From the NCBI GenBank assembly GCA_018696595.1, contig JABHQW010000003.1, positions 32,001 to 96,000 of the forward strand: a stretch of 64,000 nucleotides of DNA, read 5' to 3'. The position numbers and the translations under genes were made by a program. Source of the DNA: Candidatus Woesearchaeota archaeon (GTDB lineage Archaea > Nanobdellota > Nanobdellia > Woesearchaeales > GW2011-AR9). Shown one piece after another: positions 1 to 64,000 of this stretch (positions within the stretch are counted from its first letter, which is position 1; the number at the start of each line of letters is the position of its first letter). The notes beneath the pieces are model-generated. The model made no database searches, was not told the DNA's origin, and was given only the letters and a program-made list of their open reading frames with translations.

Positions 1-2
1 AT

Positions 3-2273
3 TTAGTTGGTTACAAAGGAGATGATTTGAGAGATTGTGGTATCATTGATGTGCAGTTCGCTCAGAAAAACAACGATTTTTCTGGCGTGCCACAAACTCC
101 TGGAGTTTGTCAGCACATTAAGGAAATGGATTTGCAAGTTCTCAGTCCAGTAAAAAGTCTTGTTGATACAGATTATATGATGAAACATAACAAGATGTAT
201 GAACTGATGCACAAACTTGTACAAGAACATCGTACTACTGTAATTTTTACAAATACTAGATCTGCTACAGAAAGGGTTGTTCATAATCTTAAAGAAAGAT
301 TTCCAAAATTATACAACGACACAAACATAGCTGCTCATCACGGCAGTTTAGGGAAAGAAGCGCGATTCAAAACTGAACAGGACTTAAGAGAAGGAAATCT
401 AAAAGTTGTTGTTTCTTCAACAAGTTTAGAATTAGGAATTGATATTGGGTATGTAGATATAGTTCTTTGTTTAGGAAGTCCTAAATCTGTAGCCCGTTTC
501 CTTCAAAGAGCTGGTCGGGCAGGGCATCAATTACACTCTACAGTAAAAGCTAGAATAATTGTTATGGACAGAGATGATTTAGTTGAATGTTCTCTGTTAC
601 TAAAAGCGGCTAAAGAAAGAAAGATTGACAGAATTCATATTCCAATCAATGCTTTAGATGTTTTAGCGCAACACATTTACGGTATCGCAATTAATGGAGT
701 TATTAATATTTATGAAATGTTTCATCTGATTAAGAATTGTTATTGTTATCATGATTTAACGTGGGATGATTTTTTTGAATTAATAAAATATCTCTCTGGA
801 GAATATGTTTCTTTAGAAGAACGATACGTTTATGCCAGAATATGGTACGATCAAGAAACTGGTAATATTGGTAAGAGGGGTAAACTAGCTAGAGTAATTT
901 ACATGACAAATATTGGAACAATCCCCGAAGAAACTTTTGTTAAAGTTAAAGTTGGCGAACAAATTGTAGGATCTATTGATGAGGGTTTCTTAGAACGTTT
1001 AAGACCAGGAGATGTTTTTGTTTTAGGTGGAAGTGTTTACATGTTTAAATTTAGTAGAGGGATGACTGCACAAGTTAGTACTTCTGTAAATCGACCACCA
1101 ACAGTTCCATCTTGGTTTTCAGAAATGTTACCTTTAAGTTTTGATTTAGCGATGGAAATTAATAAATTCAGATTTTTAATGGAAGATAAGTTCAAACAAA
1201 ATCTTAACAAAAAAGAAATGCTCAAATTTATCAATGAATATCTTTATGTTGATGATAAGGCTGCAAATTCAATTTATCAATTTTTTTATGAACAATATCA
1301 GTTCTCTGAAATTCCTTCTGGTAAAAAGATTGTGGTTGAGAAATATTCAGAACGAGGAATGAATTATGTTATCTTTAATACTTTATTTGGAAGAAGAGTT
1401 AATGATTGTCTTGCTAGATCTCTTGCTTATGCCATTGGCCGTTCACAACATCGAGATGTAGAAATAGGAATTACTGATAATGGTTTTTATTTGTCTTCTG
1501 ATAAACTGTTTAATGCTTTACGTGCATTTGAATTGTTAAAAACAGAAGACTTTAGGTCAATACTAGAGAATGCTATCGAAAGAAGCGAAGTGCTTTCCAG
1601 AAGGTTTAGACATTGTGCTGTACGTTCGTTAATGATTCTTCGTTCATATATGGGACGAAAGAAAAGTGCTGGAAGAATGCAAGTTGGTAGTAGAATTTTA
1701 TTTAATGCAGTTAAACGAATTGGTAATAATTTTCCTATTCTGAAAGAAGCAAGAAGAGAAGTTCTTGAAGACTTAATGGATTATAAGAATGCGCAAGTAA
1801 TAATTGATGGTGTAATTGATGGAACTGTTTCTTTAGTTGAAACAAATAATCTGATGCCTAGTCCGTTTGCTTTTGGTTTAATCATCGGTGGTTATTCTGA
1901 TGTGATTAAAATTGAAGATAAACAAGAATTCTTGAAACGAATGCATCAAATGGTTCTGGCCAAGATTGCTCTTAAGGATGGTAAGAAGCTAATTAAGAAA
2001 AAGAAAGAAGAGTTTTCTTATGTTGGTTTTTGGGATGAACAGAAAAAGAAGCAAGAAGAACGTAAAGATGTTCTTCAAGAAAAGTTAAAAATGCAAATCT
2101 GGAATCTGAAACGTGTACCTGTTTACGCTAAAGAAGAGTTGGTTAAATTAGTTGAAACTGGTAATATGGGTAAAAAAGTTTGGGAAGAAATTGATAATCA
2201 TAAAGAAGAAGTTGAGAAAGTTTGGCCTGACGAGTTAAGGGAGTTTGTCTTTGGTAAGAAGAGAATTGTTTGA
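3..2273 (+). CDS. lhr: Lhr-family ATP-dependent helicase, 5' truncated by the window edge
   Basis: SF2 motifs IFTNTRS, HHGSL, STSLELGIDIG and QRAGRAGH plus an Lhr-type C-terminal region. The frame is open from base 3, so the true start lies upstream of the window. Confidence 0.9.
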   Translation, partial: LVGYKGDDLRDCGIIDVQFAQKNNDFSGVPQTPGVCQHIKEMDLQVLSPVKSLVDTDYMMKHNKMYELMHKLVQEHRTTVIFTNTRSATERVVHNLKERFPKLYNDTNIAAHHGSLGKEARFKTEQDLREGNLKVVVSSTSLELGIDIGYVDIVLCLGSPKSVARFLQRAGRAGHQLHSTVKARIIVMDRDDLVECSLLLKAAKERKIDRIHIPINALDVLAQHIYGIAINGVINIYEMFHLIKNCYCYHDLTWDDFFELIKYLSGEYVSLEERYVYARIWYDQETGNIGKRGKLARVIYMTNIGTIPEETFVKVKVGEQIVGSIDEGFLERLRPGDVFVLGGSVYMFKFSRGMTAQVSTSVNRPPTVPSWFSEMLPLSFDLAMEINKFRFLMEDKFKQNLNKKEMLKFINEYLYVDDKAANSIYQFFYEQYQFSEIPSGKKIVVEKYSERGMNYVIFNTLFGRRVNDCLARSLAYAIGRSQHRDVEIGITDNGFYLSSDKLFNALRAFELLKTEDFRSILENAIERSEVLSRRFRHCAVRSLMILRSYMGRKKSAGRMQVGSRILFNAVKRIGNNFPILKEARREVLEDLMDYKNAQVIIDGVIDGTVSLVETNNLMPSPFAFGLIIGGYSDVIKIEDKQEFLKRMHQMVLAKIALKDGKKLIKKKKEEFSYVGFWDEQKKKQEERKDVLQEKLKMQIWNLKRVPVYAKEELVKLVETGNMGKKVWEEIDNHKEEVEKVWPDELREFVFGKKRIV

Positions 2274-2277
2274 AATC

Positions 2278-2290
2278 CGTAAATCTTGCG
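2278..2290. promoter_or_regulatory. Degenerate 13-bp pseudo-palindromic operator upstream of the kinase operon TATA box
   Basis: CGTAAATCTTGCG resembles sites at 14642, 14692, 17482 and 17533. TATA-like TTTATATA lies at about 2306-2313. Confidence 0.4.
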
Positions 2291-2336
2291 TTTTTCTTAG
2301 AAATGTTTATATATTTATTACTTTTAAGTAGAGATT

Positions 2337-4763
2337 ATGGCGTCTGGCACTAAATTTGATGATGAATTTGATAATATTTTTTCTTTAGATGATCCTATTA
2401 CGGATGATTTGGAAGAAATACTTAATTCTGAAGTAAATCTGAAATTAGCTCCAGAACAAGAGTTAAGATATAAAGAAGTATTAGATGTTACTCAAGTATT
2501 ATCCTTCCCAGATGGTGTAAAAAAAGAATTACCAGATTTTATTAAAAGAATTTTTTCTAATGGGAATTATAATCAGATCTCAAATGTTTGTTTATTAAAC
2601 TCTTTGAGGAATCTTTCTCGGTTCAAAAAAATCGATCCAGAAAGGATCGGAAGAACATTAATTTATGAGTATTTAACTATCACTGAAATTTGTGAAGAAC
2701 AAGAATCAGATAAACCTAATTCTTTTGATGATACTACATCTCTTGAAGATAGATTTTCTGGATTAATAGAATCATTTAATACTTTTAGGGAAAAAAATTA
2801 TTTTTGTAATCAAGAAAGTTTTTTTTCGAGTCTTTATTCTGTTAGAGATATAATTAAAAAATTTTTAACTTTAACTCCTAAAACTTTAGGAAATATTTCT
2901 AAACTGCTTTCTGTCTTTCTTCCATTATCTCCAGAATATCTTCTTGAGAATGATTGGGACACTATCAGAACTTCCAGAGAAGCAATTTCCTATTATTTAT
3001 CAATAGTAAAACAATTAGATGACCCTCAAACAATTAATGCTTTTGAGTCAACATTTGGTTCTTTCCTAAGGGAAAATCCGTCTGGTAACATAGACGAAGT
3101 TGAACGTGAGCTAATAGTTAGGAAAGAGATTGCAGAACTAATTAATCCATTTAGTTCAGAAGCTAAACCTTACTTAATTTATTTCTATAATTATTTATGT
3201 AAAAAGTCTGTTCCTGAAGAGCGTACTTATTTAATTAAAGATAGTACAAAGTTTTTTGATGAAAATTTGCCAAAACTTTTAGATATTAATTCAAAATGTT
3301 ATTATGGGGTATTTATGAGGTTAGCTTTTACTCAATGTTTTAGAAATGATAAACAGGGTTGTGATTTATCAGCTTTGGAAGAAATTTTTAATAAAGATAT
3401 TGATGATGTTTTACCATTATCTAATTTCTTAGATAATTTAAATATTGATTTAAATATAGATCTCTCTGTTGATTCTGTTAATGACCCTGATGATTCTCTT
3501 TTAACTAAATATCAAGATCTAAGACAACCATATGATGAGTTCTGGTTCTTCAATAGTTTATCATTTTATTATTTATCACGTACAGAAAGCGAAAAGAAAC
3601 AATGTTTGTTTGACTTAGAAATCATGAAGCACGACCCTCTTTCTATGTTAATGGCAAATCGCTCTTTGAGTTCCTGGAATCCCAAAGATAAGAATAATAG
3701 AGTTGAGGAAGAACTAAATATTATTGCTTGCTTATATGCAGGTGGTTTTTCTATTGAAGAAAAGATAAAAGCTCATTCTTCTCTAAGCCCTTTCCAAGAC
3801 CCAGAATATAACCAGAAGTTTAGAAGATTACTAGGTAATTTAAATGATATCAATGAGATTTGTGAATGTGCAGAGATTAATATGCAAATTGGTGATTATG
3901 ATGTCATCAGAAGATTAGGCTTTGGATCTGGTGGGTCTGTTTATTTAATCAATTCAAAGAATATGAAACGGAAAAGAGTATTAAAGATAATTAAGGAGGA
4001 GAAACATAGAAAAGAAGAAACTGAACTTATGGCAAGATTGAAAGGAAAAGATCTTGATAACATTGTTCAGATTCACGAGGCTGGAGAGAATATTGCTGTT
4101 GTCGCTGGTGAAGAAAAATACGCGATCGTCATGGAATATATTGATGGACAGACTTTACGTGAATTAGTTGATGCTGGACCACTTTCTAAAGATAAAGTTT
4201 TAGAATATGGGACACAAATATTTAATGGAATCTTAAGCCTACAATCTTATGGTATAACTCATCGAGATTTGAATTTGAAGAATATTAAAGTTAATAGTGA
4301 TGGTGTTGTTAAAATATTAGATCTGGGGATTGCTACTGATGAAAATGAACCTAAAGGAAAAGATGCTAGACGTTTTGGTGTTCCTTCAGATATGAAATCA
4401 AACGATCTTTTTTCCTTAGGTTTAATTCTTTATCAGTTATCTTCTGGTGACCATCTTATCTTAGAAAAGAGGGACAGAAGTAGTTATTCTCATGCAGAAG
4501 AGGTTGCCATACTAAAAGAAAAACTTTATGAAAATAATCAAATAGCATCTTTATATCAAGAGAAAATTTGTGGGAACATCCCAAAAGAGTTACAAGCAAT
4601 AATTTATGCTTGTTTAGAAAATCCTATTGGGAATGTAGAGGATGTTAAAGAAGCATTTGAACAGACAAGAGATGACTTACGTTATTATTTAATGGATAAG
4701 ACTGATTTAATTGCAAGAATCCATGAGCTAGAATCAAAGGATAATCTGGTGATTAAAAAATGA
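2337..4763 (+). CDS. Hanks-type Ser/Thr protein kinase with a large helical N-terminal region
   Basis: C-terminal LGFGSGGSVY, VLKII, HRDLNLKNI, ILDLGIA and DLFSLG motifs. The ~510-aa N-terminus was not recognised. Confidence 0.88.
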   Translation: MASGTKFDDEFDNIFSLDDPITDDLEEILNSEVNLKLAPEQELRYKEVLDVTQVLSFPDGVKKELPDFIKRIFSNGNYNQISNVCLLNSLRNLSRFKKIDPERIGRTLIYEYLTITEICEEQESDKPNSFDDTTSLEDRFSGLIESFNTFREKNYFCNQESFFSSLYSVRDIIKKFLTLTPKTLGNISKLLSVFLPLSPEYLLENDWDTIRTSREAISYYLSIVKQLDDPQTINAFESTFGSFLRENPSGNIDEVERELIVRKEIAELINPFSSEAKPYLIYFYNYLCKKSVPEERTYLIKDSTKFFDENLPKLLDINSKCYYGVFMRLAFTQCFRNDKQGCDLSALEEIFNKDIDDVLPLSNFLDNLNIDLNIDLSVDSVNDPDDSLLTKYQDLRQPYDEFWFFNSLSFYYLSRTESEKKQCLFDLEIMKHDPLSMLMANRSLSSWNPKDKNNRVEEELNIIACLYAGGFSIEEKIKAHSSLSPFQDPEYNQKFRRLLGNLNDINEICECAEINMQIGDYDVIRRLGFGSGGSVYLINSKNMKRKRVLKIIKEEKHRKEETELMARLKGKDLDNIVQIHEAGENIAVVAGEEKYAIVMEYIDGQTLRELVDAGPLSKDKVLEYGTQIFNGILSLQSYGITHRDLNLKNIKVNSDGVVKILDLGIATDENEPKGKDARRFGVPSDMKSNDLFSLGLILYQLSSGDHLILEKRDRSSYSHAEEVAILKEKLYENNQIASLYQEKICGNIPKELQAIIYACLENPIGNVEDVKEAFEQTRDDLRYYLMDKTDLIARIHELESKDNLVIKK

Positions 4764-5560
4764 GATTTGAAGAGATTGACATAACTCATCTTTTCCTAGA
4801 TGTTGATGGGACGCTATTTAATAAGAAAAAAGAATATATTCTGGGAAGCGGTTCAATAGAAGATGTTCATGAGTTTTTTCGTTATGTTACATTTACTGAA
4901 GCATTGAAACAAGGCAATGAAATTAATGAAAATGAATTAATTGAAAAGGTTGTTGAAGAATATCATTGTAGGATTCATGAAAATAATCTTCTAGAATATA
5001 CTGCACGATTTTCAAATAATCTAAAACGTCATTATCATGATTTAGTAAGAAAACATGGTTCAAATGGGAAAGTATTCACCCATGAGTTTGAAACTAGTCC
5101 TGGCTTTTTCGCAAAGATAGTTGGAAAGACAGATTTTTCTTCAATACTAACAAAAGACCATAAATTGATTGATACTATTGATACAATTAAGCAGAAGGGC
5201 ATACAGTTGGGTTTGTTAACCACAGAAAGATATGATACAGTAACAACTATTGCAAATGTTCTTGGTTTAAGTTTGGATGATTTTGTAGTTAATACTGGTG
5301 CTGAATATCCAATTCTTTGTTCAGAGAACGTAAAAGAAAAGAAACCTTCACTAGAAGGATTCCAAAAAATAATCACAATAACAAATGCTACTCCTAATAA
5401 AATAGCTTATGTTGGCGATTCTTTAACTAAAGATGTTCATCCTCCATTATCATTGGGAATGAATGCAATCCATGTTACTTGGAAAGATCACCCTCTTAGA
5501 ATTAGAGGAGATTATGTTGAGATGCCAACAATATATCATTTGAGTGAGGTGTTTAAATGA
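4760..5560 (+). CDS. HAD-superfamily hydrolase (phosphatase)
   Basis: Motif I LDVDGT and motif IV YVGDSLTKD. ATGA overlap with the upstream kinase. Confidence 0.88.
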   Translation: MRFEEIDITHLFLDVDGTLFNKKKEYILGSGSIEDVHEFFRYVTFTEALKQGNEINENELIEKVVEEYHCRIHENNLLEYTARFSNNLKRHYHDLVRKHGSNGKVFTHEFETSPGFFAKIVGKTDFSSILTKDHKLIDTIDTIKQKGIQLGLLTTERYDTVTTIANVLGLSLDDFVVNTGAEYPILCSENVKEKKPSLEGFQKIITITNATPNKIAYVGDSLTKDVHPPLSLGMNAIHVTWKDHPLRIRGDYVEMPTIYHLSEVFK

Positions 5561-6975
5561 TAAGAACAATTATTCAAATTGCTAAATCAGCTGGGGAAAT
5601 CATTGAACAAGAAAAAAAAAATAAACATGAGGTTATGCTTAAAGAAGATAACAGCGTAGTTACAACAGTAGATTTGAAAGTTAACAATTTTATTATTTCT
5701 GAACTAAAGAAGTATTTCCCTGATAAAGAAATAATCAGTGAGGAACTAATCAGTATACCTACAAAAGATTCTTTCTTTATTATTGATCCGTTGGATGGGA
5801 CACAGGAATTCTTGAATTGCATTGATGAACCAGAAAAGTACACCGAGTATGCTGTCCAGATTGCTTATGTGGAAGACGGTTGTCCCATAATGGGTGTTGT
5901 TTATCAACCCGCTATTGATAAATTATATTACGCTGTTAAAAACAAAGGTGCTTTTTTGCAACAAGGAACTAGTATTAAGAGAATTTTTACAAAACAATCT
6001 AATCGTGTTGTTGTGGGTAGATATAATATTGATGAGGATCTAATAAAAATATTAAGCTCGAAATTCTCAAAAACCCTTTCCGAAGTTAGTCAGGTAGGAA
6101 GTTTCGGAATAAAAGTATGCCAAGTTGCTGAAGGTAAGTACAATTCTTTTGTTCATACTAATTTTGATAATAATAAAATTCATGCTTCTTTATGGGACTC
6201 TTCTGCTCCAGACATTATTCTTCGCGAAGCAGGTGGAAGATCATTTGAGATGAAAACTTTAGTGCCCATAGATTATTCTTCTAATAAAATAAACCTTACT
6301 CAGGGGTATATTGCCACTTCAAATAAAAGTAAAGTCATAATTGTTTTTGATGTTGATGGGGTTTTAGGAAACTTTGAGATCCTTAAAGAAAAGAGAGATG
6401 TTGCCCATATTACTGCAGTAGCTAATAATAATCTGATTAGTTTCCAAGAGGCTAAAAAGCTATTTATTACCACTAGGGAAAAACTAAGGGCTGTAGATCA
6501 GTTTTCTACTATTGATACAATGTTTCATCTTGGTATTAGTAAAGAAGAATTTTATAATATAATGAATTCAGTACCTATTGAAGGAGGGATTAGTTGTAAT
6601 CCTAACGCTAAAACAATATTACAGTACTTATCCAAAAATTGTACTTTAGTTGCTTTAACAAATACTCCTTACTTAGCAAATATTGAAACTTTAGACTATT
6701 TAAGATTATTAGAATATTTTGATAAAGTATATTCTATCGATAAATATAATTTTATTAAACCATCAGTGGAAATATTCGAGAGAATAAAGATGGATTTTGG
6801 GGCTGAGCAAGGCTATTCTATTGGTGATAATGCCCATAAAGATTTACTTCCTGCTAAGGAAGCAGGATTTAAAACTATTTTATTTGGAGATAAAAAAAAA
6901 GTAAGTGGTGTTGACTATAAAATAGATGATTTGGCTAAATTAAAAGAAATAATTAATCTAAAAAATGACAATTGA
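5557..6975 (+). CDS. CysQ/inositol-monophosphatase family domain fused to a C-terminal HAD hydrolase
   Basis: SEE, IIDPLDGTQEF and WDSSA (IMPase/CysQ), followed by FDVDGV, KPS and IGDNAHKD (HAD). ATGA overlap with the previous gene. Confidence 0.88.
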   Translation: MIRTIIQIAKSAGEIIEQEKKNKHEVMLKEDNSVVTTVDLKVNNFIISELKKYFPDKEIISEELISIPTKDSFFIIDPLDGTQEFLNCIDEPEKYTEYAVQIAYVEDGCPIMGVVYQPAIDKLYYAVKNKGAFLQQGTSIKRIFTKQSNRVVVGRYNIDEDLIKILSSKFSKTLSEVSQVGSFGIKVCQVAEGKYNSFVHTNFDNNKIHASLWDSSAPDIILREAGGRSFEMKTLVPIDYSSNKINLTQGYIATSNKSKVIIVFDVDGVLGNFEILKEKRDVAHITAVANNNLISFQEAKKLFITTREKLRAVDQFSTIDTMFHLGISKEEFYNIMNSVPIEGGISCNPNAKTILQYLSKNCTLVALTNTPYLANIETLDYLRLLEYFDKVYSIDKYNFIKPSVEIFERIKMDFGAEQGYSIGDNAHKDLLPAKEAGFKTILFGDKKKVSGVDYKIDDLAKLKEIINLKNDN

Positions 6976-9655
6976 TGATAAAATTGAAGAAGAGTACGAT
7001 GTAAGTAAAGAATGTGATCTTAAAAGTATAATTCCAGAAGTTGAAGAACATAAGAAGAAACTTTCTCAAGAGCAATTAGGGGAATTTAATTCTTTAGAAT
7101 CCAAATTAAAGCCATTGACCATTAATAATCCAGATCATGCTCATCCGGGCAACTCAGAAGCTTTAAGAAAAATGGGCAATATTTTTTATGAGAATGAAAT
7201 ATCTAATGATATTGCTTCTCAGTATTATCATCTTGCTTTTGAAGAATATTCTTCTGATGCGAGAATACTTTGTAATCTCGGAATTATTGCTAAAGAAAAA
7301 AATGACTATGAAAAAGCAAAAGAATATTTATGGAAATCTCTTAATTGGAATAAAAGTTTGTGGTTAGCTCATGATGCTCTTACTGATATTCTTAGTGATG
7401 AAAATGATACAACTGGAATGGTCACTTGGATCAATAAATTTATTAATTCTGTTGGAGGTAAGGGGAGTATAATTCAACTAGCGGGGATGGTAGAAGATTC
7501 AGATTATGAAGAAGATAATATTCTTTATCAATCATATGACGCATTAGAGGTTCTTGTTTCTGCAGATTATGGTGAAAGATTTGATGGTTACGATGTTTGC
7601 AAATTAATCCTTTCGGGGATAAATCCTCAACTTGCTAGTCAATATAATGGTCGTTTTGGTGCTTTGGATATTGTTAATTTACATAAAGCAGATTGTTCTC
7701 CAGAAAAAGCTAACACTTACGACGTTCGTTTTGGAGGCTTAGATATTGCACATCTAAAAATGGCAAGAGTAAAGAATGAAGAAGCAATTATTTATCCTGA
7801 ACATTTTGATGGTAGTTGTATATCTGCTTTAGTTCATGAGAATATTTCTCCAGAAGTTGCTGGTTCATATGGCGAGCCTTTAATGCCAACATACTTGAAT
7901 AAAGGATATTCTGGAACAAGCATTACCTGTTTTGTAAAATATGGTCTTAATGATAAAGATGTTAAAGATTATGGTGAACTTCCAAGTTCGGTAATTTGTT
8001 TATTGGTTGAAAATGGAATCTCAGCTGAACAATATAGACCTTATGGAGAAAAATTTGTAGATACAGAAAAGTGGCATAAAGTAGATTGGAAATCTTTAAT
8101 AAAATTGATTAATCGTGCTAAAAACTATGAAGAGATTGCTGAATATGATTCTTCTTTGGGTCTTGATGATATTATTCAACTAAATTACAATTCAATATCC
8201 TCTTCACTTGCTAACCAATATCACGGATTTAACGGTTCACAGATTTCTCGTTTAGTTGAATACAAGATTGAACCAGAAAAGATTCCTGAATATTCAGAAC
8301 GATTTGATAAAGAGGATATATCGTGGTTAGCTAGTTTTAATGTTTCTTCAGAATTTGCAGAAAAATTTGATCCAAGGTTTAAAGGTAATGATATTATCAA
8401 TTTAAAAGATGTGTATTCGCCAGAGATCACTCAATACAATGCTAAAATTCCTGCTATTATAATTAGGGCATTAATTAAAAATAATGTTTCACCTGAAAAA
8501 GCTGAGGAATATTTGAAACATTGGAACGAGTGGGAATTAATTGGGGTTTTTGATGTTCCTTTTGATATTGCTCGTAAATATAAAGAAAATAATGGTTTGC
8601 ACATTGGAAAAATGTATCGAAGCGGAATTATGCCTGAAGAAGCAAACAAATTTGATGATCGTTTTAGATCTGATGGTATTGTAGATTGTATTGAAGCAAA
8701 AGTTAGTCCAGAAATAGCTAATAGTTATCATGGGCGTTTTGATGAATATGGTGTTAGGCAATTAGTTGAGTTTAATTGTGATCCAAAGATTGCTAATACT
8801 TACGATGAGAGATTAAATGCTGAAGCTATTTTATTATTATCTAGCGTTGGTATTTTCCCAGGAATATTTAGTGAGAATTCTGAGATTTATTACAGTCTTT
8901 TAAAAGATATCACTCACTTTGAAGAAGATGATACTGATGATGATCAAGATAGTAATCTTTTAGGTGTTGGTTCACAAGGGATTGTGATTCTAAAGAATGA
9001 AAGTGCTTGGAAGTTTAGTCAGGATATTGATTATGAATATTCATTACTTAAAATGCTGGAGAATCCTAAGAATGTTATAGGGATAAAAAATAAACCAAAA
9101 AAAAGAGTTGCCTTGGAATTAGAATATGTTTCGGGCGACTCACTAAAAACGATTATGGGGAAAAAACTATTATCATTAGATAAAACATACCATTACTCAT
9201 TGGAAATATTTAACGGTCTTCAAGAACTTCGTCAAGCTGGGATTTATCAGCATCGTGATATTCGTCCAGCAAATATTATGGTTGACGAAGAAAAAGAAAG
9301 AGCAATAATAATTGATTTAGGAATTGCTACAACAGACCCATTAGATTTACCTAAAGATAACCGTAGATATGGCGGTCCAAACGATTTAGTTTCTCTTGGA
9401 CAAGTGATGTATAAAATGGCTACTGGCGAACATATTTTTGCTGAATCTGAATCTATGGAAAGAACTATTTACGCAGACAAGTTAAAAGATCATCGTGATT
9501 GGATTTACGAGGAAGATAAGAGATTAGGACCATATCTTAGAATAGTTAATGAAACTGTTACAGATGATAAAGTGGCAGATTTAATAAAATTATGTCTGAC
9601 GGCAAAAGGTACAGAAGAAGATTATCAGAGATTAGAAGAGAGATTTGCAACATAA
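6965..9655 (+). CDS. TPR + ~25-aa repeat + Ser/Thr protein kinase
   Basis: TPR-like ALRKMGNIFYE...ILCNLGIIAKEKNDYEKAKEYLWKSL, then PE.A..Y..RF repeats, then the kinase motifs LGVGSQGIV, WKFS, HRDIRPANI and IIDLGIA. Confidence 0.88.
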   Translation: MTIDDKIEEEYDVSKECDLKSIIPEVEEHKKKLSQEQLGEFNSLESKLKPLTINNPDHAHPGNSEALRKMGNIFYENEISNDIASQYYHLAFEEYSSDARILCNLGIIAKEKNDYEKAKEYLWKSLNWNKSLWLAHDALTDILSDENDTTGMVTWINKFINSVGGKGSIIQLAGMVEDSDYEEDNILYQSYDALEVLVSADYGERFDGYDVCKLILSGINPQLASQYNGRFGALDIVNLHKADCSPEKANTYDVRFGGLDIAHLKMARVKNEEAIIYPEHFDGSCISALVHENISPEVAGSYGEPLMPTYLNKGYSGTSITCFVKYGLNDKDVKDYGELPSSVICLLVENGISAEQYRPYGEKFVDTEKWHKVDWKSLIKLINRAKNYEEIAEYDSSLGLDDIIQLNYNSISSSLANQYHGFNGSQISRLVEYKIEPEKIPEYSERFDKEDISWLASFNVSSEFAEKFDPRFKGNDIINLKDVYSPEITQYNAKIPAIIIRALIKNNVSPEKAEEYLKHWNEWELIGVFDVPFDIARKYKENNGLHIGKMYRSGIMPEEANKFDDRFRSDGIVDCIEAKVSPEIANSYHGRFDEYGVRQLVEFNCDPKIANTYDERLNAEAILLLSSVGIFPGIFSENSEIYYSLLKDITHFEEDDTDDDQDSNLLGVGSQGIVILKNESAWKFSQDIDYEYSLLKMLENPKNVIGIKNKPKKRVALELEYVSGDSLKTIMGKKLLSLDKTYHYSLEIFNGLQELRQAGIYQHRDIRPANIMVDEEKERAIIIDLGIATTDPLDLPKDNRRYGGPNDLVSLGQVMYKMATGEHIFAESESMERTIYADKLKDHRDWIYEEDKRLGPYLRIVNETVTDDKVADLIKLCLTAKGTEEDYQRLEERFAT

Positions 9656-11395
9656 AAATGAAACTAGAAAGAATACTTGCGGAAACAGAACTGGCAAGAG
9701 ATTATCGAAGAATAATTAGATCGAATGATTTCTTAGGGGATAAAATAAAAGAAGCAGTTCAGAAAATTAGGGGTATTCATCAAGTTAAACGTTATTTAGG
9801 ACATGTTGATTTATTATCAAAAAAGTGGAGTGCTTATTTAGATGATCCTCCTGTTAATTATGGGATCGCTTTTGCTCATTATGCTTGGTTTAGTATGGAT
9901 TTGCCTTTTTACACTAGGGCTTTTTCTAAAGTAGAAGAAGAGTTTTCAGATGTCATTTCAGATATAATCCTTCAAGTGAATAAGAAAACTAATCATCTTT
10001 CTAAATTAGCTTACGTTTTTGAAACGCCGTATAATAAAAATTGGGGTAATACTTTGCCATATAAAAAACAACGTCAACAATACTTTTCTCTTCTACATAA
10101 ACTACAAGCTGTTGATCCAGATGTTATTGCCGATGCACATTATCTTCTTTCTTGTTTAATAAAGAATCAAGAAAAAGAATATCCTTTAGAAAAAATAGTG
10201 TCAAATATTTGTGAACTGGACAAATTGGGTGATGACCCCCATCTGAATTCATCCTCTGTCCAAGGGATGCCAGAAACTGTTAGATCACTTGCACAAACAT
10301 ATATTGAAGGTCTAAATTTTTTGGCAGGGCCAACATATATTAAAGAATTTGAAGAAGATTTAAATTTAAAAGACATACTTAATGACGATACAGTTGATTT
10401 ACATTTTGAAAAAGTAATCGCTTTTGCTAAAAAATGTGACTCTGTTTGTAATCAACGAAATCAATTAACAAACAACATAGATTATCTTGAATCTGTAGAA
10501 TATAAAGAGATAGATTCAAAAGCTGATAAGTACAATGGAATTGTTGGTGCTTTTGCAATGGGCCTTCCAATAATACAACAATTAAATCCAAGTGCCGTTG
10601 ATGATTATGTCCATACTGCTTCTGAAATGATAATTCGTGCTGTTGATATTAACAAAGTGGAATTAGCATTCAAAAGTTTAATTACCCATATGGGAGGTTA
10701 TAAATTAATATCTACGGGTATACGTTCAATTGTTGTTTTTTCTGGTGATTCTATCAGTAAGTTTTCATCAGACATCTCATATGAAGCAGAATTACATCAT
10801 AAATTAGAAAATCCAATAAATGTTGTTTCGGCAGTAAAAGAAAGCAATACTGAAATAACTTTAGAATTAAAATATATTCATGGTCACTCACTTGAAGAAT
10901 TAATGGATATTAATCAATTATCTTTAGATTTAATAAAGAAATATTCTTCAGGTATTTTCAACGGTCTTCAAGAACTTCGCCAAGTAGGGATTTATCAGCA
11001 TCGTGATATTCGTCCAGCAAATATTATGGTTGACGAAGAAAAAGAAAGAGCAATAATAATTGATTTAGGAATTGCTACAACAGACCCATTAGACCCCCCT
11101 AAAGATAACCGCAGATATGGCGGCCCAAACGATTTAGTTTCTCTCGGACAAGTGATGTATAAGATGGCTACTGGCGAACATATTTTTGCTGAATCTGAAT
11201 CTATGGAAAGAACGATTTACGCAGACGAGTTAAAAGATCATCGTGATTGGATTTATGGGGGAGATGAAAGGTTAGATCCATATCTTAGAATAGTTAATGA
11301 AACTGTTACAGATGATAAAGTGGCAGATTTAATAAAATTATGTCTGACGGCAAAAGGTACAGAAGAAGATTATCAGAGATTAGAGGAGAGGTTTG
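9212..11395 (+). repeat. 436-bp direct repeat (9212-9647 and 10960-11395) encoding the kinase C-lobes
   Basis: Manual alignment shows no indels and 23 mismatches (~95% identity). Confidence 0.95.
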
Positions 11396-11409
11396 AAAAT
11401 ATTGTTTGA
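9658..11409 (+). CDS. Ser/Thr protein kinase with an unrelated N-terminal domain and a degenerate Gly-rich loop
   Basis: ATG at 9658 lies two bases after the upstream stop and is preferred over the track start at 9592. HRDIRPANI and DLG are intact; the G-loop reads ISTGIRSIV. Confidence 0.85.
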   Translation: MKLERILAETELARDYRRIIRSNDFLGDKIKEAVQKIRGIHQVKRYLGHVDLLSKKWSAYLDDPPVNYGIAFAHYAWFSMDLPFYTRAFSKVEEEFSDVISDIILQVNKKTNHLSKLAYVFETPYNKNWGNTLPYKKQRQQYFSLLHKLQAVDPDVIADAHYLLSCLIKNQEKEYPLEKIVSNICELDKLGDDPHLNSSSVQGMPETVRSLAQTYIEGLNFLAGPTYIKEFEEDLNLKDILNDDTVDLHFEKVIAFAKKCDSVCNQRNQLTNNIDYLESVEYKEIDSKADKYNGIVGAFAMGLPIIQQLNPSAVDDYVHTASEMIIRAVDINKVELAFKSLITHMGGYKLISTGIRSIVVFSGDSISKFSSDISYEAELHHKLENPINVVSAVKESNTEITLELKYIHGHSLEELMDINQLSLDLIKKYSSGIFNGLQELRQVGIYQHRDIRPANIMVDEEKERAIIIDLGIATTDPLDPPKDNRRYGGPNDLVSLGQVMYKMATGEHIFAESESMERTIYADELKDHRDWIYGGDERLDPYLRIVNETVTDDKVADLIKLCLTAKGTEEDYQRLEERFENIV

Positions 11410-11416
11410 AGATAGA

Positions 11417-12367
11417 CTAATGTGATTCGCTTTTATTTTTTCCTAGTTCTCTAATAATAGTGGCTCTAACAAAATCATTGATACAATCTAAAAATGGACT
11501 CACTTCATTAATTACTTTTAATTCATTTAAACCAAAATTAATATTTTCCATTCTTTTTATCAACTCGTACCTCTTATTGGTTAAGTTATGTTCCAAACTA
11601 CCTTTATGTAAGTGAAGAAAGTGTTCATAGACTAGTTCAAATATTTCTTGAAGAATATTTTTAACTCTTAGTGTGCAACCAAACCTAGCAGTTTTTTCTA
11701 CTAAATGTCTATATTTATCCATCATTTTATCAACAATCAGATATAAAGTGAATAATTGTGCCTTTTCTTCTTGACTTTTATCTGACTTATCTAAGACTCT
11801 CAGAAAATAAGTGATAAACTTACAAACATTATCATGGTAATCATAAGCATTTTCAGCATATAAATGGAAATCTTTTCCTATACTTTTTAAATATTCTTCC
11901 ATTACTTCTTTAAAAAGAAAAAATATTCTTTTTTCAATTATATTAATATTTTCTTCCTTATCTGTTAGGAAACAACGGAGTTCAGTCCTGTTCTTGGTTT
12001 GAGAAACTATTTCCATGCCAATGAAACGGGTAATCATTTTTTTTTTGATTAAAGATAAAATGTTAATGTTTTTATTATTTTTACCATCATAGATCTCAGG
12101 TTTAGAATACATAAGTGTGATTTTATTATAGTTGGTAATATATAATGTCTCCAAATATCTTCCCAGGATATGTTTATTAAAACCACTAATATCCAGCGTA
12201 ATCTTTTTTTCTTTCTCTTTTCTTTCTCCTAAAGAGAAATTAATTTCTTTTTCCCCTAAAGAGACGTCTAATTCATCTCCCTTAGAAACATTATTCTTTT
12301 TAACCCACTTGTTAGGCAAGGAAACCATTAACGTACTAGGACCAATTTGAGCTACTTTTCGCTTCAT
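11417..12367 (-). CDS. AbrB/SpoVT-domain PhoU-like regulator
   Basis: N-terminus RKVAQIGPSTLMVSLPNKWVKKNNVSKGDEL followed by helical PhoU-like repeats, typical of archaeal phosphate uptake regulators. Confidence 0.8.
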   Translation of the reverse strand: MKRKVAQIGPSTLMVSLPNKWVKKNNVSKGDELDVSLGEKEINFSLGERKEKEKKITLDISGFNKHILGRYLETLYITNYNKITLMYSKPEIYDGKNNKNINILSLIKKKMITRFIGMEIVSQTKNRTELRCFLTDKEENINIIEKRIFFLFKEVMEEYLKSIGKDFHLYAENAYDYHDNVCKFITYFLRVLDKSDKSQEEKAQLFTLYLIVDKMMDKYRHLVEKTARFGCTLRVKNILQEIFELVYEHFLHLHKGSLEHNLTNKRYELIKRMENINFGLNELKVINEVSPFLDCINDFVRATIIRELGKNKSESH

Positions 12368-12482
12368 AATTCCAATAATCTCGGATAATATTTAAACTTT
12401 TCGGAAAATTATAATATTATAATGCATTATTATAATATAATCATTAAATATATATTCCTCTTTAAGTTTACTAATAGTTAAG

Positions 12483-12500
12483 AACGGAACAATTTCCGTT
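12483..12500. promoter_or_regulatory. 18-bp palindrome AACGGAA-caat-TTCCGTT just before the GGAGG RBS of ORF 12514
   Basis: Perfect 7-bp arms read directly from the sequence. Confidence 0.6.
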
Positions 12501-12513
12501 TGGAGGCAAAAAA

Positions 12514-12936
12514 ATGAAAAAACATATGGTTGAAAAAGATGGGATTTATGGTGCATTAATTATGGCTGCAAAGAACCCTAATACAGATTCTTCAAAGAAT
12601 CTAGCAAAAGCGGGATTGAACTTTCAGTATAAGAAAAATCAAATCATGGAACAATATGTAATACCTGTTAATGGTGGGATATATCAAGTTCAAGTATTAG
12701 ATTTCTTAGGTGATCAATATGGACTTGAAGGAGTAATGGCTATGGGTGTAAATACTAATGGGGATGAAATGAACAATGTGTTGGATTTTCTCTTAACTAC
12801 AGCAGGGATTGTACCTTTAGATCAAGAAGTATTTAATGGCAATCCATTAAAAGAAAAATACACTGAAGTACTTGAAAAAATGGTTACTGATTATGCAAAT
12901 ACTTTGGTAATTAATACACCAGACACAGTGAATTAA
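12514..12936 (+). CDS. Hypothetical protein
   Basis: GGAGG RBS and a 1-bp gap to the downstream Lrp gene. No recognisable domain. Confidence 0.7.
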   Translation: MKKHMVEKDGIYGALIMAAKNPNTDSSKNLAKAGLNFQYKKNQIMEQYVIPVNGGIYQVQVLDFLGDQYGLEGVMAMGVNTNGDEMNNVLDFLLTTAGIVPLDQEVFNGNPLKEKYTEVLEKMVTDYANTLVINTPDTVN

Positions 12937-12937
12937 A

Positions 12938-13375
12938 ATGAATCCAAAAACCTTACAACTCTTGATGCATTTAAGAGAGAACTCTAGAGAGAAGCTTACA
13001 AGTATTAGTAAAAAAACTAATATCCCGATCTCTACCCTCTTTGATCTGTTGAAAGAGTTGCAGGGGGGTTTAATTCTCAAAAGTACTGTTTTATTAGATT
13101 ATTCTAAGTTGGGTTATCATGCTAGAGCAAAAGTGTTTCTGAAAGTAAGTAATGAGAATAAAGAGAAATTAAAAAACCACTTGAACTTAAATCCCAATGT
13201 GAACACAATTTACAAAATTAATAATGGGTGGAGTTTTTTAATTGAAACTGTACATAAGAATATTAAAGAATTAGATATTTTTCTGGAGAAGTTAGAAGAT
13301 AATTATAATATTGAAAACAAACAAATTCATTATTTAATTGATGAAGTTAAAAGAGAAGGTTTTGTGGTTGATTGA
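12938..13375 (+). CDS. Lrp/AsnC family transcriptional regulator
   Basis: N-terminal HTH (LRENSREKLTSISKKTNIPISTL), LDYSKLGY linker and a RAM-like C-terminus. Confidence 0.9.
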   Translation: MNPKTLQLLMHLRENSREKLTSISKKTNIPISTLFDLLKELQGGLILKSTVLLDYSKLGYHARAKVFLKVSNENKEKLKNHLNLNPNVNTIYKINNGWSFLIETVHKNIKELDIFLEKLEDNYNIENKQIHYLIDEVKREGFVVD

Positions 13376-13384
13376 ATATTAAAT

Positions 13385-14593
13385 TCATTTAATCTCTTTA
13401 TATCCTAAAACCTGGTTTTCTTTATCTCTTAATTCAACATATTTTTCTGGTTCTCTAGCTATGTCATACCAGAATCTTACTCTGCTGAATCCGTTCTTTG
13501 CTTTTCCATTACATCTAATTACGCCCATTCCAGCCCAAGGAACTGGCTGTGTTTTTTTGTTTACCAAATGAATCCCTAATTGTCCACTTTTTGGATGAAC
13601 TGTTCCTCTTAGATGTTCAGAAAAATACTTCTCCAAAACCTTTAATTCTCTAAGTGTATAATTTAAAGCTAAGTATCCTACAGTAAAGTCTTCAATATTT
13701 TGATCTATAACTTCTCTTCTTTCATCTTTACTTATGTTTTCCCCATATACTAAATCATGAAAATAATCAAACTCTTCTTGAGTTGATTCTCCATGAACTG
13801 GAACAAAGTTATTGCCAACAAGTGTGTCTAAATTTAGATTTCTTTTTGAATTTCTAGCCAACTCACAAACTTCTGGTTTTTTTCTTATGGTTTCCCATGA
13901 TGCATGAAGATTACTCAAATGCTTTTTATAACAATCATCCCACTGACTTTTAAATGGAGATACTAGATCCTCTATAATATCATATACTTTAATTGGTGCC
14001 TTTAGGTGTTTTATAATTTCCTTTAATTCATCACGATAATTTCTTGCACAACTTTTATCAACACCAAATAAATCAGAATATAGTATCCCATCACTTGCAA
14101 TTATTATTTCTACTCCTGGTTCATAAACTCTTTGTATAGAATCAGAAATTCCCGATAATTGGGTCACTGAAGCAATCTCAGCTAAACCCGCAATTCTTGA
14201 ATTGTTCCGTAAAGGATTTGGTAACTTAAATGGAAATGAAGGGATAATAATTTTTATAGGTTCATTAGATGAGATTGAATTATTAAAATTATTGATGAAA
14301 TATTCTTTGCTTTCAGTTAAATTACATGCAGGGCCATTTCTAATCCTCTGATTTAAAAATATGGAAAGAATCTTTTCAGCTAAGTTTCCATTGTATTTAC
14401 GTGCATTATTTCCTATTGATTCATAAATACATTTATGTAATTCCTTCCATTCTGAATAATCAAAATTTTCAATTTGTTTTATCTCAATCTCTTTTTTCTC
14501 AGATAGCTTGCCTAATGATTTTCTAAAAAAGAATTCTGGTTCAGCGACTGTACTCATTATTACTCTTTCATCAAATTGTTTTGCTAATGTCAT
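13385..14593 (-). CDS. DIT1/PvcA-family (isocyanide synthase-like) protein
   Basis: IIIPSFPFKLPNP, AEIAS..QL...SDSIQRVYEPGVEIIIASDG.LYSD and RGTVHPKSGQLGIHL...PW match the DIT1/PvcA pattern as recalled. Confidence 0.8.
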   Translation of the reverse strand: MTLAKQFDERVIMSTVAEPEFFFRKSLGKLSEKKEIEIKQIENFDYSEWKELHKCIYESIGNNARKYNGNLAEKILSIFLNQRIRNGPACNLTESKEYFINNFNNSISSNEPIKIIIPSFPFKLPNPLRNNSRIAGLAEIASVTQLSGISDSIQRVYEPGVEIIIASDGILYSDLFGVDKSCARNYRDELKEIIKHLKAPIKVYDIIEDLVSPFKSQWDDCYKKHLSNLHASWETIRKKPEVCELARNSKRNLNLDTLVGNNFVPVHGESTQEEFDYFHDLVYGENISKDERREVIDQNIEDFTVGYLALNYTLRELKVLEKYFSEHLRGTVHPKSGQLGIHLVNKKTQPVPWAGMGVIRCNGKAKNGFSRVRFWYDIAREPEKYVELRDKENQVLGYKEIK

Positions 14594-14641
14594 GAGTATT
14601 AATTTGATGACAATATAAAAGTGTATTTCTACAGAAAAACC

Positions 14642-14704
14642 GTAATATTTCCGAGCGATTTAAATGGATATAAGAAGAATAACATTCTATTCGTAAATTA
14701 TCCG
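14642..14704. promoter_or_regulatory. Two 13-bp operator-like sites (14642-14654, 14692-14704) in the divergent isocyanide synthase/oxidoreductase promoter region
   Basis: CGTAATATTTCCG and CGTAAATTATCCG, both followed by AG and spaced 50 bp apart. Confidence 0.65.
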
Positions 14705-14751
14705 AGAAGTCTGTAGAAATGTTTATTAAATGATTAGAATATTAATGTTAT

Positions 14752-15738
14752 ATGAAAGCGTATCAACTAATAAAATATGGGCCTTCCAAGGAAGCATTTA
14801 AAACAATTGATGTAAAGACTCCAGAGATCAATGATGATGAACTTCTTGTTAAAGTTAAAGCAGCAGGAATTAATCCTGTTGATATTAAGATGAGATTAGG
14901 AATGATTCCTTCACTTGATCTACCAACTATTTTGGGTTATGATTTCTCAGGTGTTGTGGAGAAAGTTGGCAAGAATGTTACTCGGTTTAAGATTGGTGAT
15001 GAGGTATATTCAGCTGGTGCTAATCCTCATGATAAAGGAGGATCTTATGCAGAATACACTGCAGTAAATGAAAGATTAGCTGCAATAAAACCAAAGAATA
15101 TTACTTTTGTAGAAGCTGCTTCAATTCCTCTCGTGGGAATTACTGCTTATGAAGCTATATTCGAAAAACTAAATCTTCAAGAAAAAGAAGATATACTCAT
15201 TCATGGCGGTACTGGTGGTGTTGGATCAATTGCAATTCAATTAGCAAAACTTAAAGGGGCAGAAGTTTACTCAACCATCAGTTCACTTAGGAAAAAGAAG
15301 ATTGTTGAATCTTTGGGGGCCATTAGTATTGACTACACCGAAGAATGTTTTGTAAGGTATGCAAAGAATCTTCCAGGGAGTGGTTTTACAAAAATATTTG
15401 ATACTGTTGGTGGTAAAGTTTTCCAAGAAAGTTTGGGAGCACTTAAGCCCTATGGTCAAATAGCTTCAATTTTAAATGTTTTTGATGAAAGTTTAGATTT
15501 AAGTAGTGCAATGATTAATAATGCTTCTATACATTTTACAATGATGCTTTTACCTCTTAGATTGGGATTATATGATCAAATGAAAAAACAAGGGGTCATA
15601 CTTGAGAATTTATGTCATTTAATTGAATCTGGAAAAATAGTTCCAAGAGTAGAAAAAGTATTTTCAGATATGATTAAAGCTCATAATCATGCAGAAAAAG
15701 GTGGATTAGAAGGAAAACTAGTTGTTGAGTTTAATTAA
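14752..15738 (+). CDS. NAD(P)H-dependent quinone-oxidoreductase-like MDR enzyme (zinc-independent)
   Basis: GINPVD, GYDFSGVV, GGSYAEY and ILIHGGTGGVGSIAIQLAK motifs. No zinc-binding Cys cluster. Confidence 0.9.
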   Translation: MKAYQLIKYGPSKEAFKTIDVKTPEINDDELLVKVKAAGINPVDIKMRLGMIPSLDLPTILGYDFSGVVEKVGKNVTRFKIGDEVYSAGANPHDKGGSYAEYTAVNERLAAIKPKNITFVEAASIPLVGITAYEAIFEKLNLQEKEDILIHGGTGGVGSIAIQLAKLKGAEVYSTISSLRKKKIVESLGAISIDYTEECFVRYAKNLPGSGFTKIFDTVGGKVFQESLGALKPYGQIASILNVFDESLDLSSAMINNASIHFTMMLLPLRLGLYDQMKKQGVILENLCHLIESGKIVPRVEKVFSDMIKAHNHAEKGGLEGKLVVEFN

Positions 15739-15776
15739 TATTTAACACCATTTTATATACTTATCAAACTAAAACC

Positions 15777-16334
15777 ATGAAAATGACATACATATCTTTT
15801 AAAGAGAGAGAAACTAAAAATAATTATGCTGCCGATGAAGTTATTTCTGCATTACAAAAAGAAATTCGTCGTGGTAATCTAGAATCTGCATGTTTCTTTG
15901 GATTAGAATTGTTGGAATCTGGTTTGGAATTTGAAACCAAGTTTTGGGAAAGAATACTAGTGATTTCTGTTGAAGATATTGACGACGATAATAAAATACC
16001 ACTCATTAGATCATTAAAAGAAAATTACTTTGATTTAGTAAACTCAAAAAATTGGGACAAACATATGCAAGCAATTCAAGCTATAAAGATTCTGTGTGAA
16101 GCTAAGAAGGGCAGGATTATTAGTGAATTATATGATGTACTACAATTAAGGAAAAAAGATGGCTGGAAAGTTAAGGTACCAGATTATGCACTTGACAAAC
16201 ATACTAAGAAAGGAAAAGAAATGGGTAGAAGTTATAACCATTTCTTTGTTGAAGCTGCAAAAATAATTAATGTAAATAAAGTTGAAGATTTTAGATATCT
16301 AAATGAACTAAAAAAATATTATAAAATTAATTAA
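15777..16334 (+). CDS. Stand-alone RarA/MgsA-like helical domain protein
   Basis: DEVISALQKEIRRG, RILVISVEDI and VPDYALDKHT motifs. No Walker motifs. Confidence 0.6.
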   Translation: MKMTYISFKERETKNNYAADEVISALQKEIRRGNLESACFFGLELLESGLEFETKFWERILVISVEDIDDDNKIPLIRSLKENYFDLVNSKNWDKHMQAIQAIKILCEAKKGRIISELYDVLQLRKKDGWKVKVPDYALDKHTKKGKEMGRSYNHFFVEAAKIINVNKVEDFRYLNELKKYYKIN

Positions 16335-17434
16335 AATTTTTTCTTAAATTCTCTTAAAACTAATTCCGATAACAAAACATTTGAATCAACACTATCTTTA
16401 ATTTCATCTTCTTTCATTAAACTAACTCTAGGTGCCCCTTCAGGTGCACGAATTAAAATAATATCACTTTCAGGAAATCTTTTACTAGCAAGTCTTGCAG
16501 TAGCTAATGATTTGCCATCATCATAGTATTTTTTAGGTAGATAAATTGTTTTACTTTTTGAAAATGATGTTAATGATAGACTGGGAGCATCCAAATTAGT
16601 TGGGCTTCCAGATAAATCAAAACTATTTTCGCCAACTAATATTATATTTGGTGATCTTGTTGAAATAAATGTTGGTTCAATTATATCAATCTCAATATCA
16701 TCTTGACCAACACGCGGCATTTTATTTAATAAATAGTTCTGCCAAAAAGATTTCACGCATTCACGAACATTAGTTGTACCTTTTAGCTTTCTTATTTCTG
16801 CTGTTTTTTCTTCACCTAAATCCCATTCTCTAGAATCATATGTTGAGCAATTAGATTCACTCCAATCTTTAATAAAAGTAGCAAAAGTCACATAATCACT
16901 TAATCGGGGAACTCTCGTAATATCCCATCCTTCTAATACTCTTGTACACTCAGTTAAAGTTCTTGGCGTGCTAAAATATTTGACGCCTTCTGCATCTAAC
17001 TTTTCGAACAATTTCTTTTCATGATAAACTTCAATTAATGAAACTCTTCCAAAAGTGTCAACAATTTCTTTATTTTCTTCAAATGCAGTTCCATCTAAAA
17101 CGCTGGCTTTTAATTGCATGAAAGAATAATACATTGGAATACTTAATGCACCTGCGCCTTTATTCAGATACCAGACATCAGGCATTCTTAATCCAATATC
17201 CTCATCATCTTCTGGACAAAGTTCATCTTGGTGTACTTGATAGCCTTCTTCAGATAATAGGTCTGCAAGAATATCTGTGTTTAATCCACCATAAGTTAAT
17301 ATTGGTAATTTAGAAGTTGTTTCTAAATCGAGATTATTATGTGAATTATTTAAATCACAAACATAAATTCTTGATTCGATCTTTCTAATATTTAATGGGT
17401 TTCTTATTTTTTGTTTTAAGTTTGTTTCGTACAT
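16331..17434 (-). CDS. Hypothetical protein
   Basis: 367-aa ORF convergent with 15777..16334. No recognised domain. Confidence 0.75.
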   Translation of the reverse strand: MYETNLKQKIRNPLNIRKIESRIYVCDLNNSHNNLDLETTSKLPILTYGGLNTDILADLLSEEGYQVHQDELCPEDDEDIGLRMPDVWYLNKGAGALSIPMYYSFMQLKASVLDGTAFEENKEIVDTFGRVSLIEVYHEKKLFEKLDAEGVKYFSTPRTLTECTRVLEGWDITRVPRLSDYVTFATFIKDWSESNCSTYDSREWDLGEEKTAEIRKLKGTTNVRECVKSFWQNYLLNKMPRVGQDDIEIDIIEPTFISTRSPNIILVGENSFDLSGSPTNLDAPSLSLTSFSKSKTIYLPKKYYDDGKSLATARLASKRFPESDIILIRAPEGAPRVSLMKEDEIKDSVDSNVLLSELVLREFKKKF

Positions 17435-17481
17435 AAGTAACTATAAATGATTCTTTTAAATTACTCTTTCCCCAAAAATCC

Positions 17482-17545
17482 CGTAACAATTCCGCACGTT
17501 TTCCGACGACATATAAAGAAAACAATGTTTCTCGGAAACTTTCCG
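17482..17545. promoter_or_regulatory. Cluster of 13-bp operator-like sites between ORF 16331-17434 and the second Lrp gene
   Basis: CGTAACAATTCCG (17482), CGCACGTTTTCCG (17493) and the perfect palindrome CGGAAACTTTCCG (17533). Confidence 0.65.
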
Positions 17546-17593
17546 GAACTTTAATAACAACGCTTTTTAAAAAGAAAATTAACATTTTCTAAA

Positions 17594-18028
17594 ATGAAAG
17601 AAAAAGAGCGGTTAATAATTTCACACTTAAGAAAAGATGCACGTTCTAGTTTAGCTTCAATTTCTTTTGATATTAAAATGCCCATTTCTACAATCTATGA
17701 TAAGATTAACCGTTTTCAAAAAGACAAGACTATCAGAAAACAGGTTGCACTAATAGATTTCAGAAAGTTAGGTTATCATCATCATACAAAATTAGCTTTA
17801 CAAGTTCCTCGTTTACAGAAACAATCCTTACAAGAATTCTTAACTAACCATTCAGCAATTAATTCTATTCATGAAATTAATAGTGATTATGATTTTATGG
17901 TTGAAACAGTGCATAAAGACATTAAAGAATATTTAGATTTTATTGAAACTTTAAATGAATCTTTTGACATTACGAATAAACAAGAATTTCAAATCATTAA
18001 TGATCTTGCAAGAGAAAAGTTTGTTTAA
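17594..18028 (+). CDS. Lrp/AsnC family transcriptional regulator
   Basis: HLRKDARSSLASISFDIKMPISTIYD HTH, IDFRKLGY linker and a RAM-like domain. Paralogue of 12938..13375. Confidence 0.9.
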   Translation: MKEKERLIISHLRKDARSSLASISFDIKMPISTIYDKINRFQKDKTIRKQVALIDFRKLGYHHHTKLALQVPRLQKQSLQEFLTNHSAINSIHEINSDYDFMVETVHKDIKEYLDFIETLNESFDITNKQEFQIINDLAREKFV

Positions 18029-19032
18029 ATTAATAATCCTTCGTTCGGTTCTGGGAATGAACCCTTTTCCAAAAATTCATTGATTAATTGTTTGGCAGAC
18101 TTACCATGATAATCTTTTGCAAACTTTTTCTTTGTTTGGGCAATGTGTCTCTGAAGTTCTTCGGGAAGAGTTCGTTCTCTGAAAAGGTTTTCCATTACTT
18201 CTTCTGGCTGATCTGTTTCGTAAAGTTTTCCAAATAACTTTGGTACCACTAATTCCTCTAGGATCTCAGAGTAAGTTCCAAGGGTTGTAACTTGAATTCC
18301 AGTATTCAATGATCCTCTTTCCAAGTTTTCTGGGTCATAAAGCACAACGTAAGCTTTTTTAGGAACTACCTTATCATTTTCTCTTAGTTCTTTAGTTTCT
18401 ACCTCAACTTCTAAAGTGATACTAGCACCAGGACCAAACAATCCCCGGTCATTTTGTTCATAAATATCAGGAGTAAATGGAATAATTATTTTTGGTAACT
18501 TTCTTCGTTCTTCAAATAAAGGCGGTCTGTTTTCATTTCCTTCGTTAGTAAGCGTATTACTTTCATCAAGTTCAATTTCCATATATGGTAATACTTCGTA
18601 AGGATAAGCACTTTCATTTATTTTAACTTCATAACTTTTTACTGTTCCTTCTAAATTAACAATAATTTTCTTCTTTGCTGGATCATAACAACTAAAGTTA
18701 CCCCAATTATCAATTTCAATTCTACGTTCTGGTGATGTGAGTTTACTTGTTAATGAATTAATAATTTCTTCTTGAGCTTCTCTTTCATCTCCAGCCAATT
18801 CACTTTCTTTATCTGCATTCCAACCAGTTAATCTATATTCAGCAAGAATTGTACCACTTTGAGAAATACTATAAACAGTTGAACAATCTTCAATCCCAGT
18901 ACTCGTTCTTCTACCCTTAATCACATTTGCTCTAGCTGAATATTCTTCACCAACTTGAGTATTATCAACTACAAAATCAATAAAATCCGTATAATTTGTA
19001 AATATTTGTGGTTCGCTCATAATGTTATCCAT
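18025..19032 (-). CDS. Hypothetical protein
   Basis: 335-aa acidic ORF with its own TATA-like element. No recognised domain. Confidence 0.7.
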   Translation of the reverse strand: MDNIMSEPQIFTNYTDFIDFVVDNTQVGEEYSARANVIKGRRTSTGIEDCSTVYSISQSGTILAEYRLTGWNADKESELAGDEREAQEEIINSLTSKLTSPERRIEIDNWGNFSCYDPAKKKIIVNLEGTVKSYEVKINESAYPYEVLPYMEIELDESNTLTNEGNENRPPLFEERRKLPKIIIPFTPDIYEQNDRGLFGPGASITLEVEVETKELRENDKVVPKKAYVVLYDPENLERGSLNTGIQVTTLGTYSEILEELVVPKLFGKLYETDQPEEVMENLFRERTLPEELQRHIAQTKKKFAKDYHGKSAKQLINEFLEKGSFPEPNEGLLI

Positions 19033-19141
19033 TTTTAATTATTTGCTTATAAATCTTTCTATTTATTTACTACTCTTGTGTGATTATTCTCTTGACAACA
19101 AATAATTTTATAAATCCAAGGGGTCTGCTAAAAATTGTAAA

Positions 19142-19684
19142 ATGGGGGATGTAATAGATGTTTGCAAAAGAAGACAATTTCCTGCCGTGATTGTAAATGG
19201 TAGGGAGGGTTCACAAAGAGATTACGTACTACGAGAATTAATCGGAATTTTAACTGTGTTTTATAGTGGTTGTGGATTTACTTTTTCAAGCACTTCAAGG
19301 GAAGGAGAATCTAGGTGGAAACGACCTAAACTCTATTTTAATGTGTTTGATCCTAAAGGCAACAAGTCAACTAGAGTTGCTATTGAAGAACGTAGAGATG
19401 GAGTCAGAACATTAAAGGAAGATTCTGGTAGGGATTATGCAGCTTCTCCATTAACAAGATACTCTCCTTGTTTTGCTATTTATTTTGATTCTCAACGTGA
19501 TGAAAGATTTTTTAGAAATAAAATGAAGCGTAGTGGTGAACAAGGTGGTCTTGAGGGCAAGATTGTTAATTTAGAAGAATTCTTAATCCGGGAAAGAGAG
19601 AAGTATAGTTATGTGCAAAGAGACCTGTTTCACAATCACTTAAAACCTCAACTTGAATCTAAGAGAAGGGCAGAAAATTATTAA
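19142..19684 (+). CDS. Hypothetical protein
   Basis: 180-aa ORF with TTTATAAA about 30 nt upstream. Confidence 0.65.
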   Translation: MGDVIDVCKRRQFPAVIVNGREGSQRDYVLRELIGILTVFYSGCGFTFSSTSREGESRWKRPKLYFNVFDPKGNKSTRVAIEERRDGVRTLKEDSGRDYAASPLTRYSPCFAIYFDSQRDERFFRNKMKRSGEQGGLEGKIVNLEEFLIREREKYSYVQRDLFHNHLKPQLESKRRAENY

Positions 19685-20910
19685 ACTAACTTCCCATTAA
19701 AGATATTATGTTTATCTCTACTAATCTTAACTCTAACTTTTTTTCCTTTCTTAAAATCACAGTTCGGGATAGAAATTACTCTGTTCTTTGCTACAGCGAT
19801 ACAAGAATTTGCAAATCTATCTGGAGACTTAATAATCGCTTTCACTGTATCATCAATTTGGAAGGGTTTATCTAACTCTTTAGTTTTTTGAATTCCAAAG
19901 TCTGTTGCTGATAACTTTTGTTTAGTTGCAGTCTTCTCACTTAACTCGTTAATCATTTGATAAAACTCTTGCCAAGACTTTGCCCTAGTTGGATTTCTTC
20001 CAGTTTTATAATTAAGAAAATTTTGTATTCCAATAATGGGGTGTTTTGCTTTCTTTTCAATACCTAACTCTTTAACAAAGTTAACAATCTTAACTAATTC
20101 TTGGTCATTATATCCGGGAAGATAAACTGGAGCGATTAAAACTTTAACCTCTTTTTCTACGGCATATTTAATCATTTTCATAACATAGTTAACATTATAT
20201 TTGCAACCTGCCATTTTTTCTGCCAGTTCTGGATCAATGGCATCTAAAGAAACATTAAATCTTAACTTGTCTTTGAATTTAGATAACTCATCTATTTGCG
20301 ACTTAGTAACAATAGTAAAATTTGAGTCCATAGAAATAATTGTTATTTGTTTGTTATTGTACAAATCTTCAACTAACGGTATTAAGTCTGCATACAAGAA
20401 AGGTTCTCCTTGTACCCCAATATGAATCTCGACTGGTTCTTCTACAAATTTAAGTAACTGTTGTAATTCTTCTACTAAGTAATCTTTTTCGACAACAAAG
20501 TCAGTTTTCTTTGACTTTTTCCCTTCACCAACAGAACAGTAAATACAATCTAAATTGCAAGAAGTTACTGGCTTGATTTCGATAAGTGAAGTGTTCCTGT
20601 AAACAATCCCAAAAGAAACATGACCAATTAAAGGAACTCCTGAATTTTGATGAATGTAAACTGCTTTGTTTCCATTAATTGAGTTTTTTAATTGATCCAG
20701 ATGTTTAGCTAAAAGATTAGAAAAATTTCGTTCTGCTTTATCTTGATAAGTTTCTGTAAACTCTAAAGTGTGTTCATCAACTAATTTAAACGGCCCAACT
20801 TGATTTAGTTCTTCTACCAGAATTTTTGTGTAGAAGATATTAAGAAGATTAACCTGTAATTGATCTTTCTTAAGTACGAATGATAATGTTTTGAAGTTCA
20901 GTTGTGCCAT
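19681..20910 (-). CDS. Radical SAM protein with a C-terminal TRAM-like domain
   Basis: CNLDCIYC (CX3CX2C), GVQGEP and C-terminal beta-rich AVAKNRVISI...VRVKISRDKHNIF. Confidence 0.85.
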   Translation of the reverse strand: MAQLNFKTLSFVLKKDQLQVNLLNIFYTKILVEELNQVGPFKLVDEHTLEFTETYQDKAERNFSNLLAKHLDQLKNSINGNKAVYIHQNSGVPLIGHVSFGIVYRNTSLIEIKPVTSCNLDCIYCSVGEGKKSKKTDFVVEKDYLVEELQQLLKFVEEPVEIHIGVQGEPFLYADLIPLVEDLYNNKQITIISMDSNFTIVTKSQIDELSKFKDKLRFNVSLDAIDPELAEKMAGCKYNVNYVMKMIKYAVEKEVKVLIAPVYLPGYNDQELVKIVNFVKELGIEKKAKHPIIGIQNFLNYKTGRNPTRAKSWQEFYQMINELSEKTATKQKLSATDFGIQKTKELDKPFQIDDTVKAIIKSPDRFANSCIAVAKNRVISIPNCDFKKGKKVRVKISRDKHNIFNGKLV

Positions 20911-21039
20911 ATTTGCTCTATTTCTGCCTTATTTTATAAACTTATTGTTATCTGTCATTGAGAGATGGTAACTTAATCTGTGGTCTTAAGAAAAGATAAA
21001 CTTTTTAATAAGGTGCTCTTATAGAATTTTAGGGGGTTT

Positions 21040-21807
21040 ATGGAAGATATAAAGATTACTTTAGAAACTTTGTACGATATTCTTCGTAATGAGAAGAAGA
21101 AAGAGGAATTGCAGACGCTAGAAGAAACTTTCTTCGCTGATGTTGTCTCTTATTTAAAAGAGAAAAAAATGTTCTTAGACTTAAAGAAAGACGACGACGA
21201 TCCTTTTGCTTCTGGTGAGAAAGATAAGTTAGAGTATGAAATCAGAAGTATTAAACGAATTCTTAAAGAGATTTATGAGAAAAGAGAGAAGAAAATTCTT
21301 GACATTGCTTTGAACAAAAGCAGAACTGGCTCAGAGATTATTGATGCTGGTTCAATGTTAAAAGAAGAGAAAGATTTTTACAAGAAAGTATTAGACATTC
21401 TAGACTTACATCGTAAAGGAATTATTTTAAACTTATTTCAAGGAAAGCTTCCTCAGTTATTTGATTCTGAAGTTAAAGAAAGTCCCGCTGACCAGAAACT
21501 AACAGATGTAAAGGTTGAAGTGGAAAAAACTTCTGGACCAACGGTTGAAACTTCTAAAGTAACTTCATCTAATGCAACTGAAGAAACAACGGGATCTGAA
21601 GATGCTACAGAAACAACTGAGAACCCAGAAGAAACTACTTCTAAAATTGAAATTGAATTGATGAAAATAAAGATGGTTAAACCAATGCCTAGTTTTGTTT
21701 GGAAAGACATGAAAGTTTATGGTCCCTATGAGATTGGCGATGAAGTAGAGATTTTTCCAGAGGTTGCTGAGTTAATGGTCAGGAAAGGAAGAGCTGAAAA
21801 GGTTTAG
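21040..21807 (+). CDS. GINS complex protein (Gins51/GINS15 type)
   Basis: Helical A-domain (LYDILRNEK...REKKILDIAL), long linker and B-domain (PSFVWKDMKVYGPYEIGDEVEIFPEVAELMV). Confidence 0.8.
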   Translation: MEDIKITLETLYDILRNEKKKEELQTLEETFFADVVSYLKEKKMFLDLKKDDDDPFASGEKDKLEYEIRSIKRILKEIYEKREKKILDIALNKSRTGSEIIDAGSMLKEEKDFYKKVLDILDLHRKGIILNLFQGKLPQLFDSEVKESPADQKLTDVKVEVEKTSGPTVETSKVTSSNATEETTGSEDATETTENPEETTSKIEIELMKIKMVKPMPSFVWKDMKVYGPYEIGDEVEIFPEVAELMVRKGRAEKV

Positions 21808-21808
21808 A

Positions 21809-22387
21809 ATGACTCTTGAAGATTCTGTAAGACGCCATGGGGGGATGGTTGTAAGAATTGCAAGAATCTTTATGGGATATTCTACTAACTCTTTAGCTTC
21901 TGATCTTGGCATATCGCACTCACAATTAAGCTGTATTGAAACTGGAAAACGGAGCATCTCAACTTTACAACGTCTTTATCGTTCTGCAAAAGCTCTTGGA
22001 TTATCGCCCGATGATTTTGGCACTTTTGCTTTAGAATTAGATGCTAATGATCAGGGGTCAGATTTAGCAGATTTTTATCAACAATTAAACAATCAACGTC
22101 TTCCTGAAGATGCATTTGATTATGCTCGTGGTGACAGCATAAGAATTGTTAGATCTCTTTTAGGAATTACACAAAAGTCTATTTGTGAAAGAACTTCTCT
22201 TTCTGACATTGAGAATATGTATCGAGTAGCTAGTGATAATATGCTTACAATGATTTGTTCAAGTTTAGATGTAGAATTGGATTACTTAAATGCCATTTCT
22301 GTAAAAAGTGACTCTCTTAATTCTGAAGATAATGAAAAACAAAGAGAAACTTTTTTAAGATTACATCAACGTTGGAAAAGGTATTGA
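21809..22387 (+). CDS. XRE-family protein with two HTH modules
   Basis: VRIARIFMGYSTNSLASDLGISHSQLSCIETGKR and a second module IRIVRSLLGITQKSICERTSLSDIE. Confidence 0.7.
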   Translation: MTLEDSVRRHGGMVVRIARIFMGYSTNSLASDLGISHSQLSCIETGKRSISTLQRLYRSAKALGLSPDDFGTFALELDANDQGSDLADFYQQLNNQRLPEDAFDYARGDSIRIVRSLLGITQKSICERTSLSDIENMYRVASDNMLTMICSSLDVELDYLNAISVKSDSLNSEDNEKQRETFLRLHQRWKRY

Positions 22388-22422
22388 TTAAATGTTTAGT
22401 TTTCCGTAAAGTTTTTGCCTAA

Positions 22423-22716
22423 CTAGACTTTTACTTCAGCAAGAATTTCTTTTAGTTGTTCATCATATCTTTTAAATAGTCTTGGATGACATTCTTTTAA
22501 GTCAGATTTAACTAATTGGTATACATGAACAACTGCTTCTAAACTTAATTGGTGTGCTTCTGGATCTTGTTGATAAGATGGAAATATCTCCAATGCTAAT
22601 TTAACTGCTTCATCTACATTCATTAATTGATCATATTGTAATTGAGTAATTGCTTTTTGGTTATCTTTCATCAAGGAACCAATGTCTTGAGGAACAATTC
22701 TACTAGTTTGTGTCAT
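22423..22716 (-). CDS. Hypothetical protein
   Basis: 97-aa ORF with a 1-bp gap after the HD-domain gene. Confidence 0.65.
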   Translation of the reverse strand: MTQTSRIVPQDIGSLMKDNQKAITQLQYDQLMNVDEAVKLALEIFPSYQQDPEAHQLSLEAVVHVYQLVKSDLKECHPRLFKRYDEQLKEILAEVKV

Positions 22717-22717
22717 T

Positions 22718-23905
22718 TTATCTTTTCTTCATACAAATCTGTCCACGACTACACAATTCAGAACAACCAAATCCAGAAATAACATATCTTCTTTTGTAAA
22801 GTAAACGAGAAACAACTTCTTTTAACGCATGAGCATCTTTATATTCAATCACGGCATGCAATTGTTTATCTGTGAAGTTAAAATCTGCAAAAAACTTTTT
22901 ACAATATTTCATCTCGTCACCCTTCATCTTGTCAAACTTTTTCCATTCTTGATGTAAACGAGCATCATATTTCTTAACAATTCCTTGATACAGGCGCATG
23001 GGGTGAGTCTCTTTCTTTTCAACTTGAGTAACTCCCCACAATCCATGTTTTTCGTGAACAAATTTTCTAAACGCTAATTGTAACATTGATTCAACATTAA
23101 AGATATCTTTAGCTAAACTGGCATGACAAACATTTAAGAAAGCATCATAGGTTGCTTTACAACATTTTCTGAACAGTTTTTCTGTTGGGTGGATTGCTTT
23201 ATCAAAATCAACATCTTCACCATATTTGTCAATTAGAAATCTTTTAGTATTGTTAAGAATGAATAAGTTTTTGAAAGCTTGATAAATTTTTCCCAGTTCA
23301 TTAAATGGTGCTAAACTTTGAATATTGTGGATTCTGTCAGCAAGTTTCACTTGGATTGCTTTTTCTTTAATTTTTTCATCTTTATGGTTATAGATTGCTG
23401 AGATTGAACGATAATAAAAGTGTCTTTTATGTCTTGTCAATAATCTTAGAACTTCAATGATTTCTTTAACCATCTTAGTGTCTAGTTTATTTTCTTTACA
23501 ATATTCAGTTAATTCTGTTTCTAGGTCAAAAAATACTTTTGTTTCAAATTTATCTAATAATGTTAATCCTTTTTCGTCTTTAGCAATTTTATTTTCTTTT
23601 TGATAACAATCAACTTTTTCTTCAATATAATCATGTAATAATGCCGATGATAAAGTTACGGGATCATCAATGTCTGCTTTCTTTAAATCCCAAGCAAGGT
23701 TTAATGGGTGAACAAACGGATTTGTACCATCTTTTCTGATTGGGAACTCTTTGTATGCTTTTTTTGTTTTTTCATAAAGGTAAGAAAAGAATTTGCCGAA
23801 TTTGTTTTTTGGGTTTGTTAAATCTTTAACTAAGAGGATTTCATTAGCTGGCTGCCAATGTTTAACCATTTTAAATTTTTTATATTCTTTTGATAATCTA
23901 TGCAT
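22718..23905 (-). CDS. RelA/SpoT-type HD hydrolase (small alarmone hydrolase-like) with a C-terminal extension
   Basis: RKDGTNPFVHP, ALLHDYIEE and VKLADRIHN motifs. No synthetase domain. Confidence 0.75.
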   Translation of the reverse strand: MHRLSKEYKKFKMVKHWQPANEILLVKDLTNPKNKFGKFFSYLYEKTKKAYKEFPIRKDGTNPFVHPLNLAWDLKKADIDDPVTLSSALLHDYIEEKVDCYQKENKIAKDEKGLTLLDKFETKVFFDLETELTEYCKENKLDTKMVKEIIEVLRLLTRHKRHFYYRSISAIYNHKDEKIKEKAIQVKLADRIHNIQSLAPFNELGKIYQAFKNLFILNNTKRFLIDKYGEDVDFDKAIHPTEKLFRKCCKATYDAFLNVCHASLAKDIFNVESMLQLAFRKFVHEKHGLWGVTQVEKKETHPMRLYQGIVKKYDARLHQEWKKFDKMKGDEMKYCKKFFADFNFTDKQLHAVIEYKDAHALKEVVSRLLYKRRYVISGFGCSELCSRGQICMKKR

Positions 23906-24029
23906 GGGCTTATTGGAATTTTTTCTAAGATTTTAAAGCTTTCGTTAATAAAGGGCTTGAGTTTAGTCAAGAGCATTCTTTAGTGTAAAGTCAATACTTT
24001 TATATATTAATTTATTTCTGATAAATAAC

Positions 24030-24449
24030 ATGAAAGTCTCAAACCCAGTAGATCTAATTATAATTAATAAAGAAAACCAAATACTTCTATGTAAAAGAAC
24101 TGAGGAAGAACACGGATATAAAGACACTTGGTCAATTCCGGGTGGGGGTCCCGAATTTGATGAGGGGATTGAAGAAGCCCTTCATAGAGAAATTAAAGAG
24201 GAATTAGATTGTAAAATTAAGTGGTATAAATATTTTAAATCCTATTTCATGAAATTATCTGAGGAACATATATCTAGGGCAATATATTTTTATGGGGAAA
24301 TTGAGGGCGACATTAAACTGAATCATGAATTGTCTGACTTTAAGTGGTTTGACATAAATGATCCCCATATTTTTAACCTTAGTTTTGCATTTAATCAAAA
24401 AGATGTTCTAAAAGATTTTATAACATTCTGGAAAAAAGCTGTAAAATAA
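24030..24449 (+). CDS. NUDIX hydrolase
   Basis: Nudix box GGGPEFDEGIEEALHREIKEELD. Confidence 0.92.
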   Translation: MKVSNPVDLIIINKENQILLCKRTEEEHGYKDTWSIPGGGPEFDEGIEEALHREIKEELDCKIKWYKYFKSYFMKLSEEHISRAIYFYGEIEGDIKLNHELSDFKWFDINDPHIFNLSFAFNQKDVLKDFITFWKKAVK

Positions 24450-24515
24450 CTAATAATCTTATTTTTATCACTTTCTGGGCATAACCTTATAAAGGGGAAG
24501 CGTTTTTCAGCAGTT

Positions 24516-24947
24516 ATGAAAAAATTTGTAAGAAGAGAAAGCGGAGATTCCAAGGGTCGAGGAAGACCTAGAGGCGGATCTTCAAGAGGCGGAGACCGAG
24601 GCGGTTACTCTAGTGGAGGATCTCGAGGAGGTTCTTCAAGAGGCGGAGACCGAGGCGGTTACTCTGGTCGAGGATCTAGAGATTCAGATCGGGGCGGAAG
24701 ATACGCTGGAAGAGAATCAAAGCGTGGAAGTCAAAACCGAAGAGATTTTGAAATGACTGAAGTTATCTGTTCTGCATGTAAATCTAAATGTGAAGTGCCT
24801 TTCAAACCAACTTCTGATAAACCAGTTTACTGTAGTGACTGTTTTGGAAAACAAGATAAAGGCGGTTCTAGTCAATCTTCTGGCAAAGATCTTGAAATGA
24901 TTAACAAGAAGCTAGACAAGATTATGAAAGCTTTAGAGATCAAATAA
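24516..24947 (+). CDS. CxxC-x17-CxxC domain protein with an RGG/RS-rich N-terminus
   Basis: CSACKSKCEVPFKPTSDKPVYCSDCF preceded by an RGG-rich tract. Confidence 0.88.
   Translation: MKKFVRRESGDSKGRGRPRGGSSRGGDRGGYSSGGSRGGSSRGGDRGGYSGRGSRDSDRGGRYAGRESKRGSQNRRDFEMTEVICSACKSKCEVPFKPTSDKPVYCSDCFGKQDKGGSSQSSGKDLEMINKKLDKIMKALEIK
24579..24665 (+). repeat. 33-bp exact direct repeat (54-bp period) in the RGG tract
   Basis: tcttcaagaggcggagaccgaggcggttactct at 24579-24611 and 24633-24665. Confidence 0.9.
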
Positions 24948-25019
24948 ATTCTTATTAATTATTTTTTTAATATCTTTAACCAAAATCTTTATAAACCAAT
25001 CACGTAATAATACTTTAAA

Positions 25020-25289
25020 ATGGATTTTAAAATTATTGAGGAATCAAAAGAAAAACTTGTTTTTGAGTTAGAAGGAGAAACACATACTTTCTGTAATGCT
25101 TTAAAGAAAGAATTACAAGAAACTAAAGGTGTTACTGTTGCTACTTACAAAATTGATCATCCGCTTGTTGGAGTTCCTAGGTTTCAAGTAGAAACTAAAG
25201 GTGTTGATCCTAAAAAAGCTATTAAAGATGCTCTTAAATCTTTGAAGAAGAAAGTCTCTGAATTCGAGAAAGAAGTTAAAAGTTTGTAA
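25020..25289 (+). CDS. rpoL: RNA polymerase subunit L (Rpo11)
   Basis: GETHTFCNALKKEL and YKIDHPL motifs. Confidence 0.93.
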   Translation: MDFKIIEESKEKLVFELEGETHTFCNALKKELQETKGVTVATYKIDHPLVGVPRFQVETKGVDPKKAIKDALKSLKKKVSEFEKEVKSL

Positions 25290-25297
25290 ATTCTTTT

Positions 25298-25609
25298 TTA
25301 TATTGTATATCTATCTTCTATATTCACTTTAAGTTTTGATAATACTGGGTTAGGAACATTTTCTCTAACTAATTCAATAGTTGCATCTGGTAACAAGCTA
25401 TTTAGAAATTCTATGATTTTAGATGCATCTTCTCCTGAAGGAACTGCGAATCTAACAGACTTTTCAATATCTTCTGTATTTTCAGCAAGAACATTTCTAT
25501 TATTTGTTAAACAAAATTTTCTAATTCTACCTCGGAGCATTACTCCATTGATAGGAGTTGATTCAGTTCTAATTTCATAGATGTCCCATTTAATGATTTC
25601 TTTAAACAT
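25298..25609 (-). CDS. Hypothetical protein
   Basis: 103-aa ORF with plausible composition. No domain recognised. Confidence 0.65.
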   Translation of the reverse strand: MFKEIIKWDIYEIRTESTPINGVMLRGRIRKFCLTNNRNVLAENTEDIEKSVRFAVPSGEDASKIIEFLNSLLPDATIELVRENVPNPVLSKLKVNIEDRYTI

Positions 25610-25682
25610 AGAAACGATAATCTTCTGTTATTAATAAAGTTTGCTCGTTAAATTTATATATTAATGCTGCTTTTAATTATTA

Positions 25683-26240
25683 ATGAAGAAGATTATTGAA
25701 ATTGCTAAAAATAGTTACACAGAAAAAGATTATAATTATCATATTTTACCAGTTGTAAAAAATGCTTTACTTTTAGCAAAAAAACTTAATGCAGATTTAG
25801 AAGTAGTAGAAATAGCAGCATATTTGCATGATATTGGAAGAGCAATAAAAAAGAAATTCACAGAAGAAAATGAACATCATATTACAGGAGCAGAAGAAAC
25901 AAAAAAGATATTGAAAGAACTGAAATACGATGAGGATTTTATAAAAAAAGTAGAACATTGCGTCTTAACCCATCGGGGAAGAAAAGGTCCTAAACCTGAA
26001 ACTTTAGAAGCTGAAATAATATCTTGCGCTGATGCAATGGCACATTTTGACACTTTCTTAGATTTAGTTAATTATTTTATAAAAAACACCAATTCATTTG
26101 AAGAAGCTGTTAATAAAATCGAAAAAAAAGTAGAAAGAAATTGGAATCAAAAATTGACTCTTTCTGAAGCAAAAGAAATTGTAAAAGTAAAATATGATTC
26201 AATACTTCTTTTAATTAAAAGCATGAAAGAATACTTTTAG
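25683..26240 (+). CDS. HD-domain phosphohydrolase
   Basis: HILPV, AAYLHDIGR, HH, HRG and CADAMAH motifs. Confidence 0.9.
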   Translation: MKKIIEIAKNSYTEKDYNYHILPVVKNALLLAKKLNADLEVVEIAAYLHDIGRAIKKKFTEENEHHITGAEETKKILKELKYDEDFIKKVEHCVLTHRGRKGPKPETLEAEIISCADAMAHFDTFLDLVNYFIKNTNSFEEAVNKIEKKVERNWNQKLTLSEAKEIVKVKYDSILLLIKSMKEYF

Positions 26241-26289
26241 AACTCTACTTACACAATTAATTTAAACAATTATAATTCTGGATAAAAAC

Positions 26290-26952
26290 ATGATTGATTT
26301 AATGGTTTCTGATTGGAATGGTACCATCTTGGCTGATACCCAGCTAGCTGTTAGATCAACTAATCATGAAATTCTCGCATTTGGTGGTCAACCTCTCTCA
26401 AGAAAAAAACTGATTAATGGAATTTATTTTCCAATTAATGATTTCTTAATTGAGCAAGGTTGTGATCCAGAAGCGTTAAAAGATCCAAAATCAGCAGAAA
26501 TCTTTCATGAATTTTATAACGCAGGATCTAGTAAGTGTAGAACCCGATCTGGGGTGAGAAAAGTTTTAAAATACAATTCTGCTCATTCTATTGAATCTTT
26601 AATTTTAAGTAACCACCTTAAGCCAGAAATAGAAACCCAGTTAGAAAGATTACAACTTGTGGAATATTTTAAAACAGTATTGGCTCATGAAAAAGCTACT
26701 GATACTAGCCAAGGAAACAATAAAGTGCATCGTTTTGCCCACTACCTTGAAGAAACAAGACAAGATCCTAAAAACGCTTTAATCATTGGGGATGCTCCTG
26801 AAGATATTGGGATTGGGAAAGAGTTTGGCATGGTAACTGTGGCATTAACAGATGGATACTATCCCACAAGTAAATTAAGAGCAAGTAATCCAGATTATTT
26901 AATTAGTAATGTTGGGGAGTTAGTAGATATTCTTGAAGAACAATCACAATAA
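26290..26952 (+). CDS. HAD hydrolase (phosphoglycolate phosphatase-like)
   Basis: SDWNGTI, SN, K and IIGDAPED motifs. Confidence 0.88.
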   Translation: MIDLMVSDWNGTILADTQLAVRSTNHEILAFGGQPLSRKKLINGIYFPINDFLIEQGCDPEALKDPKSAEIFHEFYNAGSSKCRTRSGVRKVLKYNSAHSIESLILSNHLKPEIETQLERLQLVEYFKTVLAHEKATDTSQGNNKVHRFAHYLEETRQDPKNALIIGDAPEDIGIGKEFGMVTVALTDGYYPTSKLRASNPDYLISNVGELVDILEEQSQ

Positions 26953-27005
26953 TGAACAAACTACTTACAAAAATAATTTAAACTAACACCCTCTCAAGCG
27001 TTATA

Positions 27006-28568
27006 ATGGTAGATAAAAGCACTTGCTTAAAGTTCTATAAAAGAGAAGATATTCAGAAGGCAATGGTAGAACATGCTCAAAATAAAGAGCTTGGTGTCCG
27101 TTACGGAGACGGTTTTGGTAAAAGGCCAGACATTCTAATGTATCCAAATGAAGTATTAGAACTAGCCAAACAAGGAGTGACTTCTTTCCATTGTAGTGAA
27201 GAAGTTTGGGACAATCCTTTGGGGATTAGTAGCGATTTAACTAGGAAAAATTTAGACGAATTAAGGGCTGGTTGGGACTTAGTTTTAGATATTGATTGCC
27301 CTGATTGGGAAATTTCTAAACTAACCACTTATTTATTTATTAAAGCACTAAAAGATAATGGGATTAAAGAGGTTTCTTGCAAGTTTAGCGGGAATAAAGG
27401 GTTTCATATTGGGGTTCCATTTGAAGTTTTCCCTCAAGATGTTGCTGGGAAGAAAACAAAAGATATTTTTCCTGAAGGACCAAAGAAAGTTGCTCAATAT
27501 TTACTAAACATTATTACTACTCGTTATGTTCAAGTAAAAAACAATAAAATCTTTCTGAATCATGATTCTGCTTTTAGTTTACCCGAACTGAAAGAAAAGT
27601 TTGGTGAACAAAAGTTTTTAATTAATAAATGTGTGAAATGTAAAAGAGAAATAAAAAAACCTAAAGAAACAATTATTGAATTTATTTGTCCAAGGTGTGA
27701 ACAAAAAATAACCGAAGATAAAGAGTTTGTTAAGTGTCAGAAATGTAACATTTTAATGAATAAGATAGAAAATTCAAGGTCTTTGTGTCCTTGCGGTTCA
27801 AATGAATATAATTCTATTTTTGATCCTCTATCTATTATAGAAGTGGATACAATCTTAATCTCATCCCGTCATTTGTACCGGATGCCTTACTCTTTACATG
27901 AAAAATCTGGCTTAGCTAGTTTGCCAATAGATCCAGATAAAGTTTTACAGTTTGAGAAATCGATGGCTCATCCAGAAAATATTCAAGTCTCTACCTTCAA
28001 TTTTATGGACAGAAATGTCTTAGGAGAAAGTGGAAGAATGTTATTATTAAACGCTCTTGATTTTGAAGTTAAGATTGAAGAAGATCGAGAAACTTCATCG
28101 GATAAATTTGAAGAGGTTAAGATTGAAAGTCCGATTAAAGAAGATTTCTTTCCACCATGTATTAAACAAATCTTAACTAATGGTTTAGAAGATGGTAAAA
28201 AACGGGCAGTATTCATATTATCAAACTTTTTAGGGAAAATTGGTTGGGAAAAGAAAGAAATTGAAAGTTATATTCTTAAGTGGAACCGCGAGAAAAATAG
28301 AGATCCGTTACGTGACAATTATATTGTTGGTCAAATGAAAAGTTTTGTTCCTGGTGCCAAGTTGCCACCTAATTGCAGTAATGATGGGTATTATAAGGAT
28401 CTTGGAGTTTGTCATCCTGATGCTTTGTGTGGCAGACTAAAGAATCCTACTAATTATACTATACTGAGATGGAAACGATGGTTGAGGGACCGAGAGAACG
28501 ATAAAGGCAGTAAGAAGAAGGAAGAAGTTGAGAAAGAAGCAGAATCACTAAAAGCAAGCAAAAACTAA
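27006..28568 (+). CDS. priS: Fused DNA primase (PriS catalytic + PriL C-terminal domain)
   Basis: DLVLDID and FSGNKGFHI (PriS), RHLYRMPYSLHEK, then FPPCI...LPPNC...C (PriL Fe-S domain). Carries a Cys-rich insertion. Confidence 0.88.
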   Translation: MVDKSTCLKFYKREDIQKAMVEHAQNKELGVRYGDGFGKRPDILMYPNEVLELAKQGVTSFHCSEEVWDNPLGISSDLTRKNLDELRAGWDLVLDIDCPDWEISKLTTYLFIKALKDNGIKEVSCKFSGNKGFHIGVPFEVFPQDVAGKKTKDIFPEGPKKVAQYLLNIITTRYVQVKNNKIFLNHDSAFSLPELKEKFGEQKFLINKCVKCKREIKKPKETIIEFICPRCEQKITEDKEFVKCQKCNILMNKIENSRSLCPCGSNEYNSIFDPLSIIEVDTILISSRHLYRMPYSLHEKSGLASLPIDPDKVLQFEKSMAHPENIQVSTFNFMDRNVLGESGRMLLLNALDFEVKIEEDRETSSDKFEEVKIESPIKEDFFPPCIKQILTNGLEDGKKRAVFILSNFLGKIGWEKKEIESYILKWNREKNRDPLRDNYIVGQMKSFVPGAKLPPNCSNDGYYKDLGVCHPDALCGRLKNPTNYTILRWKRWLRDRENDKGSKKKEEVEKEAESLKASKN

Positions 28569-28598
28569 AAATAGTTTTTTAGGTTTCCAACCAAAACC

Positions 28599-28707
28599 TT
28601 TATAAACAACCCATTTATTTAATCATAATCAAGTCCGAGTTCACGCGCATTTAGGACTAAACTAAGTTTAACGTGTGAATTCTAAGGCTAAAATCAAAAT
28701 TATAAAA
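28599..28707 (+). promoter_or_regulatory. BRE/TATA promoter and ~80-nt structured 5' leader of the S13 operon
   Basis: TTTATAAA at 28599-28606. Helices AGTCC/GGACT and GAGTTCACGCG/CGTGTGAATTC lie before the ATG at 28708. Confidence 0.6.
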
Positions 28708-29223
28708 ATGGCAGAACAAAAACAACAAAAACCAGTTGAACAAAAGCAAGAACAGAAAGTAGACAACTTCAAACACATTGTTAGAATTGCTAATGTTGAC
28801 ATCCCTGGAGAGAAACATGTTAAGATAGCTTTAACAAAGATTAAAGGTGTTGGAACAATTCTTGCTGACGTATTCTGTAAATTAGCTAATATTGATCGTC
28901 AAAAGAAAGCTGGATACTTAACTCCTGAAGAAATAGTAGAGTTAAACAAAGTTGTTAACGATCCTTTATCAAACGGTCTTCCACTTTGGATGATTAATCG
29001 GAAAAATGATTATGAAACTGGTGAAGATAAACATTTATTGACTGGTACATTAAATTTTGTACAAGATAACGATCTTAAAAGATTAAAGAAAATCAAAACC
29101 TTACGTGGAATTAGACATCAAAGAAAGTTACCTGTTCGTGGTCAAAGAACTCGATCAAACTTTAGAAAAGGTAAAGGTAAAGTTGTTGGTGTTAAGAAGA
29201 AAGGCACTCCAGGTAAGAAATAG
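28708..29223 (+). CDS. rps13: 30S ribosomal protein S13 (uS13)
   Basis: IVRIANVDIPG, ALTKIKGVG and RGIRHQRKLPVRGQRTRSN. ATG at 28708 preferred over the GTG at 28675. Confidence 0.97.
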   Translation: MAEQKQQKPVEQKQEQKVDNFKHIVRIANVDIPGEKHVKIALTKIKGVGTILADVFCKLANIDRQKKAGYLTPEEIVELNKVVNDPLSNGLPLWMINRKNDYETGEDKHLLTGTLNFVQDNDLKRLKKIKTLRGIRHQRKLPVRGQRTRSNFRKGKGKVVGVKKKGTPGKK

Positions 29224-29233
29224 GTAAAATAAG

Positions 29234-29983
29234 ATGGGCGATCCAAAAAAATTAAAGAAAAAGTACTCAACTCCTGCACATCCTTGGAATAAAACCGAGA
29301 TTGAGGAGAATAAGATCTTACGAAGAGAATATGGTCTTAATATTCAAAAAGAGCTTTTGATTGCCAATTCATTCTTAAAAAAATATAAAAATATTGCTAA
29401 GCGTTTAATTGCAGATACTTCTGAACAAGGACAGAAAGAAAAGAAACAAATGGTAGACAAGTTGTTTAAACTTGGTTTGTTAACTTCTGATGCCGCTATG
29501 GACAGTATATTAAGTTTAACAGTTAGAGATATTTTAAACAGAAGATTACAAAGTGTTATTTTCAGAAAAGGACTAGCTAGATCTATGAAACAAGCTAGAC
29601 AATTTATTACTCACCGACATGTAATGGTTGCTGAGAAAGAAATAACTGCTCCCTCTTATTTAGTTTCAAGTGAGGAAGAAGCACAATTAAATTTTAAAAA
29701 TAAATCAAGTTTATCTAATGAAGATCATCCTGAAAGAGCTATTCCTGAAGCTAAAGAAATCAAAGCAGAAGCTGAAGCTATTAAACCTAAAACAGAAGAA
29801 AAAGCTGAAGAAGCTGCTCCTGTTGAAGAGAAAGCTGAGGAAGTTAAGGAAGTTACAGAATCAAAAGACTCTGAATCCTCGGCAAAGCCTGCGGAACCTA
29901 AAACAGAAGAAAAGGTTGAAGAAACTCCTAAGGAAGAAGTTAAAGAAGAAGAAGCTTCTAAAGAAGAGGTAACTGAAAAATGA
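29234..29983 (+). CDS. rps4: 30S ribosomal protein S4 (uS4) with an acidic C-terminal extension
   Basis: [16 protein letters not shown] and [27 protein letters not shown]. Confidence 0.97.
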
Positions 29984-30459
29984 GAGAAGAAAGAAGATCA
30001 GGACCTAGTTCAGGAAGACCTAGACCACAAAGACATGGACAAAGAGATAATCGAGGACCAAGGTCATTTCCAAACATGCGTTGGGGAATTGCTCACATTT
30101 ATTCAAGTTACAATAACACAATTATTACTGTTACCGATATTACTGGAACCGAAACTTTAGCAAGAAGTAGCGGTGGCCAGATGGTTAAAGCAGACAGATT
30201 AGAAAGTTCACCTACCGCAGCAATGTCAGCAGCAAGAAAAGTTGCAGAAATTTGCCGTGAGAAAGGAGTTCAAGGATTATACATTAAGATCAGAGCAAAA
30301 GGCGGTCATAATGGTCCTAAAAATCCTGGACCTGGTGCACAAGCAGCAGTTAGAACATTCTCTCGTGTTGGAATCAGAATTGGTAAAATCGAAGAAGTAA
30401 CTCCAGAACCTCATAACGGTTGCCGAGCTAAAGGCGGTCGAAGAGGAAGAAGAGTATAA
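29980..30459 (+). CDS. rps11: 30S ribosomal protein S11 (uS11) with an Arg-rich N-terminal extension
   Basis: [23 protein letters not shown] and GGRRGRRV. Confidence 0.97.
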
Positions 30460-30478
30460 TCCTAATTAACTAATAAAA

Positions 30479-31261
30479 ATGGCAATGAAACTGGAAAAAA
30501 TTAAGGAAGAACGAAAGAAAAACAAAATTACTTTCTTGTTCAAAGGAAGCGATGAAGTTTTTGCAAACACTATTCGTAGAACCATTATTGAAGAAGTTCC
30601 AGTTTTAGCTGTAGAAGATTTAGAAATTAAAGAAAACAACTGTGCATTATACGATGAAATGTTAGGATTAAGATTAGGATTATGTCCAGTTAAGACTGAC
30701 TTGAAAAGTTATAATTTGAAAGATGAATGTAAATGTGAAGGAGCAGGTTGTGCTCAGTGTGAATTGAAAATGCATCTTAAAGCAAGTAAAAAAGGTTATG
30801 TTTATGCAAAAGACACACAAAGTTCAGATCCAAAATGTACTTTTGTTTATGACGAAATGCCTTTAGCAAAATTATTATCAAAACAAAAAGTTGATATTCA
30901 GATGACTGCAACTATGGGAAAAGGTCGAGATCACGCAAAATGGATTCCTGGATTAGCTTTCTTTAAGAAAGAACCAGTTGTTAAAATTGGCACTGTTAAA
31001 GATGCTGAAGGAATTGCAGCTGCTTGTCCACAAAATGTTTTCAATGCTAAAGGCGGAAAATTAACAATTAATAAAGACAACTTATATGATTGCCATTTAT
31101 GTAATCAATGTGTTGATTTAGATAAAAATATTACTCTTGAAGACTCTGGCAACTTTATTTTTAGTTTAGAAAGCTGGGGACAATTAACTAATAAAGAAAT
31201 TTTAACGCAAAGTGCAAAAGTTTTATTAGAAAAGATTGACAATTTAGAAAAACAAATATAA
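30479..31261 (+). CDS. rpoD: RNA polymerase subunit D (Rpo3)
   Basis: FANTIRRTIIEEVP, LGLRLGLCP, GRDHAKW and a ferredoxin-like insert. Confidence 0.95.
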   Translation: MAMKLEKIKEERKKNKITFLFKGSDEVFANTIRRTIIEEVPVLAVEDLEIKENNCALYDEMLGLRLGLCPVKTDLKSYNLKDECKCEGAGCAQCELKMHLKASKKGYVYAKDTQSSDPKCTFVYDEMPLAKLLSKQKVDIQMTATMGKGRDHAKWIPGLAFFKKEPVVKIGTVKDAEGIAAACPQNVFNAKGGKLTINKDNLYDCHLCNQCVDLDKNITLEDSGNFIFSLESWGQLTNKEILTQSAKVLLEKIDNLEKQI

Positions 31262-31270
31262 GGATATAAA

Positions 31271-31630
31271 ATGGTTAAAACAACAGGCCCAACAAACTAC
31301 CAAGCACGACTTTTATTGAATGAGTTAGATGCTAAGAGCAGGGAAAGTAATCTCTGGAAAAGAGTAGTCAAAGACCTAAAGAAACCATCAAGACAACGAA
31401 GAATAATTAATCTTTACAAAATCAATAAGTTTGCTCGTGATGGGGAAACTATCTTAGTTCCTGGAAAAGTTTTAAGTGTTGGTGAACTTGACAAAAAAGT
31501 TGATATCGCTGCAATGAACTTTTCAAACGGAGCAAAAGAAAAAATTATTAATGCTAAGGGTAAAGCAATGTCAATTCAAGAATTATTTAAAGCTAACCCA
31601 GAAGGCAAAAAAATCAGAATTTTAGGATAA
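31271..31630 (+). CDS. rpl18e: 50S ribosomal protein L18e
   Basis: INLYKIN, VPGKVLSVG and operon position. Confidence 0.95.
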   Translation: MVKTTGPTNYQARLLLNELDAKSRESNLWKRVVKDLKKPSRQRRIINLYKINKFARDGETILVPGKVLSVGELDKKVDIAAMNFSNGAKEKIINAKGKAMSIQELFKANPEGKKIRILG

Positions 31631-31633
31631 AAA

Positions 31634-32056
31634 ATGAAAATATATAACGGAGAAGGAATGATACTTGGAAGAATGGCTGCAGTTATTGCTAAAGCATCCT
31701 TGCTTGGAGAAGAAGTAAACGTAGTTAACTGTGAGAAAATGGTAGTTAGTGGAAGAAAAACTAATACTGTTGCTCAAGAAAAGCAGAAAAGAGATCGAAA
31801 AGGATATCCGTTAAAAAGTGCAAAGTTCTCAAAATTACCTGATAGATATGTTAGAAGAACTATTCGAGGAATGGTTCCTTGGAAACAAGCTAGGGGAAAA
31901 GAAGCATATAAAAGAGTTATGTGTTATATTGGAATTCCAGCAGGCTTAGCTGATAAAGAAATGATTACTATTAAAGAAGCTTCAATGAAAAAATTACCTA
32001 CCTTAAAATATATGACTGTTGGAGAAGTTTGTAAAAGGTTAGGTGGAAAGTTATAA
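31634..32056 (+). CDS. rpl13: 50S ribosomal protein L13 (uL13)
   Basis: ILGRMAAVIAK and RRTIRGMVPWKQARG. Confidence 0.96.
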   Translation: MKIYNGEGMILGRMAAVIAKASLLGEEVNVVNCEKMVVSGRKTNTVAQEKQKRDRKGYPLKSAKFSKLPDRYVRRTIRGMVPWKQARGKEAYKRVMCYIGIPAGLADKEMITIKEASMKKLPTLKYMTVGEVCKRLGGKL

Positions 32057-32057
32057 G

Positions 32058-32456
32058 ATGGCAAATAAAGTTATTCATAATTCCGGAACTCGTAAAAGAG
32101 CCGTTGCTCGAGCTACATTAAAGCCTGGAAAAGGTAAAATTGTTGTTAATGGTCAGTTATTAGAAAATTATAGTGACGAAATGTCTCGGTTAAGAATTAA
32201 AGAACCATTAGTTTTAGCAGGAAGTATTTCCGGCAAGGTTAATCTTAGTATTAAGGTTAATGGTGGTGGAAATAATGGGCAAGCAGACGCAATCAGACTA
32301 GCAATTGCTCGTGTATTTGTTGATTACGATAATAAATTAAAGAAAGTGTTTGATGATTATGACAGATTGTTGTTAGTTGCAGACGTTAGAAGAAAAGAAG
32401 CATGTAAACCAAACATGTCTAAAGCTAGAGCTAAAAGACAGAAGTCTTACAGATAG
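32058..32456 (+). CDS. rps9: 30S ribosomal protein S9 (uS9)
   Basis: [21 protein letters not shown] and [13 protein letters not shown] at 32058. Confidence 0.96.
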
Positions 32457-32470
32457 AGGAAACAAAAAAA

Positions 32471-32668
32471 ATGATTATTCCAATTAGATGCCTTTCATGC
32501 GGGAAACCCGTTGGCCACTTATATGAAGAATATAAACAGAAACTAGAAAAGGGCGAAGAAGCCAAGAAAGTTTTAGATTCTTTAGGAATAGAAAGATATT
32601 GTTGCCGAGGAATCTTCTTAAGTCATGTTGAGTTAATTGACGTTGCTGGCGAGTTTAAGAAAGGATAA
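32471..32668 (+). CDS. rpoN: RNA polymerase subunit N (Rpo10)
   Basis: [12 protein letters not shown] and ERYCCR. Confidence 0.97.
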
Positions 32669-32716
32669 GTTTTTTTATTTCTTAACTTTTATATATTAAT
32701 TATTTCTTTATAGTTT

Positions 32717-33652
32717 ATGTTTAGATATTCTAAAAATGATGGCTTTAATCCAAACCTAAGTAATTATTTTACAGAAGCAGGAAAAGATGCTTTAGGAATC
32801 CTTGCTGGTTTAAATTCTTCTACCTTTAATGTAGCTAGTTTATTAACAGTAGATGCTCCAGAATTTGCTCGTAGAGTTATTAAAAACAGAGTACCATTAA
32901 CTCTGATTCATGCTTTAATTGATCGAATCCCAGGTAAAGATTATAATCGTCCTGGGGCAGATCCAGATGCTCCCGTGGTTTTCTTCAGGCATGGATATTG
33001 GACTGGAGCAGCTTCAATGAAAGGTTTTGGTAAAACTTTAGGAAAAGATTTTGGTATTGATAATCATCAATATGATTATACTGATTATTTGCCAGATCTT
33101 GCCGATCGTTTTCTAAATAAAGTTGAAAAAGTTAAAGCTGCAGGAAAAGAGGTTCATGTTATTGCTCACAGTAAAGGCGCTTTGGTTGCTTTATATGCTT
33201 ATCAGCAAAAACCAGAGTTGTTTGATAAGATTGTAACTATGGCTGTTCCTTTTCAAGGTTCAGAGATGGCTGATAAATATTGGTGGGTGACATTACCTTT
33301 CCCCCCTTATATTTCTTTAAGAGAATTCTCTCCAAACAATTTAATTCTGTCAAAGATGAAACGTAAAGGTTTACCTGAAAATGCCCAAATTATAAACTTC
33401 TATACAGATACTGATGAATTCATTAAACCATTTGAAAATGCTAAACTCCCAGAACAAGATAATGTTAACAATATTTTAATTCCTGAAATTAAACATAATG
33501 CTTTTCTTTATGATGCAGTTGTTCAACAGTTTGCAAGGTTTTTCTTGAATGGTTTTCCTTTGGATGATAGGCTATTTGATAGAATTGACTTTCAATTACA
33601 TGGGAAAGAAACAGCCAGGTTGGAAGAGATTGCTGAAGCCAATTGGGTTTAG
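32717..33652 (+). CDS. Alpha/beta hydrolase (lipase/esterase-like)
   Basis: HG oxyanion motif (FRHGY), nucleophile elbow AHSKG, candidate Asp (TDEFI) and His (KHNAF). Confidence 0.85.
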   Translation: MFRYSKNDGFNPNLSNYFTEAGKDALGILAGLNSSTFNVASLLTVDAPEFARRVIKNRVPLTLIHALIDRIPGKDYNRPGADPDAPVVFFRHGYWTGAASMKGFGKTLGKDFGIDNHQYDYTDYLPDLADRFLNKVEKVKAAGKEVHVIAHSKGALVALYAYQQKPELFDKIVTMAVPFQGSEMADKYWWVTLPFPPYISLREFSPNNLILSKMKRKGLPENAQIINFYTDTDEFIKPFENAKLPEQDNVNNILIPEIKHNAFLYDAVVQQFARFFLNGFPLDDRLFDRIDFQLHGKETARLEEIAEANWV

Positions 33653-33733
33653 AAATTATAATCTCATTATTTTGTAAGTATTACTCAAAAGTGATAAAAA
33701 TAAGAAAACTTTATAAATGAGAAGTTCTATTTT

Positions 33734-34981
33734 ATGATTAATTTGGGACATACAACAAAAGTATTGGAAGATGAATATAGAAGAAAAGATTTGTTAGTAG
33801 TTCCTAGTTCTTATCCTGGACTTTTAAAAGCAGTACAAAGAACTTTAAAAGGAATACCTGATGAACTTCCAGCTAAATCTTTGGAAGATAAATTAACTCA
33901 CTTAAGGGTACTTCCTTTATTAGAACAGCTTGATATTCATCGTTATCAATTAGAACATGGAAGTATTTCTCAACAACAAAGTGAAAGACTTAGATTATTA
34001 GAAAAAAAATATCAAAGTCTTGCTAGAACTAAGCCATTACAACAAGTCGTTGCTACAGACTTACAATCATCAAAAACCAGAATGATAAGGTTTAATCCTA
34101 AACGAAGATCTCGTGCTGACTTAAAATATATTTTAACTCAAAACGGAATGTGTTACGCGGATAAAAGGCGTATAAGTGATATTACAAATCACTTTTATGA
34201 TGATAGTATCCTTGGTGGATCAGTAATTCTAACTGTTGAAAAGGGTGCAAAAGGAAAGAAGATTAAGTATGGAGTTGTTGAACGTAGAACAAAACAAAAT
34301 AATCCCATTTTAGCAGTGCTTAAATTATTTCTAGGTGTTGATAAAACAGGAGATGTTGTTTTAACAGCAGACCATTTTAGTGCAGCAAATTATTTTGCAA
34401 AAAGAATAGGTGATTGGGCAAATGATGGAAAAATAGATCTGTTTGCTTATGGCCCAGTAGCATCGTTATATCTTGCTGAGAGACTTGGAGTCAGTAAAGT
34501 TGTTTTCGGTGATAATGAACTAGAAGAGTTTGGTAAGGCTTGTGGTTTGACAGCAAGATCTACTTTCCATAGATTACCAAACGGAAAAAATAGTGGTCCA
34601 GCAGATTCTCGTAAAGTTGGAATTATTTCTCATCCTAATAATCAAGATGGTGTTTGGCAACATTCATTGTATCGAGTTCCTACTGGTAGGCAAGTTATTT
34701 ATGACCTAGAACCATTAAGTATTGACAACTTATTTGACGAGTTTAATCAAGTTCAGGTTGACTTAAGAACAGAAATTAGTAATAAAGGAAAATTAAGAAA
34801 AGGGTACTTAGAAAAGCTTAGGATTGATGAAAGATTTTCTATGATGCGCACCATATTAAGAATAATGGAAGATGCTTATCTAAAAAATAGAAGATTCATG
34901 GTTGCAAAGTCAAGTTATAATTCATCAATAGATCTTATTAAATCTAAAGATAGAGATTTCTCTAGGCCTTACGTAAATTAA
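33734..34981 (+). CDS. Hypothetical protein
   Basis: 415-aa ORF with its own TATA (TTTATAAA near 33711). No domain recognised. Confidence 0.75.
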   Translation: MINLGHTTKVLEDEYRRKDLLVVPSSYPGLLKAVQRTLKGIPDELPAKSLEDKLTHLRVLPLLEQLDIHRYQLEHGSISQQQSERLRLLEKKYQSLARTKPLQQVVATDLQSSKTRMIRFNPKRRSRADLKYILTQNGMCYADKRRISDITNHFYDDSILGGSVILTVEKGAKGKKIKYGVVERRTKQNNPILAVLKLFLGVDKTGDVVLTADHFSAANYFAKRIGDWANDGKIDLFAYGPVASLYLAERLGVSKVVFGDNELEEFGKACGLTARSTFHRLPNGKNSGPADSRKVGIISHPNNQDGVWQHSLYRVPTGRQVIYDLEPLSIDNLFDEFNQVQVDLRTEISNKGKLRKGYLEKLRIDERFSMMRTILRIMEDAYLKNRRFMVAKSSYNSSIDLIKSKDRDFSRPYVN

Positions 34982-35028
34982 TCTTCTACTACAATAATCT
35001 TTAAATAATCGCCACTTCTCAACAACAC

Positions 35029-37539
35029 GTGGCAGAGAATATCAATAATATTAATAAAAAGAGTATCTTGGACATAGAGGAACAAAACTTAACTCCAGGT
35101 ATGAAACAATACAGAGATGTAAAAAAACAAAACCCTGACTGTCTAGTTATGCTTAGAATGGGTGATTTCTTTGAAATGTTTTATGAAGATGCTGTTACTG
35201 CAGCCAAAGAACTAGAGATTACACTTACCCAAAGAGGTAAGGGAGAAAAACGTGCTCCCTTAGCTGGAGTGCCTTACCATGCCCTAGAAACTTATCTTGG
35301 CAAACTTGTCAAGAAAGGCCATAAAGTAGCCATTGTAGAGCAATTAGAAGATCCTAAGAAAGCTAAAGGGCTTGTAAAGAGAGGCTTAGTAAGGATTGTC
35401 ACTCCTGGAACTCTGATTGACAGTTCAATGCTGGAAGAAACTGAAAATAATTATATTATGTCTTTAACAAGTTTTGCAGATGACTTTGCTGTTGCTTTTT
35501 GTGATTTATCAACTGGGGAATTCTTTACAACTACGATAGATTCAATGAACTTATTAATTAGCGAGATTGTAAGATTAAATCCTTCTGAATGTGTGATCCC
35601 TGAATCATTAATGGTCAATCAAGAATTAATTAAACAGATAAAAAATAACAATTGTTTCATCAACTCATTAGAAGATTATTATTTCAAGTCTGAAACTTCT
35701 AAAGAAATTATTCTAAACCATTTTAACCTGCCTAGTTTAGACTCTTTTGGACTAGAAGATAAAAAATTAAATTTATCTGTTTCTGGTGCTTTGATGAAAT
35801 ATTTAATTGATACACAAAAAAACACTTTATCTCACATAAAAAAGATTTCTGTAAGTAGTAGAGATAAGATGATTATTGATGCTTCTACGTTAAGAAATTT
35901 AGAACTGACTAAAAACATTAAAGATCACTCTTTGAAAGGAACTTTACTTTCCGTGTTGAACAAAACGGTTACAGCCATGGGTTCAAGATTGTTAAAGAAG
36001 TGGATTAAAGAACCTTTACTAAACAAAAAAGCAATTGAAAATAGATTAAATGCAATTGAAGCGTTAAACAATTCTGTTATTGTTAGGGAAGAAGTTATAA
36101 CTTTACTCAATGAAGTTTATGATTTAGAAAGATTAATCTCAAGAGTGAATTATGGTAATGCTAATCCTCGTGATTTACTTGCTTTAAAACATTCTTTGCA
36201 ACAATTTCCTGAAATCCAAGAAAAATTATCTTCTTTGGATTCGGACTTATTACAAAAGATTGCTGGAATCCCAAGTTTGCAAGAAATAACAACTTTGATT
36301 AATTCTGCAATTAGAGATGAAGCTCCGATTACAATTAGAGAAGGGAATATCATTAAAGGAGATTATAATTCTGAACTTGCTGAATTGTTAGACATAAAAA
36401 CAAACAGTAAGAAATTCTTGCAACAAATTGAAGAACGAGAGAAGAAAAAGACAGGCATCTCGACGTTAAAAATCGGTTTTACAAGAGTGTTTGGCTATTT
36501 TATTGAAGTTACAAAGAAAAATTTGCATTTAGTTCCAGAAACTTATATTCGTAAACAAACAACTGCAAATTCTGAGAGATATATTACAGAAGAATTGAAG
36601 TTGGAAGAAGAGAAAATTCTTGGAGCACAAGAAAAGATTCAGGTGTTAGAATATGATTTGTTTCAAGACTTAATTAAGAAGATTGCTGAGAAGACTTCTG
36701 AGATTCAAGATTCTGCTCAAAAATTAGCAGTGTTAGATGTGGTTTGTTCATTGGCAAAAACAGCAATGGAAAATAATTATTGTAAACCTCAGTTTGTTGA
36801 GGAGAAAGTTATTCAACTTCGTAATAGTAGACACCCAGTTGTTGAAATACTGGAGAGTAAGTTTGTTGCTAATGATATTGTTATGGGGCAAGGCGAGATG
36901 ATGATTGTTACTGGCGCCAACATGTCCGGTAAAAGTACAATGCAAAGACAAGTTGCTTTAATTATTTTAATGGCACAACTGGGTTCATTTGTACCCGCAG
37001 ATGAAGCAGTTCTAGGAATTACCGATAGAATATTTACCAGAGTTGGTGCTTCTGATGACCTTGTTTCTGGTCAGAGTACGTTTATGGTAGAAATGAATGA
37101 AACTGCTTCAATCTTAAATAATGCCACAGAAAATAGTTTAATTATTTTAGATGAGATTGGTCGTGGTACAAGTACTTTTGATGGTGTTTCAATTGCTTGG
37201 AGTGTTGCCGAACATATTTATAATCAAATAAAAGCTAAAACTCTTTTTAGTACACATTATCATGTCATGAATAAATTAGAAGAAAAATTTACTAAGATTA
37301 AAAATTATTATTTAGTTGCTAAAGAAGTCCGTGGTGAGATTGTTTTCTTGTATAAACTAATGGCTGGAGGAAGTGATCAAAGTTTCGGTGTGCACGTTGC
37401 CAAGTTAGCAGGTTTACCTTCTGAAGTTATTTCCCGTGCAGAAGAAATTCAAAGAATCCTTGAGAAGGATGATGAGATGGTTGGTAAGATTAAAGCTAAG
37501 AAGTTGCAAGAACAGATGATACTAAAGAATTTTAAGTGA
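35029..37539 (+). CDS. mutS: DNA mismatch repair protein MutS (MutS1)
   Basis: RMGDFFEMFYEDA mismatch-binding motif, GANMSGKST, SGQSTFMVEM, DEIGRGT and STHYH. GTG start. Confidence 0.96.
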   Translation: MAENINNINKKSILDIEEQNLTPGMKQYRDVKKQNPDCLVMLRMGDFFEMFYEDAVTAAKELEITLTQRGKGEKRAPLAGVPYHALETYLGKLVKKGHKVAIVEQLEDPKKAKGLVKRGLVRIVTPGTLIDSSMLEETENNYIMSLTSFADDFAVAFCDLSTGEFFTTTIDSMNLLISEIVRLNPSECVIPESLMVNQELIKQIKNNNCFINSLEDYYFKSETSKEIILNHFNLPSLDSFGLEDKKLNLSVSGALMKYLIDTQKNTLSHIKKISVSSRDKMIIDASTLRNLELTKNIKDHSLKGTLLSVLNKTVTAMGSRLLKKWIKEPLLNKKAIENRLNAIEALNNSVIVREEVITLLNEVYDLERLISRVNYGNANPRDLLALKHSLQQFPEIQEKLSSLDSDLLQKIAGIPSLQEITTLINSAIRDEAPITIREGNIIKGDYNSELAELLDIKTNSKKFLQQIEEREKKKTGISTLKIGFTRVFGYFIEVTKKNLHLVPETYIRKQTTANSERYITEELKLEEEKILGAQEKIQVLEYDLFQDLIKKIAEKTSEIQDSAQKLAVLDVVCSLAKTAMENNYCKPQFVEEKVIQLRNSRHPVVEILESKFVANDIVMGQGEMMIVTGANMSGKSTMQRQVALIILMAQLGSFVPADEAVLGITDRIFTRVGASDDLVSGQSTFMVEMNETASILNNATENSLIILDEIGRGTSTFDGVSIAWSVAEHIYNQIKAKTLFSTHYHVMNKLEEKFTKIKNYYLVAKEVRGEIVFLYKLMAGGSDQSFGVHVAKLAGLPSEVISRAEEIQRILEKDDEMVGKIKAKKLQEQMILKNFK

Positions 37540-37618
37540 AATTTTTGTAACTTTAATTCTAACAAATTAAAGTCTTTAGAAAAGTTTTAAATATTCTTTT
37601 CTATTTCTATTACCTAAT

Positions 37619-38110
37619 ATGGTAAAAATAAGAATTGGAACGTTAAAAGACATTTCACAAATAATTGGATTATGGAAAGATTTTATGGAAGAACATGATC
37701 AAGATGTAGCAAAAAGAAACAAGTTACTTAAGGAACAAATTATTAAATCCAAAACGGGAGCCAGTAAATTTAGAACTCATATTATTGAACTTTTAAAAAC
37801 AAAGAAAGGTCGTCTTATTGTTGCAGAAGAGAATGGAATTCTTGTAGGGTATAACTTAGCACAGATTAAGAAAGAAATCCCTGTCTTTAAATTAAAAAGA
37901 TTTGGATTAATTGCCGATCTTTATGTTCAAAAAGAATTTCGTGGTCAAGGGATTGCTACTCAATTCAAAGATGAAGCTGTAAAATGGTTTAAGAGAAATA
38001 AAATCAAGTATATGTCTATTACTGTTTATCCAGATAATCCACATGCATATAAAATTTATCAGAAATGGGGTTTTTCTGATTATAAAATAAATATGCGAAA
38101 AAAGATTTAA
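37619..38110 (+). CDS. GNAT family N-acetyltransferase
   Basis: LYVQKEFRGQGIAT and AYKIYQKWGF. Confidence 0.92.
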   Translation: MVKIRIGTLKDISQIIGLWKDFMEEHDQDVAKRNKLLKEQIIKSKTGASKFRTHIIELLKTKKGRLIVAEENGILVGYNLAQIKKEIPVFKLKRFGLIADLYVQKEFRGQGIATQFKDEAVKWFKRNKIKYMSITVYPDNPHAYKIYQKWGFSDYKINMRKKI

Positions 38111-38150
38111 TTCTTAAAAGAAAGATATAAATAGAACTCTAAAGAAAAGT

Positions 38151-38726
38151 ATGAAGATGAAACGATTACTTACTTATATTCTTGGGACAGTTCTTACATT
38201 AGCACCTAACACTGCTTATGGCGATGATTATCAAATCATTTCATATAAAGCAACTAAGGAACAAGCTTGCTTAGAATTAAAAGTTAAAACAGAACTAGAA
38301 ACTGGTGCTGAAAAAGATGAGCTAATAACTATCTGTGATGGAACGAATGGTGAAAGAGATGACGAAATTGATGATGTTACTTTTAATAATCCTGTGCCTG
38401 AGAATATTGGTGATCTAAACACTTGTATTGGTGTGAATTACCAACAAATTAGAGATAATTTAATTGAGTGTCATGTTAATGTTTTCTTAAATGCAGTATC
38501 GGGTGACACTGGAGAAGTTATTCGTTTTGATACTAAAAAGAGATACATCTCTTTAGAAGCAGAGAATAAAGTTTATCTTTTATACACTAACTCAGAAAAT
38601 AAAACCCATCGGTTTTGTGTTTTAGGAAATGGGTTTGCAGTTTCCATTAAACAAGATCCGTTTACAGAACATCTGGTTAATGATTTGTATGAACGGGCTT
38701 TAGAAATTAGAGATAAAAATAAATAA
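38151..38726 (+). CDS. Hypothetical secreted protein
   Basis: Signal-peptide-like N-terminus MKMKRLLTYILGTVLTLAPNTAYG. Confidence 0.7.
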   Translation: MKMKRLLTYILGTVLTLAPNTAYGDDYQIISYKATKEQACLELKVKTELETGAEKDELITICDGTNGERDDEIDDVTFNNPVPENIGDLNTCIGVNYQQIRDNLIECHVNVFLNAVSGDTGEVIRFDTKKRYISLEAENKVYLLYTNSENKTHRFCVLGNGFAVSIKQDPFTEHLVNDLYERALEIRDKNK

Positions 38727-38728
38727 TT

Positions 38729-40978
38729 TTACTTTTTCTTTTCTTCTTTATCTTTTTTAACATCTTTTTTGAATTTATCGTTAGATTCCAAACTTTCTGT
38801 ATATTTACATTTAGGATATCCTGGACAAGCTAAGAAACTACCATAAACAGATTTTCTAAGAATTAAATCTTTGCCACACTTAGGACACTTCTTTTCAATT
38901 TTCTTTTGTTCAATCTTTTCAATCTCTTTCTTTTCTTCATCAGAAGTTTTACTTTTACAATCTTGATTAATACAAACATCTAATGGTCGTTTACCTTTGT
39001 TAATAACTAAAATCATTGGATGACCACAAACTTCACAAACCTTATCCGTATTCTTAATTAGGCCTGTATTAGGAAGATTAAATGTTTTTTTACATTCTGG
39101 ATATTTATCACAAGCAATAAACTTGCCAAATTTTCCTCTTCTCATCATTAATCGGCCTTCTTTACATTCTGTACACTTACCAATGAAGTTTTGGATGTCT
39201 TCTGTTTCTCTTACAGAAGCAAGAATTTCTTTACCAATAACTTTCTCTTTCTTTTTGAAATCAGCTAATAGTTTTGTTAAAAATTTCTTTGCTTTCTCTA
39301 AAACATTTTCTTGTTTTTCTTTTCCTTCACGAATCTTAACCATATCAGCTTCAAAATCAGCAGTTAGTTTTTCATCTACAATTGTGGGTGCATATTTTTC
39401 TAAAACAGTAAGAGTCTCCATGCCATGTTTAGTTACATGGATTTGTACTCCCTCAACATATCCTCTTTGAAATAATCGGTCAAGAATGTCTGCTCGAGTA
39501 GCTTTTGTTCCCAAATTTCTTTTCTCTAATTCTTTAAGGATAGAACTTTGATTAAATCTCTTTGGAGGTTGGGTCTCTTTATCCTCTTTGAAGATCTTTT
39601 TAACATTAACAATTTCTCCTTCTTTTAGATCTGGAAGTGTAATCTCTTCCAATTTCACATAAGGCTTATAGAAAACGTGCCAGTTTTCTTCAACTGTTCT
39701 TGTTCCTTTAGCAATAAATATTTCTGCTTTAACATCTAAAGAAACTTCCATTGTTTCTCTAACAGCAGGTTCTGCAAAAGTTGCCATAAACCTTTTAACA
39801 ATTAAGTCATAAATCTTCTTTTCACGATCTTTTAATTCTCCTGGAACTTGTCCAGTGGGATAAATAGCTGGATGGGCAGGATCCGTTTTTTTACCGTTGT
39901 TTGGTTTTAATGTTCCTTTCTTTAACAGATCTTTACACAATCCGTCGTATTGTGGTTGTTTACTTAAGTCTGTTAGAATCTTCTTAAATCCTAGCTTAGG
40001 ATCTAATTGCTGTGAAGAAGTTCTAGGATAAGAAGTAACTCCTGCTAAATATAATGTTTGAGCAAGGGCCAAAGTTTCTTTCGGTGTAATTCTGAATAAG
40101 TTATATGATTCTGATTGTAAATTTATTAAGTTAAACGGAAACGGTGGGGCTTGATTTCTTTTTGTACGTTTGATTTTAGCAATTTTAGCTTCTTTCTCTC
40201 CTTTAACCACTTTTAAGATTTTTTCCATAACTTTTTTGTCAAAAATCTTATCTTTATTATGTGAAGCTTCAACCTTACTTTTTTTGTAATCACCTTCCAA
40301 CTTAATTAACCAAAACGGTTCAGAAACAAAAGCTTGAATTTCTCTTTCTCTGTCTACAAGTAATTTTAATGCTGGCCCTTGAACTCTTCCTGCAGACATA
40401 ACTTTGAACGCACCAGTAGACTTTACTGCCGCTGTTAATGCCCTACTTAAATTAATTCCGTAATACCAGTCTAGATAATGTCTTGTTTCTCCAGCGAAAG
40501 CTTGGCCCCAATCAAGATGTTTTAATTTATTTTCATAAGATTTAACTAAATCTCCTTTTGTTAAAGTAGAGAACTTCATTCTGTTAGCATCTTTTTTCTT
40601 ACAAGCGTACCTAACAACATTATATCCTATAACTTCTCCTTCTACATCATAGTCGCACGCGACTGTAAATTCATCACATTTCTTTGCTAATGTAGAAATT
40701 GTATCAATATAACCTTTAACATACTTCAAATCTTTATGAGACTTGTAAGAAGCGTCCCATTTAATATCAAAAACTGGATAAGTCCAACCTTTTTTATCTT
40801 TTTCAACTAATCCGTATAAATGACCAACTGCGGAAGTGATGTAAATAACTTTTTTGTTATGAATTACTTCGAAATATGATCCGCCTTTGCTCTTCTTTTG
40901 CACAGGAGCTTTATCTGCTAATGCAGCAGCTACTTTCCTTGCTGAGCTTGGTTTCTCTGTAATTATTAGTTCAGTCAT
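38729..40978 (-). CDS. topA: Type IA DNA topoisomerase with C-terminal zinc ribbons
   Basis: ITEKPSSA, ACDYDVEGE, SAGRVQGP, catalytic SYPRT, LGTKATR and three C4 repeats. Confidence 0.96.
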   Translation of the reverse strand: MTELIITEKPSSARKVAAALADKAPVQKKSKGGSYFEVIHNKKVIYITSAVGHLYGLVEKDKKGWTYPVFDIKWDASYKSHKDLKYVKGYIDTISTLAKKCDEFTVACDYDVEGEVIGYNVVRYACKKKDANRMKFSTLTKGDLVKSYENKLKHLDWGQAFAGETRHYLDWYYGINLSRALTAAVKSTGAFKVMSAGRVQGPALKLLVDREREIQAFVSEPFWLIKLEGDYKKSKVEASHNKDKIFDKKVMEKILKVVKGEKEAKIAKIKRTKRNQAPPFPFNLINLQSESYNLFRITPKETLALAQTLYLAGVTSYPRTSSQQLDPKLGFKKILTDLSKQPQYDGLCKDLLKKGTLKPNNGKKTDPAHPAIYPTGQVPGELKDREKKIYDLIVKRFMATFAEPAVRETMEVSLDVKAEIFIAKGTRTVEENWHVFYKPYVKLEEITLPDLKEGEIVNVKKIFKEDKETQPPKRFNQSSILKELEKRNLGTKATRADILDRLFQRGYVEGVQIHVTKHGMETLTVLEKYAPTIVDEKLTADFEADMVKIREGKEKQENVLEKAKKFLTKLLADFKKKEKVIGKEILASVRETEDIQNFIGKCTECKEGRLMMRRGKFGKFIACDKYPECKKTFNLPNTGLIKNTDKVCEVCGHPMILVINKGKRPLDVCINQDCKSKTSDEEKKEIEKIEQKKIEKKCPKCGKDLILRKSVYGSFLACPGYPKCKYTESLESNDKFKKDVKKDKEEKKK

Positions 40979-41044
40979 GTTGTATTAGAAAAATTAAGCT
41001 CTTTTAAAAAGGTATGGGAAAATAAAAGAAAAGAAAGAAAAAAA

Positions 41045-42202
41045 CTATTCATACTCTTTATCCCTACTAGAATCTCCGCGGAACTTCTTCTTAACTGCGT
41101 TCTTAGCGTTATCAAACGTTTTTCTCAATGCCGTTTCTAAGTCCCAATCATCTTGGTTAATTGCAATCAGTTGCCCAGGATATTCTAACTTGATGTGTAC
41201 AGAATACTTTTGTCTGCCACCTTTATTGTATGCTTTAAGATGTAGAACTAAGTTCAGTTCGTTATTAATTTTCTTTTGTAACTTCATTGCTTCATTACTA
41301 GCAATTTTCTTAATGTTATATTTTTGATAAGGTTCTAACTGGGCTTTATTTAATCCTACAAACTTAATTGTAAACTTTTTAGGAATTTTTAAATTACCAA
41401 TTTGTCTAAGAATACTTTTTACGGTTAACATTCCAACAAATTTATCATTTTCCATTACTAACAAATCAGAAATTCCTTTCTTAAGCATTAAATCAATTGC
41501 TCTGACTAACGATTCTCCAGTTGTAGTAGTTATTAAATTATAGTTAGTACTGAAATTACTTACAGGAATGTTGTTTAATTTTTGCATCTCTGATTCTGCA
41601 CATTTCGCATTAGCAGCATTATTAAACTTGGCTGAAAAATTTCTTTTTGGTGACCAATTAAGGTAACCTCGTAGAAGATCCTTAAATGTGATTATTCCTG
41701 TAACTTCACCATCTTCAAACAAAGGAACATGATCTATTTTCTCTTGGAACATTATGTTCATTGCTATTACTACTGGGTCTGTCATATTTACTTTTCTTGG
41801 TTTTACTAATTTAATATCTCTTACTTTAGTATCTTTAACTTCTGGAAGTTCTGCAATTAGTTTAGTTAAATCTAATGCGTTAAGCACACCAATTATTTTC
41901 TTATTACTTTCTACTGGAATGTAGCGTAAATCACTTTGATACATTAAGTAAGCAGTCTCAAATAAATCAGCATTTTCGTTAATGATTGGGGTTATTTGTA
42001 CAAAGTTTTTAATTTTAGCTTTACTGACATCAAGTCTTGATTTAAGAAGTTTCTTTTTTTCAATAAGACCCAAATATTTCTTTTTTCTAAAAACAAGTCC
42101 TGTACGTTTCTCAAATGTCTTTAATTTTCCTATTAGTTCAGAAAGAGTTGATTCCTCATCTAAAACCACAAAATCTTCTTTTATTAATGGTTTAATTTCC
42201 AT
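41045..42202 (-). CDS. Four-CBS-domain protein with a C-terminal HPF/RaiA-like domain (putative hibernation factor)
   Basis: Two CBS pairs followed by a ~100-aa beta-alpha-beta-beta-beta-alpha-like segment ending YSVHIKLEYPG...WDLETALRKTFD. Confidence 0.7.
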   Translation of the reverse strand: MEIKPLIKEDFVVLDEESTLSELIGKLKTFEKRTGLVFRKKKYLGLIEKKKLLKSRLDVSKAKIKNFVQITPIINENADLFETAYLMYQSDLRYIPVESNKKIIGVLNALDLTKLIAELPEVKDTKVRDIKLVKPRKVNMTDPVVIAMNIMFQEKIDHVPLFEDGEVTGIITFKDLLRGYLNWSPKRNFSAKFNNAANAKCAESEMQKLNNIPVSNFSTNYNLITTTTGESLVRAIDLMLKKGISDLLVMENDKFVGMLTVKSILRQIGNLKIPKKFTIKFVGLNKAQLEPYQKYNIKKIASNEAMKLQKKINNELNLVLHLKAYNKGGRQKYSVHIKLEYPGQLIAINQDDWDLETALRKTFDNAKNAVKKKFRGDSSRDKEYE

Positions 42203-42303
42203 ATGTCCACCTCAAAATGTTTAATTATAAGTATATCTAATTACTATTTAAACATTGTTAAATAAGGGTGTTTTGAATCAGAAAATTGAGATACTCTTGG
42301 TAA

Positions 42304-42651
42304 TTAGTGCATCTCTTTTTTAGGTGGAGCTTGAAATGTTTCAATATCTCTTTCATTTAATTTATCTCTAATAATATCTGTTAATTGGTAAACCAATCCT
42401 TGATTTATTTCTGGGATACGTTCATTATTAGAAGTTTCCATATTTATTCTCATTCCATTATAAGCAACAAGTTCTAATGAAGATTCTCCTTCTTCAAGTT
42501 TTTGTGCAAAAACCTCTCCAACTTCATCAAAAAAATCTTCTCTATCATTGGTCCCATCATAAATTGCAGTAACATAACTTAAACCAACTAATAATTGATA
42601 GTTTTCATGATTGTCAGGTAATTGTCCAACTAATAATAATGCTTTATCCAT
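42304..42651 (-). CDS. Hypothetical protein
   Basis: 115-aa ORF with a TATA-like element about 25 nt upstream. Confidence 0.6.
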   Translation of the reverse strand: MDKALLLVGQLPDNHENYQLLVGLSYVTAIYDGTNDREDFFDEVGEVFAQKLEEGESSLELVAYNGMRINMETSNNERIPEINQGLVYQLTDIIRDKLNERDIETFQAPPKKEMH

Positions 42652-42732
42652 AGAAAATTCGGGAACTCGTTGATTTATAAACTTTTTGTAGAATAACTAC
42701 TCTGGGATAATAACTAAGATCCAACAAACCAA

Positions 42733-42909
42733 TCAAACATCCTTGCCCATTACTGTTCTTCTACCGTTTTCTTTAGCTCTTTTAGCGGCATCAATAATCA
42801 GCTGTTTAACTCTTTCATCTAAACGATCGATAAAGTCTCCAGAAACATTTTCTACTCCTAACTCTGAATCTTTAAGAATTTCTTTAATTTGTGTTCTTAC
42901 TGTTAACAT
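42733..42909 (-). CDS. Small histone-fold protein (DUF1931-like), 58 aa, absent from the ORF track
   Basis: Manual translation: MLTVRTQIKEILKDSELGVENVSGDFIDRLDERVKQLIIDAAKRAKENGRRTVMGKDV. Contains the histone L2 motif A..RA..NGRRTV...D; TATA at 42932-42939. Confidence 0.88.
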   Translation of the reverse strand: MLTVRTQIKEILKDSELGVENVSGDFIDRLDERVKQLIIDAAKRAKENGRRTVMGKDV

Positions 42910-42961
42910 GTCTTTTTGTAAGAAGGTAAGGTTTATAAATATTTTCTTAATTATTTAATGT

Positions 42962-43312
42962 ATGGAATACCAACATTTAGGTGGCGGAGACTATTTAGTA
43001 AAGATTGATGAAGATAAGATTGAGAGGGTTATAGAAACAATGGCAGAAAAATCTTACTTAACTGCTAAATTAAAAAGAGAATCATTTTCTGGGGATGATT
43101 TAGTTTTAGACGATTTTATAGTTTATTCTTCAGATCACACAAAAGTAATTGGTTTAAACATGGGGTTAATTAATCAGCGTCAATGTTACACAAAATTACA
43201 AAAAATGATTGCTGGTGATGATTTTATTTTTCGTGGTAAGTATTTTGAAAAAGGCGGTCGTGACCCAGAACAATTTTTAGATTCTATTGTTCAAGAAATA
43301 GAAAATAAATAG
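42962..43312 (+). CDS. Hypothetical protein
   Basis: 116-aa ORF divergent from the histone gene. Confidence 0.6.
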   Translation: MEYQHLGGGDYLVKIDEDKIERVIETMAEKSYLTAKLKRESFSGDDLVLDDFIVYSSDHTKVIGLNMGLINQRQCYTKLQKMIAGDDFIFRGKYFEKGGRDPEQFLDSIVQEIENK

Positions 43313-43386
43313 GTGAGCAGCGCCAATGGAGGCGCATTTTTTCCACTGTTTAGGAAAAAATATAAGGCGCCGTGCCCTGCTCACCA
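43312..43386. other. GC-rich structured element (cloverleaf-like ncRNA, MITE or terminator complex)
   Basis: 9-bp terminal inverted repeat GGTGAGCAG/CTGCTCACC enclosing 2-3 hairpins, ~53% GC by hand count, flanked by ATA on both sides. Confidence 0.5.
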
Positions 43387-43425
43387 TAGAAAGTAATAAA
43401 TAATATTATATTCTTACATTAAATT

Positions 43426-43827
43426 ATGACTCCCTGTATCTTTTGTAAAATCATAAACAAAGAAATCCCTTGTCATCAGATTTATGAAGATGAAAATTTC
43501 TTAGCTTTTTTAGATGTTTATCCGCATGCGAAAGGACATACTGTAGTTATTCCAAAAGAACATGTTAATTTAATCTCTGAATTAAATAATGAGAAAAGTA
43601 AAGAGTTAATGGTTATTGTAAAGAAAGTAATGAAAATTATTGAAGATAAACTTAATCCTGATGGGTTTAATGTTGGTTGGAATTCTGGCGAAGTAGCAGG
43701 ACAAGTTGTTCCCCACTTACATCTTCATCTTATTCCTCGCTATTCTGGGGATGGTGGCGGAAGTATTCATTCTATTATCAAGAACCCTGGTGATTTATCA
43801 GTAGAAGAAGTAGCTAAACTATTTTAA
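43426..43827 (+). CDS. HIT family nucleotide hydrolase
   Basis: CIFCKII, GHTVVIPKEH and HLHLHLIP. Confidence 0.95.
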   Translation: MTPCIFCKIINKEIPCHQIYEDENFLAFLDVYPHAKGHTVVIPKEHVNLISELNNEKSKELMVIVKKVMKIIEDKLNPDGFNVGWNSGEVAGQVVPHLHLHLIPRYSGDGGGSIHSIIKNPGDLSVEEVAKLF

Positions 43828-43868
43828 TTCATAAATATTAAATATTTCAACTTCTTTCATTAAATAAA

Positions 43869-44132
43869 TTGGATTCTCTGGCGGCAAGAGTTGTACCAAA
43901 ATTTTACCCGTTTAAGTACCACACTTTAGAAGATATTGCGGGTATGGTTTATGATCATCAGATTGGGTTTGGTCAAGGTGCTGATATTATTGGGGATTTA
44001 CTATCTAAAAGGTATCCAGGCGTCGTTAATTATAGGGATATTCAGGAATCTTTATTTGAGAAATCTAATGACAACAGAGATTATTTCAGAAATATGTATG
44101 ATTTTGGTAAGGCTTTGGAAAGATTAGTCTGA
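43869..44132 (+). CDS. Hypothetical protein
   Basis: 87-aa ORF with a TTG start. Confidence 0.5.
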   Translation: MDSLAARVVPKFYPFKYHTLEDIAGMVYDHQIGFGQGADIIGDLLSKRYPGVVNYRDIQESLFEKSNDNRDYFRNMYDFGKALERLV

Positions 44133-44177
44133 TTTTAGGAAATCTTTATAATATACTTAGTTATTTTCTCTTTAAAT

Positions 44178-44383
44178 GGCGAAGTAGCTTAACCTGGCAC
44201 GAGAAAGCTCAGCTTTCTGGGCTCCCCTGTGGGGAATTATAGCGCCACGCTCATATATAAATGAGCTATGAGGCATTTATGCTGATGACTAAAGCTTATT
44301 GGGTTACGTGGAGGTTGGGGGCTCAAATATCTCTTAGAGAGACCACAAATCTTTCTAAAGATTTGAGTGTCCCCCCTTCGCCA
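44178..44383 (+). tRNA. trnM: tRNA-Met(CAT), probably elongator, with three introns (44198-44236, 44256-44305, 44328-44369)
   Basis: Acceptor GGCGAAG/CTTCGCC+A, anticodon stem CCACG/CGTGG with CT-CAT-A, T-stem GGGGG/CCCCC. BHB-like pairings at all three junctions; TATA near 44145. Confidence 0.88.
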
Positions 44384-44390
44384 TACTTAA

Positions 44391-44529
44391 GCCAACGTGG
44401 GACAATCTGGTACTCCGCAAGACTGGAACAGATTTTCAATAAGATCTAGCGATCTTGTTTGCTTCGGCATTTCCCGGTTCAAATAGAATCTAAGAATTAT
44501 CTTGGTTCATGAAAGTCCGGGCGTTGGCG
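44391..44529 (+). tRNA. trnS: tRNA-Ser(GGA) with two introns (44429-44451, 44484-44515)
   Basis: Acceptor GCCAACG/CGTTGGC+G73, anticodon stem CAAGA/TCTTG, long variable arm TGC-TTCG-GCA and T-stem CCCGG/CCGGG with TTCAAA|T. Confidence 0.9.
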
Positions 44530-44550
44530 CTTTTCTTTTCTTTTCTTTTT
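44530..44550 (+). terminator. Pyrimidine/oligo-T tract ending the tRNA dicistron
   Basis: CTTTTCTTTTCTTTTTCTTTT immediately after tRNA-Ser. Confidence 0.6.
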
Positions 44551-44665
44551 CACTCCTTTAAGTAACAGCTATAACCCACCTCTAGTTAATAGTAAACTTA
44601 TTACCACTATGTAATGCTAAAAGATAGAAATCTTTATAAACTATATAAATTCTCAATATAAAATC

Positions 44666-47050
44666 ATGAAAAGATCACTATTAGAACGGTTAGTTGGAGT
44701 AACTAAAGAAACTGTTAGAAATCTTAAGAAACCAGCATCAATGCTTGCATTAGGATTGGCTTTATCTTATGCTGCTCCCGCTTGTAGTTTTACTGTGGAT
44801 AGGCCAGAATTTGTTCCCCAAGATACTCAAGAAGATGTTTACGAAGATCAAAAAGATATCTCTGGTGATAATTCCATTGATGGTTCTGGCGATATAAATC
44901 CTTTTGATAATAAACCAGATTGTGAAAATCCACAGACTTTCTACTTTGATAATGATGGAGATACTTTTGGAGATGCATATGAAACTGAAACATTCTGTTC
45001 AGAGAAAGAAGCTGAAATTAACGGTTTTGTTCCAAATCCTTTAGATTGTGATGATGAAGTAAATTATATTCATCCTGATGCAGAAGAACTTTGTGATGGT
45101 TTTGATAACAATTGTGATTTTAATATCGATGAAGGTTTAGAAATTCTTGCACAATGTTATAAAGATTTTGATGATGATGGTTTTGGCGTTGAAGATGATA
45201 CCTTTGGAACTTGTATGTCAAGTTGTGGTGAAGGTTATGCAAAACATTCCGGTACAAAACCCTTTGATTGTGCAGACGATAATGATAAAGTTTTTCCAGG
45301 AGCAGAAGAAGTTTGTGATTTAATTGATAATAATTGTGAGAATGGAAACAATGAAGGTTTTGAAAATTTAGATTATTATCCAGACGTAGATGGAGATAAT
45401 GCTGGTAATATGTATGCAGAAGCAATTAAGTTCTGTAAAGAACCAACTGCTGAAATGAAACCTGCTGGTATGGAAGATGTTGAATATGTTCCAAATGCAA
45501 CAGATTGTGAAGATGGGGATCCAACTATAAATTTGAATCATCCCGAGATTTGTGACGGAAAAGATAATAATTGTAATGATGAAATTGATGATGGTGCTCC
45601 ATTATTAGATTATTTTAAAGATAATGATGGTGATGGTTACGGAAACGAAGCAGACGGAACTTGGGAAGGTTGTGGTTCAAAGCCGGGTTATGTTACTAAA
45701 GGTGGAGATTGTAATAATGAAAATAATGCAATTCATCCATTTGCAGAAGAAATTTGTAACGGTTTAGACGATGATTGTAATAATTTAATTGACTTAGAAG
45801 ATGGGTTGGCTTCAATTATTTGTTATGTTGACGACGATCAAGATGGATTTGGTTTGTCTGATTACTCTTTAGAAACTTGTGAAACAGAATGCCCTCCGTT
45901 TACATCTAAAACTGCAGGAGATTGTTACGACTTAAGTGATGCAATTCATCCTTTTGCAGAAGAAATTTGTAATACTTTAGATGATAATTGTAATGGTTTA
46001 GTTGACGATGGTTTAGAAGATGTTCAAGCATGTGATGTTTATAATAACAATATGAATGGGTTGCAAACAATTGATTGTAATGCTGAAACTGGTGTTTACG
46101 AACCTACTAGTGAATGTGATGATCCTGATGAATGTGCCCCTCAACCACAATTAAATTTGAAACCTTGTTCAACAGATGTTGGAGTTTGTGAAGAGGGTCA
46201 TGAGAAATATGATTGTGAACAGGACGATGAAGGAAATTATATTGAAGTTCTTGTTGAAGAATGTGATGGAGTTATGCCAGGAGTAGAAGATTTAGGATTA
46301 GAAGGATGTACTGTTGAAGATCTTAATGGTTTAGATGATGATTGTAACGGATTTGTCGACGAAATATGTAATGCTTATATCCCTGCTGGAATATTTAATA
46401 TGGGTTGTAATCCTACTTTTAACATTGGTTGTAATGGAGATAATGCAGATCATGCAGTTATGTTAGATGATTATGAAATTGGGATGCATGAAGTTACTAA
46501 TGCACAATACTTAGCTTGTATTCAAGCTTTAGCTTGTTCAGATTCTGCAGGTGGTTCTAAAGTAAATGATCCCGCTTATGCAAATCATCCAGTAACAAAT
46601 GTAACTTGGCAACAAGCAAAAGATTATTGTGAACACGCCGGTGGGAATTTACCTACAGAAGCACAATGGGAAAAAGCTGCTCGTGGTGAAGATAGCTGGC
46701 AAATGTTTCCTTGGGGAGATAATTTACCAAATTGTAATTTAGTAAATTATAACATGTGTGTGGGCGAAACTACAGAAGTTGACGATTATGAAGATGGCGT
46801 TTCTCCATTTGGTTTGTTTAATATGAGTGGAAATGTTATGGAATGGGTTGGAGATTGGTCTAGTGCTTATCAACAAGGTTTCCAAGAGAATCCTACTGGT
46901 CCAGAAGATGGGGTTCAGAAGGTTGTTCGGAGTTCAAATTATTCAGACAGTGAAGAATTTGTTACAACTTATCAAAGAAATGGTATAGGTCCCAGTATGA
47001 ACAAAGCTTATATTGGTTTACGTTGTGTTACAGAACCAACTGATGAATAA
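44666..47050 (+). CDS. Exported protein with MopE-like metal-binding repeats and a C-terminal FGE-sulfatase (CLec-like) domain
   Basis: Signal/lipoprotein-like N-terminus (LALSYAAPAC), five DC.D....IHP.A.E.C...DNNC repeats, then FNMG, HEVTNAQY, LPTEAQWEKAARG, MSGNVMEW and GLRCV. Confidence 0.9.
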   Translation: MKRSLLERLVGVTKETVRNLKKPASMLALGLALSYAAPACSFTVDRPEFVPQDTQEDVYEDQKDISGDNSIDGSGDINPFDNKPDCENPQTFYFDNDGDTFGDAYETETFCSEKEAEINGFVPNPLDCDDEVNYIHPDAEELCDGFDNNCDFNIDEGLEILAQCYKDFDDDGFGVEDDTFGTCMSSCGEGYAKHSGTKPFDCADDNDKVFPGAEEVCDLIDNNCENGNNEGFENLDYYPDVDGDNAGNMYAEAIKFCKEPTAEMKPAGMEDVEYVPNATDCEDGDPTINLNHPEICDGKDNNCNDEIDDGAPLLDYFKDNDGDGYGNEADGTWEGCGSKPGYVTKGGDCNNENNAIHPFAEEICNGLDDDCNNLIDLEDGLASIICYVDDDQDGFGLSDYSLETCETECPPFTSKTAGDCYDLSDAIHPFAEEICNTLDDNCNGLVDDGLEDVQACDVYNNNMNGLQTIDCNAETGVYEPTSECDDPDECAPQPQLNLKPCSTDVGVCEEGHEKYDCEQDDEGNYIEVLVEECDGVMPGVEDLGLEGCTVEDLNGLDDDCNGFVDEICNAYIPAGIFNMGCNPTFNIGCNGDNADHAVMLDDYEIGMHEVTNAQYLACIQALACSDSAGGSKVNDPAYANHPVTNVTWQQAKDYCEHAGGNLPTEAQWEKAARGEDSWQMFPWGDNLPNCNLVNYNMCVGETTEVDDYEDGVSPFGLFNMSGNVMEWVGDWSSAYQQGFQENPTGPEDGVQKVVRSSNYSDSEEFVTTYQRNGIGPSMNKAYIGLRCVTEPTDE

Positions 47051-47122
47051 ATTTCTAAATAATTTTTCTTTTTAAAATAAGTATCTTTATATAAGATAAA
47101 AAAATACTTTTTATTAGTATAT

Positions 47123-50100
47123 ATGTACTTAGACAAAAAAGGGGAAGTTGTAGTAGTAGTTATTATAGCTCTTGCTGTAATTATTTCTAGTTTTTTCGCT
47201 ATAAATCAAATTTCTGATGGTAATATGGTTACTGGGGCAGCAATTGGTTTAGGTAATATTAAAACTCAAGCATCTTGTGGGGATACAATTACTTCTAGCA
47301 CTACTTTAACAGAAAACTTAGGACCTTGCTCAAACTTAGATGGGTTGATAATTGGAGCAAATAATGTTGTTTTAGATTGTGCTGGTTACAAAATTATTGG
47401 AGAAAATGATTTAAATAAATACGGGGTTAAAAACCCTCAATACAATCGAATTACTATCAAGAACTGTTCCATTACAAACTTTTCTATCGGTATCAGTTTT
47501 AGCAGAGACTCATTACTATCAACAATAATCAACAACACTTTATTCACAAACACAGATGGTATTTATATCTTTAATTCAAATACTACAACAATAATAAATA
47601 ACACCATTAAGAATCAAACACAGCACGGTCTTTGGTTAGTTGGAGTTGGAGATGGCTTAATAATAAATAACCTAATAGAAAACAATGGAATTAGTGACTT
47701 AACTACAAAGAACGGAATAAATATAGACTTTGGAGATTATTCTTCAAATTTAACTTTTATTAACAACACACTTTACAACAACTCAATAGCAATAGAAGCA
47801 AGTGTAACAGAGACAAGATTCTATAACAACAAATTCAATTACACGCCAATTATAAATGGTAACGCAGTAACTATCTGGAACACAACATATGATAACACAA
47901 CAAAGAACATTGTCTACGGAATCTCAACCGGTGGTAACTGGTGGCATAATTATACTGGAAACGATACTAACGATGATGGTATTGGAGATGATGCAAACTA
48001 TTCTATTACTGCCACTTACAAAGATGAAAGACCGTTAGTTTCTGTTTATCAATTTACGAAACCTAATAGTGCAGCAACATTCGCCGATAACTTAAACATC
48101 AATAGCACTTTTAACTCAACTAACCCAATGACATCTGGAAGTAACCATTCAACAAGGCAGAATATTACTTTCTTTAATAGTACAACTAGAAATAAATATT
48201 TTACAGTTGAAGCATACTTTAATCAGACAGTTGGCCTAGGTTCTATTAGATTCTATAGGAACCTAACTGCAGAAAATAATGTAGTTGCCATTGCTGTTGA
48301 TATCTCTTCTGCTACTGGAACAGCACCTACACACACCACTTATCTTTTCAATAATAATTCCGGAGATGGGGTTACAGTTTGTTCTTTTGCAGAAACTTTA
48401 ACAGCTACAAATCTTAGTTGTGAAAACCGAACCCAGATAACATCACAAAACATTACAGACGCAGTTTCTATAAAAAACGTTACAGTTAGTTTAGATGGAG
48501 ATTATTACAAGATAGAAAATCTTTCAGGGACAGGTGTTCTTCTAGGATCAAACACTAGCCTAGTTATCTGGGATGAGACCGATACAAACGTACGTTATGG
48601 AGATGCATTAAGAAACCCAGATGCTAACACTTCGTTCTTTGCAAATTATACCAGTTCTTTAGGAACTGCAATTACTAATGGGAATTGTACAATTACTTAT
48701 AATAATGCCTCCGCTTTCCAAATGCCCTATGATTCTGCTAAAGAACTATTTGTTGCTAATGCTAGCAACTTTAGTGGAGGGATTGAAGAATGGAATGTAA
48801 CTTGTTTTGCTTTATACCGCCACACCATGTTCTTAAACGATAGTGTTAACATATCCACTTGTCCCCGTTATGTTAACAATGATTATACATTAACTATTGA
48901 CCACACCGCAACAACTGATTGTTTAATTATTAATGCTAGTAACGTTACAATTAACGGTGCGGGATATTCTATTAATGGAAATGGAACTGGGACAGGGATT
49001 TTGTCAACTGCTTTTAGAAACATAACAATTCAAAACATTAATGTTTTCAATTTTAGTTATGCAGTATTTCTTAATCTTTCAGATAACGTAACAATCAGTA
49101 ACAGCAACTTAACTGAATTTATAAATTATGGTTTACTTTTAACAAATACAAATAATTCTTACTTTTCAGATCTTAATATCACAGGAAACCAAGGAGTTTC
49201 ATCTGCACTTTATGTTCTTTATAATTCCACTAACAATAACTTAACAAATTGTGAACTTTCATCCACTAATCCAGATGTGGCGGCTAATCATCAAGGACAA
49301 TTATATTTACTTAATAGCACTTTTAATCGAAACAATATGCTTGTTACATCTATAGGAAATGTTTTTGTGCAATGGTATTTACAATACAACATTACTGCTG
49401 CCGACGGTTCACCAATCCCTTCTGCTATAGTTAATATTACTTACAATTCTACTATCACAAATTTCTCATTCCCTGTAGATGATGAAAGTTTAACTACAAA
49501 AATTATTGCTACTGAATTCTTTAAAAATTCTACAAATACAACTTATGAAACTCCAACCAGAGCAATCGCTTATGCTTTTGGATTCTTACAAACTATAAAT
49601 TATACAAACTTAACTCAAACTAATTCTACCTTAAAACAAATGAACCTTAGTTTAATTCCTCAAGCACCTAACAACGATTGTGGTACATATACAACTGATA
49701 TTGTTTTCTCAGGTGGAATTACATATGCTAATTCTACTATTTGTATAACTGTAGGTGCCGATAATATTGTCATTAATGGAAATGGATCAGTAATTTATGG
49801 TAATCATAGTTCTACCGCCTATGGACTTTATGCTTTATTGAAAGATAATGTCACGATACACAATCTCACATTAATCAATTTTACTAATTATCAAGTTTAT
49901 TTAGCAGGTTCAAATAATTTCACTTTTTACAATTCTTCATTTCGTGCTAATGACACTAATAATTTAGGATTCTTTTTGTATTATTCAGATGACAATAATA
50001 TTACCAACAATACAATCTTTACAGAAACCACAAATGGTTATGGTTCTTATTCATATCGTTCTCATAGAAACCTTTTTTCCAAAAATAGAATCACAACAAA

Positions 50101-52630
50101 AGGAGCAACTAGTCCGGGGTTATATTTTACTGGCAGATCAAATACTAACTCGGTTTTGAGTAATATTATTAACACCACTGGAGCCAGTTCTAAGAGTATT
50201 CAATTAGATACTTCTCTTAGTAATATTATATCACACAATATAATTTACGCCCCTGGTTCTTCTAGTAGAGGGATAGATTTAACCTCCTCTAATTCTTCAA
50301 CAATATTCAATAATACAATTAACCCAGTAAATAATGGCATGGTAATAAGTTCTTCAGTCTTAAACAACATTTCTAATAACACTTTAAACACTAGTGCAGA
50401 CGGAATAGTTTTTATCGGCGGACAGCAAAACATTGTTGATTTTAATTCAATTAATTCTACTTCAGAAGGATTATTCTTAAGTGGGAGCGATTATGGGAAA
50501 TTTAGAGGAAACAATGTTATTTCTGACGCAGTAGGTGCTTTTTTACAAATCGGTGCGATTGGTAATAACTTTTCCAATAATAACTTTACAGTGAGTTCTT
50601 CTGGAACTTATGGTGTAAGATTTGGTGGCACAGATACCAATAACACCTTTGTCAATGATTATATTAATTCATCTGGCACTTCAGATATTTATAGTGCTGG
50701 AAATGCAGGAGATTACAATTACTTTGTCAATTCTAGTTTCAACAAGAACAGCATAACAGCTGCTGCTCCGGGAAGAATTTATGTTCAATGGTATTTAGAC
50801 CTAACTGTTAAGAACGGTTCTTTAACTGCAATTAATGGCTCTTTAATTAACATTAACAACTCATTGAATGAATTTGAAATTAGTAATCTTTACACAAACA
50901 TTTCAGGACAAATTCCAAGACAAACTTTAACTGAATTCTTTAGAAATAGCACTGGACAATTTAATCAAACTCCACACAATATAACTGCAATTAGGATTAC
51001 TCCAACTCCTGCTTATCGGCTTAATTACACTGTAATTAATCTTTCTCAAACAAACAGTACAGCAGTAACTTTAATTCAAAAATTCAATAGCGACCCTGTT
51101 TTGACTAATCCTGCAATGAATTTAACAGTAGTTTATACTGATACAAATCATATTAATGCGAGTGTAACTTATACTGATGATGATTTGGACTTAGGAAACA
51201 TAACTTTTATTTGGTACGTAAACAATAATGAAATTAAAAGAACGTATAATGTTAGCGTAAATGCAACAGTTGTTGTAAGTAACATTTCTTTAACAGATTA
51301 TAATTATAATAAAGGAGATGTGATAAGAGTTAATGTAACAGCTAATGACACTTACTTAACAGTTATGGTTACTAACACCACAACAATACCAAATAAACCG
51401 CCTGCATTAACAATTCCTATAATCTTACCGGGTCCTGCTTACACGAACAGTACATTGACAACAAACACAACTGTGACGGATGCTGACGGTGACTTAACAC
51501 AGTTATGGTTAGATTGGTATTCTAATAATGCCCTTGTAAAAAGTGAGAATTGGGGTGGTTTAGCTAACGGCACACTAAGAAGTTCTACTTTAGCAAGTTC
51601 TAACTTTGTAAAGAGTAATATTGTTAATGTTACGGTAATTGCTTATGATGGAACCAGTTATAGTACTAGAAACTGGTCTGTTAATTTAAATGTAACAAAT
51701 TCAGTTCCTTTGTACAATTTAACAATTGGAAATTTTAGTATGAGTACTAGTGAAGAAACTACTTTGAATTTAAGCACTTATTTTACTGATGGTGATAGCG
51801 ATACCTTAAATTATACTATTGTTAACGTTTCTATCGTTAGTTTTACAATTAATACTACTACAAAAATCTTAACAATTACTTCTAATAGTACGACTGGAAG
51901 TGTTTCTACTTTTATTAACGCAACAGATGGACAGAATTCCACTGCGGGGGGCAATTTTACAATTACAGTGAGTGCCCCAAGTACATCAACATCAACAAGT
52001 CCTGGTGGTGGAAGGGGGGGCGGTCCACCAAAAGTGATTATTGAAGAAGAAGAAGAGGAAAAGAAACCCGTTGAAACGGATTCTGCATTTACATCTACTT
52101 CTTCAAGTGGTAGTGAATGTCCGCCAGGACAAATCTTAATAAATGGTACCTGTGTAGATATAACCGAAGATCCTTATGAGAATTTTAAGAAACTTGAAGA
52201 AGAATTTGATCAAATGTATCCCACTTCTTTCTCTAAAGTATTAGAAGAACAAGTTGGTATGAGTTGTTTAACTCGATCTCCAAACCCATTGTTTAAGATT
52301 AAGAATGAGAATTACATTCTTGCGTTGGAAGCTTTAGGAAATAAAGAAACCGTTGTAATGTATGAATTACAAGGCAATGTTTTGAAATTAATTTGGTTAG
52401 TTAATGAAAAAGAGGAAAAAGAAATATGTACTGAATTAAATTTTATTAATCAGAAAGAAAAAGAAGTATTATCATCAGTTAATAACATCTTAACTCAAGG
52501 TAACAGCTTGTTTACTGAATTTATATGTTTTAATTCAGAAGTTCAATCAATGATCATTATCCAAGATTATGTTATTTGCGATGAATTAGCTAATCAAGAT
52601 TATTTAATTGAAACAGATTTAATGAAATGA
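47123..52630 (+). CDS. Very large surface glycoprotein with parallel beta-helix (NosD/CASH-like) and Ig-like domains
   Basis: N-terminal TM after KKG, several Asn-rich beta-helix blocks, many N-x-S/T sequons, a duplicated VQWYL...TEFF.NST module and an S/T/G linker. Confidence 0.85.
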   Translation: MYLDKKGEVVVVVIIALAVIISSFFAINQISDGNMVTGAAIGLGNIKTQASCGDTITSSTTLTENLGPCSNLDGLIIGANNVVLDCAGYKIIGENDLNKYGVKNPQYNRITIKNCSITNFSIGISFSRDSLLSTIINNTLFTNTDGIYIFNSNTTTIINNTIKNQTQHGLWLVGVGDGLIINNLIENNGISDLTTKNGINIDFGDYSSNLTFINNTLYNNSIAIEASVTETRFYNNKFNYTPIINGNAVTIWNTTYDNTTKNIVYGISTGGNWWHNYTGNDTNDDGIGDDANYSITATYKDERPLVSVYQFTKPNSAATFADNLNINSTFNSTNPMTSGSNHSTRQNITFFNSTTRNKYFTVEAYFNQTVGLGSIRFYRNLTAENNVVAIAVDISSATGTAPTHTTYLFNNNSGDGVTVCSFAETLTATNLSCENRTQITSQNITDAVSIKNVTVSLDGDYYKIENLSGTGVLLGSNTSLVIWDETDTNVRYGDALRNPDANTSFFANYTSSLGTAITNGNCTITYNNASAFQMPYDSAKELFVANASNFSGGIEEWNVTCFALYRHTMFLNDSVNISTCPRYVNNDYTLTIDHTATTDCLIINASNVTINGAGYSINGNGTGTGILSTAFRNITIQNINVFNFSYAVFLNLSDNVTISNSNLTEFINYGLLLTNTNNSYFSDLNITGNQGVSSALYVLYNSTNNNLTNCELSSTNPDVAANHQGQLYLLNSTFNRNNMLVTSIGNVFVQWYLQYNITAADGSPIPSAIVNITYNSTITNFSFPVDDESLTTKIIATEFFKNSTNTTYETPTRAIAYAFGFLQTINYTNLTQTNSTLKQMNLSLIPQAPNNDCGTYTTDIVFSGGITYANSTICITVGADNIVINGNGSVIYGNHSSTAYGLYALLKDNVTIHNLTLINFTNYQVYLAGSNNFTFYNSSFRANDTNNLGFFLYYSDDNNITNNTIFTETTNGYGSYSYRSHRNLFSKNRITTKGATSPGLYFTGRSNTNSVLSNIINTTGASSKSIQLDTSLSNIISHNIIYAPGSSSRGIDLTSSNSSTIFNNTINPVNNGMVISSSVLNNISNNTLNTSADGIVFIGGQQNIVDFNSINSTSEGLFLSGSDYGKFRGNNVISDAVGAFLQIGAIGNNFSNNNFTVSSSGTYGVRFGGTDTNNTFVNDYINSSGTSDIYSAGNAGDYNYFVNSSFNKNSITAAAPGRIYVQWYLDLTVKNGSLTAINGSLININNSLNEFEISNLYTNISGQIPRQTLTEFFRNSTGQFNQTPHNITAIRITPTPAYRLNYTVINLSQTNSTAVTLIQKFNSDPVLTNPAMNLTVVYTDTNHINASVTYTDDDLDLGNITFIWYVNNNEIKRTYNVSVNATVVVSNISLTDYNYNKGDVIRVNVTANDTYLTVMVTNTTTIPNKPPALTIPIILPGPAYTNSTLTTNTTVTDADGDLTQLWLDWYSNNALVKSENWGGLANGTLRSSTLASSNFVKSNIVNVTVIAYDGTSYSTRNWSVNLNVTNSVPLYNLTIGNFSMSTSEETTLNLSTYFTDGDSDTLNYTIVNVSIVSFTINTTTKILTITSNSTTGSVSTFINATDGQNSTAGGNFTITVSAPSTSTSTSPGGGRGGGPPKVIIEEEEEEKKPVETDSAFTSTSSSGSECPPGQILINGTCVDITEDPYENFKKLEEEFDQMYPTSFSKVLEEQVGMSCLTRSPNPLFKIKNENYILALEALGNKETVVMYELQGNVLKLIWLVNEKEEKEICTELNFINQKEKEVLSSVNNILTQGNSLFTEFICFNSEVQSMIIIQDYVICDELANQDYLIETDLMK

Positions 52631-52740
52631 AAACATTTATAATAACAAAAATAATAATAACTAAAAAAGACATAAGAAAACGTTTTACATTTTCTAGAGT
52701 CTTTTTAAAATCAAAAGTCTAAAAAAGAGGTTAATAAGAA

Positions 52741-52962
52741 ATGTTAGTGTTTGGTGTTGATATACCTTTGGTAGAGGTTATCTTTGTATTGTCCATTATC
52801 ATATTCATTCTATTAATAGAAGCTATTGTCGTTATTTCTTTGTTAATTAAACAAATGAACAAGACTAAGAAGCTAACAGGTCTTATTGAAAAACTTTCTA
52901 ATACTATTCTTGAGATTAAAAAGAAAGAAATTGAACAACTTGATAAGTTAAAAAGAAGATAA
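52741..52962 (+). CDS. Small membrane protein
   Basis: One long hydrophobic helix followed by a basic coiled-coil tail. Confidence 0.7.
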   Translation: MLVFGVDIPLVEVIFVLSIIIFILLIEAIVVISLLIKQMNKTKKLTGLIEKLSNTILEIKKKEIEQLDKLKRR

Positions 52963-53018
52963 TTTGTTGTTTTTATTCTGATAAATTAAATAAGAAAAAA
53001 AAATTAAAAAGAATAGCC

Positions 53019-53729
53019 CTACTTAGGAGCTTCTTCTTTCTTCTCTTCTGGTGCCAATTCGTTAATAATCGGCATCGGAATTCCTGCTTCTTCCATAGCT
53101 TTTCTTGCTTTTCTATTATCTTTGAACTTACTTAAGATATCTTTAGCTTTGGTTTCGTACTCTGCACGTTTTAGTTCAAGATCTTCTTGAAGTTTTTTCT
53201 GCTCTTCTTCTTGTGCTTTAAGCTCTTCTGCAGTTAATTCTGTTTTTCCAGAAATAATCTTTTCATCGAATCGTCCTTCATCAATCGCTTTTAATGCGTC
53301 TGTTGCGGACATTCCTTCAATCATGATTCCCATTGATTGACAAGTTCCAACAATTTCTTTTGCCCTTGATTTGTTGTTTGCCCCTAATAAAGCGTCTTCT
53401 TTCATCTTAGCAACCTTAATGATCTGTTCGATCTTTAAGTCTGCAACTTTATCAGTTAAAGGATTAGCTGCTCCTTTAGCAATACCTGCTTCTTTCTTAA
53501 TTAAAGCAGCTGCTGGTGGAGTTCCAATTTCGATTGTAAAATCTTTAGTTGAATCATCTATAATAACTTTAACAGGAACTTGCATTCCTTTCAAGTCAGC
53601 AGTTTTTTTGTTGATCTCAGACACAACTTGTCCAATATTTACTCCTGCTGGCCCTAAAGCTGGTCCTAATGGTGGTGCTGCAGTAGCTTTTCCACCTTCA
53701 ATTAATACTTCTATAGTTTGTTTTCCCAT
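53019..53729 (-). CDS. rpl11: 50S ribosomal protein L11 (uL11) with a C-terminal extension
   Basis: GGKATAAPPLGPALGP, VPVKV and TPPAAALIKKE. ATG at 53729 preferred over the track start at 53801. Confidence 0.95.
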   Translation of the reverse strand: MGKQTIEVLIEGGKATAAPPLGPALGPAGVNIGQVVSEINKKTADLKGMQVPVKVIIDDSTKDFTIEIGTPPAAALIKKEAGIAKGAANPLTDKVADLKIEQIIKVAKMKEDALLGANNKSRAKEIVGTCQSMGIMIEGMSATDALKAIDEGRFDEKIISGKTELTAEELKAQEEEQKKLQEDLELKRAEYETKAKDILSKFKDNRKARKAMEEAGIPMPIINELAPEEKKEEAPK

Positions 53730-53905
53730 ATAATCTTTACAAAGATTATCATTCAAAGACTGCGGGATGCGTTTACTTCGTAAACTTACCCACAAAGTCA
53801 TGCATCATGATATGATAACCTTTCCCTCCGTGTGTTAGGTGCTTTTATTTCACCCTTGTAATAGTAATGCGTAACTTTGCTTTAAAGAAGGGATTCATTT
53901 ATAAG
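53730..53905 (-). promoter_or_regulatory. TATA box and ~145-nt structured leader of rpl11
   Basis: Minus-strand CTTATAAA at 53898-53905 and hairpins at 53758-53799 and 53731-53748. Confidence 0.55.
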
Positions 53906-53918
53906 GTTTACGCAGAAA

Positions 53919-54494
53919 TTATTCTAATAAATTTCTAATTTCTTGAATTTCTGCTAAGTACTGGGGTTTCATCCCTGGTTGTCTAAAACAAAGCTCATAT
54001 TTATCAACACAAGTTTGATACGTTTTTTCTTCTTTTGTTGGCGGTTTATGAGATGTTAATCTTTGAAAATAGTCAAACCTGGCTTTTGCTACTAAAAAAT
54101 TCTTTTTTCTTCTAGACTTAGCGGCTTGACACATCTCATCTAATAAAACATCTTTTCTTTTTCTAGTTCTTTTTCTATAATCTACTAATTTTTTCTCTAC
54201 TTTTTTACCTGTTCTAACTTCTTCTGCATTATGATAATCTTCATTTAGTTTTTCTGCAATCATTGCTAAATTTGGTTTTCCTGCATTTGTTCCAGATTGA
54301 TATCTAAATTCAGACATTCTTGTATATTCGAAAGCATCTTTTATTTCATCATCACTCCAAACATTTTTCCCTTGGACTCTAGCAGACTCTCTTCCTGCTT
54401 CCGCTACTCCATTTGTCTGAAACTCTTCTGAAAATATACCTGTTTCATTCTCTAAAGTACTAAGTCCGCCCATAACTCGATGATCTATGCTCAT
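53919..54494 (-). CDS. Hypothetical protein
   Basis: 191-aa ORF with a possible HTH-like central segment. Confidence 0.65.
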   Translation of the reverse strand: MSIDHRVMGGLSTLENETGIFSEEFQTNGVAEAGRESARVQGKNVWSDDEIKDAFEYTRMSEFRYQSGTNAGKPNLAMIAEKLNEDYHNAEEVRTGKKVEKKLVDYRKRTRKRKDVLLDEMCQAAKSRRKKNFLVAKARFDYFQRLTSHKPPTKEEKTYQTCVDKYELCFRQPGMKPQYLAEIQEIRNLLE

Positions 54495-54577
54495 AATTAT
54501 ATCTTTTACCTATTTGTTTTATAAGTCTTTTGTTATTCCTTAGTTACTACAAACAATAATAAACTAAATTACTTTAA

Positions 54578-55249
54578 TTGATCTTAATGAAACTTAAAAT
54601 TTACCTATTCAGACACGGACAAACGTATTATAACAAGAAGCATATTTTTACTGGCTGGAAAGATTCTAAATTAACCGCTAAAGGAGTCAAAGATGCCAAG
54701 AAAGTTGCTCAGAAGCTCAAAAAAATGCATATAGACATTGCTTATCGTTCACATTTATCTCGTTCCAAAGATACTTTGAAGCATGTTCTTAAATTTCACC
54801 CTGAATGTAAAGAAATAATTGAAGATGATAGAATGATTGAACGTTCTTATGGAAAATTACAAGGTAAATCACACAAAAGTTTTATTGAGAAAGAAGGAAA
54901 AGATAGTTATCAGACTTTATTACATTGGCATAAAATCGATCATTTAGAAGGAAAAGAAAAAAAAGAGTTTATTAAAAAAATGGGTGAAGCAGAATTAAAA
55001 ATTGTACGTAGAAGTTATAACGTTGCTCCTCCCGGTGGAGAATCAGTAAAAATGGTTGAAAAACGAGTAAATTCTTTCATTAAAGACCTCTTAAAAAAGA
55101 TGAAAAAAGAAAAAATTAACGTCGCGATTTCTGCTCATGGTAATTCTATGCGTCCATTTAGAAAATATTTTGAGAAGTTAAGTAAAGAACAAATGATGGA
55201 ATTAGAGAATCCCTGGGATGATTACTTTGAATATACTGTTAATGTTTAA
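54578..55249 (+). CDS. gpmA: 2,3-bisphosphoglycerate-dependent phosphoglycerate mutase / histidine phosphatase
   Basis: RHGQT, FTGWKD, ERSYG.LQG, RRSY...PPGGES and AHGNSMR. The start may be the ATG at 54587. Confidence 0.88.
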   Translation: MILMKLKIYLFRHGQTYYNKKHIFTGWKDSKLTAKGVKDAKKVAQKLKKMHIDIAYRSHLSRSKDTLKHVLKFHPECKEIIEDDRMIERSYGKLQGKSHKSFIEKEGKDSYQTLLHWHKIDHLEGKEKKEFIKKMGEAELKIVRRSYNVAPPGGESVKMVEKRVNSFIKDLLKKMKKEKINVAISAHGNSMRPFRKYFEKLSKEQMMELENPWDDYFEYTVNV

Positions 55250-55297
55250 AAAATCATATCCCATAAATCCAAAAATAATATAAACTCTTTCTATCCC

Positions 55298-55720
55298 ATG
55301 AATAAAATGAGAGATACATCAAAACACCCACATGATAAAACATTAAAAGAACATCCACAAAACGATTTAGAAGAAAAATTGGTTAGGGTGCCAATATTAG
55401 GACAACCTAACTTAAAAGAAGAATTAATGTTGATTTTATATTCAGAAGATTTCTCTAAAAATGTTATTGGCCCAGATGAACCAAGTGAACCCCAATTAAA
55501 TTATTTCACTGGATTTGATACTTTTAACGAGTTCAATGAAAAAACGGGATGGGGAAAATATGAATCAACAGTTACACAGAGACACACTCTCAGAAGCTTT
55601 GGATCAGATCAAAATGCAGCTAAAGCATCATACGATAATCTTTGTTCAATGGTAGAATCTAATCAAGTTTACTTTGTTGACAAAGGTGGTTGTAAATTAG
55701 TAACTGATTTAAGCAAATAA
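55298..55720 (+). CDS. Hypothetical protein
   Basis: 140-aa ORF. No domain recognised. Confidence 0.6.
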   Translation: MNKMRDTSKHPHDKTLKEHPQNDLEEKLVRVPILGQPNLKEELMLILYSEDFSKNVIGPDEPSEPQLNYFTGFDTFNEFNEKTGWGKYESTVTQRHTLRSFGSDQNAAKASYDNLCSMVESNQVYFVDKGGCKLVTDLSK

Positions 55721-55734
55721 TCATTTTTCCAAAA

Positions 55735-56160
55735 TCAAGAAATAGTGGTCTGCAATTTTCTCTTTGGTTTCTTAACCTCTTTAAAATACTCTTTCACGTT
55801 GTTAAATTGTTTAACTTCTTTATTAATTTTATCAATGATTTTTACACCTTTTTCAGTAAGTTTGATCTTTCTATTATGATACTCGATCAATTTTTTATCC
55901 TCTAAAGTTTCCAAGTTCTTATATAACGCTCGTTCCTGTTTTCCCATGATTCTCGACGATAAAAGCAACTCGATAAACGCTATTTTACTTGTTCTTAATT
56001 TTAAATGTTTCTCAGAAAGTGGTTGATTTAACGACTTGTAAAATTGTCCTAAAGAGTACAAGATTAGCCGTTGAGTTTTAGTGATTTTAATCATTTTTAG
56101 AGTAAAAGACGTTGAAATATAAAAAGATTTAGAGGCTAGATTAGAAATGTTTAAAAACAA
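55735..56160 (-). CDS. Winged-helix-like protein
   Basis: ALYKNLETLEDKKLIEYHNRKIKLTEKG resembles a wHTH recognition helix and wing. The true start may be the internal MIKITK. Confidence 0.6.
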   Translation of the reverse strand: MFLNISNLASKSFYISTSFTLKMIKITKTQRLILYSLGQFYKSLNQPLSEKHLKLRTSKIAFIELLLSSRIMGKQERALYKNLETLEDKKLIEYHNRKIKLTEKGVKIIDKINKEVKQFNNVKEYFKEVKKPKRKLQTTIS

Positions 56161-56203
56161 CTAAAAAATAACTTAATTATCAATTTAAAAAAGGTGATAA
56201 TAA

Positions 56204-56911
56204 ATGAAATTAACTTTAACTAAAAAACCAAAAAATACTATCATTATAGAAGGATTTCCTGGATTCGGATTAATTGGAACAATTGCAATTGAATATTTAA
56301 TGGACCATTTGGAAACTGAAAAAATTGGCGTTGTAGAAATGGAAGAAATTCCAGCCATGATTGCTATTCATCAAAATAAAGTTGTTGAACCAATCTCTAT
56401 CCATTACAATAAGCAATATAACTTAGTTTTAATCCATGCAATTAATGTTGGTAAAAATTTGGGTTGGAAGCTTGCAGAGATGGTTGCTGAACTAGCCAAA
56501 CAAATTAGTGCAAAACAAATAATTTCTTTAGAAGGAGTAGGTTCACCAAATCCTGATTCTGGAAGAGTTTTCTATTACTCGACGACTAACGGAAATACTA
56601 ATAAGAAATTAGAAGACACCGCTAAACCTTTAATGGAGGGTATTATTGTTGGTGCTACTGGGGCATTATTGGCCAAAAGCATGAACATTCCAATTTTAGC
56701 ACTGTTTGCAGAAGCTAAGTCTGGATTGCCTGATAGTAAAGCTGCTGCTGAAATTATTAAGGCATTAGATGCTTATACTGGTTTAAAGGTTGATCCTAAG
56801 CCATTAATGAAACAAGCAGCAATGTTTGAAAACAAACTTAAGACAATTATTGAGAAAGGTCAAAAAGCAGAAGACACTCATCAAAAAAAGAAATTAAGTT
56901 ATGTGGGTTAA
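56204..56911 (+). CDS. PAC2 family proteasome assembly chaperone
   Basis: IEGFPGFGLIGTIA, IISLEG, IVGATGALL and LPDSKAAA. Confidence 0.92.
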   Translation: MKLTLTKKPKNTIIIEGFPGFGLIGTIAIEYLMDHLETEKIGVVEMEEIPAMIAIHQNKVVEPISIHYNKQYNLVLIHAINVGKNLGWKLAEMVAELAKQISAKQIISLEGVGSPNPDSGRVFYYSTTNGNTNKKLEDTAKPLMEGIIVGATGALLAKSMNIPILALFAEAKSGLPDSKAAAEIIKALDAYTGLKVDPKPLMKQAAMFENKLKTIIEKGQKAEDTHQKKKLSYVG

Positions 56912-56915
56912 GAAT

Positions 56916-57176
56916 ATGGCAAAGAAAGCAGAACAACCAAAAGTAAAAAAGATTGAAGCCCCTAAACAAGAGAAACATAGTTACTTTCCTAAGTTCTTAA
57001 TTTTTTTTAGTTTGATTGTAATTGCTTTTGCGTTAAACAATTTCTTTAAGTGGTATACTCTTCCAGATTATGTTGTATCTATTGTGTTATTTTTATCTGG
57101 ATTATGGATGTTTAAGATTGGCTTAGAGAAAGGTATGTATAGAAGAAGAAAAGAAGTTGTTAAAAAATATCTTTAA
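56916..57176 (+). CDS. Small two-TM membrane protein
   Basis: Two hydrophobic helices. ATG at 56916 follows the PAC2 stop. Confidence 0.7.
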   Translation: MAKKAEQPKVKKIEAPKQEKHSYFPKFLIFFSLIVIAFALNNFFKWYTLPDYVVSIVLFLSGLWMFKIGLEKGMYRRRKEVVKKYL

Positions 57177-57526
57177 ATTTTCTATTTTTTTCATTCTTTA
57201 TTTTTTAGTTATTAATTGAATCTTTTTGTTATTTAAGTTTTAGTGTTTGCTTGTTGCTTTTGTTGTTTTTTGTGCTTAAAGATTGTAAGCAAGAGAGAAA
57301 TAAAACATTTAAGCAGAAACTAAAGTTTTTAGAATCCGGTAGATGGTATATTTTACAAGAAAAAATATTTTTTAGCACAATTTCTTTTCTAAAACTTTTA
57401 AGCAATTATTGAACTTTCTATGGGGGAAGTTACACCGACATTTTCCTAAAAAATACCAAAAAACGAAGCCCTTATTTCTTTCCAAAGGCCGGCTTATTTT
57501 GGCTAAATGTGGTGAAAGTCGCTAAA

Positions 57527-57552
57527 CGTAACACTTTATACAGAATGTTACG
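57527..57552. repeat. Inverted repeat CGTAACA-N12-TGTTACG, with a third CGTAACA at 57579, upstream of the recombinase
   Basis: Read directly. AAACGTAACA occurs at 57524 and 57576. Confidence 0.7.
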
Positions 57553-57615
57553 AAAAAAGTAATAAAATATGCCCAAAACGTAACATTTAAATAATCTATT
57601 ACCTTTTCTTCGTAG

Positions 57616-58236
57616 ATGAATGAAAAAGTGGTGAAGAAAGGACATAGCAGAAGCCAGTTTCATCTTTCTGAAGAACAGATTAAACAATTGATAAAACACG
57701 CAGACAAACTAAGAGACAAAGTAATTATCAAACTTCTTGCGTATTGTGGATTGAGACGTTTTGAGTTAGCAAAGATAAAAATTTCTGATGTTAATTTAGA
57801 AACTAACAAAATTAGCATTCGCGGCAAGAAGAACATTGATCGACTCGCTACCATGTTTTCTGATCAACTTGTTGAAGACTTAAAAATTTACATGCAATAT
57901 GTGTTAAACAACGCGAAGCAAGGTTATTTGTTCCCAGCAGTTTCTAGTTTGAATGATAAAGAACATATTACGCCCACCCAGATTAATCGAATTGTTGCTA
58001 AAGCTGGCCATAGAGCACAATTAAACAACCCAATTCCCGAATTAAAGAACATTAACCCCCACATCTTACGTCACAGTTGCGCCCGTATATTGAAAGATAG
58101 GGGACTTAGTTTAGAGGTAGTTCAGCGTGTTTTGGGGCATTTATCCTTTAAAACAACTATGGATTTGTATGGGACTAAGAGTATTTCTGAAATGGACGAT
58201 GAATTAAAAGAAAAAGCAGGCGATTTATTTGACTGA
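57616..58236 (+). CDS. Tyrosine recombinase/integrase (catalytic domain only, 206 aa)
   Basis: GLRRFEL (Arg), GKK (Lys), HILRHS (HxxR), LGH and TTMDLY (Tyr). Confidence 0.92.
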   Translation: MNEKVVKKGHSRSQFHLSEEQIKQLIKHADKLRDKVIIKLLAYCGLRRFELAKIKISDVNLETNKISIRGKKNIDRLATMFSDQLVEDLKIYMQYVLNNAKQGYLFPAVSSLNDKEHITPTQINRIVAKAGHRAQLNNPIPELKNINPHILRHSCARILKDRGLSLEVVQRVLGHLSFKTTMDLYGTKSISEMDDELKEKAGDLFD

Positions 58237-58390
58237 AATTTTATTCTTAAACATTTATGATTTGATTAAAGGTTTCTAGAACAATTGTTTTTGATTTTCT
58301 TTTGTAGTTTCTGGTTGGTTTTTAGTGTGAAGTTCTTAGTATTTGATTAAATATTGATTTACTAAAACATCTAATCAGAAACAGCAAGTT

Positions 58391-59113
58391 TCATTGTTGG
58401 AAATAGTCTGGAAAATTTGTAAAAACCCCATCCACTGCTAAAAGTTTTAATCTTTTGATATCTTTCTTAGAATTAACAGTCCAGACATTTACTTTTAGTT
58501 TGTTTTTATGTAGAAATTTAATCATGCCTTTAGTTGCTAAGGGCAAAGATAAATTCACTTCATTAACATTGGCATCTTTTGCTCTTTTTAAAATCAGTTT
58601 TTTAGTTATTGGTAAAATTAATACACGAGAAATATCAAATAAAATTTGTCCAAAATCAGTTACTGTTGACCAATATATCAAAGCTGTTTTAATCCCCTTT
58701 TTCTTAGCCCCTAACAAGCTTTCTTTATGATTAGAAGACATAACAGTTTGTTTAACAAAACGTTCTTTAACAATGATTTCTGCTACTTTCTTAGCAGAGT
58801 TCATTTTTTTTATTTCAACATTTAATTTACATTTATTTCTACAAACTTTAATAACTTCTTCTAATGTTGGAATCTTTTCTCCTTTTCCTGCATTTAGTTT
58901 TCTTAGTTCTTTTAATGTTAGATCTTTTACTTGACCTTTACCATTAGTTGTTTTACTAACATCAGAATAATGAAGAATTACCACCCGATTATCTTTAGTT
59001 AGATAAGCATCACATTCAACCATATCAACATTTAATTCAATTGCTTTTCTAAAAGACCTGAGTGTATTCCCTGGTTCGTATCCACAAGCACCACGATGAC
59101 CTATCTTAAGCAT
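58391..59113 (-). CDS. Glycerophosphodiester phosphodiesterase
   Basis: IGHRGA, VECDAYLTKD, NVEIK and VWTVN...DGVFTNFP. Confidence 0.93.
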   Translation of the reverse strand: MLKIGHRGACGYEPGNTLRSFRKAIELNVDMVECDAYLTKDNRVVILHYSDVSKTTNGKGQVKDLTLKELRKLNAGKGEKIPTLEEVIKVCRNKCKLNVEIKKMNSAKKVAEIIVKERFVKQTVMSSNHKESLLGAKKKGIKTALIYWSTVTDFGQILFDISRVLILPITKKLILKRAKDANVNEVNLSLPLATKGMIKFLHKNKLKVNVWTVNSKKDIKRLKLLAVDGVFTNFPDYFQQ

Positions 59114-59143
59114 GTTTGAAAGAATGTTTTAGAAGTTATAAAT

Positions 59144-60511
59144 CTATTTATTCAGCTTCTTCTCTAATCGTATAATCTTATCTTCCCTTAAATCTAACTT
59201 TTCACCAAGCTTATCATTCTCATGGCTAAGCTTGATTATTTCCTTTTGTTTTTCTTTACTTTCTGCTTCGGTTTTCTTAATAGAATATTCTTTTCTTTCA
59301 ATTTCTCCGTTTAGATCTAGGATTTCTTTATCCAACTCTTTAATTTCCTGCTCTTGTTTCTGATTAGTTTCTTCTAAAGCTTTGTAGCGATCTTTTTCCT
59401 TCTGAATTCGTTTAAGTTCTTTGTTAAAATAATCAGAACGTTCTTCTTCATCAAAGTTACTTTCTATTTTCTTGTATTCAGATCTATCTTTAACCGGAGT
59501 AATTTGAATTTTTTCAGTTTCATCTTTTGAAGAGAACAAGTAGTAACCCAATCCTGCAGTTTTTAATTTTTGAAAATTAACTTTAGGAATCCTTAATTGT
59601 TTTGATAAAAATACTGCGTCTTTGTCTAAAGATTCTTGAAATGCGATAATTGTTCCTGCATTAGCTAAGATTGTTTCTGAGAAGTCTGTAGGTCGCTGTG
59701 ATGCAAGAATAATACCTACTCCGTATTTCCTAGACTCTCTAAGTAATAATTCAACAGGGGAACCAGGATACATCATCCTATGTGCTTCATCAATAATAAC
59801 GTACAACCAATAATCTTCACACTTTCCTTTGATGTACAGGAAGTTGATTAATTTTTTTAGTAATAAGTCTGCCACTAATGCTTTAACTTCATCTGTAGGG
59901 AAATCTAATAGTTCTATTACACTTAGATTTTTTATGATGGTGTCTAATGATAAAGAAGTACCATCTGCTTCCATGAACAGATCAACATCGAAAAGAACTG
60001 ATATTTTTGCTAATAGTTTAGATACACCTTGATTTCTTATTGGCGTATCAAAGATAATATCTCTGAAAAATGAGAATGGTAATAATTCAATAGTTCCGTC
60101 ATTTGCTTTTTTAATATCTTTAATACCTGACTTTAAATAAAACGCTTTAATCGCTTCCCTAATAATAGCTTCTTGTACATCTCCTAGAGAGAAGACACTA
60201 GCAATCATTTTAGAAACTTTATAACAAACATCTAATGGTTTTTCATTAATCTGCACTTCTAAAGGATGTAATGTAGCTTTATCTATTTGTACTAAATTAT
60301 CTGCGAAAACTTTGAAATCGTTATGAAAGTCTAGAATTAATGATTTTATCTTATGTTGCTTTAGTTCTAACATAATCGCTTTTAGAGTTTCCGTCTTCCC
60401 TGATCCAGACCCACCTACTGTGATTAGGTGTGGGTTCTTTTCTTCCTTAGGATTCCAGAATACTTTGGTTTTGTTAGACGTTCCTAGGTATACATTCAGA
60501 TCTTTAGCCAT
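59144..60511 (-). CDS. HerA/FtsK-like (DUF87) ATPase with a C-terminal coiled coil
   Basis: HLITVGGSGSGKT, LDFHND, IIDEAH, RESRKYG and ASQRP, followed by an E/K-rich heptad tail. Confidence 0.85.
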   Translation of the reverse strand: MAKDLNVYLGTSNKTKVFWNPKEEKNPHLITVGGSGSGKTETLKAIMLELKQHKIKSLILDFHNDFKVFADNLVQIDKATLHPLEVQINEKPLDVCYKVSKMIASVFSLGDVQEAIIREAIKAFYLKSGIKDIKKANDGTIELLPFSFFRDIIFDTPIRNQGVSKLLAKISVLFDVDLFMEADGTSLSLDTIIKNLSVIELLDFPTDEVKALVADLLLKKLINFLYIKGKCEDYWLYVIIDEAHRMMYPGSPVELLLRESRKYGVGIILASQRPTDFSETILANAGTIIAFQESLDKDAVFLSKQLRIPKVNFQKLKTAGLGYYLFSSKDETEKIQITPVKDRSEYKKIESNFDEEERSDYFNKELKRIQKEKDRYKALEETNQKQEQEIKELDKEILDLNGEIERKEYSIKKTEAESKEKQKEIIKLSHENDKLGEKLDLREDKIIRLEKKLNK

Positions 60512-60553
60512 TTTAGCTATATACTCGAATAGTGGGGTTTAAGAATGTTTTGG

Positions 60554-60808
60554 TTATTCCTTGATTTTAATATAGTCGCATTTTGTACAAAGAAGAGTAA
60601 ATTTATTATCTTTCATTCCATGATGTAAACCTTTCTTTTTGCATTTGGGACAAATCCCATCCCCCGCTAAAAGAAATACTGCCCGTCTGGAATCATAATT
60701 TTGTTCTTTTGGTTTCATACCTTTTTCCCAACTAGAACCACAATCATTACACACAGTATATTTTCCTTCTTTTCTTAAGTTTTCACCTTTACATTCAGTA
60801 CATTTCAT
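60554..60808 (-). CDS. Small double zinc-ribbon protein
   Basis: CTEC...CNDC and CPKC...CTKC. Confidence 0.75.
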   Translation of the reverse strand: MKCTECKGENLRKEGKYTVCNDCGSSWEKGMKPKEQNYDSRRAVFLLAGDGICPKCKKKGLHHGMKDNKFTLLCTKCDYIKIKE

Positions 60809-60884
60809 ATGATGGGTAAGAAAGATTTAGTTTATAAATTATTTGTAGTTAACTAAGCAAAAGTCTAAGTAAACACAATATTAA

Positions 60885-61390
60885 AATTTCTTCAGAAGCT
60901 TCTGTGGCATCTTGTTTTAAGGTGGATCTATAAGAATTTCAACAGAAATAATTATAAGTAATAGCTAACATCCAATAATTATGGCAAGAAGATTTTGGGA
61001 TGGTCCAGTTGTACAAGCAACTGAAGAGGAAATAAAGGCTATTAATGAAGGAAAGGTGGGATTATTTACAATTGGAAAAATTAACAGAAATGACAAAACC
61101 ATTCACAATTTTAAGATTCCTCCAGCCAAACTAAGACATAATTATTATAACACAGATTGTGGAATTAAAGTTAAAGATATTGTTGAAGATTATCCTGGTA
61201 ATCAAAGACTAAATTGTCAGGTTTGTATGTGGGGAAAAGATTGGAAAAAGACTCGATTTAAGAGACATATGGGATTTCCGAAGATGTTTTTTAAACAACT
61301 TATTTTCTATTGTAAAAGCATTCTCCGAAAATAATTGAAAGTCTATCAGATGCAGAGTTACTAGTTATTATAATTTCTTCAGAAGCTTCT
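60885..61390 (+). repeat. 19-bp exact direct repeats flanking ORF 60981..61334
   Basis: AATTTCTTCAGAAGCTTCT at 60885-60903 and 61372-61390. Confidence 0.85.
60981..61334 (+). CDS. Hypothetical protein
   Basis: 117-aa ORF containing H...C...C..C residues. Confidence 0.6.
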   Translation: MARRFWDGPVVQATEEEIKAINEGKVGLFTIGKINRNDKTIHNFKIPPAKLRHNYYNTDCGIKVKDIVEDYPGNQRLNCQVCMWGKDWKKTRFKRHMGFPKMFFKQLIFYCKSILRK

Positions 61391-61545
61391 TTGTGTCTCG
61401 GAAACAGTTGGAGCTAGGTTTAGAAGGGAGTGTTAGTTTGTTTTTTTAGAATATAGAAGAAAGTGTTAGATTTAACTATTTTAGAGGGAAAACTTTTAAA
61501 TAATTGATATAATCAGCTATATGTAATTCATAATTTCTTTAAAAA

Positions 61546-64000
61546 ATGGAAAAAGTTACAGAAAAAATAAACAGAACTCATCCCTTACTTGAAGAGCTAA
61601 GTGAAAAACAACAAGGCGCAGTTCTAAATCAAAATAATAGATTGCTTGTTTTAGCCGGCGCTGGTTCTGGTAAAACAAAAACTTTAATTCAAAGGATTAT
61701 ATATCTTATGTTTGAAAGTCAAGTTAAATCAAAAAATATTCTTGCAATTACATTTACAAAAAATGCAGCAAATGAAATGACTGATCGATTAATTTTAGCT
61801 GCTGATAATTCGGGTAATTATCGAAAAATAATCTTTAATAAAAAAGTATCTAAAGCACAAAAAGATAACACAAGACAAGAATATCTTAGAAAGTATCCTT
61901 GGATTAGAAATATTACTGTAAAGACTTTTCATAGTTTATGTTATTCTATTATGAGAAATCATGGAAATCCTGAATTTGATAATAAATTCAAGTTATTAAT
62001 TGATAAAATTGACGAAGAAGATATTGAAAATAGGCATAAAGCGAAAGAAACACAAAGTGAAATAATTAAAGATATAATTGTAAAAAAATGTGAAGACATT
62101 GAATTCTTGTTAACTCTTAAAAGATATATTCTTGATTTTTATGTAGATAAATTAAAAACTTATCAAAACAAACCTGGTTTTGTTGATTATAAAAAACCTT
62201 TTACAACTTTAAAAGGTGAGAAAGTTAGATCAAAATCTGAAAGATATATTGCTGATTGGTGTTATAGGCATAATATTGATTATGTCTATGAACCTACAAT
62301 CAATCTAAAAGATTTTGATTTTAGGCCAGATTTTTTTATTCCAGAGATTAATACTTATATTGAACATGTTAGTAATTTAAGCAAAGGGATGAAAAATAAA
62401 GAAGAACAATTTAAGTTAACAAATCATACTTTATTCAAAACTTACGAACATATGACACTTGATATAAATAAATTCTACGAAGCTCTTGACAGAATCGTTT
62501 TTGGAAAAATTGATAAGAAAATATCAAGAATGACTGCATTAAGATTCGAAGAAGAATTTAGTGGTTATCACGATAAATTAATTCCTTATACACATTATGT
62601 AAAAAGTGCAATTGATAAAATTAAAGTCTCTAATTACAACATTACGGAAATAATGAAAACTGCTTCAGGAAACCCCCATGACCGGGTTAAAGTATTTTAC
62701 GAATTATTCCAACCTATTTTTGAAGAATATACTAAGTATTGTACTAAAATGTCTTACTTAGATTTTAATGATTTATTAATTAGATCAGTCCAACTTTTGA
62801 ATAATAATAAAGAAGTAAAAACATATTATCAAAAGTTATTCCAACATGTTTTAGTGGATGAGTTCCAAGATGTAAATAACATTCAAGTTCAACTATTAAA
62901 TGAACTTATTAACGGAGGAACTCAGTTGTTTTGTGTGGGAGATGATTGGCAAAGTATATACGGTTTTAGAGGTTCTGAAGTTGAATACATTGTTAATTTT
63001 AAAAAATATTTTCCTGGTTCTGAGATTGTTAAGTTAAATATTAATTATAGAAGTAATGACGTTATTGTAAATGCAAGTAATGAAGTTATTAAAAAAAACA
63101 AATTTAAATTAGATAAAGAAATTAGGTCATTAAACTCATCTGGGAAAAAAATATATCTTTATTGTTCAAAGCGTGAAGAAGAAGATGGTGTTGAAACAGT
63201 TGTTAAAAAAGTTAAACAACTTTATGAAGCAGGTTATAGTAGAGAAGATATTTTAATACTTTATAGAAGAAGTGGAATATATGGGCCTTACTTCCAAAGA
63301 TTTAGAGAATTAGGCATTAAAGTTCAAGCTAAAACCATACATGCTTCAAAAGGCCTAGAAGCAAAAATTGTTTTCATCATAGGTCTTAAAGATGGGTGGG
63401 GCGGATTTCCAAATGTTTGGGAAGATGACCTTATTTTTCAAATTATTAAGAAAACCAACTATGAGTTATTAATGGAAGAAGAAAGAAGACTTTTCTATGT
63501 TGCATTAACTAGAGCAAAAGATGAATTATTTCTAATTTCAGAACAGGGAAATGAATCTATTTTTGTTGAAGATATACCTGGCGAATTTGTTGACAGAGAA
63601 AACTTTCTAATATTAAACATAGAAAAACCTAAAACAAACATTTGTAAATCATGTAATGAAGAATTAAAAATAATCTTTAATTACTGCCCACATTGTGGAA
63701 AAGAAATTATTGAAGAGATTGATAAAAAAGTAGAAACTAAAACGTTTAATACTAAAAAGTTAAAAGAAATCAAACAAGAACACCCTATGGCTTATGAATT
63801 ATGGGATGAAAAACAAGAAGAAATGTTAATAGAATTATTTGACAAGAAAAAGTCTGTTTCCGAGATTTCTGAGATGATGCAAAGAAAACCAGGAGGGATA
63901 AAAGCTAGATTAATAAAATTAGGCTTAATAGAATCCAATAACTCAGAATTAAAAACTGTGAAAAATAAGATTGTAAATGATTTAACTAAAGTAGAATTTA
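61546..64000 (+). CDS. UvrD/helicase IV-like SF1 helicase with an inserted PD-(D/E)xK-like domain, 3' truncated and absent from the ORF track
   Basis: Manual translation gives LAGAGSGKT, LAITFT, LVDEFQD, VGDDWQSIYGFRG, NYRS, TIHASKGLE and EERRLFYVALTRAK. Insert RSKSE...YEP...PDF...YIEH. No stop found in the stretches translated, and the frame is consistent at both ends. Confidence 0.9.
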   Translation, partial: MEKVTEKINRTHPLLEELSEKQQGAVLNQNNRLLVLAGAGSGKTKTLIQRIIYLMFESQVKSKNILAITFTKNAANEMTDRLILAADNSGNYRKIIFNKKVSKAQKDNTRQEYLRKYPWIRNITVKTFHSLCYSIMRNHGNPEFDNKFKLLIDKIDEEDIENRHKAKETQSEIIKDIIVKKCEDIEFLLTLKRYILDFYVDKLKTYQNKPGFVDYKKPFTTLKGEKVRSKSERYIADWCYRHNIDYVYEPTINLKDFDFRPDFFIPEINTYIEHVSNLSKGMKNKEEQFKLTNHTLFKTYEHMTLDINKFYEALDRIVFGKIDKKISRMTALRFEEEFSGYHDKLIPYTHYVKSAIDKIKVSNYNITEIMKTASGNPHDRVKVFYELFQPIFEEYTKYCTKMSYLDFNDLLIRSVQLLNNNKEVKTYYQKLFQHVLVDEFQDVNNIQVQLLNELINGGTQLFCVGDDWQSIYGFRGSEVEYIVNFKKYFPGSEIVKLNINYRSNDVIVNASNEVIKKNKFKLDKEIRSLNSSGKKIYLYCSKREEEDGVETVVKKVKQLYEAGYSREDILILYRRSGIYGPYFQRFRELGIKVQAKTIHASKGLEAKIVFIIGLKDGWGGFPNVWEDDLIFQIIKKTNYELLMEEERRLFYVALTRAKDELFLISEQGNESIFVEDIPGEFVDRENFLILNIEKPKTNICKSCNEELKIIFNYCPHCGKEIIEEIDKKVETKTFNTKKLKEIKQEHPMAYELWDEKQEEMLIELFDKKKSVSEISEMMQRKPGGIKARLIKLGLIESNNSELKTVKNKIVNDLTKVEF

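Follow-up and report, generated by a model that had tools for sequence, protein, structure and literature searches.

Tandem Hanks-type kinases, phosphatases, and an AbrB/PhoU-type regulator in a putative DPANN signaling cassette

What do three protein kinase genes and two phosphatase genes, packed into a single run, do in the small genome of a Woesearchaeota archaeon? The window analyzed here (64,000 nt of contig JABHQW010000003.1) carries this run at positions 2337 to 11409, where a kinase (K1), a HAD phosphatase, a CysQ/IMPase-HAD fusion, and two further kinases (K2 and K3) all lie on the plus strand. The listed open reading frames (2337-4763, 4760-5560, 5557-6975, 6965-9655, and 9592/9658-11409) meet, when the junctions are read from the letters, at ATGA, ATGA, and an 11-nt overlap, and K2 and K3 are separated by a 2-nt gap if K3 begins at the preferred ATG at 9658 or overlap by 64 nt if it begins at the ATG at 9592. 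Open reading frames, Pfam matches, and junctions confirm a first-pass annotation that had described a tightly joined five-gene kinase-phosphatase-phosphatase-kinase-kinase operon in a reduced-genome archaeon; the source genome is 1.19 Mb at 97% completeness, and homologs of the encoded proteins carry the names Nanoarchaeota, Woesearchaeota, or DPANN. All six domains, three kinase and three phosphatase, have kept their catalytic motifs intact. The clustering is not due to chance, since three of the four Hanks-type kinases in the genome sit within the operon, the fusion is the sole IMPase-domain match in the genome (with its own sequence as the query), and the same gene arrangement is seen again in other genomes.

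Upstream of K1, the region from 2274 to 2336 (plus strand) is a predicted promoter, with a TATA-like box (TTTATATA) at 2306-2313, 24 to 31 nt ahead of the K1 ATG, and a copy of the motif CGKAA-N3-WTCCG with one mismatch at 2278-2290. A scan for this 13-bp Lrp-like motif returned 10 matches against 3.5 expected, a weak excess over chance (2 of 100 shuffles reach 10).

K1 (2337-4763, plus strand) is a soluble Hanks-type kinase of 808 amino acids (aa) with its kinase domain at approximately residues 517 to 778. K2 (6965-9655, plus strand; 896 aa) has a TPR near residues 99 to 130, at least 10 copies of a 25-aa repeat at residues 199 to 270, 389 to 486, and 557 to 631, and a kinase domain of the class that we call type A at residues 655 to 896. 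K3 (9658-11409, plus strand; 583 aa, or 605 aa with the start at 9592) has a helical N terminus unrelated to the others and a type-A kinase domain at residues 340 to 583. The Pkinase (PF00069) scores of 90.2 (K1), 59.7, and 54.5 bits all exceed the gathering cutoff of 31.7. Across 16 type-A kinases, the G-loop Gly, Lys368, Glu376, His448/Asp450, Asn455, Asp469, and the subdomain IX Asp are invariant, and K1 likewise has the G-loop, the VAIK Lys, the alphaC Glu, the HRD Asp, the Asn, the DFG Asp, and the subdomain IX DxxSxG. Among motif variants, DLG replaces DFG and HRDxR replaces HRDxK; the activation segment is short and includes the conserved motif NRRYG, and the catalytic loop has the sequence HRDxRPxN. 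As the first-pass annotation had stated, these intact kinases carry large and different N-terminal regions, which give no BLASTP match to each other below an E value of 0.5. Residues 1 to 510 of K1, searched alone, had zero matches among 5.8 billion proteins and no usable match in the Atlas. The clade of K1 also holds G692_Kb, G680_Kb, and G427_K, and the DPANN-only kinase family comprises 86 protein clusters, labeled at best "protein kinase" or "hypothetical."

A C-lobe block of K2 at 9209-9654 (plus strand) and the segment 10956-11401 of K3 share 94% DNA identity (94.2% over 447 nt by blastn). At the protein level, the two kinases are 35% identical in the N-lobe and 95% identical in the C-lobe, with a sharp boundary, a pattern that points to a recent duplication or gene conversion. 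More generally, the kinase arrays expand through local, lineage-specific duplication.

The DPANN lifestyle and the eukaryote-like character of these kinases would fit a role as secreted effectors by which a symbiont manipulates its host cell, as had also been suggested. We regard this as highly improbable. The kinases have no membrane segment (the maximum 19-residue Kyte-Doolittle average is at most 1.64), their N termini, read directly, are acidic and without a signal peptide, no secretion genes are adjacent, and their partners are cytoplasmic DNA-binding regulators.

These regulators lie beyond the end of the operon and were missed by the first-pass annotation, although one of them is the most conserved part of the locus. 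Convergent with K3, a 316-aa regulator is encoded on the minus strand at 11417-12367 (Pfam MazE/AbrB, 26 bits; AF2 model with pLDDT 80). It consists of an AbrB/SpoVT domain (residues 1 to 50), a small alpha/beta domain (52 to 134), and a PhoU-like six-helix bundle (136 to 311). Its residues T12, S16, S122, and S195 are invariant and are candidate phosphorylation sites. The top six VIA matches to the model are all PhoU (Z 15.2 to 17.7; rmsd 2.6 to 3.4 Å over 168 to 177 aligned residues), while the next unrelated structure scores Z 13.0, and the predicted structure is thus a six-helix, two-repeat PhoU fold. By sequence, PhoU PF01895 gave no match to the gene at E 1, a paralog in the same genome matched it weakly (21.7 bits versus a cutoff of 23.5), and the regulator profile found only designed coiled coils among PDB sequences. 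Archaeal PhoU-type regulators form a large family, with seven members in Pyrococcus furiosus (PMC6316755). The regulator resembles that AbrB-PhoU family in domain architecture, in size (approximately 310 to 330 aa), and in its many paralogs per genome, but the subfamily found here lies tail-to-tail with kinase genes and has a sequence that the Pfam PhoU model misses. Defined as proteins scoring at least 250 bits against its profile, the subfamily has a patchy distribution, in approximately 21 of 401 sampled genomes of the order. Elsewhere, PhoU-type regulators adjoin unrelated cargo, such as PLP enzymes (G001 and G002) and guanylate-kinase-like genes; therefore, the regulator may simply control transcription of its neighbor, with no link to phosphate.

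The divergent intergenic region upstream of the regulator (12368-12513) contains, at 12483-12500, a palindrome (AACGGAAcaatTTCCGTT) and, just upstream of the regulator start, two TCGGA sites 20 bp apart that start at 12381 and 12401; the region may serve as an operator. A motif scan and half-site survey found no operator shared between the K1 promoter and the regulator promoter, and none common to the upstream regions of the regulator in 19 genomes. On the far side, spanning 12514-13375 on the plus strand, Pfam and a neighbor survey place an orphan gene of 140 aa (12514-12936) and, next to it, an Lrp/AsnC-type regulator (12938-13375), the second regulator that had been overlooked.

We surveyed synteny at 22 loci with regulator orthologs, all from this DPANN order. 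One to four kinase genes lie tail-to-tail with the regulator at 18 of the 22, across many families and a GC range of 0.27 to 0.49, often with overlapping 3' ends, and an Lrp-type gene adjoins the regulator at 14. The HAD is present at eight loci and the CysQ-HAD fusion at five. These counts show a conserved cassette to which the phosphatases are optional additions; missing from most loci, they are not part of its core. Where both occur with a kinase and the regulator, the order recurs in different families of GC 0.32 to 0.49 (G482, G439, and G586), with conserved overlaps of 4 nt in the first two and 1 nt in the third, and in G529 the same four genes are again present, on two separate short contigs. 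An array of four kinases in G730 has the HAD alone within it, and in both G730 and G000 the HAD lies between kinases. Two G667 proteins of 633 and 726 aa were considered as kinases and set aside, with no kinase detectable in either. The earlier proposal of a self-contained system is supported, as a conserved cassette, by synteny in other genera and families.

What, then, are the phosphatases for? The first (4760-5560, plus strand; 266 aa; Pfam and NCBIfam, with HAD PF00702 at 49.5 bits) contains HAD motifs I to IV (DxDxT, S/T, K, and GDxxxD), which place it in HAD subfamily IA, and residues D14, D16, T154, K195, D220, and D225 are invariant in 11 homologs. Its AF2 model (pLDDT 93.8) predicts a large helical C1 cap at residues 33 to 145, between motifs I and II. 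By Foldseek, its nearest structures belong to small-molecule phosphatases, among them several nucleotidases, and include XMP phosphatase, the SDT1 nucleotidase, YfnB, and NANP; the top 50 rows contain no protein phosphatase, whether of the FCP/SCP or Eya type or of another, a result that leaves room for families not listed there. The second (5557-6975, plus strand) joins a CysQ/IMPase domain (residues 1 to 250; Inositol_P PF00459, 152 bits versus a cutoff of 27) to another C1-capped HAD-IA domain (residues 262 to 465; HAD_2, 41.8 bits). Its metal-binding motifs EE (E62/E63), DPxDGT (D77-T82), and WD (W213/D214) and its HAD residues D265, D267, T368, K401, and D429 are invariant in nine fusion homologs. 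The best NCBIfam match of the IMPase domain is CysQ TIGR01331, at 148.4 bits and under the equivalog cutoff of 228.8. The two proteins share catalytic motifs and folds with the CysQ bisphosphate nucleotidase and HAD-IA nucleotidases (SDT1, YjjG/YfnB, and XMP phosphatase), but the fusion differs from the CysQ 3'(2'),5'-bisphosphate nucleotidase in this subthreshold score, in its attached HAD, and in its place within a kinase operon.

Homologs of the fusion are confined to DPANN metagenome-assembled genomes (nine protein clusters); no fusion was found in a class-level sample of 400 genomes, but the order-level sample contained it. Ordinary bacterial CysQ/IMPase loci were all that a contig scan with the fusion alignment recovered, because its patterns were generic IMPase motifs. 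In metagenomes, the HAD alignment picked up only two close HAD loci, neither of which has kinases, and in G297 the HAD-CysQ pair likewise occurs without kinases.

One reading of such an operon, and that of the first-pass annotation, is a writer/eraser switch in which the HAD and CysQ-HAD would be the cognate protein phosphatases that undo the work of the three kinases. In its favor, the genes are predicted to be translationally coupled, the HAD lies within kinase arrays at seven loci, and searches of the genome turned up no PP2C, LMW-PTP, or dual-specificity phosphatase, so the eraser would otherwise be missing. However, both HADs have large C1 caps, which in this superfamily close over small substrates, and these caps, the small-molecule structural neighbors, and the occurrence of HAD-CysQ without kinases lead us not to favor it. 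Any HAD is also absent from 14 of the 22 loci, and five metallophosphoesterases are encoded elsewhere in the genome. We therefore do not retain the "opposing phosphatases" of the earlier annotation and consider the switch unlikely.

Alternatively, the phosphatase pair could be a normal metabolic operon placed by accident among regulatory kinases, with no functional link. The pair does exist alone and is absent from most kinase loci, and the fusion, as the genome's sole IMPase-domain match, may do a housekeeping job. Yet the conserved gene order and overlaps in different families, together with the HADs embedded between kinases in G730 and G000, argue against chance proximity, and we judge this explanation unlikely. 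The two nucleotide-type phosphatases look like co-regulated metabolic cargo rather than erasers for the kinases.

Another reading raised for this locus is antiviral defense or a toxin switch, with sensor kinases that halt the cell or stop a virus and phosphatases that provide reset or protection. The patchy distribution of the regulator subfamily, the different cassette that occupies this site in same-genus genomes, and the lineage-specific kinase duplications with variable repeat sensors are all features that would suit such a system, and the kinase domains match the PADLOC mad6 and PD-T4-6 models. The matches cover the generic kinase domain only. The NCBIfam scores fall far below curated cutoffs, at 60.6 versus 990 bits for PglW and 72.9 versus 460 bits for MADS6; the PD-T4-6 model, which matches K1 at E 7e-26, has no curated cutoff. 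BREX PglW, MADS mad6, PD-T4-6, and Stk2 share a Ser/Thr kinase domain with this locus, but none of their partner genes is present, and no PglZ or methylase was found near it. Further, the HAD and CysQ-HAD have no PADLOC match, the locus lacks a nuclease, pore, or other effector, its GC content shows no anomaly, the flanking genes (lhr, ABCE1, and NIF3) are housekeeping genes, and the constant partners are transcription regulators. Defense is accordingly an improbable account, and the earlier proposal of it is not upheld.

That the architecture is not a named system does agree with our searches, which found no matching named system, no describing paper for kinase-AbrB/PhoU pairs, and nothing relevant in the literature on DPANN or Woesearchaeota kinases or on PhoU with Hanks-type kinases. 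Hanks-type Ser/Thr kinases signal to transcription factors elsewhere, as in the Sulfolobus ArnC/ArnD network and bacterial PknB/PrkC. The locus shares with these a Pkinase fold with all catalytic residues, variable sensors, and linkage to DNA-binding regulators. It differs in that its kinases are soluble, lack a membrane or PASTA part, lie in tandem arrays, and have the short NRRYG activation segment and HRDxRPxN loop described above; the linked regulator is AbrB/PhoU rather than FHA/vWA or winged helix, and the surrounding genes include no PP2C or PPP partner. In the bacterial PhoU-PhoR-Pho regulon, PhoU works with the sensor kinase PhoR, and there, as here, the gene for a PhoU-fold protein is linked to genes for sensor kinases and for output phosphatases. 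The kinases here are Hanks-type and not histidine kinases, the PhoU part is fused to an AbrB DNA-binding domain, and no Pst transporter was found in this genome; a phosphate link is putative.

Taken together, the locus appears from its sequence to be one elaborated copy of a DPANN-specific signaling cassette, whose core would be one to four soluble Hanks-type kinases, usually tail-to-tail with an AbrB/PhoU regulator and usually with an Lrp-type regulator adjacent. Our leading explanation, to which we assign a probability of about 0.4, is that these are sensor kinases with dedicated AbrB/PhoU and Lrp regulators, controlling enzymes of nucleotide or phosphate recycling. We infer the signal, the kinase targets, and the phosphatase substrates as follows. 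The fast-evolving N-terminal regions (25-aa repeats, TPR, and orphan helical regions) probably sense a signal; the kinases would respond to cues inside the cell, acting on the PhoU-type and Lrp regulators or together with them, by analogy with PhoU and PhoR in bacteria. The phosphatases, probably co-transcribed, would be the regulated output, stripping phosphate off nucleoside 3',5'-bisphosphates and monophosphates. Their purpose could be nucleotide or phosphate recycling in a cell with no detected Pst or PiT phosphate transporter (neither a PstB-grade nor a PiT match occurs in the 97%-complete genome). A more distant candidate, which we think quite improbable, is an undescribed system in which arrays of soluble kinases, with repeat sensors that diversify rapidly, detect host or virus cues and, with the PhoU-fold regulator, control how much of a nucleoside 3',5'-bisphosphate-type signal metabolite is present in the cell, via the CysQ-HAD and HAD.

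Almost nothing is known about how DPANN archaea transduce signals, and the cassette offers a concrete entry point. To our knowledge, most DPANN lineages lack two-component systems, and DPANN cells rely on hosts for nucleotides and phosphate. The cassette bears on how these cells sense their own state or that of a host, on what archaeal PhoU-type regulators do, and on whether the role of kinase arrays with such variable sensors lies in regulation or in conflict. In addition, the cassette yields a defined, DPANN-only kinase family, and each of its four parts is open to expression and assay.

Five open reading frames (ORFs) in one direction take up positions 2337 to 11409, and the products of all five exceed Pfam cut-offs. 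They encode the kinase K1 (808 aa; kinase domain at approximately aa 517 to 778), a C1-capped phosphatase (HAD, 266 aa), a fusion of a CysQ/IMPase domain to a second HAD domain (CysQ-HAD, 472 aa), and the kinases K2 (896 aa) and K3 (583 aa from the ATG at 9658 or 605 aa from that at 9592). Adjoining genes are joined, in order, by two ATGA overlaps, then an 11-nt overlap, and finally a 2-nt gap, and a TTTATATA box lies 24 to 31 nt upstream of the K1 ATG. These ORFs, their Pfam scores, and the tight junctions bear out the five-gene kinase/phosphatase cluster of the first-pass annotation. Three of the four Hanks-type kinases of the source genome (1.19 Mb, low GC, 97% complete) fall within the cluster, and the fusion, used as a query, was the genome's only IMPase-domain match. 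GC content is even across the window, and homologues of the window's proteins carry the names Nanoarchaeota, Woesearchaeota, or DPANN archaea.

That annotation overlooked a sixth gene, a regulator convergent with the kinase operon at 11417 to 12367 on the reverse strand. It has an AbrB/SpoVT domain, and its AF2 model (pLDDT 80) places a six-helix bundle at the C-terminus. The best six matches to this model among 48,161 chains compared were all PhoU proteins (Z, 15.2 to 17.7), and PhoU was also top ranked, weakly, by Foldseek (E, 0.04). A paralogue in the same genome is 24% identical and has weak Pfam PhoU matches; no PstB-grade or PiT/PHO4 matches were found in this genome. AbrB-PhoU regulators are an archaeal family that is already known and little studied (PMC6316755). 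All six proteins lack membrane-like segments. Immediately upstream of the regulator start codon, two TCGGA sites with 20-bp spacing (12381 to 12405) may form a putative operator, and TCGGA-like pairs approximately 20 bp apart also precede regulator orthologues in two other genomes (G069 and G180). An orphan 140-aa gene (12514 to 12936), with no matches in Pfam or NCBIfam, separates the regulator from the Lrp-type gene at 12938 to 13375, to which it is translationally coupled; in most other genomes Lrp directly adjoins the regulator. Farther along the window, a very long ORF of 1,835 aa (47123 to 52630) follows a MopE-repeat/FGE-sulfatase-domain protein (44666 to 47050).

Regulator paralogues were found by profile search in 309 of 401 genomes of the order, and the top-scoring subfamily (≥250 bits) in approximately 21 of the 401; this tally includes 13 unpublished genomes, on none of which locus-level claims rest. 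Across the 22 loci inspected for synteny, kinase-fold genes are convergent with the regulator at 18, in arrays of one to four and often with overlapping 3' ends; an Lrp-type gene adjoins the regulator at 14, HAD is present at 8, and the fusion at 5. The cassette is found again elsewhere in the order. Genome G482 has four tandem kinases, HAD, and CysQ-HAD before the convergent regulator; G439 and G586 have HAD, CysQ-HAD, and one kinase before it; G529 carries HAD, CysQ-HAD, kinase, and regulator genes on two short contigs; and G012, from a genus within the source genome's family, has HAD, a kinase, and a convergent regulator that is 55% identical. A HAD-CysQ pair occurs without kinases in G297, and HAD alone on two metagenome contigs. 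At one locus (L148, contig C23 of G667, 3025 to 9589), the fusion's HAD portion occurs by itself, diverged from the HAD gene, and in place of kinases there are two uncharacterised proteins of 633 and 726 aa, encoded convergently with a distant homologue of the regulator.

Sixteen aligned relatives of K2 and K3 share an invariant G-loop glycine, ATP-binding lysine, alphaC glutamate, HRD His and Asp, catalytic Asn, DLG Asp, and subdomain IX Asp, and K1 also holds these catalytic residues. Subdomain IX is typical of true protein kinases, as opposed to small-molecule kinases with the same fold. The N-terminal regions of the three kinases share no similarity. Residues 1 to 510 of K1 had no relatives among 5.8 billion proteins; that region of K2 contains one TPR and at least 10 copies, in three blocks, of a 25-residue repeat that is present again in kinases from other genomes. 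K2 and K3 have in common a 447-nt block (94% DNA identity) confined to the C-lobe, with a sharp boundary between C-lobe (95% protein identity) and N-lobe (35%), which we read as a recent duplication or gene conversion. The kinases form three clades, type A (including K2 and K3), K1-type, and a divergent type, which are frequently mixed within one array; genome-specific duplicates occur in the source genome, G654, and G593. The type-A family comprises 86 protein clusters, and all named ones are DPANN.

Motifs are invariant across 11 homologues of HAD and, for both IMPase and HAD domains, across 9 of the fusion; judged by such conservation, the kinases and phosphatases of the cluster look active. 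The HAD model (pLDDT 93.8) places a helical cap (aa 33 to 145) between motifs I and II. The structures closest to this model are PH0253, NANP, XMP phosphatase, SDT1 nucleotidase, and YfnB, in agreement with a profile search of PDB sequences. CysQ ranks first in NCBIfam for the IMPase domain, with a score below its cut-off. From established knowledge of HAD caps, we take the cluster phosphatases to be small-molecule enzymes. The idea that they erase the marks of the kinases survives at low odds because no PP2C, LMW-PTP, or DSP phosphatase was seen in the genome; against it, the HADs are capped and of small-molecule type. In the cassette mechanism that we infer, the phosphatases would plausibly convert a nucleoside 3',5'-bisphosphate to the monophosphate and then to the nucleoside. 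The earlier proposal of a defence role is not supported: PADLOC and NCBIfam matches were restricted to the generic kinase domain, far below curated cut-offs, with none for the phosphatases, and the neighbouring genes are housekeeping.

The cluster is absent from two genomes of the same genus. Downstream of lhr, one (L118, contig C41 of G001, 14961 to 18545) has a pair of genes for PLP-dependent enzymes, arranged tail-to-tail with another AbrB-PhoU paralogue and flanked by Lrp genes; the other (L119, contig C125 of G002, 700 to 1719) has one PLP gene after lhr before the short contig ends. This site looks like a cassette-swap point. In G316, from another family, a same-strand kinase-regulator cassette again follows lhr at a distance of a few genes (L187, contig C31, 7479 to 10787), suggesting that the position is ancestral. 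Lower-scoring AbrB-PhoU paralogues in other genomes (L174, 209 to 1501; L179, 168 to 1526; L180, 2442 to 3572) have as tail-to-tail neighbours genes for guanylate-kinase-like P-loop proteins or one resembling MurB.

Our literature search found no paper describing a kinase-AbrB/PhoU cassette. We conclude that this is a genuine, conserved cassette specific to DPANN archaea, that its core is the kinase array with AbrB/PhoU and Lrp, and that the phosphatases are an optional module, probably metabolic. We read the cassette as old and frequently lost or replaced, and not as recently imported. Regulators of the AbrB-PhoU family seem generally to be encoded tail-to-tail with a cargo gene.

What the first reader, a model, noticed from the sequence alone, without database searches (positions are those of the whole stretch)
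13385..14593. Isocyanide-synthase (DIT1/PvcA) homologue in a DPANN-type archaeon
Seen: the family motifs are present with substitutions such as PWA instead of PWH and an altered segment after PNP. Known: PvcA/IsnA/Dit1 enzymes convert an amino acid alpha-amine to an isonitrile or N-formyl group using ribulose-5-phosphate, and are characterised in bacteria and fungi, often yielding metal-chelating metabolites. Inference: secondary metabolism in an organism expected to be biosynthetically minimal, possibly new chemistry, since no PvcB-type dioxygenase or NRPS lies nearby.
Basis: partly seen in the sequence, partly recalled or inferred. Interest (0 to 1): 0.8.

Follow-up and report, generated by a model that had tools for sequence, protein, structure and literature searches.

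The report
Isonitrile-synthase-like gene in DPANN archaeon
A tiny marine symbiont-type archaeon carries an intact but unusual relative of the bacterial and fungal enzymes that turn an amino acid's amine into an isonitrile or formyl group, paired with a reductase instead of the usual partner enzymes, so it probably makes an undescribed small molecule whose chemistry is still untested.

Summary
ORF 13385-14593 (-) encodes a 402-aa protein that matches Pfam DIT1_PvcA at 96 bits against a cut-off of 26. Its high-confidence model superposes on PvcA and PIsnA at Z 25-27. The host is a 1.19-Mb Woesearchaeota/Nanoarchaeota-type genome.

The protein is not a PvcA orthologue. It scores 64 bits against a cut-off of 600 on the PvcA equivalog. 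It belongs to an uncharacterised branch of about 400-aa proteins with an HPK motif, and within that to a well-supported six-sequence clade whose known contexts are archaeal.

It keeps nearly all family-conserved residues. The exceptions are Gly136, where 93% of relatives and both solved enzymes have Asp, and Ala354 in place of the PWH histidine, a position that varies in this branch.

No PvcB-type dioxygenase and no P450 was found in the genome. Ribulose-5-phosphate enzymes (RPE, RpiB) are present.

A zinc-less quinone/enone-reductase-type gene is transcribed divergently from the gene, and an Lrp/AsnC regulator gene lies beside it. This module, and parts of its 158-bp control region, recur in a relative at about 58% identity. 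Other clade members sit beside nitroreductases.

The block is accessory. It was not found in a same-genus genome, and the family is rare in the phylum.

The scan has noted other, more divergent PF05141-like genes in DPANN and CPR genomes before. The product is unknown.

The parts
13385..14593 (-). 402-aa DIT1/PvcA-family (isonitrile-synthase-like) enzyme. Residues about 65-401 form the PvcA fold. It has an N-terminal extension of about 64 aa. It carries Gly136 and Ala354 at two family positions.
14594..14751 (.). 158-bp divergent control region. It holds two copies of a 15-nt box (14641-14655 and 14692-14706, 51 nt apart), a central 14-mer GATATAAGAAGAAT (14667-14680), a 30-nt imperfect inverted repeat (14625-14654 / 14691-14720), and TATA-like AT-runs about 20-30 nt before each start codon.
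   Evidence: The box and the 14-mer occur nowhere else in the 1.19-Mb genome. The 14-mer and flanking CCGTAA elements are conserved in the 157-bp counterpart of L012. Operator and TATA roles are inferred.
14752..15738 (+). 328-aa zinc-less MDR oxidoreductase of the quinone/enone-reductase (zeta-crystallin/PIG3) type, transcribed divergently from the synthase-like gene.
   Evidence: best PDB match is the 4ida enone oxidoreductase at 164 bits, then QORs. GYD replaces the zinc-binding GHE motif (alignment). A 57%-identical orthologue sits in the same divergent position in L012.
12938..13375 (+). 145-aa Lrp/AsnC-type regulator, convergent with the synthase-like gene. Candidate local regulator.
   Evidence: A 65%-identical orthologue sits in the same relative position in L012, and a 48%-identical one lies near P0002 in L010.
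12514..12936 (+). 140-aa protein of no known family, 1 nt upstream of the Lrp/AsnC gene and probably co-transcribed with it.
   Evidence: Not conserved with the module in L010 or L012.
11417..12367 (-). 316-aa protein with an AbrB/MazE-like N-terminal DNA-binding domain. A 54%-identical copy lies next to the module in L012.
15777..17434 (.). Two genes of no known family (185 aa on +, 367 aa on -) that fill the rest of the accessory block up to the core Lrp gene at 17594.
   Evidence: They gave no tblastn hit (E <= 1e-6) in the 15-kb syntenic stretch L041 of same-genus genome G001.

Best explanation
The gene encodes a functional cytosolic enzyme of the PvcA/IsnA/Dit1 superfamily. It belongs to a small branch of that family whose known contexts are archaeal. 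The most likely mechanism follows the characterised members: it condenses the alpha-amine of an amino acid (identity unknown) with the C2 carbonyl of ribulose-5-phosphate and cleaves the adduct, leaving a one-carbon unit on the nitrogen. The product would be an alpha-isocyano or, as for Dit1, an N-formyl amino acid.

It is expressed from a symmetric divergent promoter region together with an NADPH-dependent quinone/enone-type reductase, probably under the neighbouring Lrp/AsnC regulator. The reductase either processes the product or removes a reactive carbonyl co-product. The two genes plus the regulator form an accessory module that moves among DPANN lineages.

Shown: family membership, fold, conservation of most family residues, the conserved module and control region, accessory distribution, and the presence of Ru5P-forming enzymes.

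Inferred: substrate, product, the role of the reductase, and regulation by Lrp.
For: Family, fold and residues:
- PF05141 at 96.4 bits against a cut-off of 26.4.
- Model pLDDT 94.1. Z 26.8 to PvcA and 24.5-24.7 to PIsnA bound to Tyr or to its isonitrile product, over nearly the whole PvcA chain.
- Family-conserved K123, N126, E139, Y157, G160, D168, G169, Y172, Y186, Y307, R329, T331, H333, P334, K335, P352, W353 and G355 are all retained.

Clade and module:
- The six-member clade has 100% SH-aLRT support, 58 invariant columns and conserved start positions.
- An orthologous MDR (57% identity), Lrp/AsnC (65%) and AbrB-like gene (54%) flank the 58%-identical homologue in L012.
- The two intergenic regions are of equal length and share a 14-mer. 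The box and the 14-mer are unique in the genome.
- P0002 and P0008 sit directly beside nitroreductases, a second NAD(P)H-reductase class.

Substrate supply: RPE (143.6 bits) and RpiB (132.4 bits) are present, so Ru5P is a metabolite of this cell.

Known chemistry of the family: alpha-amine of Tyr/Trp plus a carbon of Ru5P (PMC7949033). Dit1 gives formyl-tyrosine (PMC7345447).
Against: - No member of the HPK branch that holds this protein is characterised. None of the 134 nearest representatives has the HPQ motif of PvcA/PIsnA.
- The PvcA equivalog model is failed by far: 64 bits against 600, covering only aa 103-207.
- Asp136, present in 93% of relatives and in both solved enzymes, is Gly. It caps the helix after strand 1. 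In the related class-I tRNA-synthetase fold that position carries the HIGH motif (inference), so the change may alter catalysis or substrate.
- The PWH His is Ala.
- No known isonitrile pathway uses an MDR or a nitroreductase partner, as far as I know.
- A distant family member on an Agrobacterium plasmid sits among TRAP-transporter, ROK-kinase and SIS-isomerase genes. This hints that the family is not restricted to isonitrile formation.
Confidence: 0.5

Rival explanations
1. Same scaffold, different outcome. The enzyme forms the amine-ketose-phosphate imine or Amadori-type adduct but does not carry out the C-C cleavages. The adjacent NAD(P)H reductase (MDR here and in P0003; nitroreductase in P0002 and P0008) reduces the adduct or a derived enone, giving an opine-like N-alkylated amino acid or another sugar-amine conjugate.
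For: - A near-invariant Asp is lost, together with the PWH His.
- NAD(P)H reductases are immediate neighbours in 4 of 6 clade contexts.
- The best PDB relative of the MDR is an enone oxidoreductase acting on a sugar-phosphate-derived furanone (4ida), although ordinary QORs score almost as well.
- The Agrobacterium plasmid homologue lies in a locus that looks like sugar-amine uptake and catabolism.
- An earlier scan note proposed the same for a Micrarchaeota PF05141-like pair with a ROK kinase (unchecked).
Against: - All other family-conserved residues are retained.
- P0005, P0008 and P0009 in the same clade keep the Asp.
- MDR/QOR enzymes and nitroreductases usually reduce quinones or enones, not imines.
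- The Agrobacterium protein is a very long branch (2.26) far from this clade.
- No precedent is known for this chemistry in PF05141.
Confidence: 0.27
2. Canonical isonitrile or N-formyl chemistry, with the reductase only loosely linked. The quinone/enone reductase and the nitroreductases are general stress or detoxification genes. They may clear reactive carbonyl co-products of Ru5P cleavage, or quinones, and they share a stress-responsive regulator with the synthase-like gene rather than a pathway.
For: - QOR-type MDRs and nitroreductases are common detoxification enzymes.
- The partner class differs between clade members.
- P0005 has neither partner class adjacent. Near P0009 the only redox gene is a Pyr_redox_2 flavoprotein two genes away.
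- A glyoxalase gene lies about 4 kb from P0002.
Against: - The divergent MDR pairing, the spacing of the control region and its central 14-mer are kept at about 58% protein identity.
- The MDR was not found in same-genus or same-family genomes that lack the synthase-like gene. The two genes therefore travel together.
Confidence: 0.15
3. The protein is catalytically dead and serves a binding or regulatory role, or is a decaying remnant of a transferred gene.
For: - Two conserved positions are substituted: D136G and H354A.
- It is an orphan accessory gene in a reduced genome.
Against: - The ORF is full length, with a conserved start and a pLDDT of 94.
- Eighteen family-conserved residues are intact.
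- The same two substitutions are fixed in four sequences that have diverged to 58-63% identity, which argues for selection and not decay.
- The exact protein sequence is indexed in 50 blocks of the public-assembly collection, including Saanich Inlet at 200 m.
Confidence: 0.06

Closest known systems
PvcA (Pseudomonas aeruginosa, PDB 3E59) and PIsnA (PDB 9DH4/9DHM), the L-Tyr isonitrile synthases
   Same: Same Pfam family and the same fold over the whole catalytic chain: Z 26.8 and 24.5-24.7, 279-288 aligned residues. Shared motifs are P-x-F-P-x-K-x-P-N, (S/C)DG, R-x-(S/T)-x-H-P and P-W-x-G.
   Different: - 19-21% identity.
- About 64 extra N-terminal residues.
- HPK instead of HPQ, Gly instead of the Asp of PDMAE, and Ala instead of the His of PWHG.
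- Fails the PvcA equivalog (64 bits against 600).
- No PvcB/IsnB Fe/2OG dioxygenase in the genome. The partner is a QOR-type reductase.
Dit1 (Saccharomyces cerevisiae), spore-wall N-formyl-tyrosine synthesis with the P450 Dit2
   Same: Same Pfam family. A longer protein with an N-terminal extension, standing alone without a fused dioxygenase. It shows that the family can yield a product other than a stable isonitrile (PMC7345447).
   Different: No P450 was found in the genome. The host is an archaeon. No Dit1 sequence was available for comparison, so its relation to this clade is untested.
Uncharacterised bacterial 'L-tyrosine/L-tryptophan isonitrile synthase family' proteins of about 370-420 aa, e.g. 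Priestia megaterium WP_310876672.1, Allokutzneria albata WP_083383682.1, Streptomyces sp. 8N706 and B. thuringiensis pLM1
   Same: The nearest relatives outside the clade, at 27-32% identity. They have the same length class, the HPK motif and a variable residue after PW. They sit in small clusters with exporters and tailoring enzymes: MFS, ATP-grasp, methyltransferase, S51 peptidase, LeuA/LeuB-like genes plus an aminotransferase.
   Different: All but one of them keep the Asp that is Gly here. They are bacterial. None of the contexts examined has the MDR/Lrp module. None is biochemically characterised, as far as I could find.

Membership tests
Pfam PF05141 DIT1_PvcA superfamily | Profile match above the curated gathering score | tested here: met
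   96.4 bits against 26.4, E 2.7e-27, profile positions 4-255 of 273
Pfam PF05141 DIT1_PvcA superfamily | PvcA/PIsnA three-dimensional fold over the full catalytic chain | tested here: met
   AF2 pLDDT 94.1. VIA-align Z 26.8 (3e59_B, 287 aa, rmsd 3.2) and Z 24.7/24.5 (9dh4, 9dhm). Next fold Z 9.3.
Pfam PF05141 DIT1_PvcA superfamily | Family-conserved residues (Lys of FPxK, Asn of PN, Asp and Glu of PDxxE, (S/C)DG, RxTxHP, PWxG) | tested here: inconclusive
   Eighteen conserved positions are kept. The Asp of PDxxE (125 of 134 relatives; PvcA and PIsnA) is Gly136. The residue after PW is Ala, at a position that varies (H 60, N 49, M 10, A 4, S 4, Q 3). The catalytic roles of these residues could not be looked up: the PvcA paper PMC2701257 is not held, and no paper naming the PIsnA entries or 'PIsnA' was found.
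L-tyrosine isonitrile synthase PvcA (NCBIfam NF045653, equivalog) | Equivalog-level score over the whole protein | tested here: not met
   64.3 bits against a cut-off of 600, matching only aa 103-207
IsnA/IsnB- or PvcA/PvcB-type vinyl-isonitrile pathway | Partner Fe(II)/2-oxoglutarate dioxygenase (PF02668), adjacent or fused | tested here: not met
   No PF02668 match in the 97%-complete genome; the control genome rang
Dit1/Dit2-type pathway | Partner cytochrome P450 | tested here: not met
   No PF00067 match in the genome; 8 control genomes rang
Isonitrile synthases (IsnA type) | Availability of the co-substrate ribulose-5-phosphate | tested here: met
   Ribulose-phosphate 3-epimerase at 143.6 bits and RpiB at 132.4 bits, about 2 kb apart on contig C3
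Isonitrile synthases (IsnA type) | Formation of an isonitrile from an amino acid and Ru5P | not testable with these tools
   Needs enzyme assay or heterologous expression

The most novel reading that the evidence does not exclude
A DPANN archaeon makes an amino-acid-derived isonitrile, or a related N-C1 or N-alkyl metabolite, through a new two-enzyme route. The route would pair a PvcA-fold synthase that carries small residues (Gly136, Ala354) at two conserved positions with an NAD(P)H quinone/enone-type reductase in place of the usual oxygenase. This would be the first archaeal member of this chemistry. The product might serve in metal binding or in dealing with the host.
Probability: 0.3. Interest if true: 0.7.

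Novelty: new variant of a known kind. Interest (0 to 1): 0.5.

Why it matters
Isonitrile and N-formyl amino-acid chemistry of the PvcA/IsnA/Dit1 type has been described only in bacteria and eukaryotes. The tree-of-life survey of PF05141 lists no archaea (PMC5974471). DPANN archaea are regarded as biosynthetically minimal.

An intact, conserved and apparently regulated module in such a genome points to a dedicated small molecule in a symbiont-type cell. The reductase partner and the two substituted positions point to a variation on the known reaction. The module is short, two genes plus a regulator, so it is easy to express and test.

Tried and rejected
- Papers for the PIsnA structures (9DH4/9DHM/9DHN) and for PvcA (PMC2701257) were sought, to assign roles to Asp136 and His354. 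None is held, so the residue roles stay inferred.
- The word-based homologue search found only 7-10 relatives, even with a 134-sequence profile. The exhaustive representative search was needed.
- The genome-contig scan with the 13-sequence alignment failed for lack of a conserved stretch. With six sequences it returned only two Actinomycetota loci.
- No canonical PvcA/IsnA sequence could be obtained by reference. The tree therefore has no characterised outgroup, and neither the root nor a donor can be stated.
- I tested whether the 185-aa ORF after the MDR, or the 140-aa ORF, correspond to the nitroreductase or the 140-aa protein near P0002. They do not.
- The metagenome copies L005-L009 are 100% identical in DNA, so they give no measure of selection.
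- Base composition gives no sign of recent foreign origin: GC is about 0.30 for the block against 0.32 for the genome.
- No complex prediction was run. Gene neighbourhood alone did not justify it.

Full report
**What is there.** ORF 13385-14593 on the minus strand is uninterrupted and encodes 402 aa.
- It matches Pfam PF05141 (DIT1_PvcA) at 96.4 bits against a gathering score of 26.4, over aa 106-363.
- By sequence it finds the solved isonitrile synthases PIsnA (9dhm/9dh4) and PvcA (3e59) at E about 5e-12.
- An AlphaFold2 model built on 134 relatives has mean pLDDT 94.1.
- Foldseek ranks PvcA and PIsnA first, at E 3e-14 to 3e-12.
- VIA-align gives Z 26.8 to PvcA (287 residues, rmsd 3.2, model 70-401 on chain 8-318) and Z 24.5-24.7 to PIsnA bound to L-Tyr or to its isonitrile product. 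Tyrosyl-tRNA synthetases follow far behind at Z 9.3.

The protein is therefore a full-length PvcA-fold enzyme with about 64 extra N-terminal residues.

**The host.** The window carries archaeal GINS51, a fused PriS-PriL primase and the S13-S4-S11-RpoD-L18e-L13 operon.
- The genome has 1.19 Mb in 8 contigs and is 97% complete.
- Genomes of its family and order measure 0.6-2.1 Mb.
- Every named relative of the primase is annotated as Candidatus Woesearchaeota, Nanoarchaeota or Nanoarchaeia. This independently supports the DPANN label that earlier scan notes also used.
- The identical protein sequence is indexed in 50 blocks of the public-assembly collection; 24 contigs were read, one of them from Saanich Inlet at 200 m. 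The five copies fetched are 100% identical in DNA.

**Where it sits in the family.** It is not a PvcA orthologue. The NCBIfam equivalog for L-tyrosine isonitrile synthase gives 64 bits against a cut-off of 600, and only over aa 103-207.
- An exhaustive search of 1.84 billion representatives gave 1027 relatives at E <= 1e-3 but only ten at E <= 1e-30.
- The nearest 134 full-length relatives are mostly 370-420 aa. At the PvcA/PIsnA HPQ motif, 117 of the 134 have Lys (HPK) and none has Gln. This is a separate branch, and I found no characterised member of it.
- Named members are bacterial: Priestia megaterium, a gammaproteobacterial MAG, Allokutzneria, Streptomyces, and a B. thuringiensis plasmid.
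- In an IQ-TREE tree of 45 rows, the query groups with P0002, P0003, P0005, P0008 and P0009 at 100% SH-aLRT on a stem of 0.95 changes per site. The sister group has weak support (81) and a bacterial context. The backbone is unresolved.

**The clade's contexts are archaeal where they can be read.**
- Neighbours of P0008 are 72-76% identical to genes of this genome at a different locus.
- P0003 has an orthologous module.
- Neighbours of P0002 are 37-48% identical to genes of this genome.
- P0005 lies beside ribosomal protein S3Ae on a contig with 53% GC.

**Residues.** Across the 134 relatives the query keeps K123, N126, E139, Y157, G160, D168, G169, Y172, Y186, Y307, R329, T331, H333, P334, K335, P352, W353 and G355. 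There are two departures.
- Gly136 replaces the Asp of the PDMAE motif. That Asp is present in 125 of 134 relatives and in both PvcA and PIsnA. The Gly is shared by the four closest sequences, P0001-P0004, while P0005, P0008 and P0009 keep Asp.
- Ala354 replaces the His of PWHG. That position varies in this branch (H 60, N 49, M 10, A 4, S 4, Q 3), so it says little by itself.

Residue 136 caps the helix that follows strand 1. In the structurally related class-I tRNA-synthetase fold that position carries the HIGH signature, so I infer that it lies at the active site. I could not measure this, because the coordinates and the structural papers were not available.

The two substitutions are fixed across sequences only 58-63% identical. 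That argues for an altered but selected function and not decay.

**Partners and regulation.** The genome has no TauD/PvcB-type dioxygenase and no P450. The known downstream enzymes of both the IsnA/PvcA and the Dit1 pathways were therefore not found.
- A 328-aa MDR oxidoreductase is transcribed divergently, 158 bp away (14752-15738). It lacks the zinc-binding GHE motif. Its best solved relatives are an enone oxidoreductase (4ida, 164 bits) and quinone oxidoreductases.
- An Lrp/AsnC regulator gene (12938-13375) is convergent with the synthase-like gene.
- In L012, which carries the 58%-identical P0003, the same arrangement recurs: MDR at 57% identity, Lrp/AsnC at 65%, and an AbrB-like gene at 54%.
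- If the L012 reductase starts at its conserved Met25, its intergenic region is 157 bp long. It shares the central 14-mer GATATAAGAAGAAT and flanking CCGTAA elements with the window.
- In the window, two 15-nt boxes lie 51 nt apart on either side of that 14-mer, inside a 30-nt imperfect inverted repeat. The box and the 14-mer occur nowhere else in the genome.
- TATA-like AT-runs lie about 20-30 nt before each start codon (read). This is weak evidence in DNA with 30% GC.
- Other clade members sit beside nitroreductase-family genes. The nitroreductase is divergent from P0002, next to an ABC exporter, and directly downstream of P0008.

An NAD(P)H-dependent reductase is thus the immediate neighbour in four of six contexts.

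**Distribution.** PF05141 occurs once in this genome.
- Among 60 relatives (35 of the same family, 25 other families of the order) no other genome has a match above the cut-off.
- In an even sample of 401 high-quality genomes of the phylum, 3 have a match above the cut-off and 6 have weaker matches.
- One of the three, G274, has a shorter 309-aa form at 203 bits, next to a PheRS-alpha-like gene. It carries its own variant motifs.
- Clade-specific matches were found only in this genome; the sole other hit, G274, is that shorter form.
- The same-genus genome G001 is syntenic for window 17594-23905 at 61-78% identity. The block 11417-17434 gave no tblastn hit in the 15-kb syntenic stretch fetched.
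- The MDR was not found in G001, G002, G012 or G029. G001 and G002 are only 81-84% complete.
- A close relative of this genome carries the 40%-identical P0008, with a nitroreductase, a TraB-like gene and a NUDIX gene, at a different locus.

The module is therefore accessory and mobile among these archaea. Its base composition is native-like.

**How it most likely works.** Characterised family members join the alpha-amine of Tyr or Trp to a carbon of ribulose-5-phosphate to give an isonitrile (PMC7949033). Dit1 gives formyl-tyrosine (PMC7345447).
- This genome encodes ribulose-phosphate 3-epimerase and RpiB, so the co-substrate is available.
- I consider amine-Ru5P condensation leading to an N-C1 product (isonitrile or formyl) the most likely reaction, at about 0.5. 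The reductase would then process the product or clear a reactive co-product.
- The main rival, at about 0.27, is that the reaction stops at the adduct and the reductase fixes it as an N-alkyl conjugate. Support comes from the lost Asp, the recurrent reductases, and a distant Agrobacterium plasmid homologue set among TRAP-transporter, ROK-kinase and SIS-isomerase genes.
- A dead protein is unlikely, at about 0.06.

**Novelty.** The published tree-of-life survey of PF05141 lists bacteria, fungi, oomycetes, an amoebozoan and a moss, and does not mention archaea (PMC5974471). My literature searches found no archaeal isonitrile synthase. Earlier notes of this scan had already flagged other, more divergent PF05141-like genes in DPANN and CPR genomes and in phages. 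The presence of the superfamily in ultra-small cells is therefore not unique to this window. What is new here is a conventional, high-scoring member that forms a clade with archaeal contexts, carries two substituted family positions, and has a conserved reductase and Lrp module.

Noticed in passing
window 27006-28568 (+): A 520-aa primase in which PriS-like and PriL-like domains are fused in one chain. It has thousands of relatives, and all the named ones are from Woesearchaeota or Nanoarchaeota.
   Followed up: partly
window 44666-47050 (+) and 47123-52630 (+): A 794-aa protein with five MopE-type copper-binding motifs fused to an FGE-sulfatase-like domain, followed by a 1835-aa NosD/beta-helix protein. 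Possibly copper-related surface proteins. Isonitriles are known copper ligands, but these genes lie 30 kb away and no link was tested.
   Followed up: no
window 2337-4763, 6965-9655, 9592-11409 (+): Three large Ser/Thr protein-kinase-domain proteins within 9 kb, one with TPR repeats. This is unusual density for a 1.2-Mb genome.
   Followed up: no
window 5557-6975 (+): Inositol-monophosphatase domain fused to a HAD hydrolase domain (472 aa), directly after a separate HAD gene.
   Followed up: no
window 35029-37539 (+) and 38729-40978 (-): A bacterial-type five-domain MutS and a type IA topoisomerase with zinc ribbons in this DPANN genome.
   Followed up: no
L017/L044 (G274:C53), ORF 1462-2391: Another genome of the same order has a short 309-aa PF05141 protein (203 bits) beside a PheRS-alpha-like gene. 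It has KHH in place of HPQ/HPK and PWLN in place of PWHG.
   Followed up: partly
L020/L021, genes 4935-8282: A close relative of this genome (neighbours 72-76% identical) carries a four-gene block at a different locus: a 40%-identical PF05141 paralogue, a nitroreductase, a TraB/GumN-like gene and a NUDIX gene. The block lies between an HhH-GPD glycosylase and an aminotransferase that are about 1.3 kb apart in this genome.
   Followed up: partly
L023 (Agrobacterium sp. 33MFTa1.1 plasmid NZ_CP036360.1), 6836-7951: A PF05141-family gene embedded among TRAP transporter, ROK kinase, SIS phosphosugar isomerase and amino-acid ABC transporter genes. The setting looks catabolic or like sugar-amine (opine/Amadori) handling, not an isonitrile cluster.
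   Followed up: no
L004 (Streptomyces sp. 8N706), 178-6796: A PF05141 homologue in an operon-like row with LeuA-like, isopropylmalate-dehydrogenase-like and class IV aminotransferase genes. This suggests a homologated, non-aromatic amino-acid substrate in that branch.
   Followed up: no
L025 (Priestia megaterium GCA_030270625.1), 5752-10120; P0156: An MFS, PF05141, LdmS-like ATP-grasp ligase and HAD cassette lies on a contig that also carries a MobA/MobL relaxase gene. Separately, an 834-aa protein fuses MerR-HTH and methyltransferase domains to PF05141.
   Followed up: no
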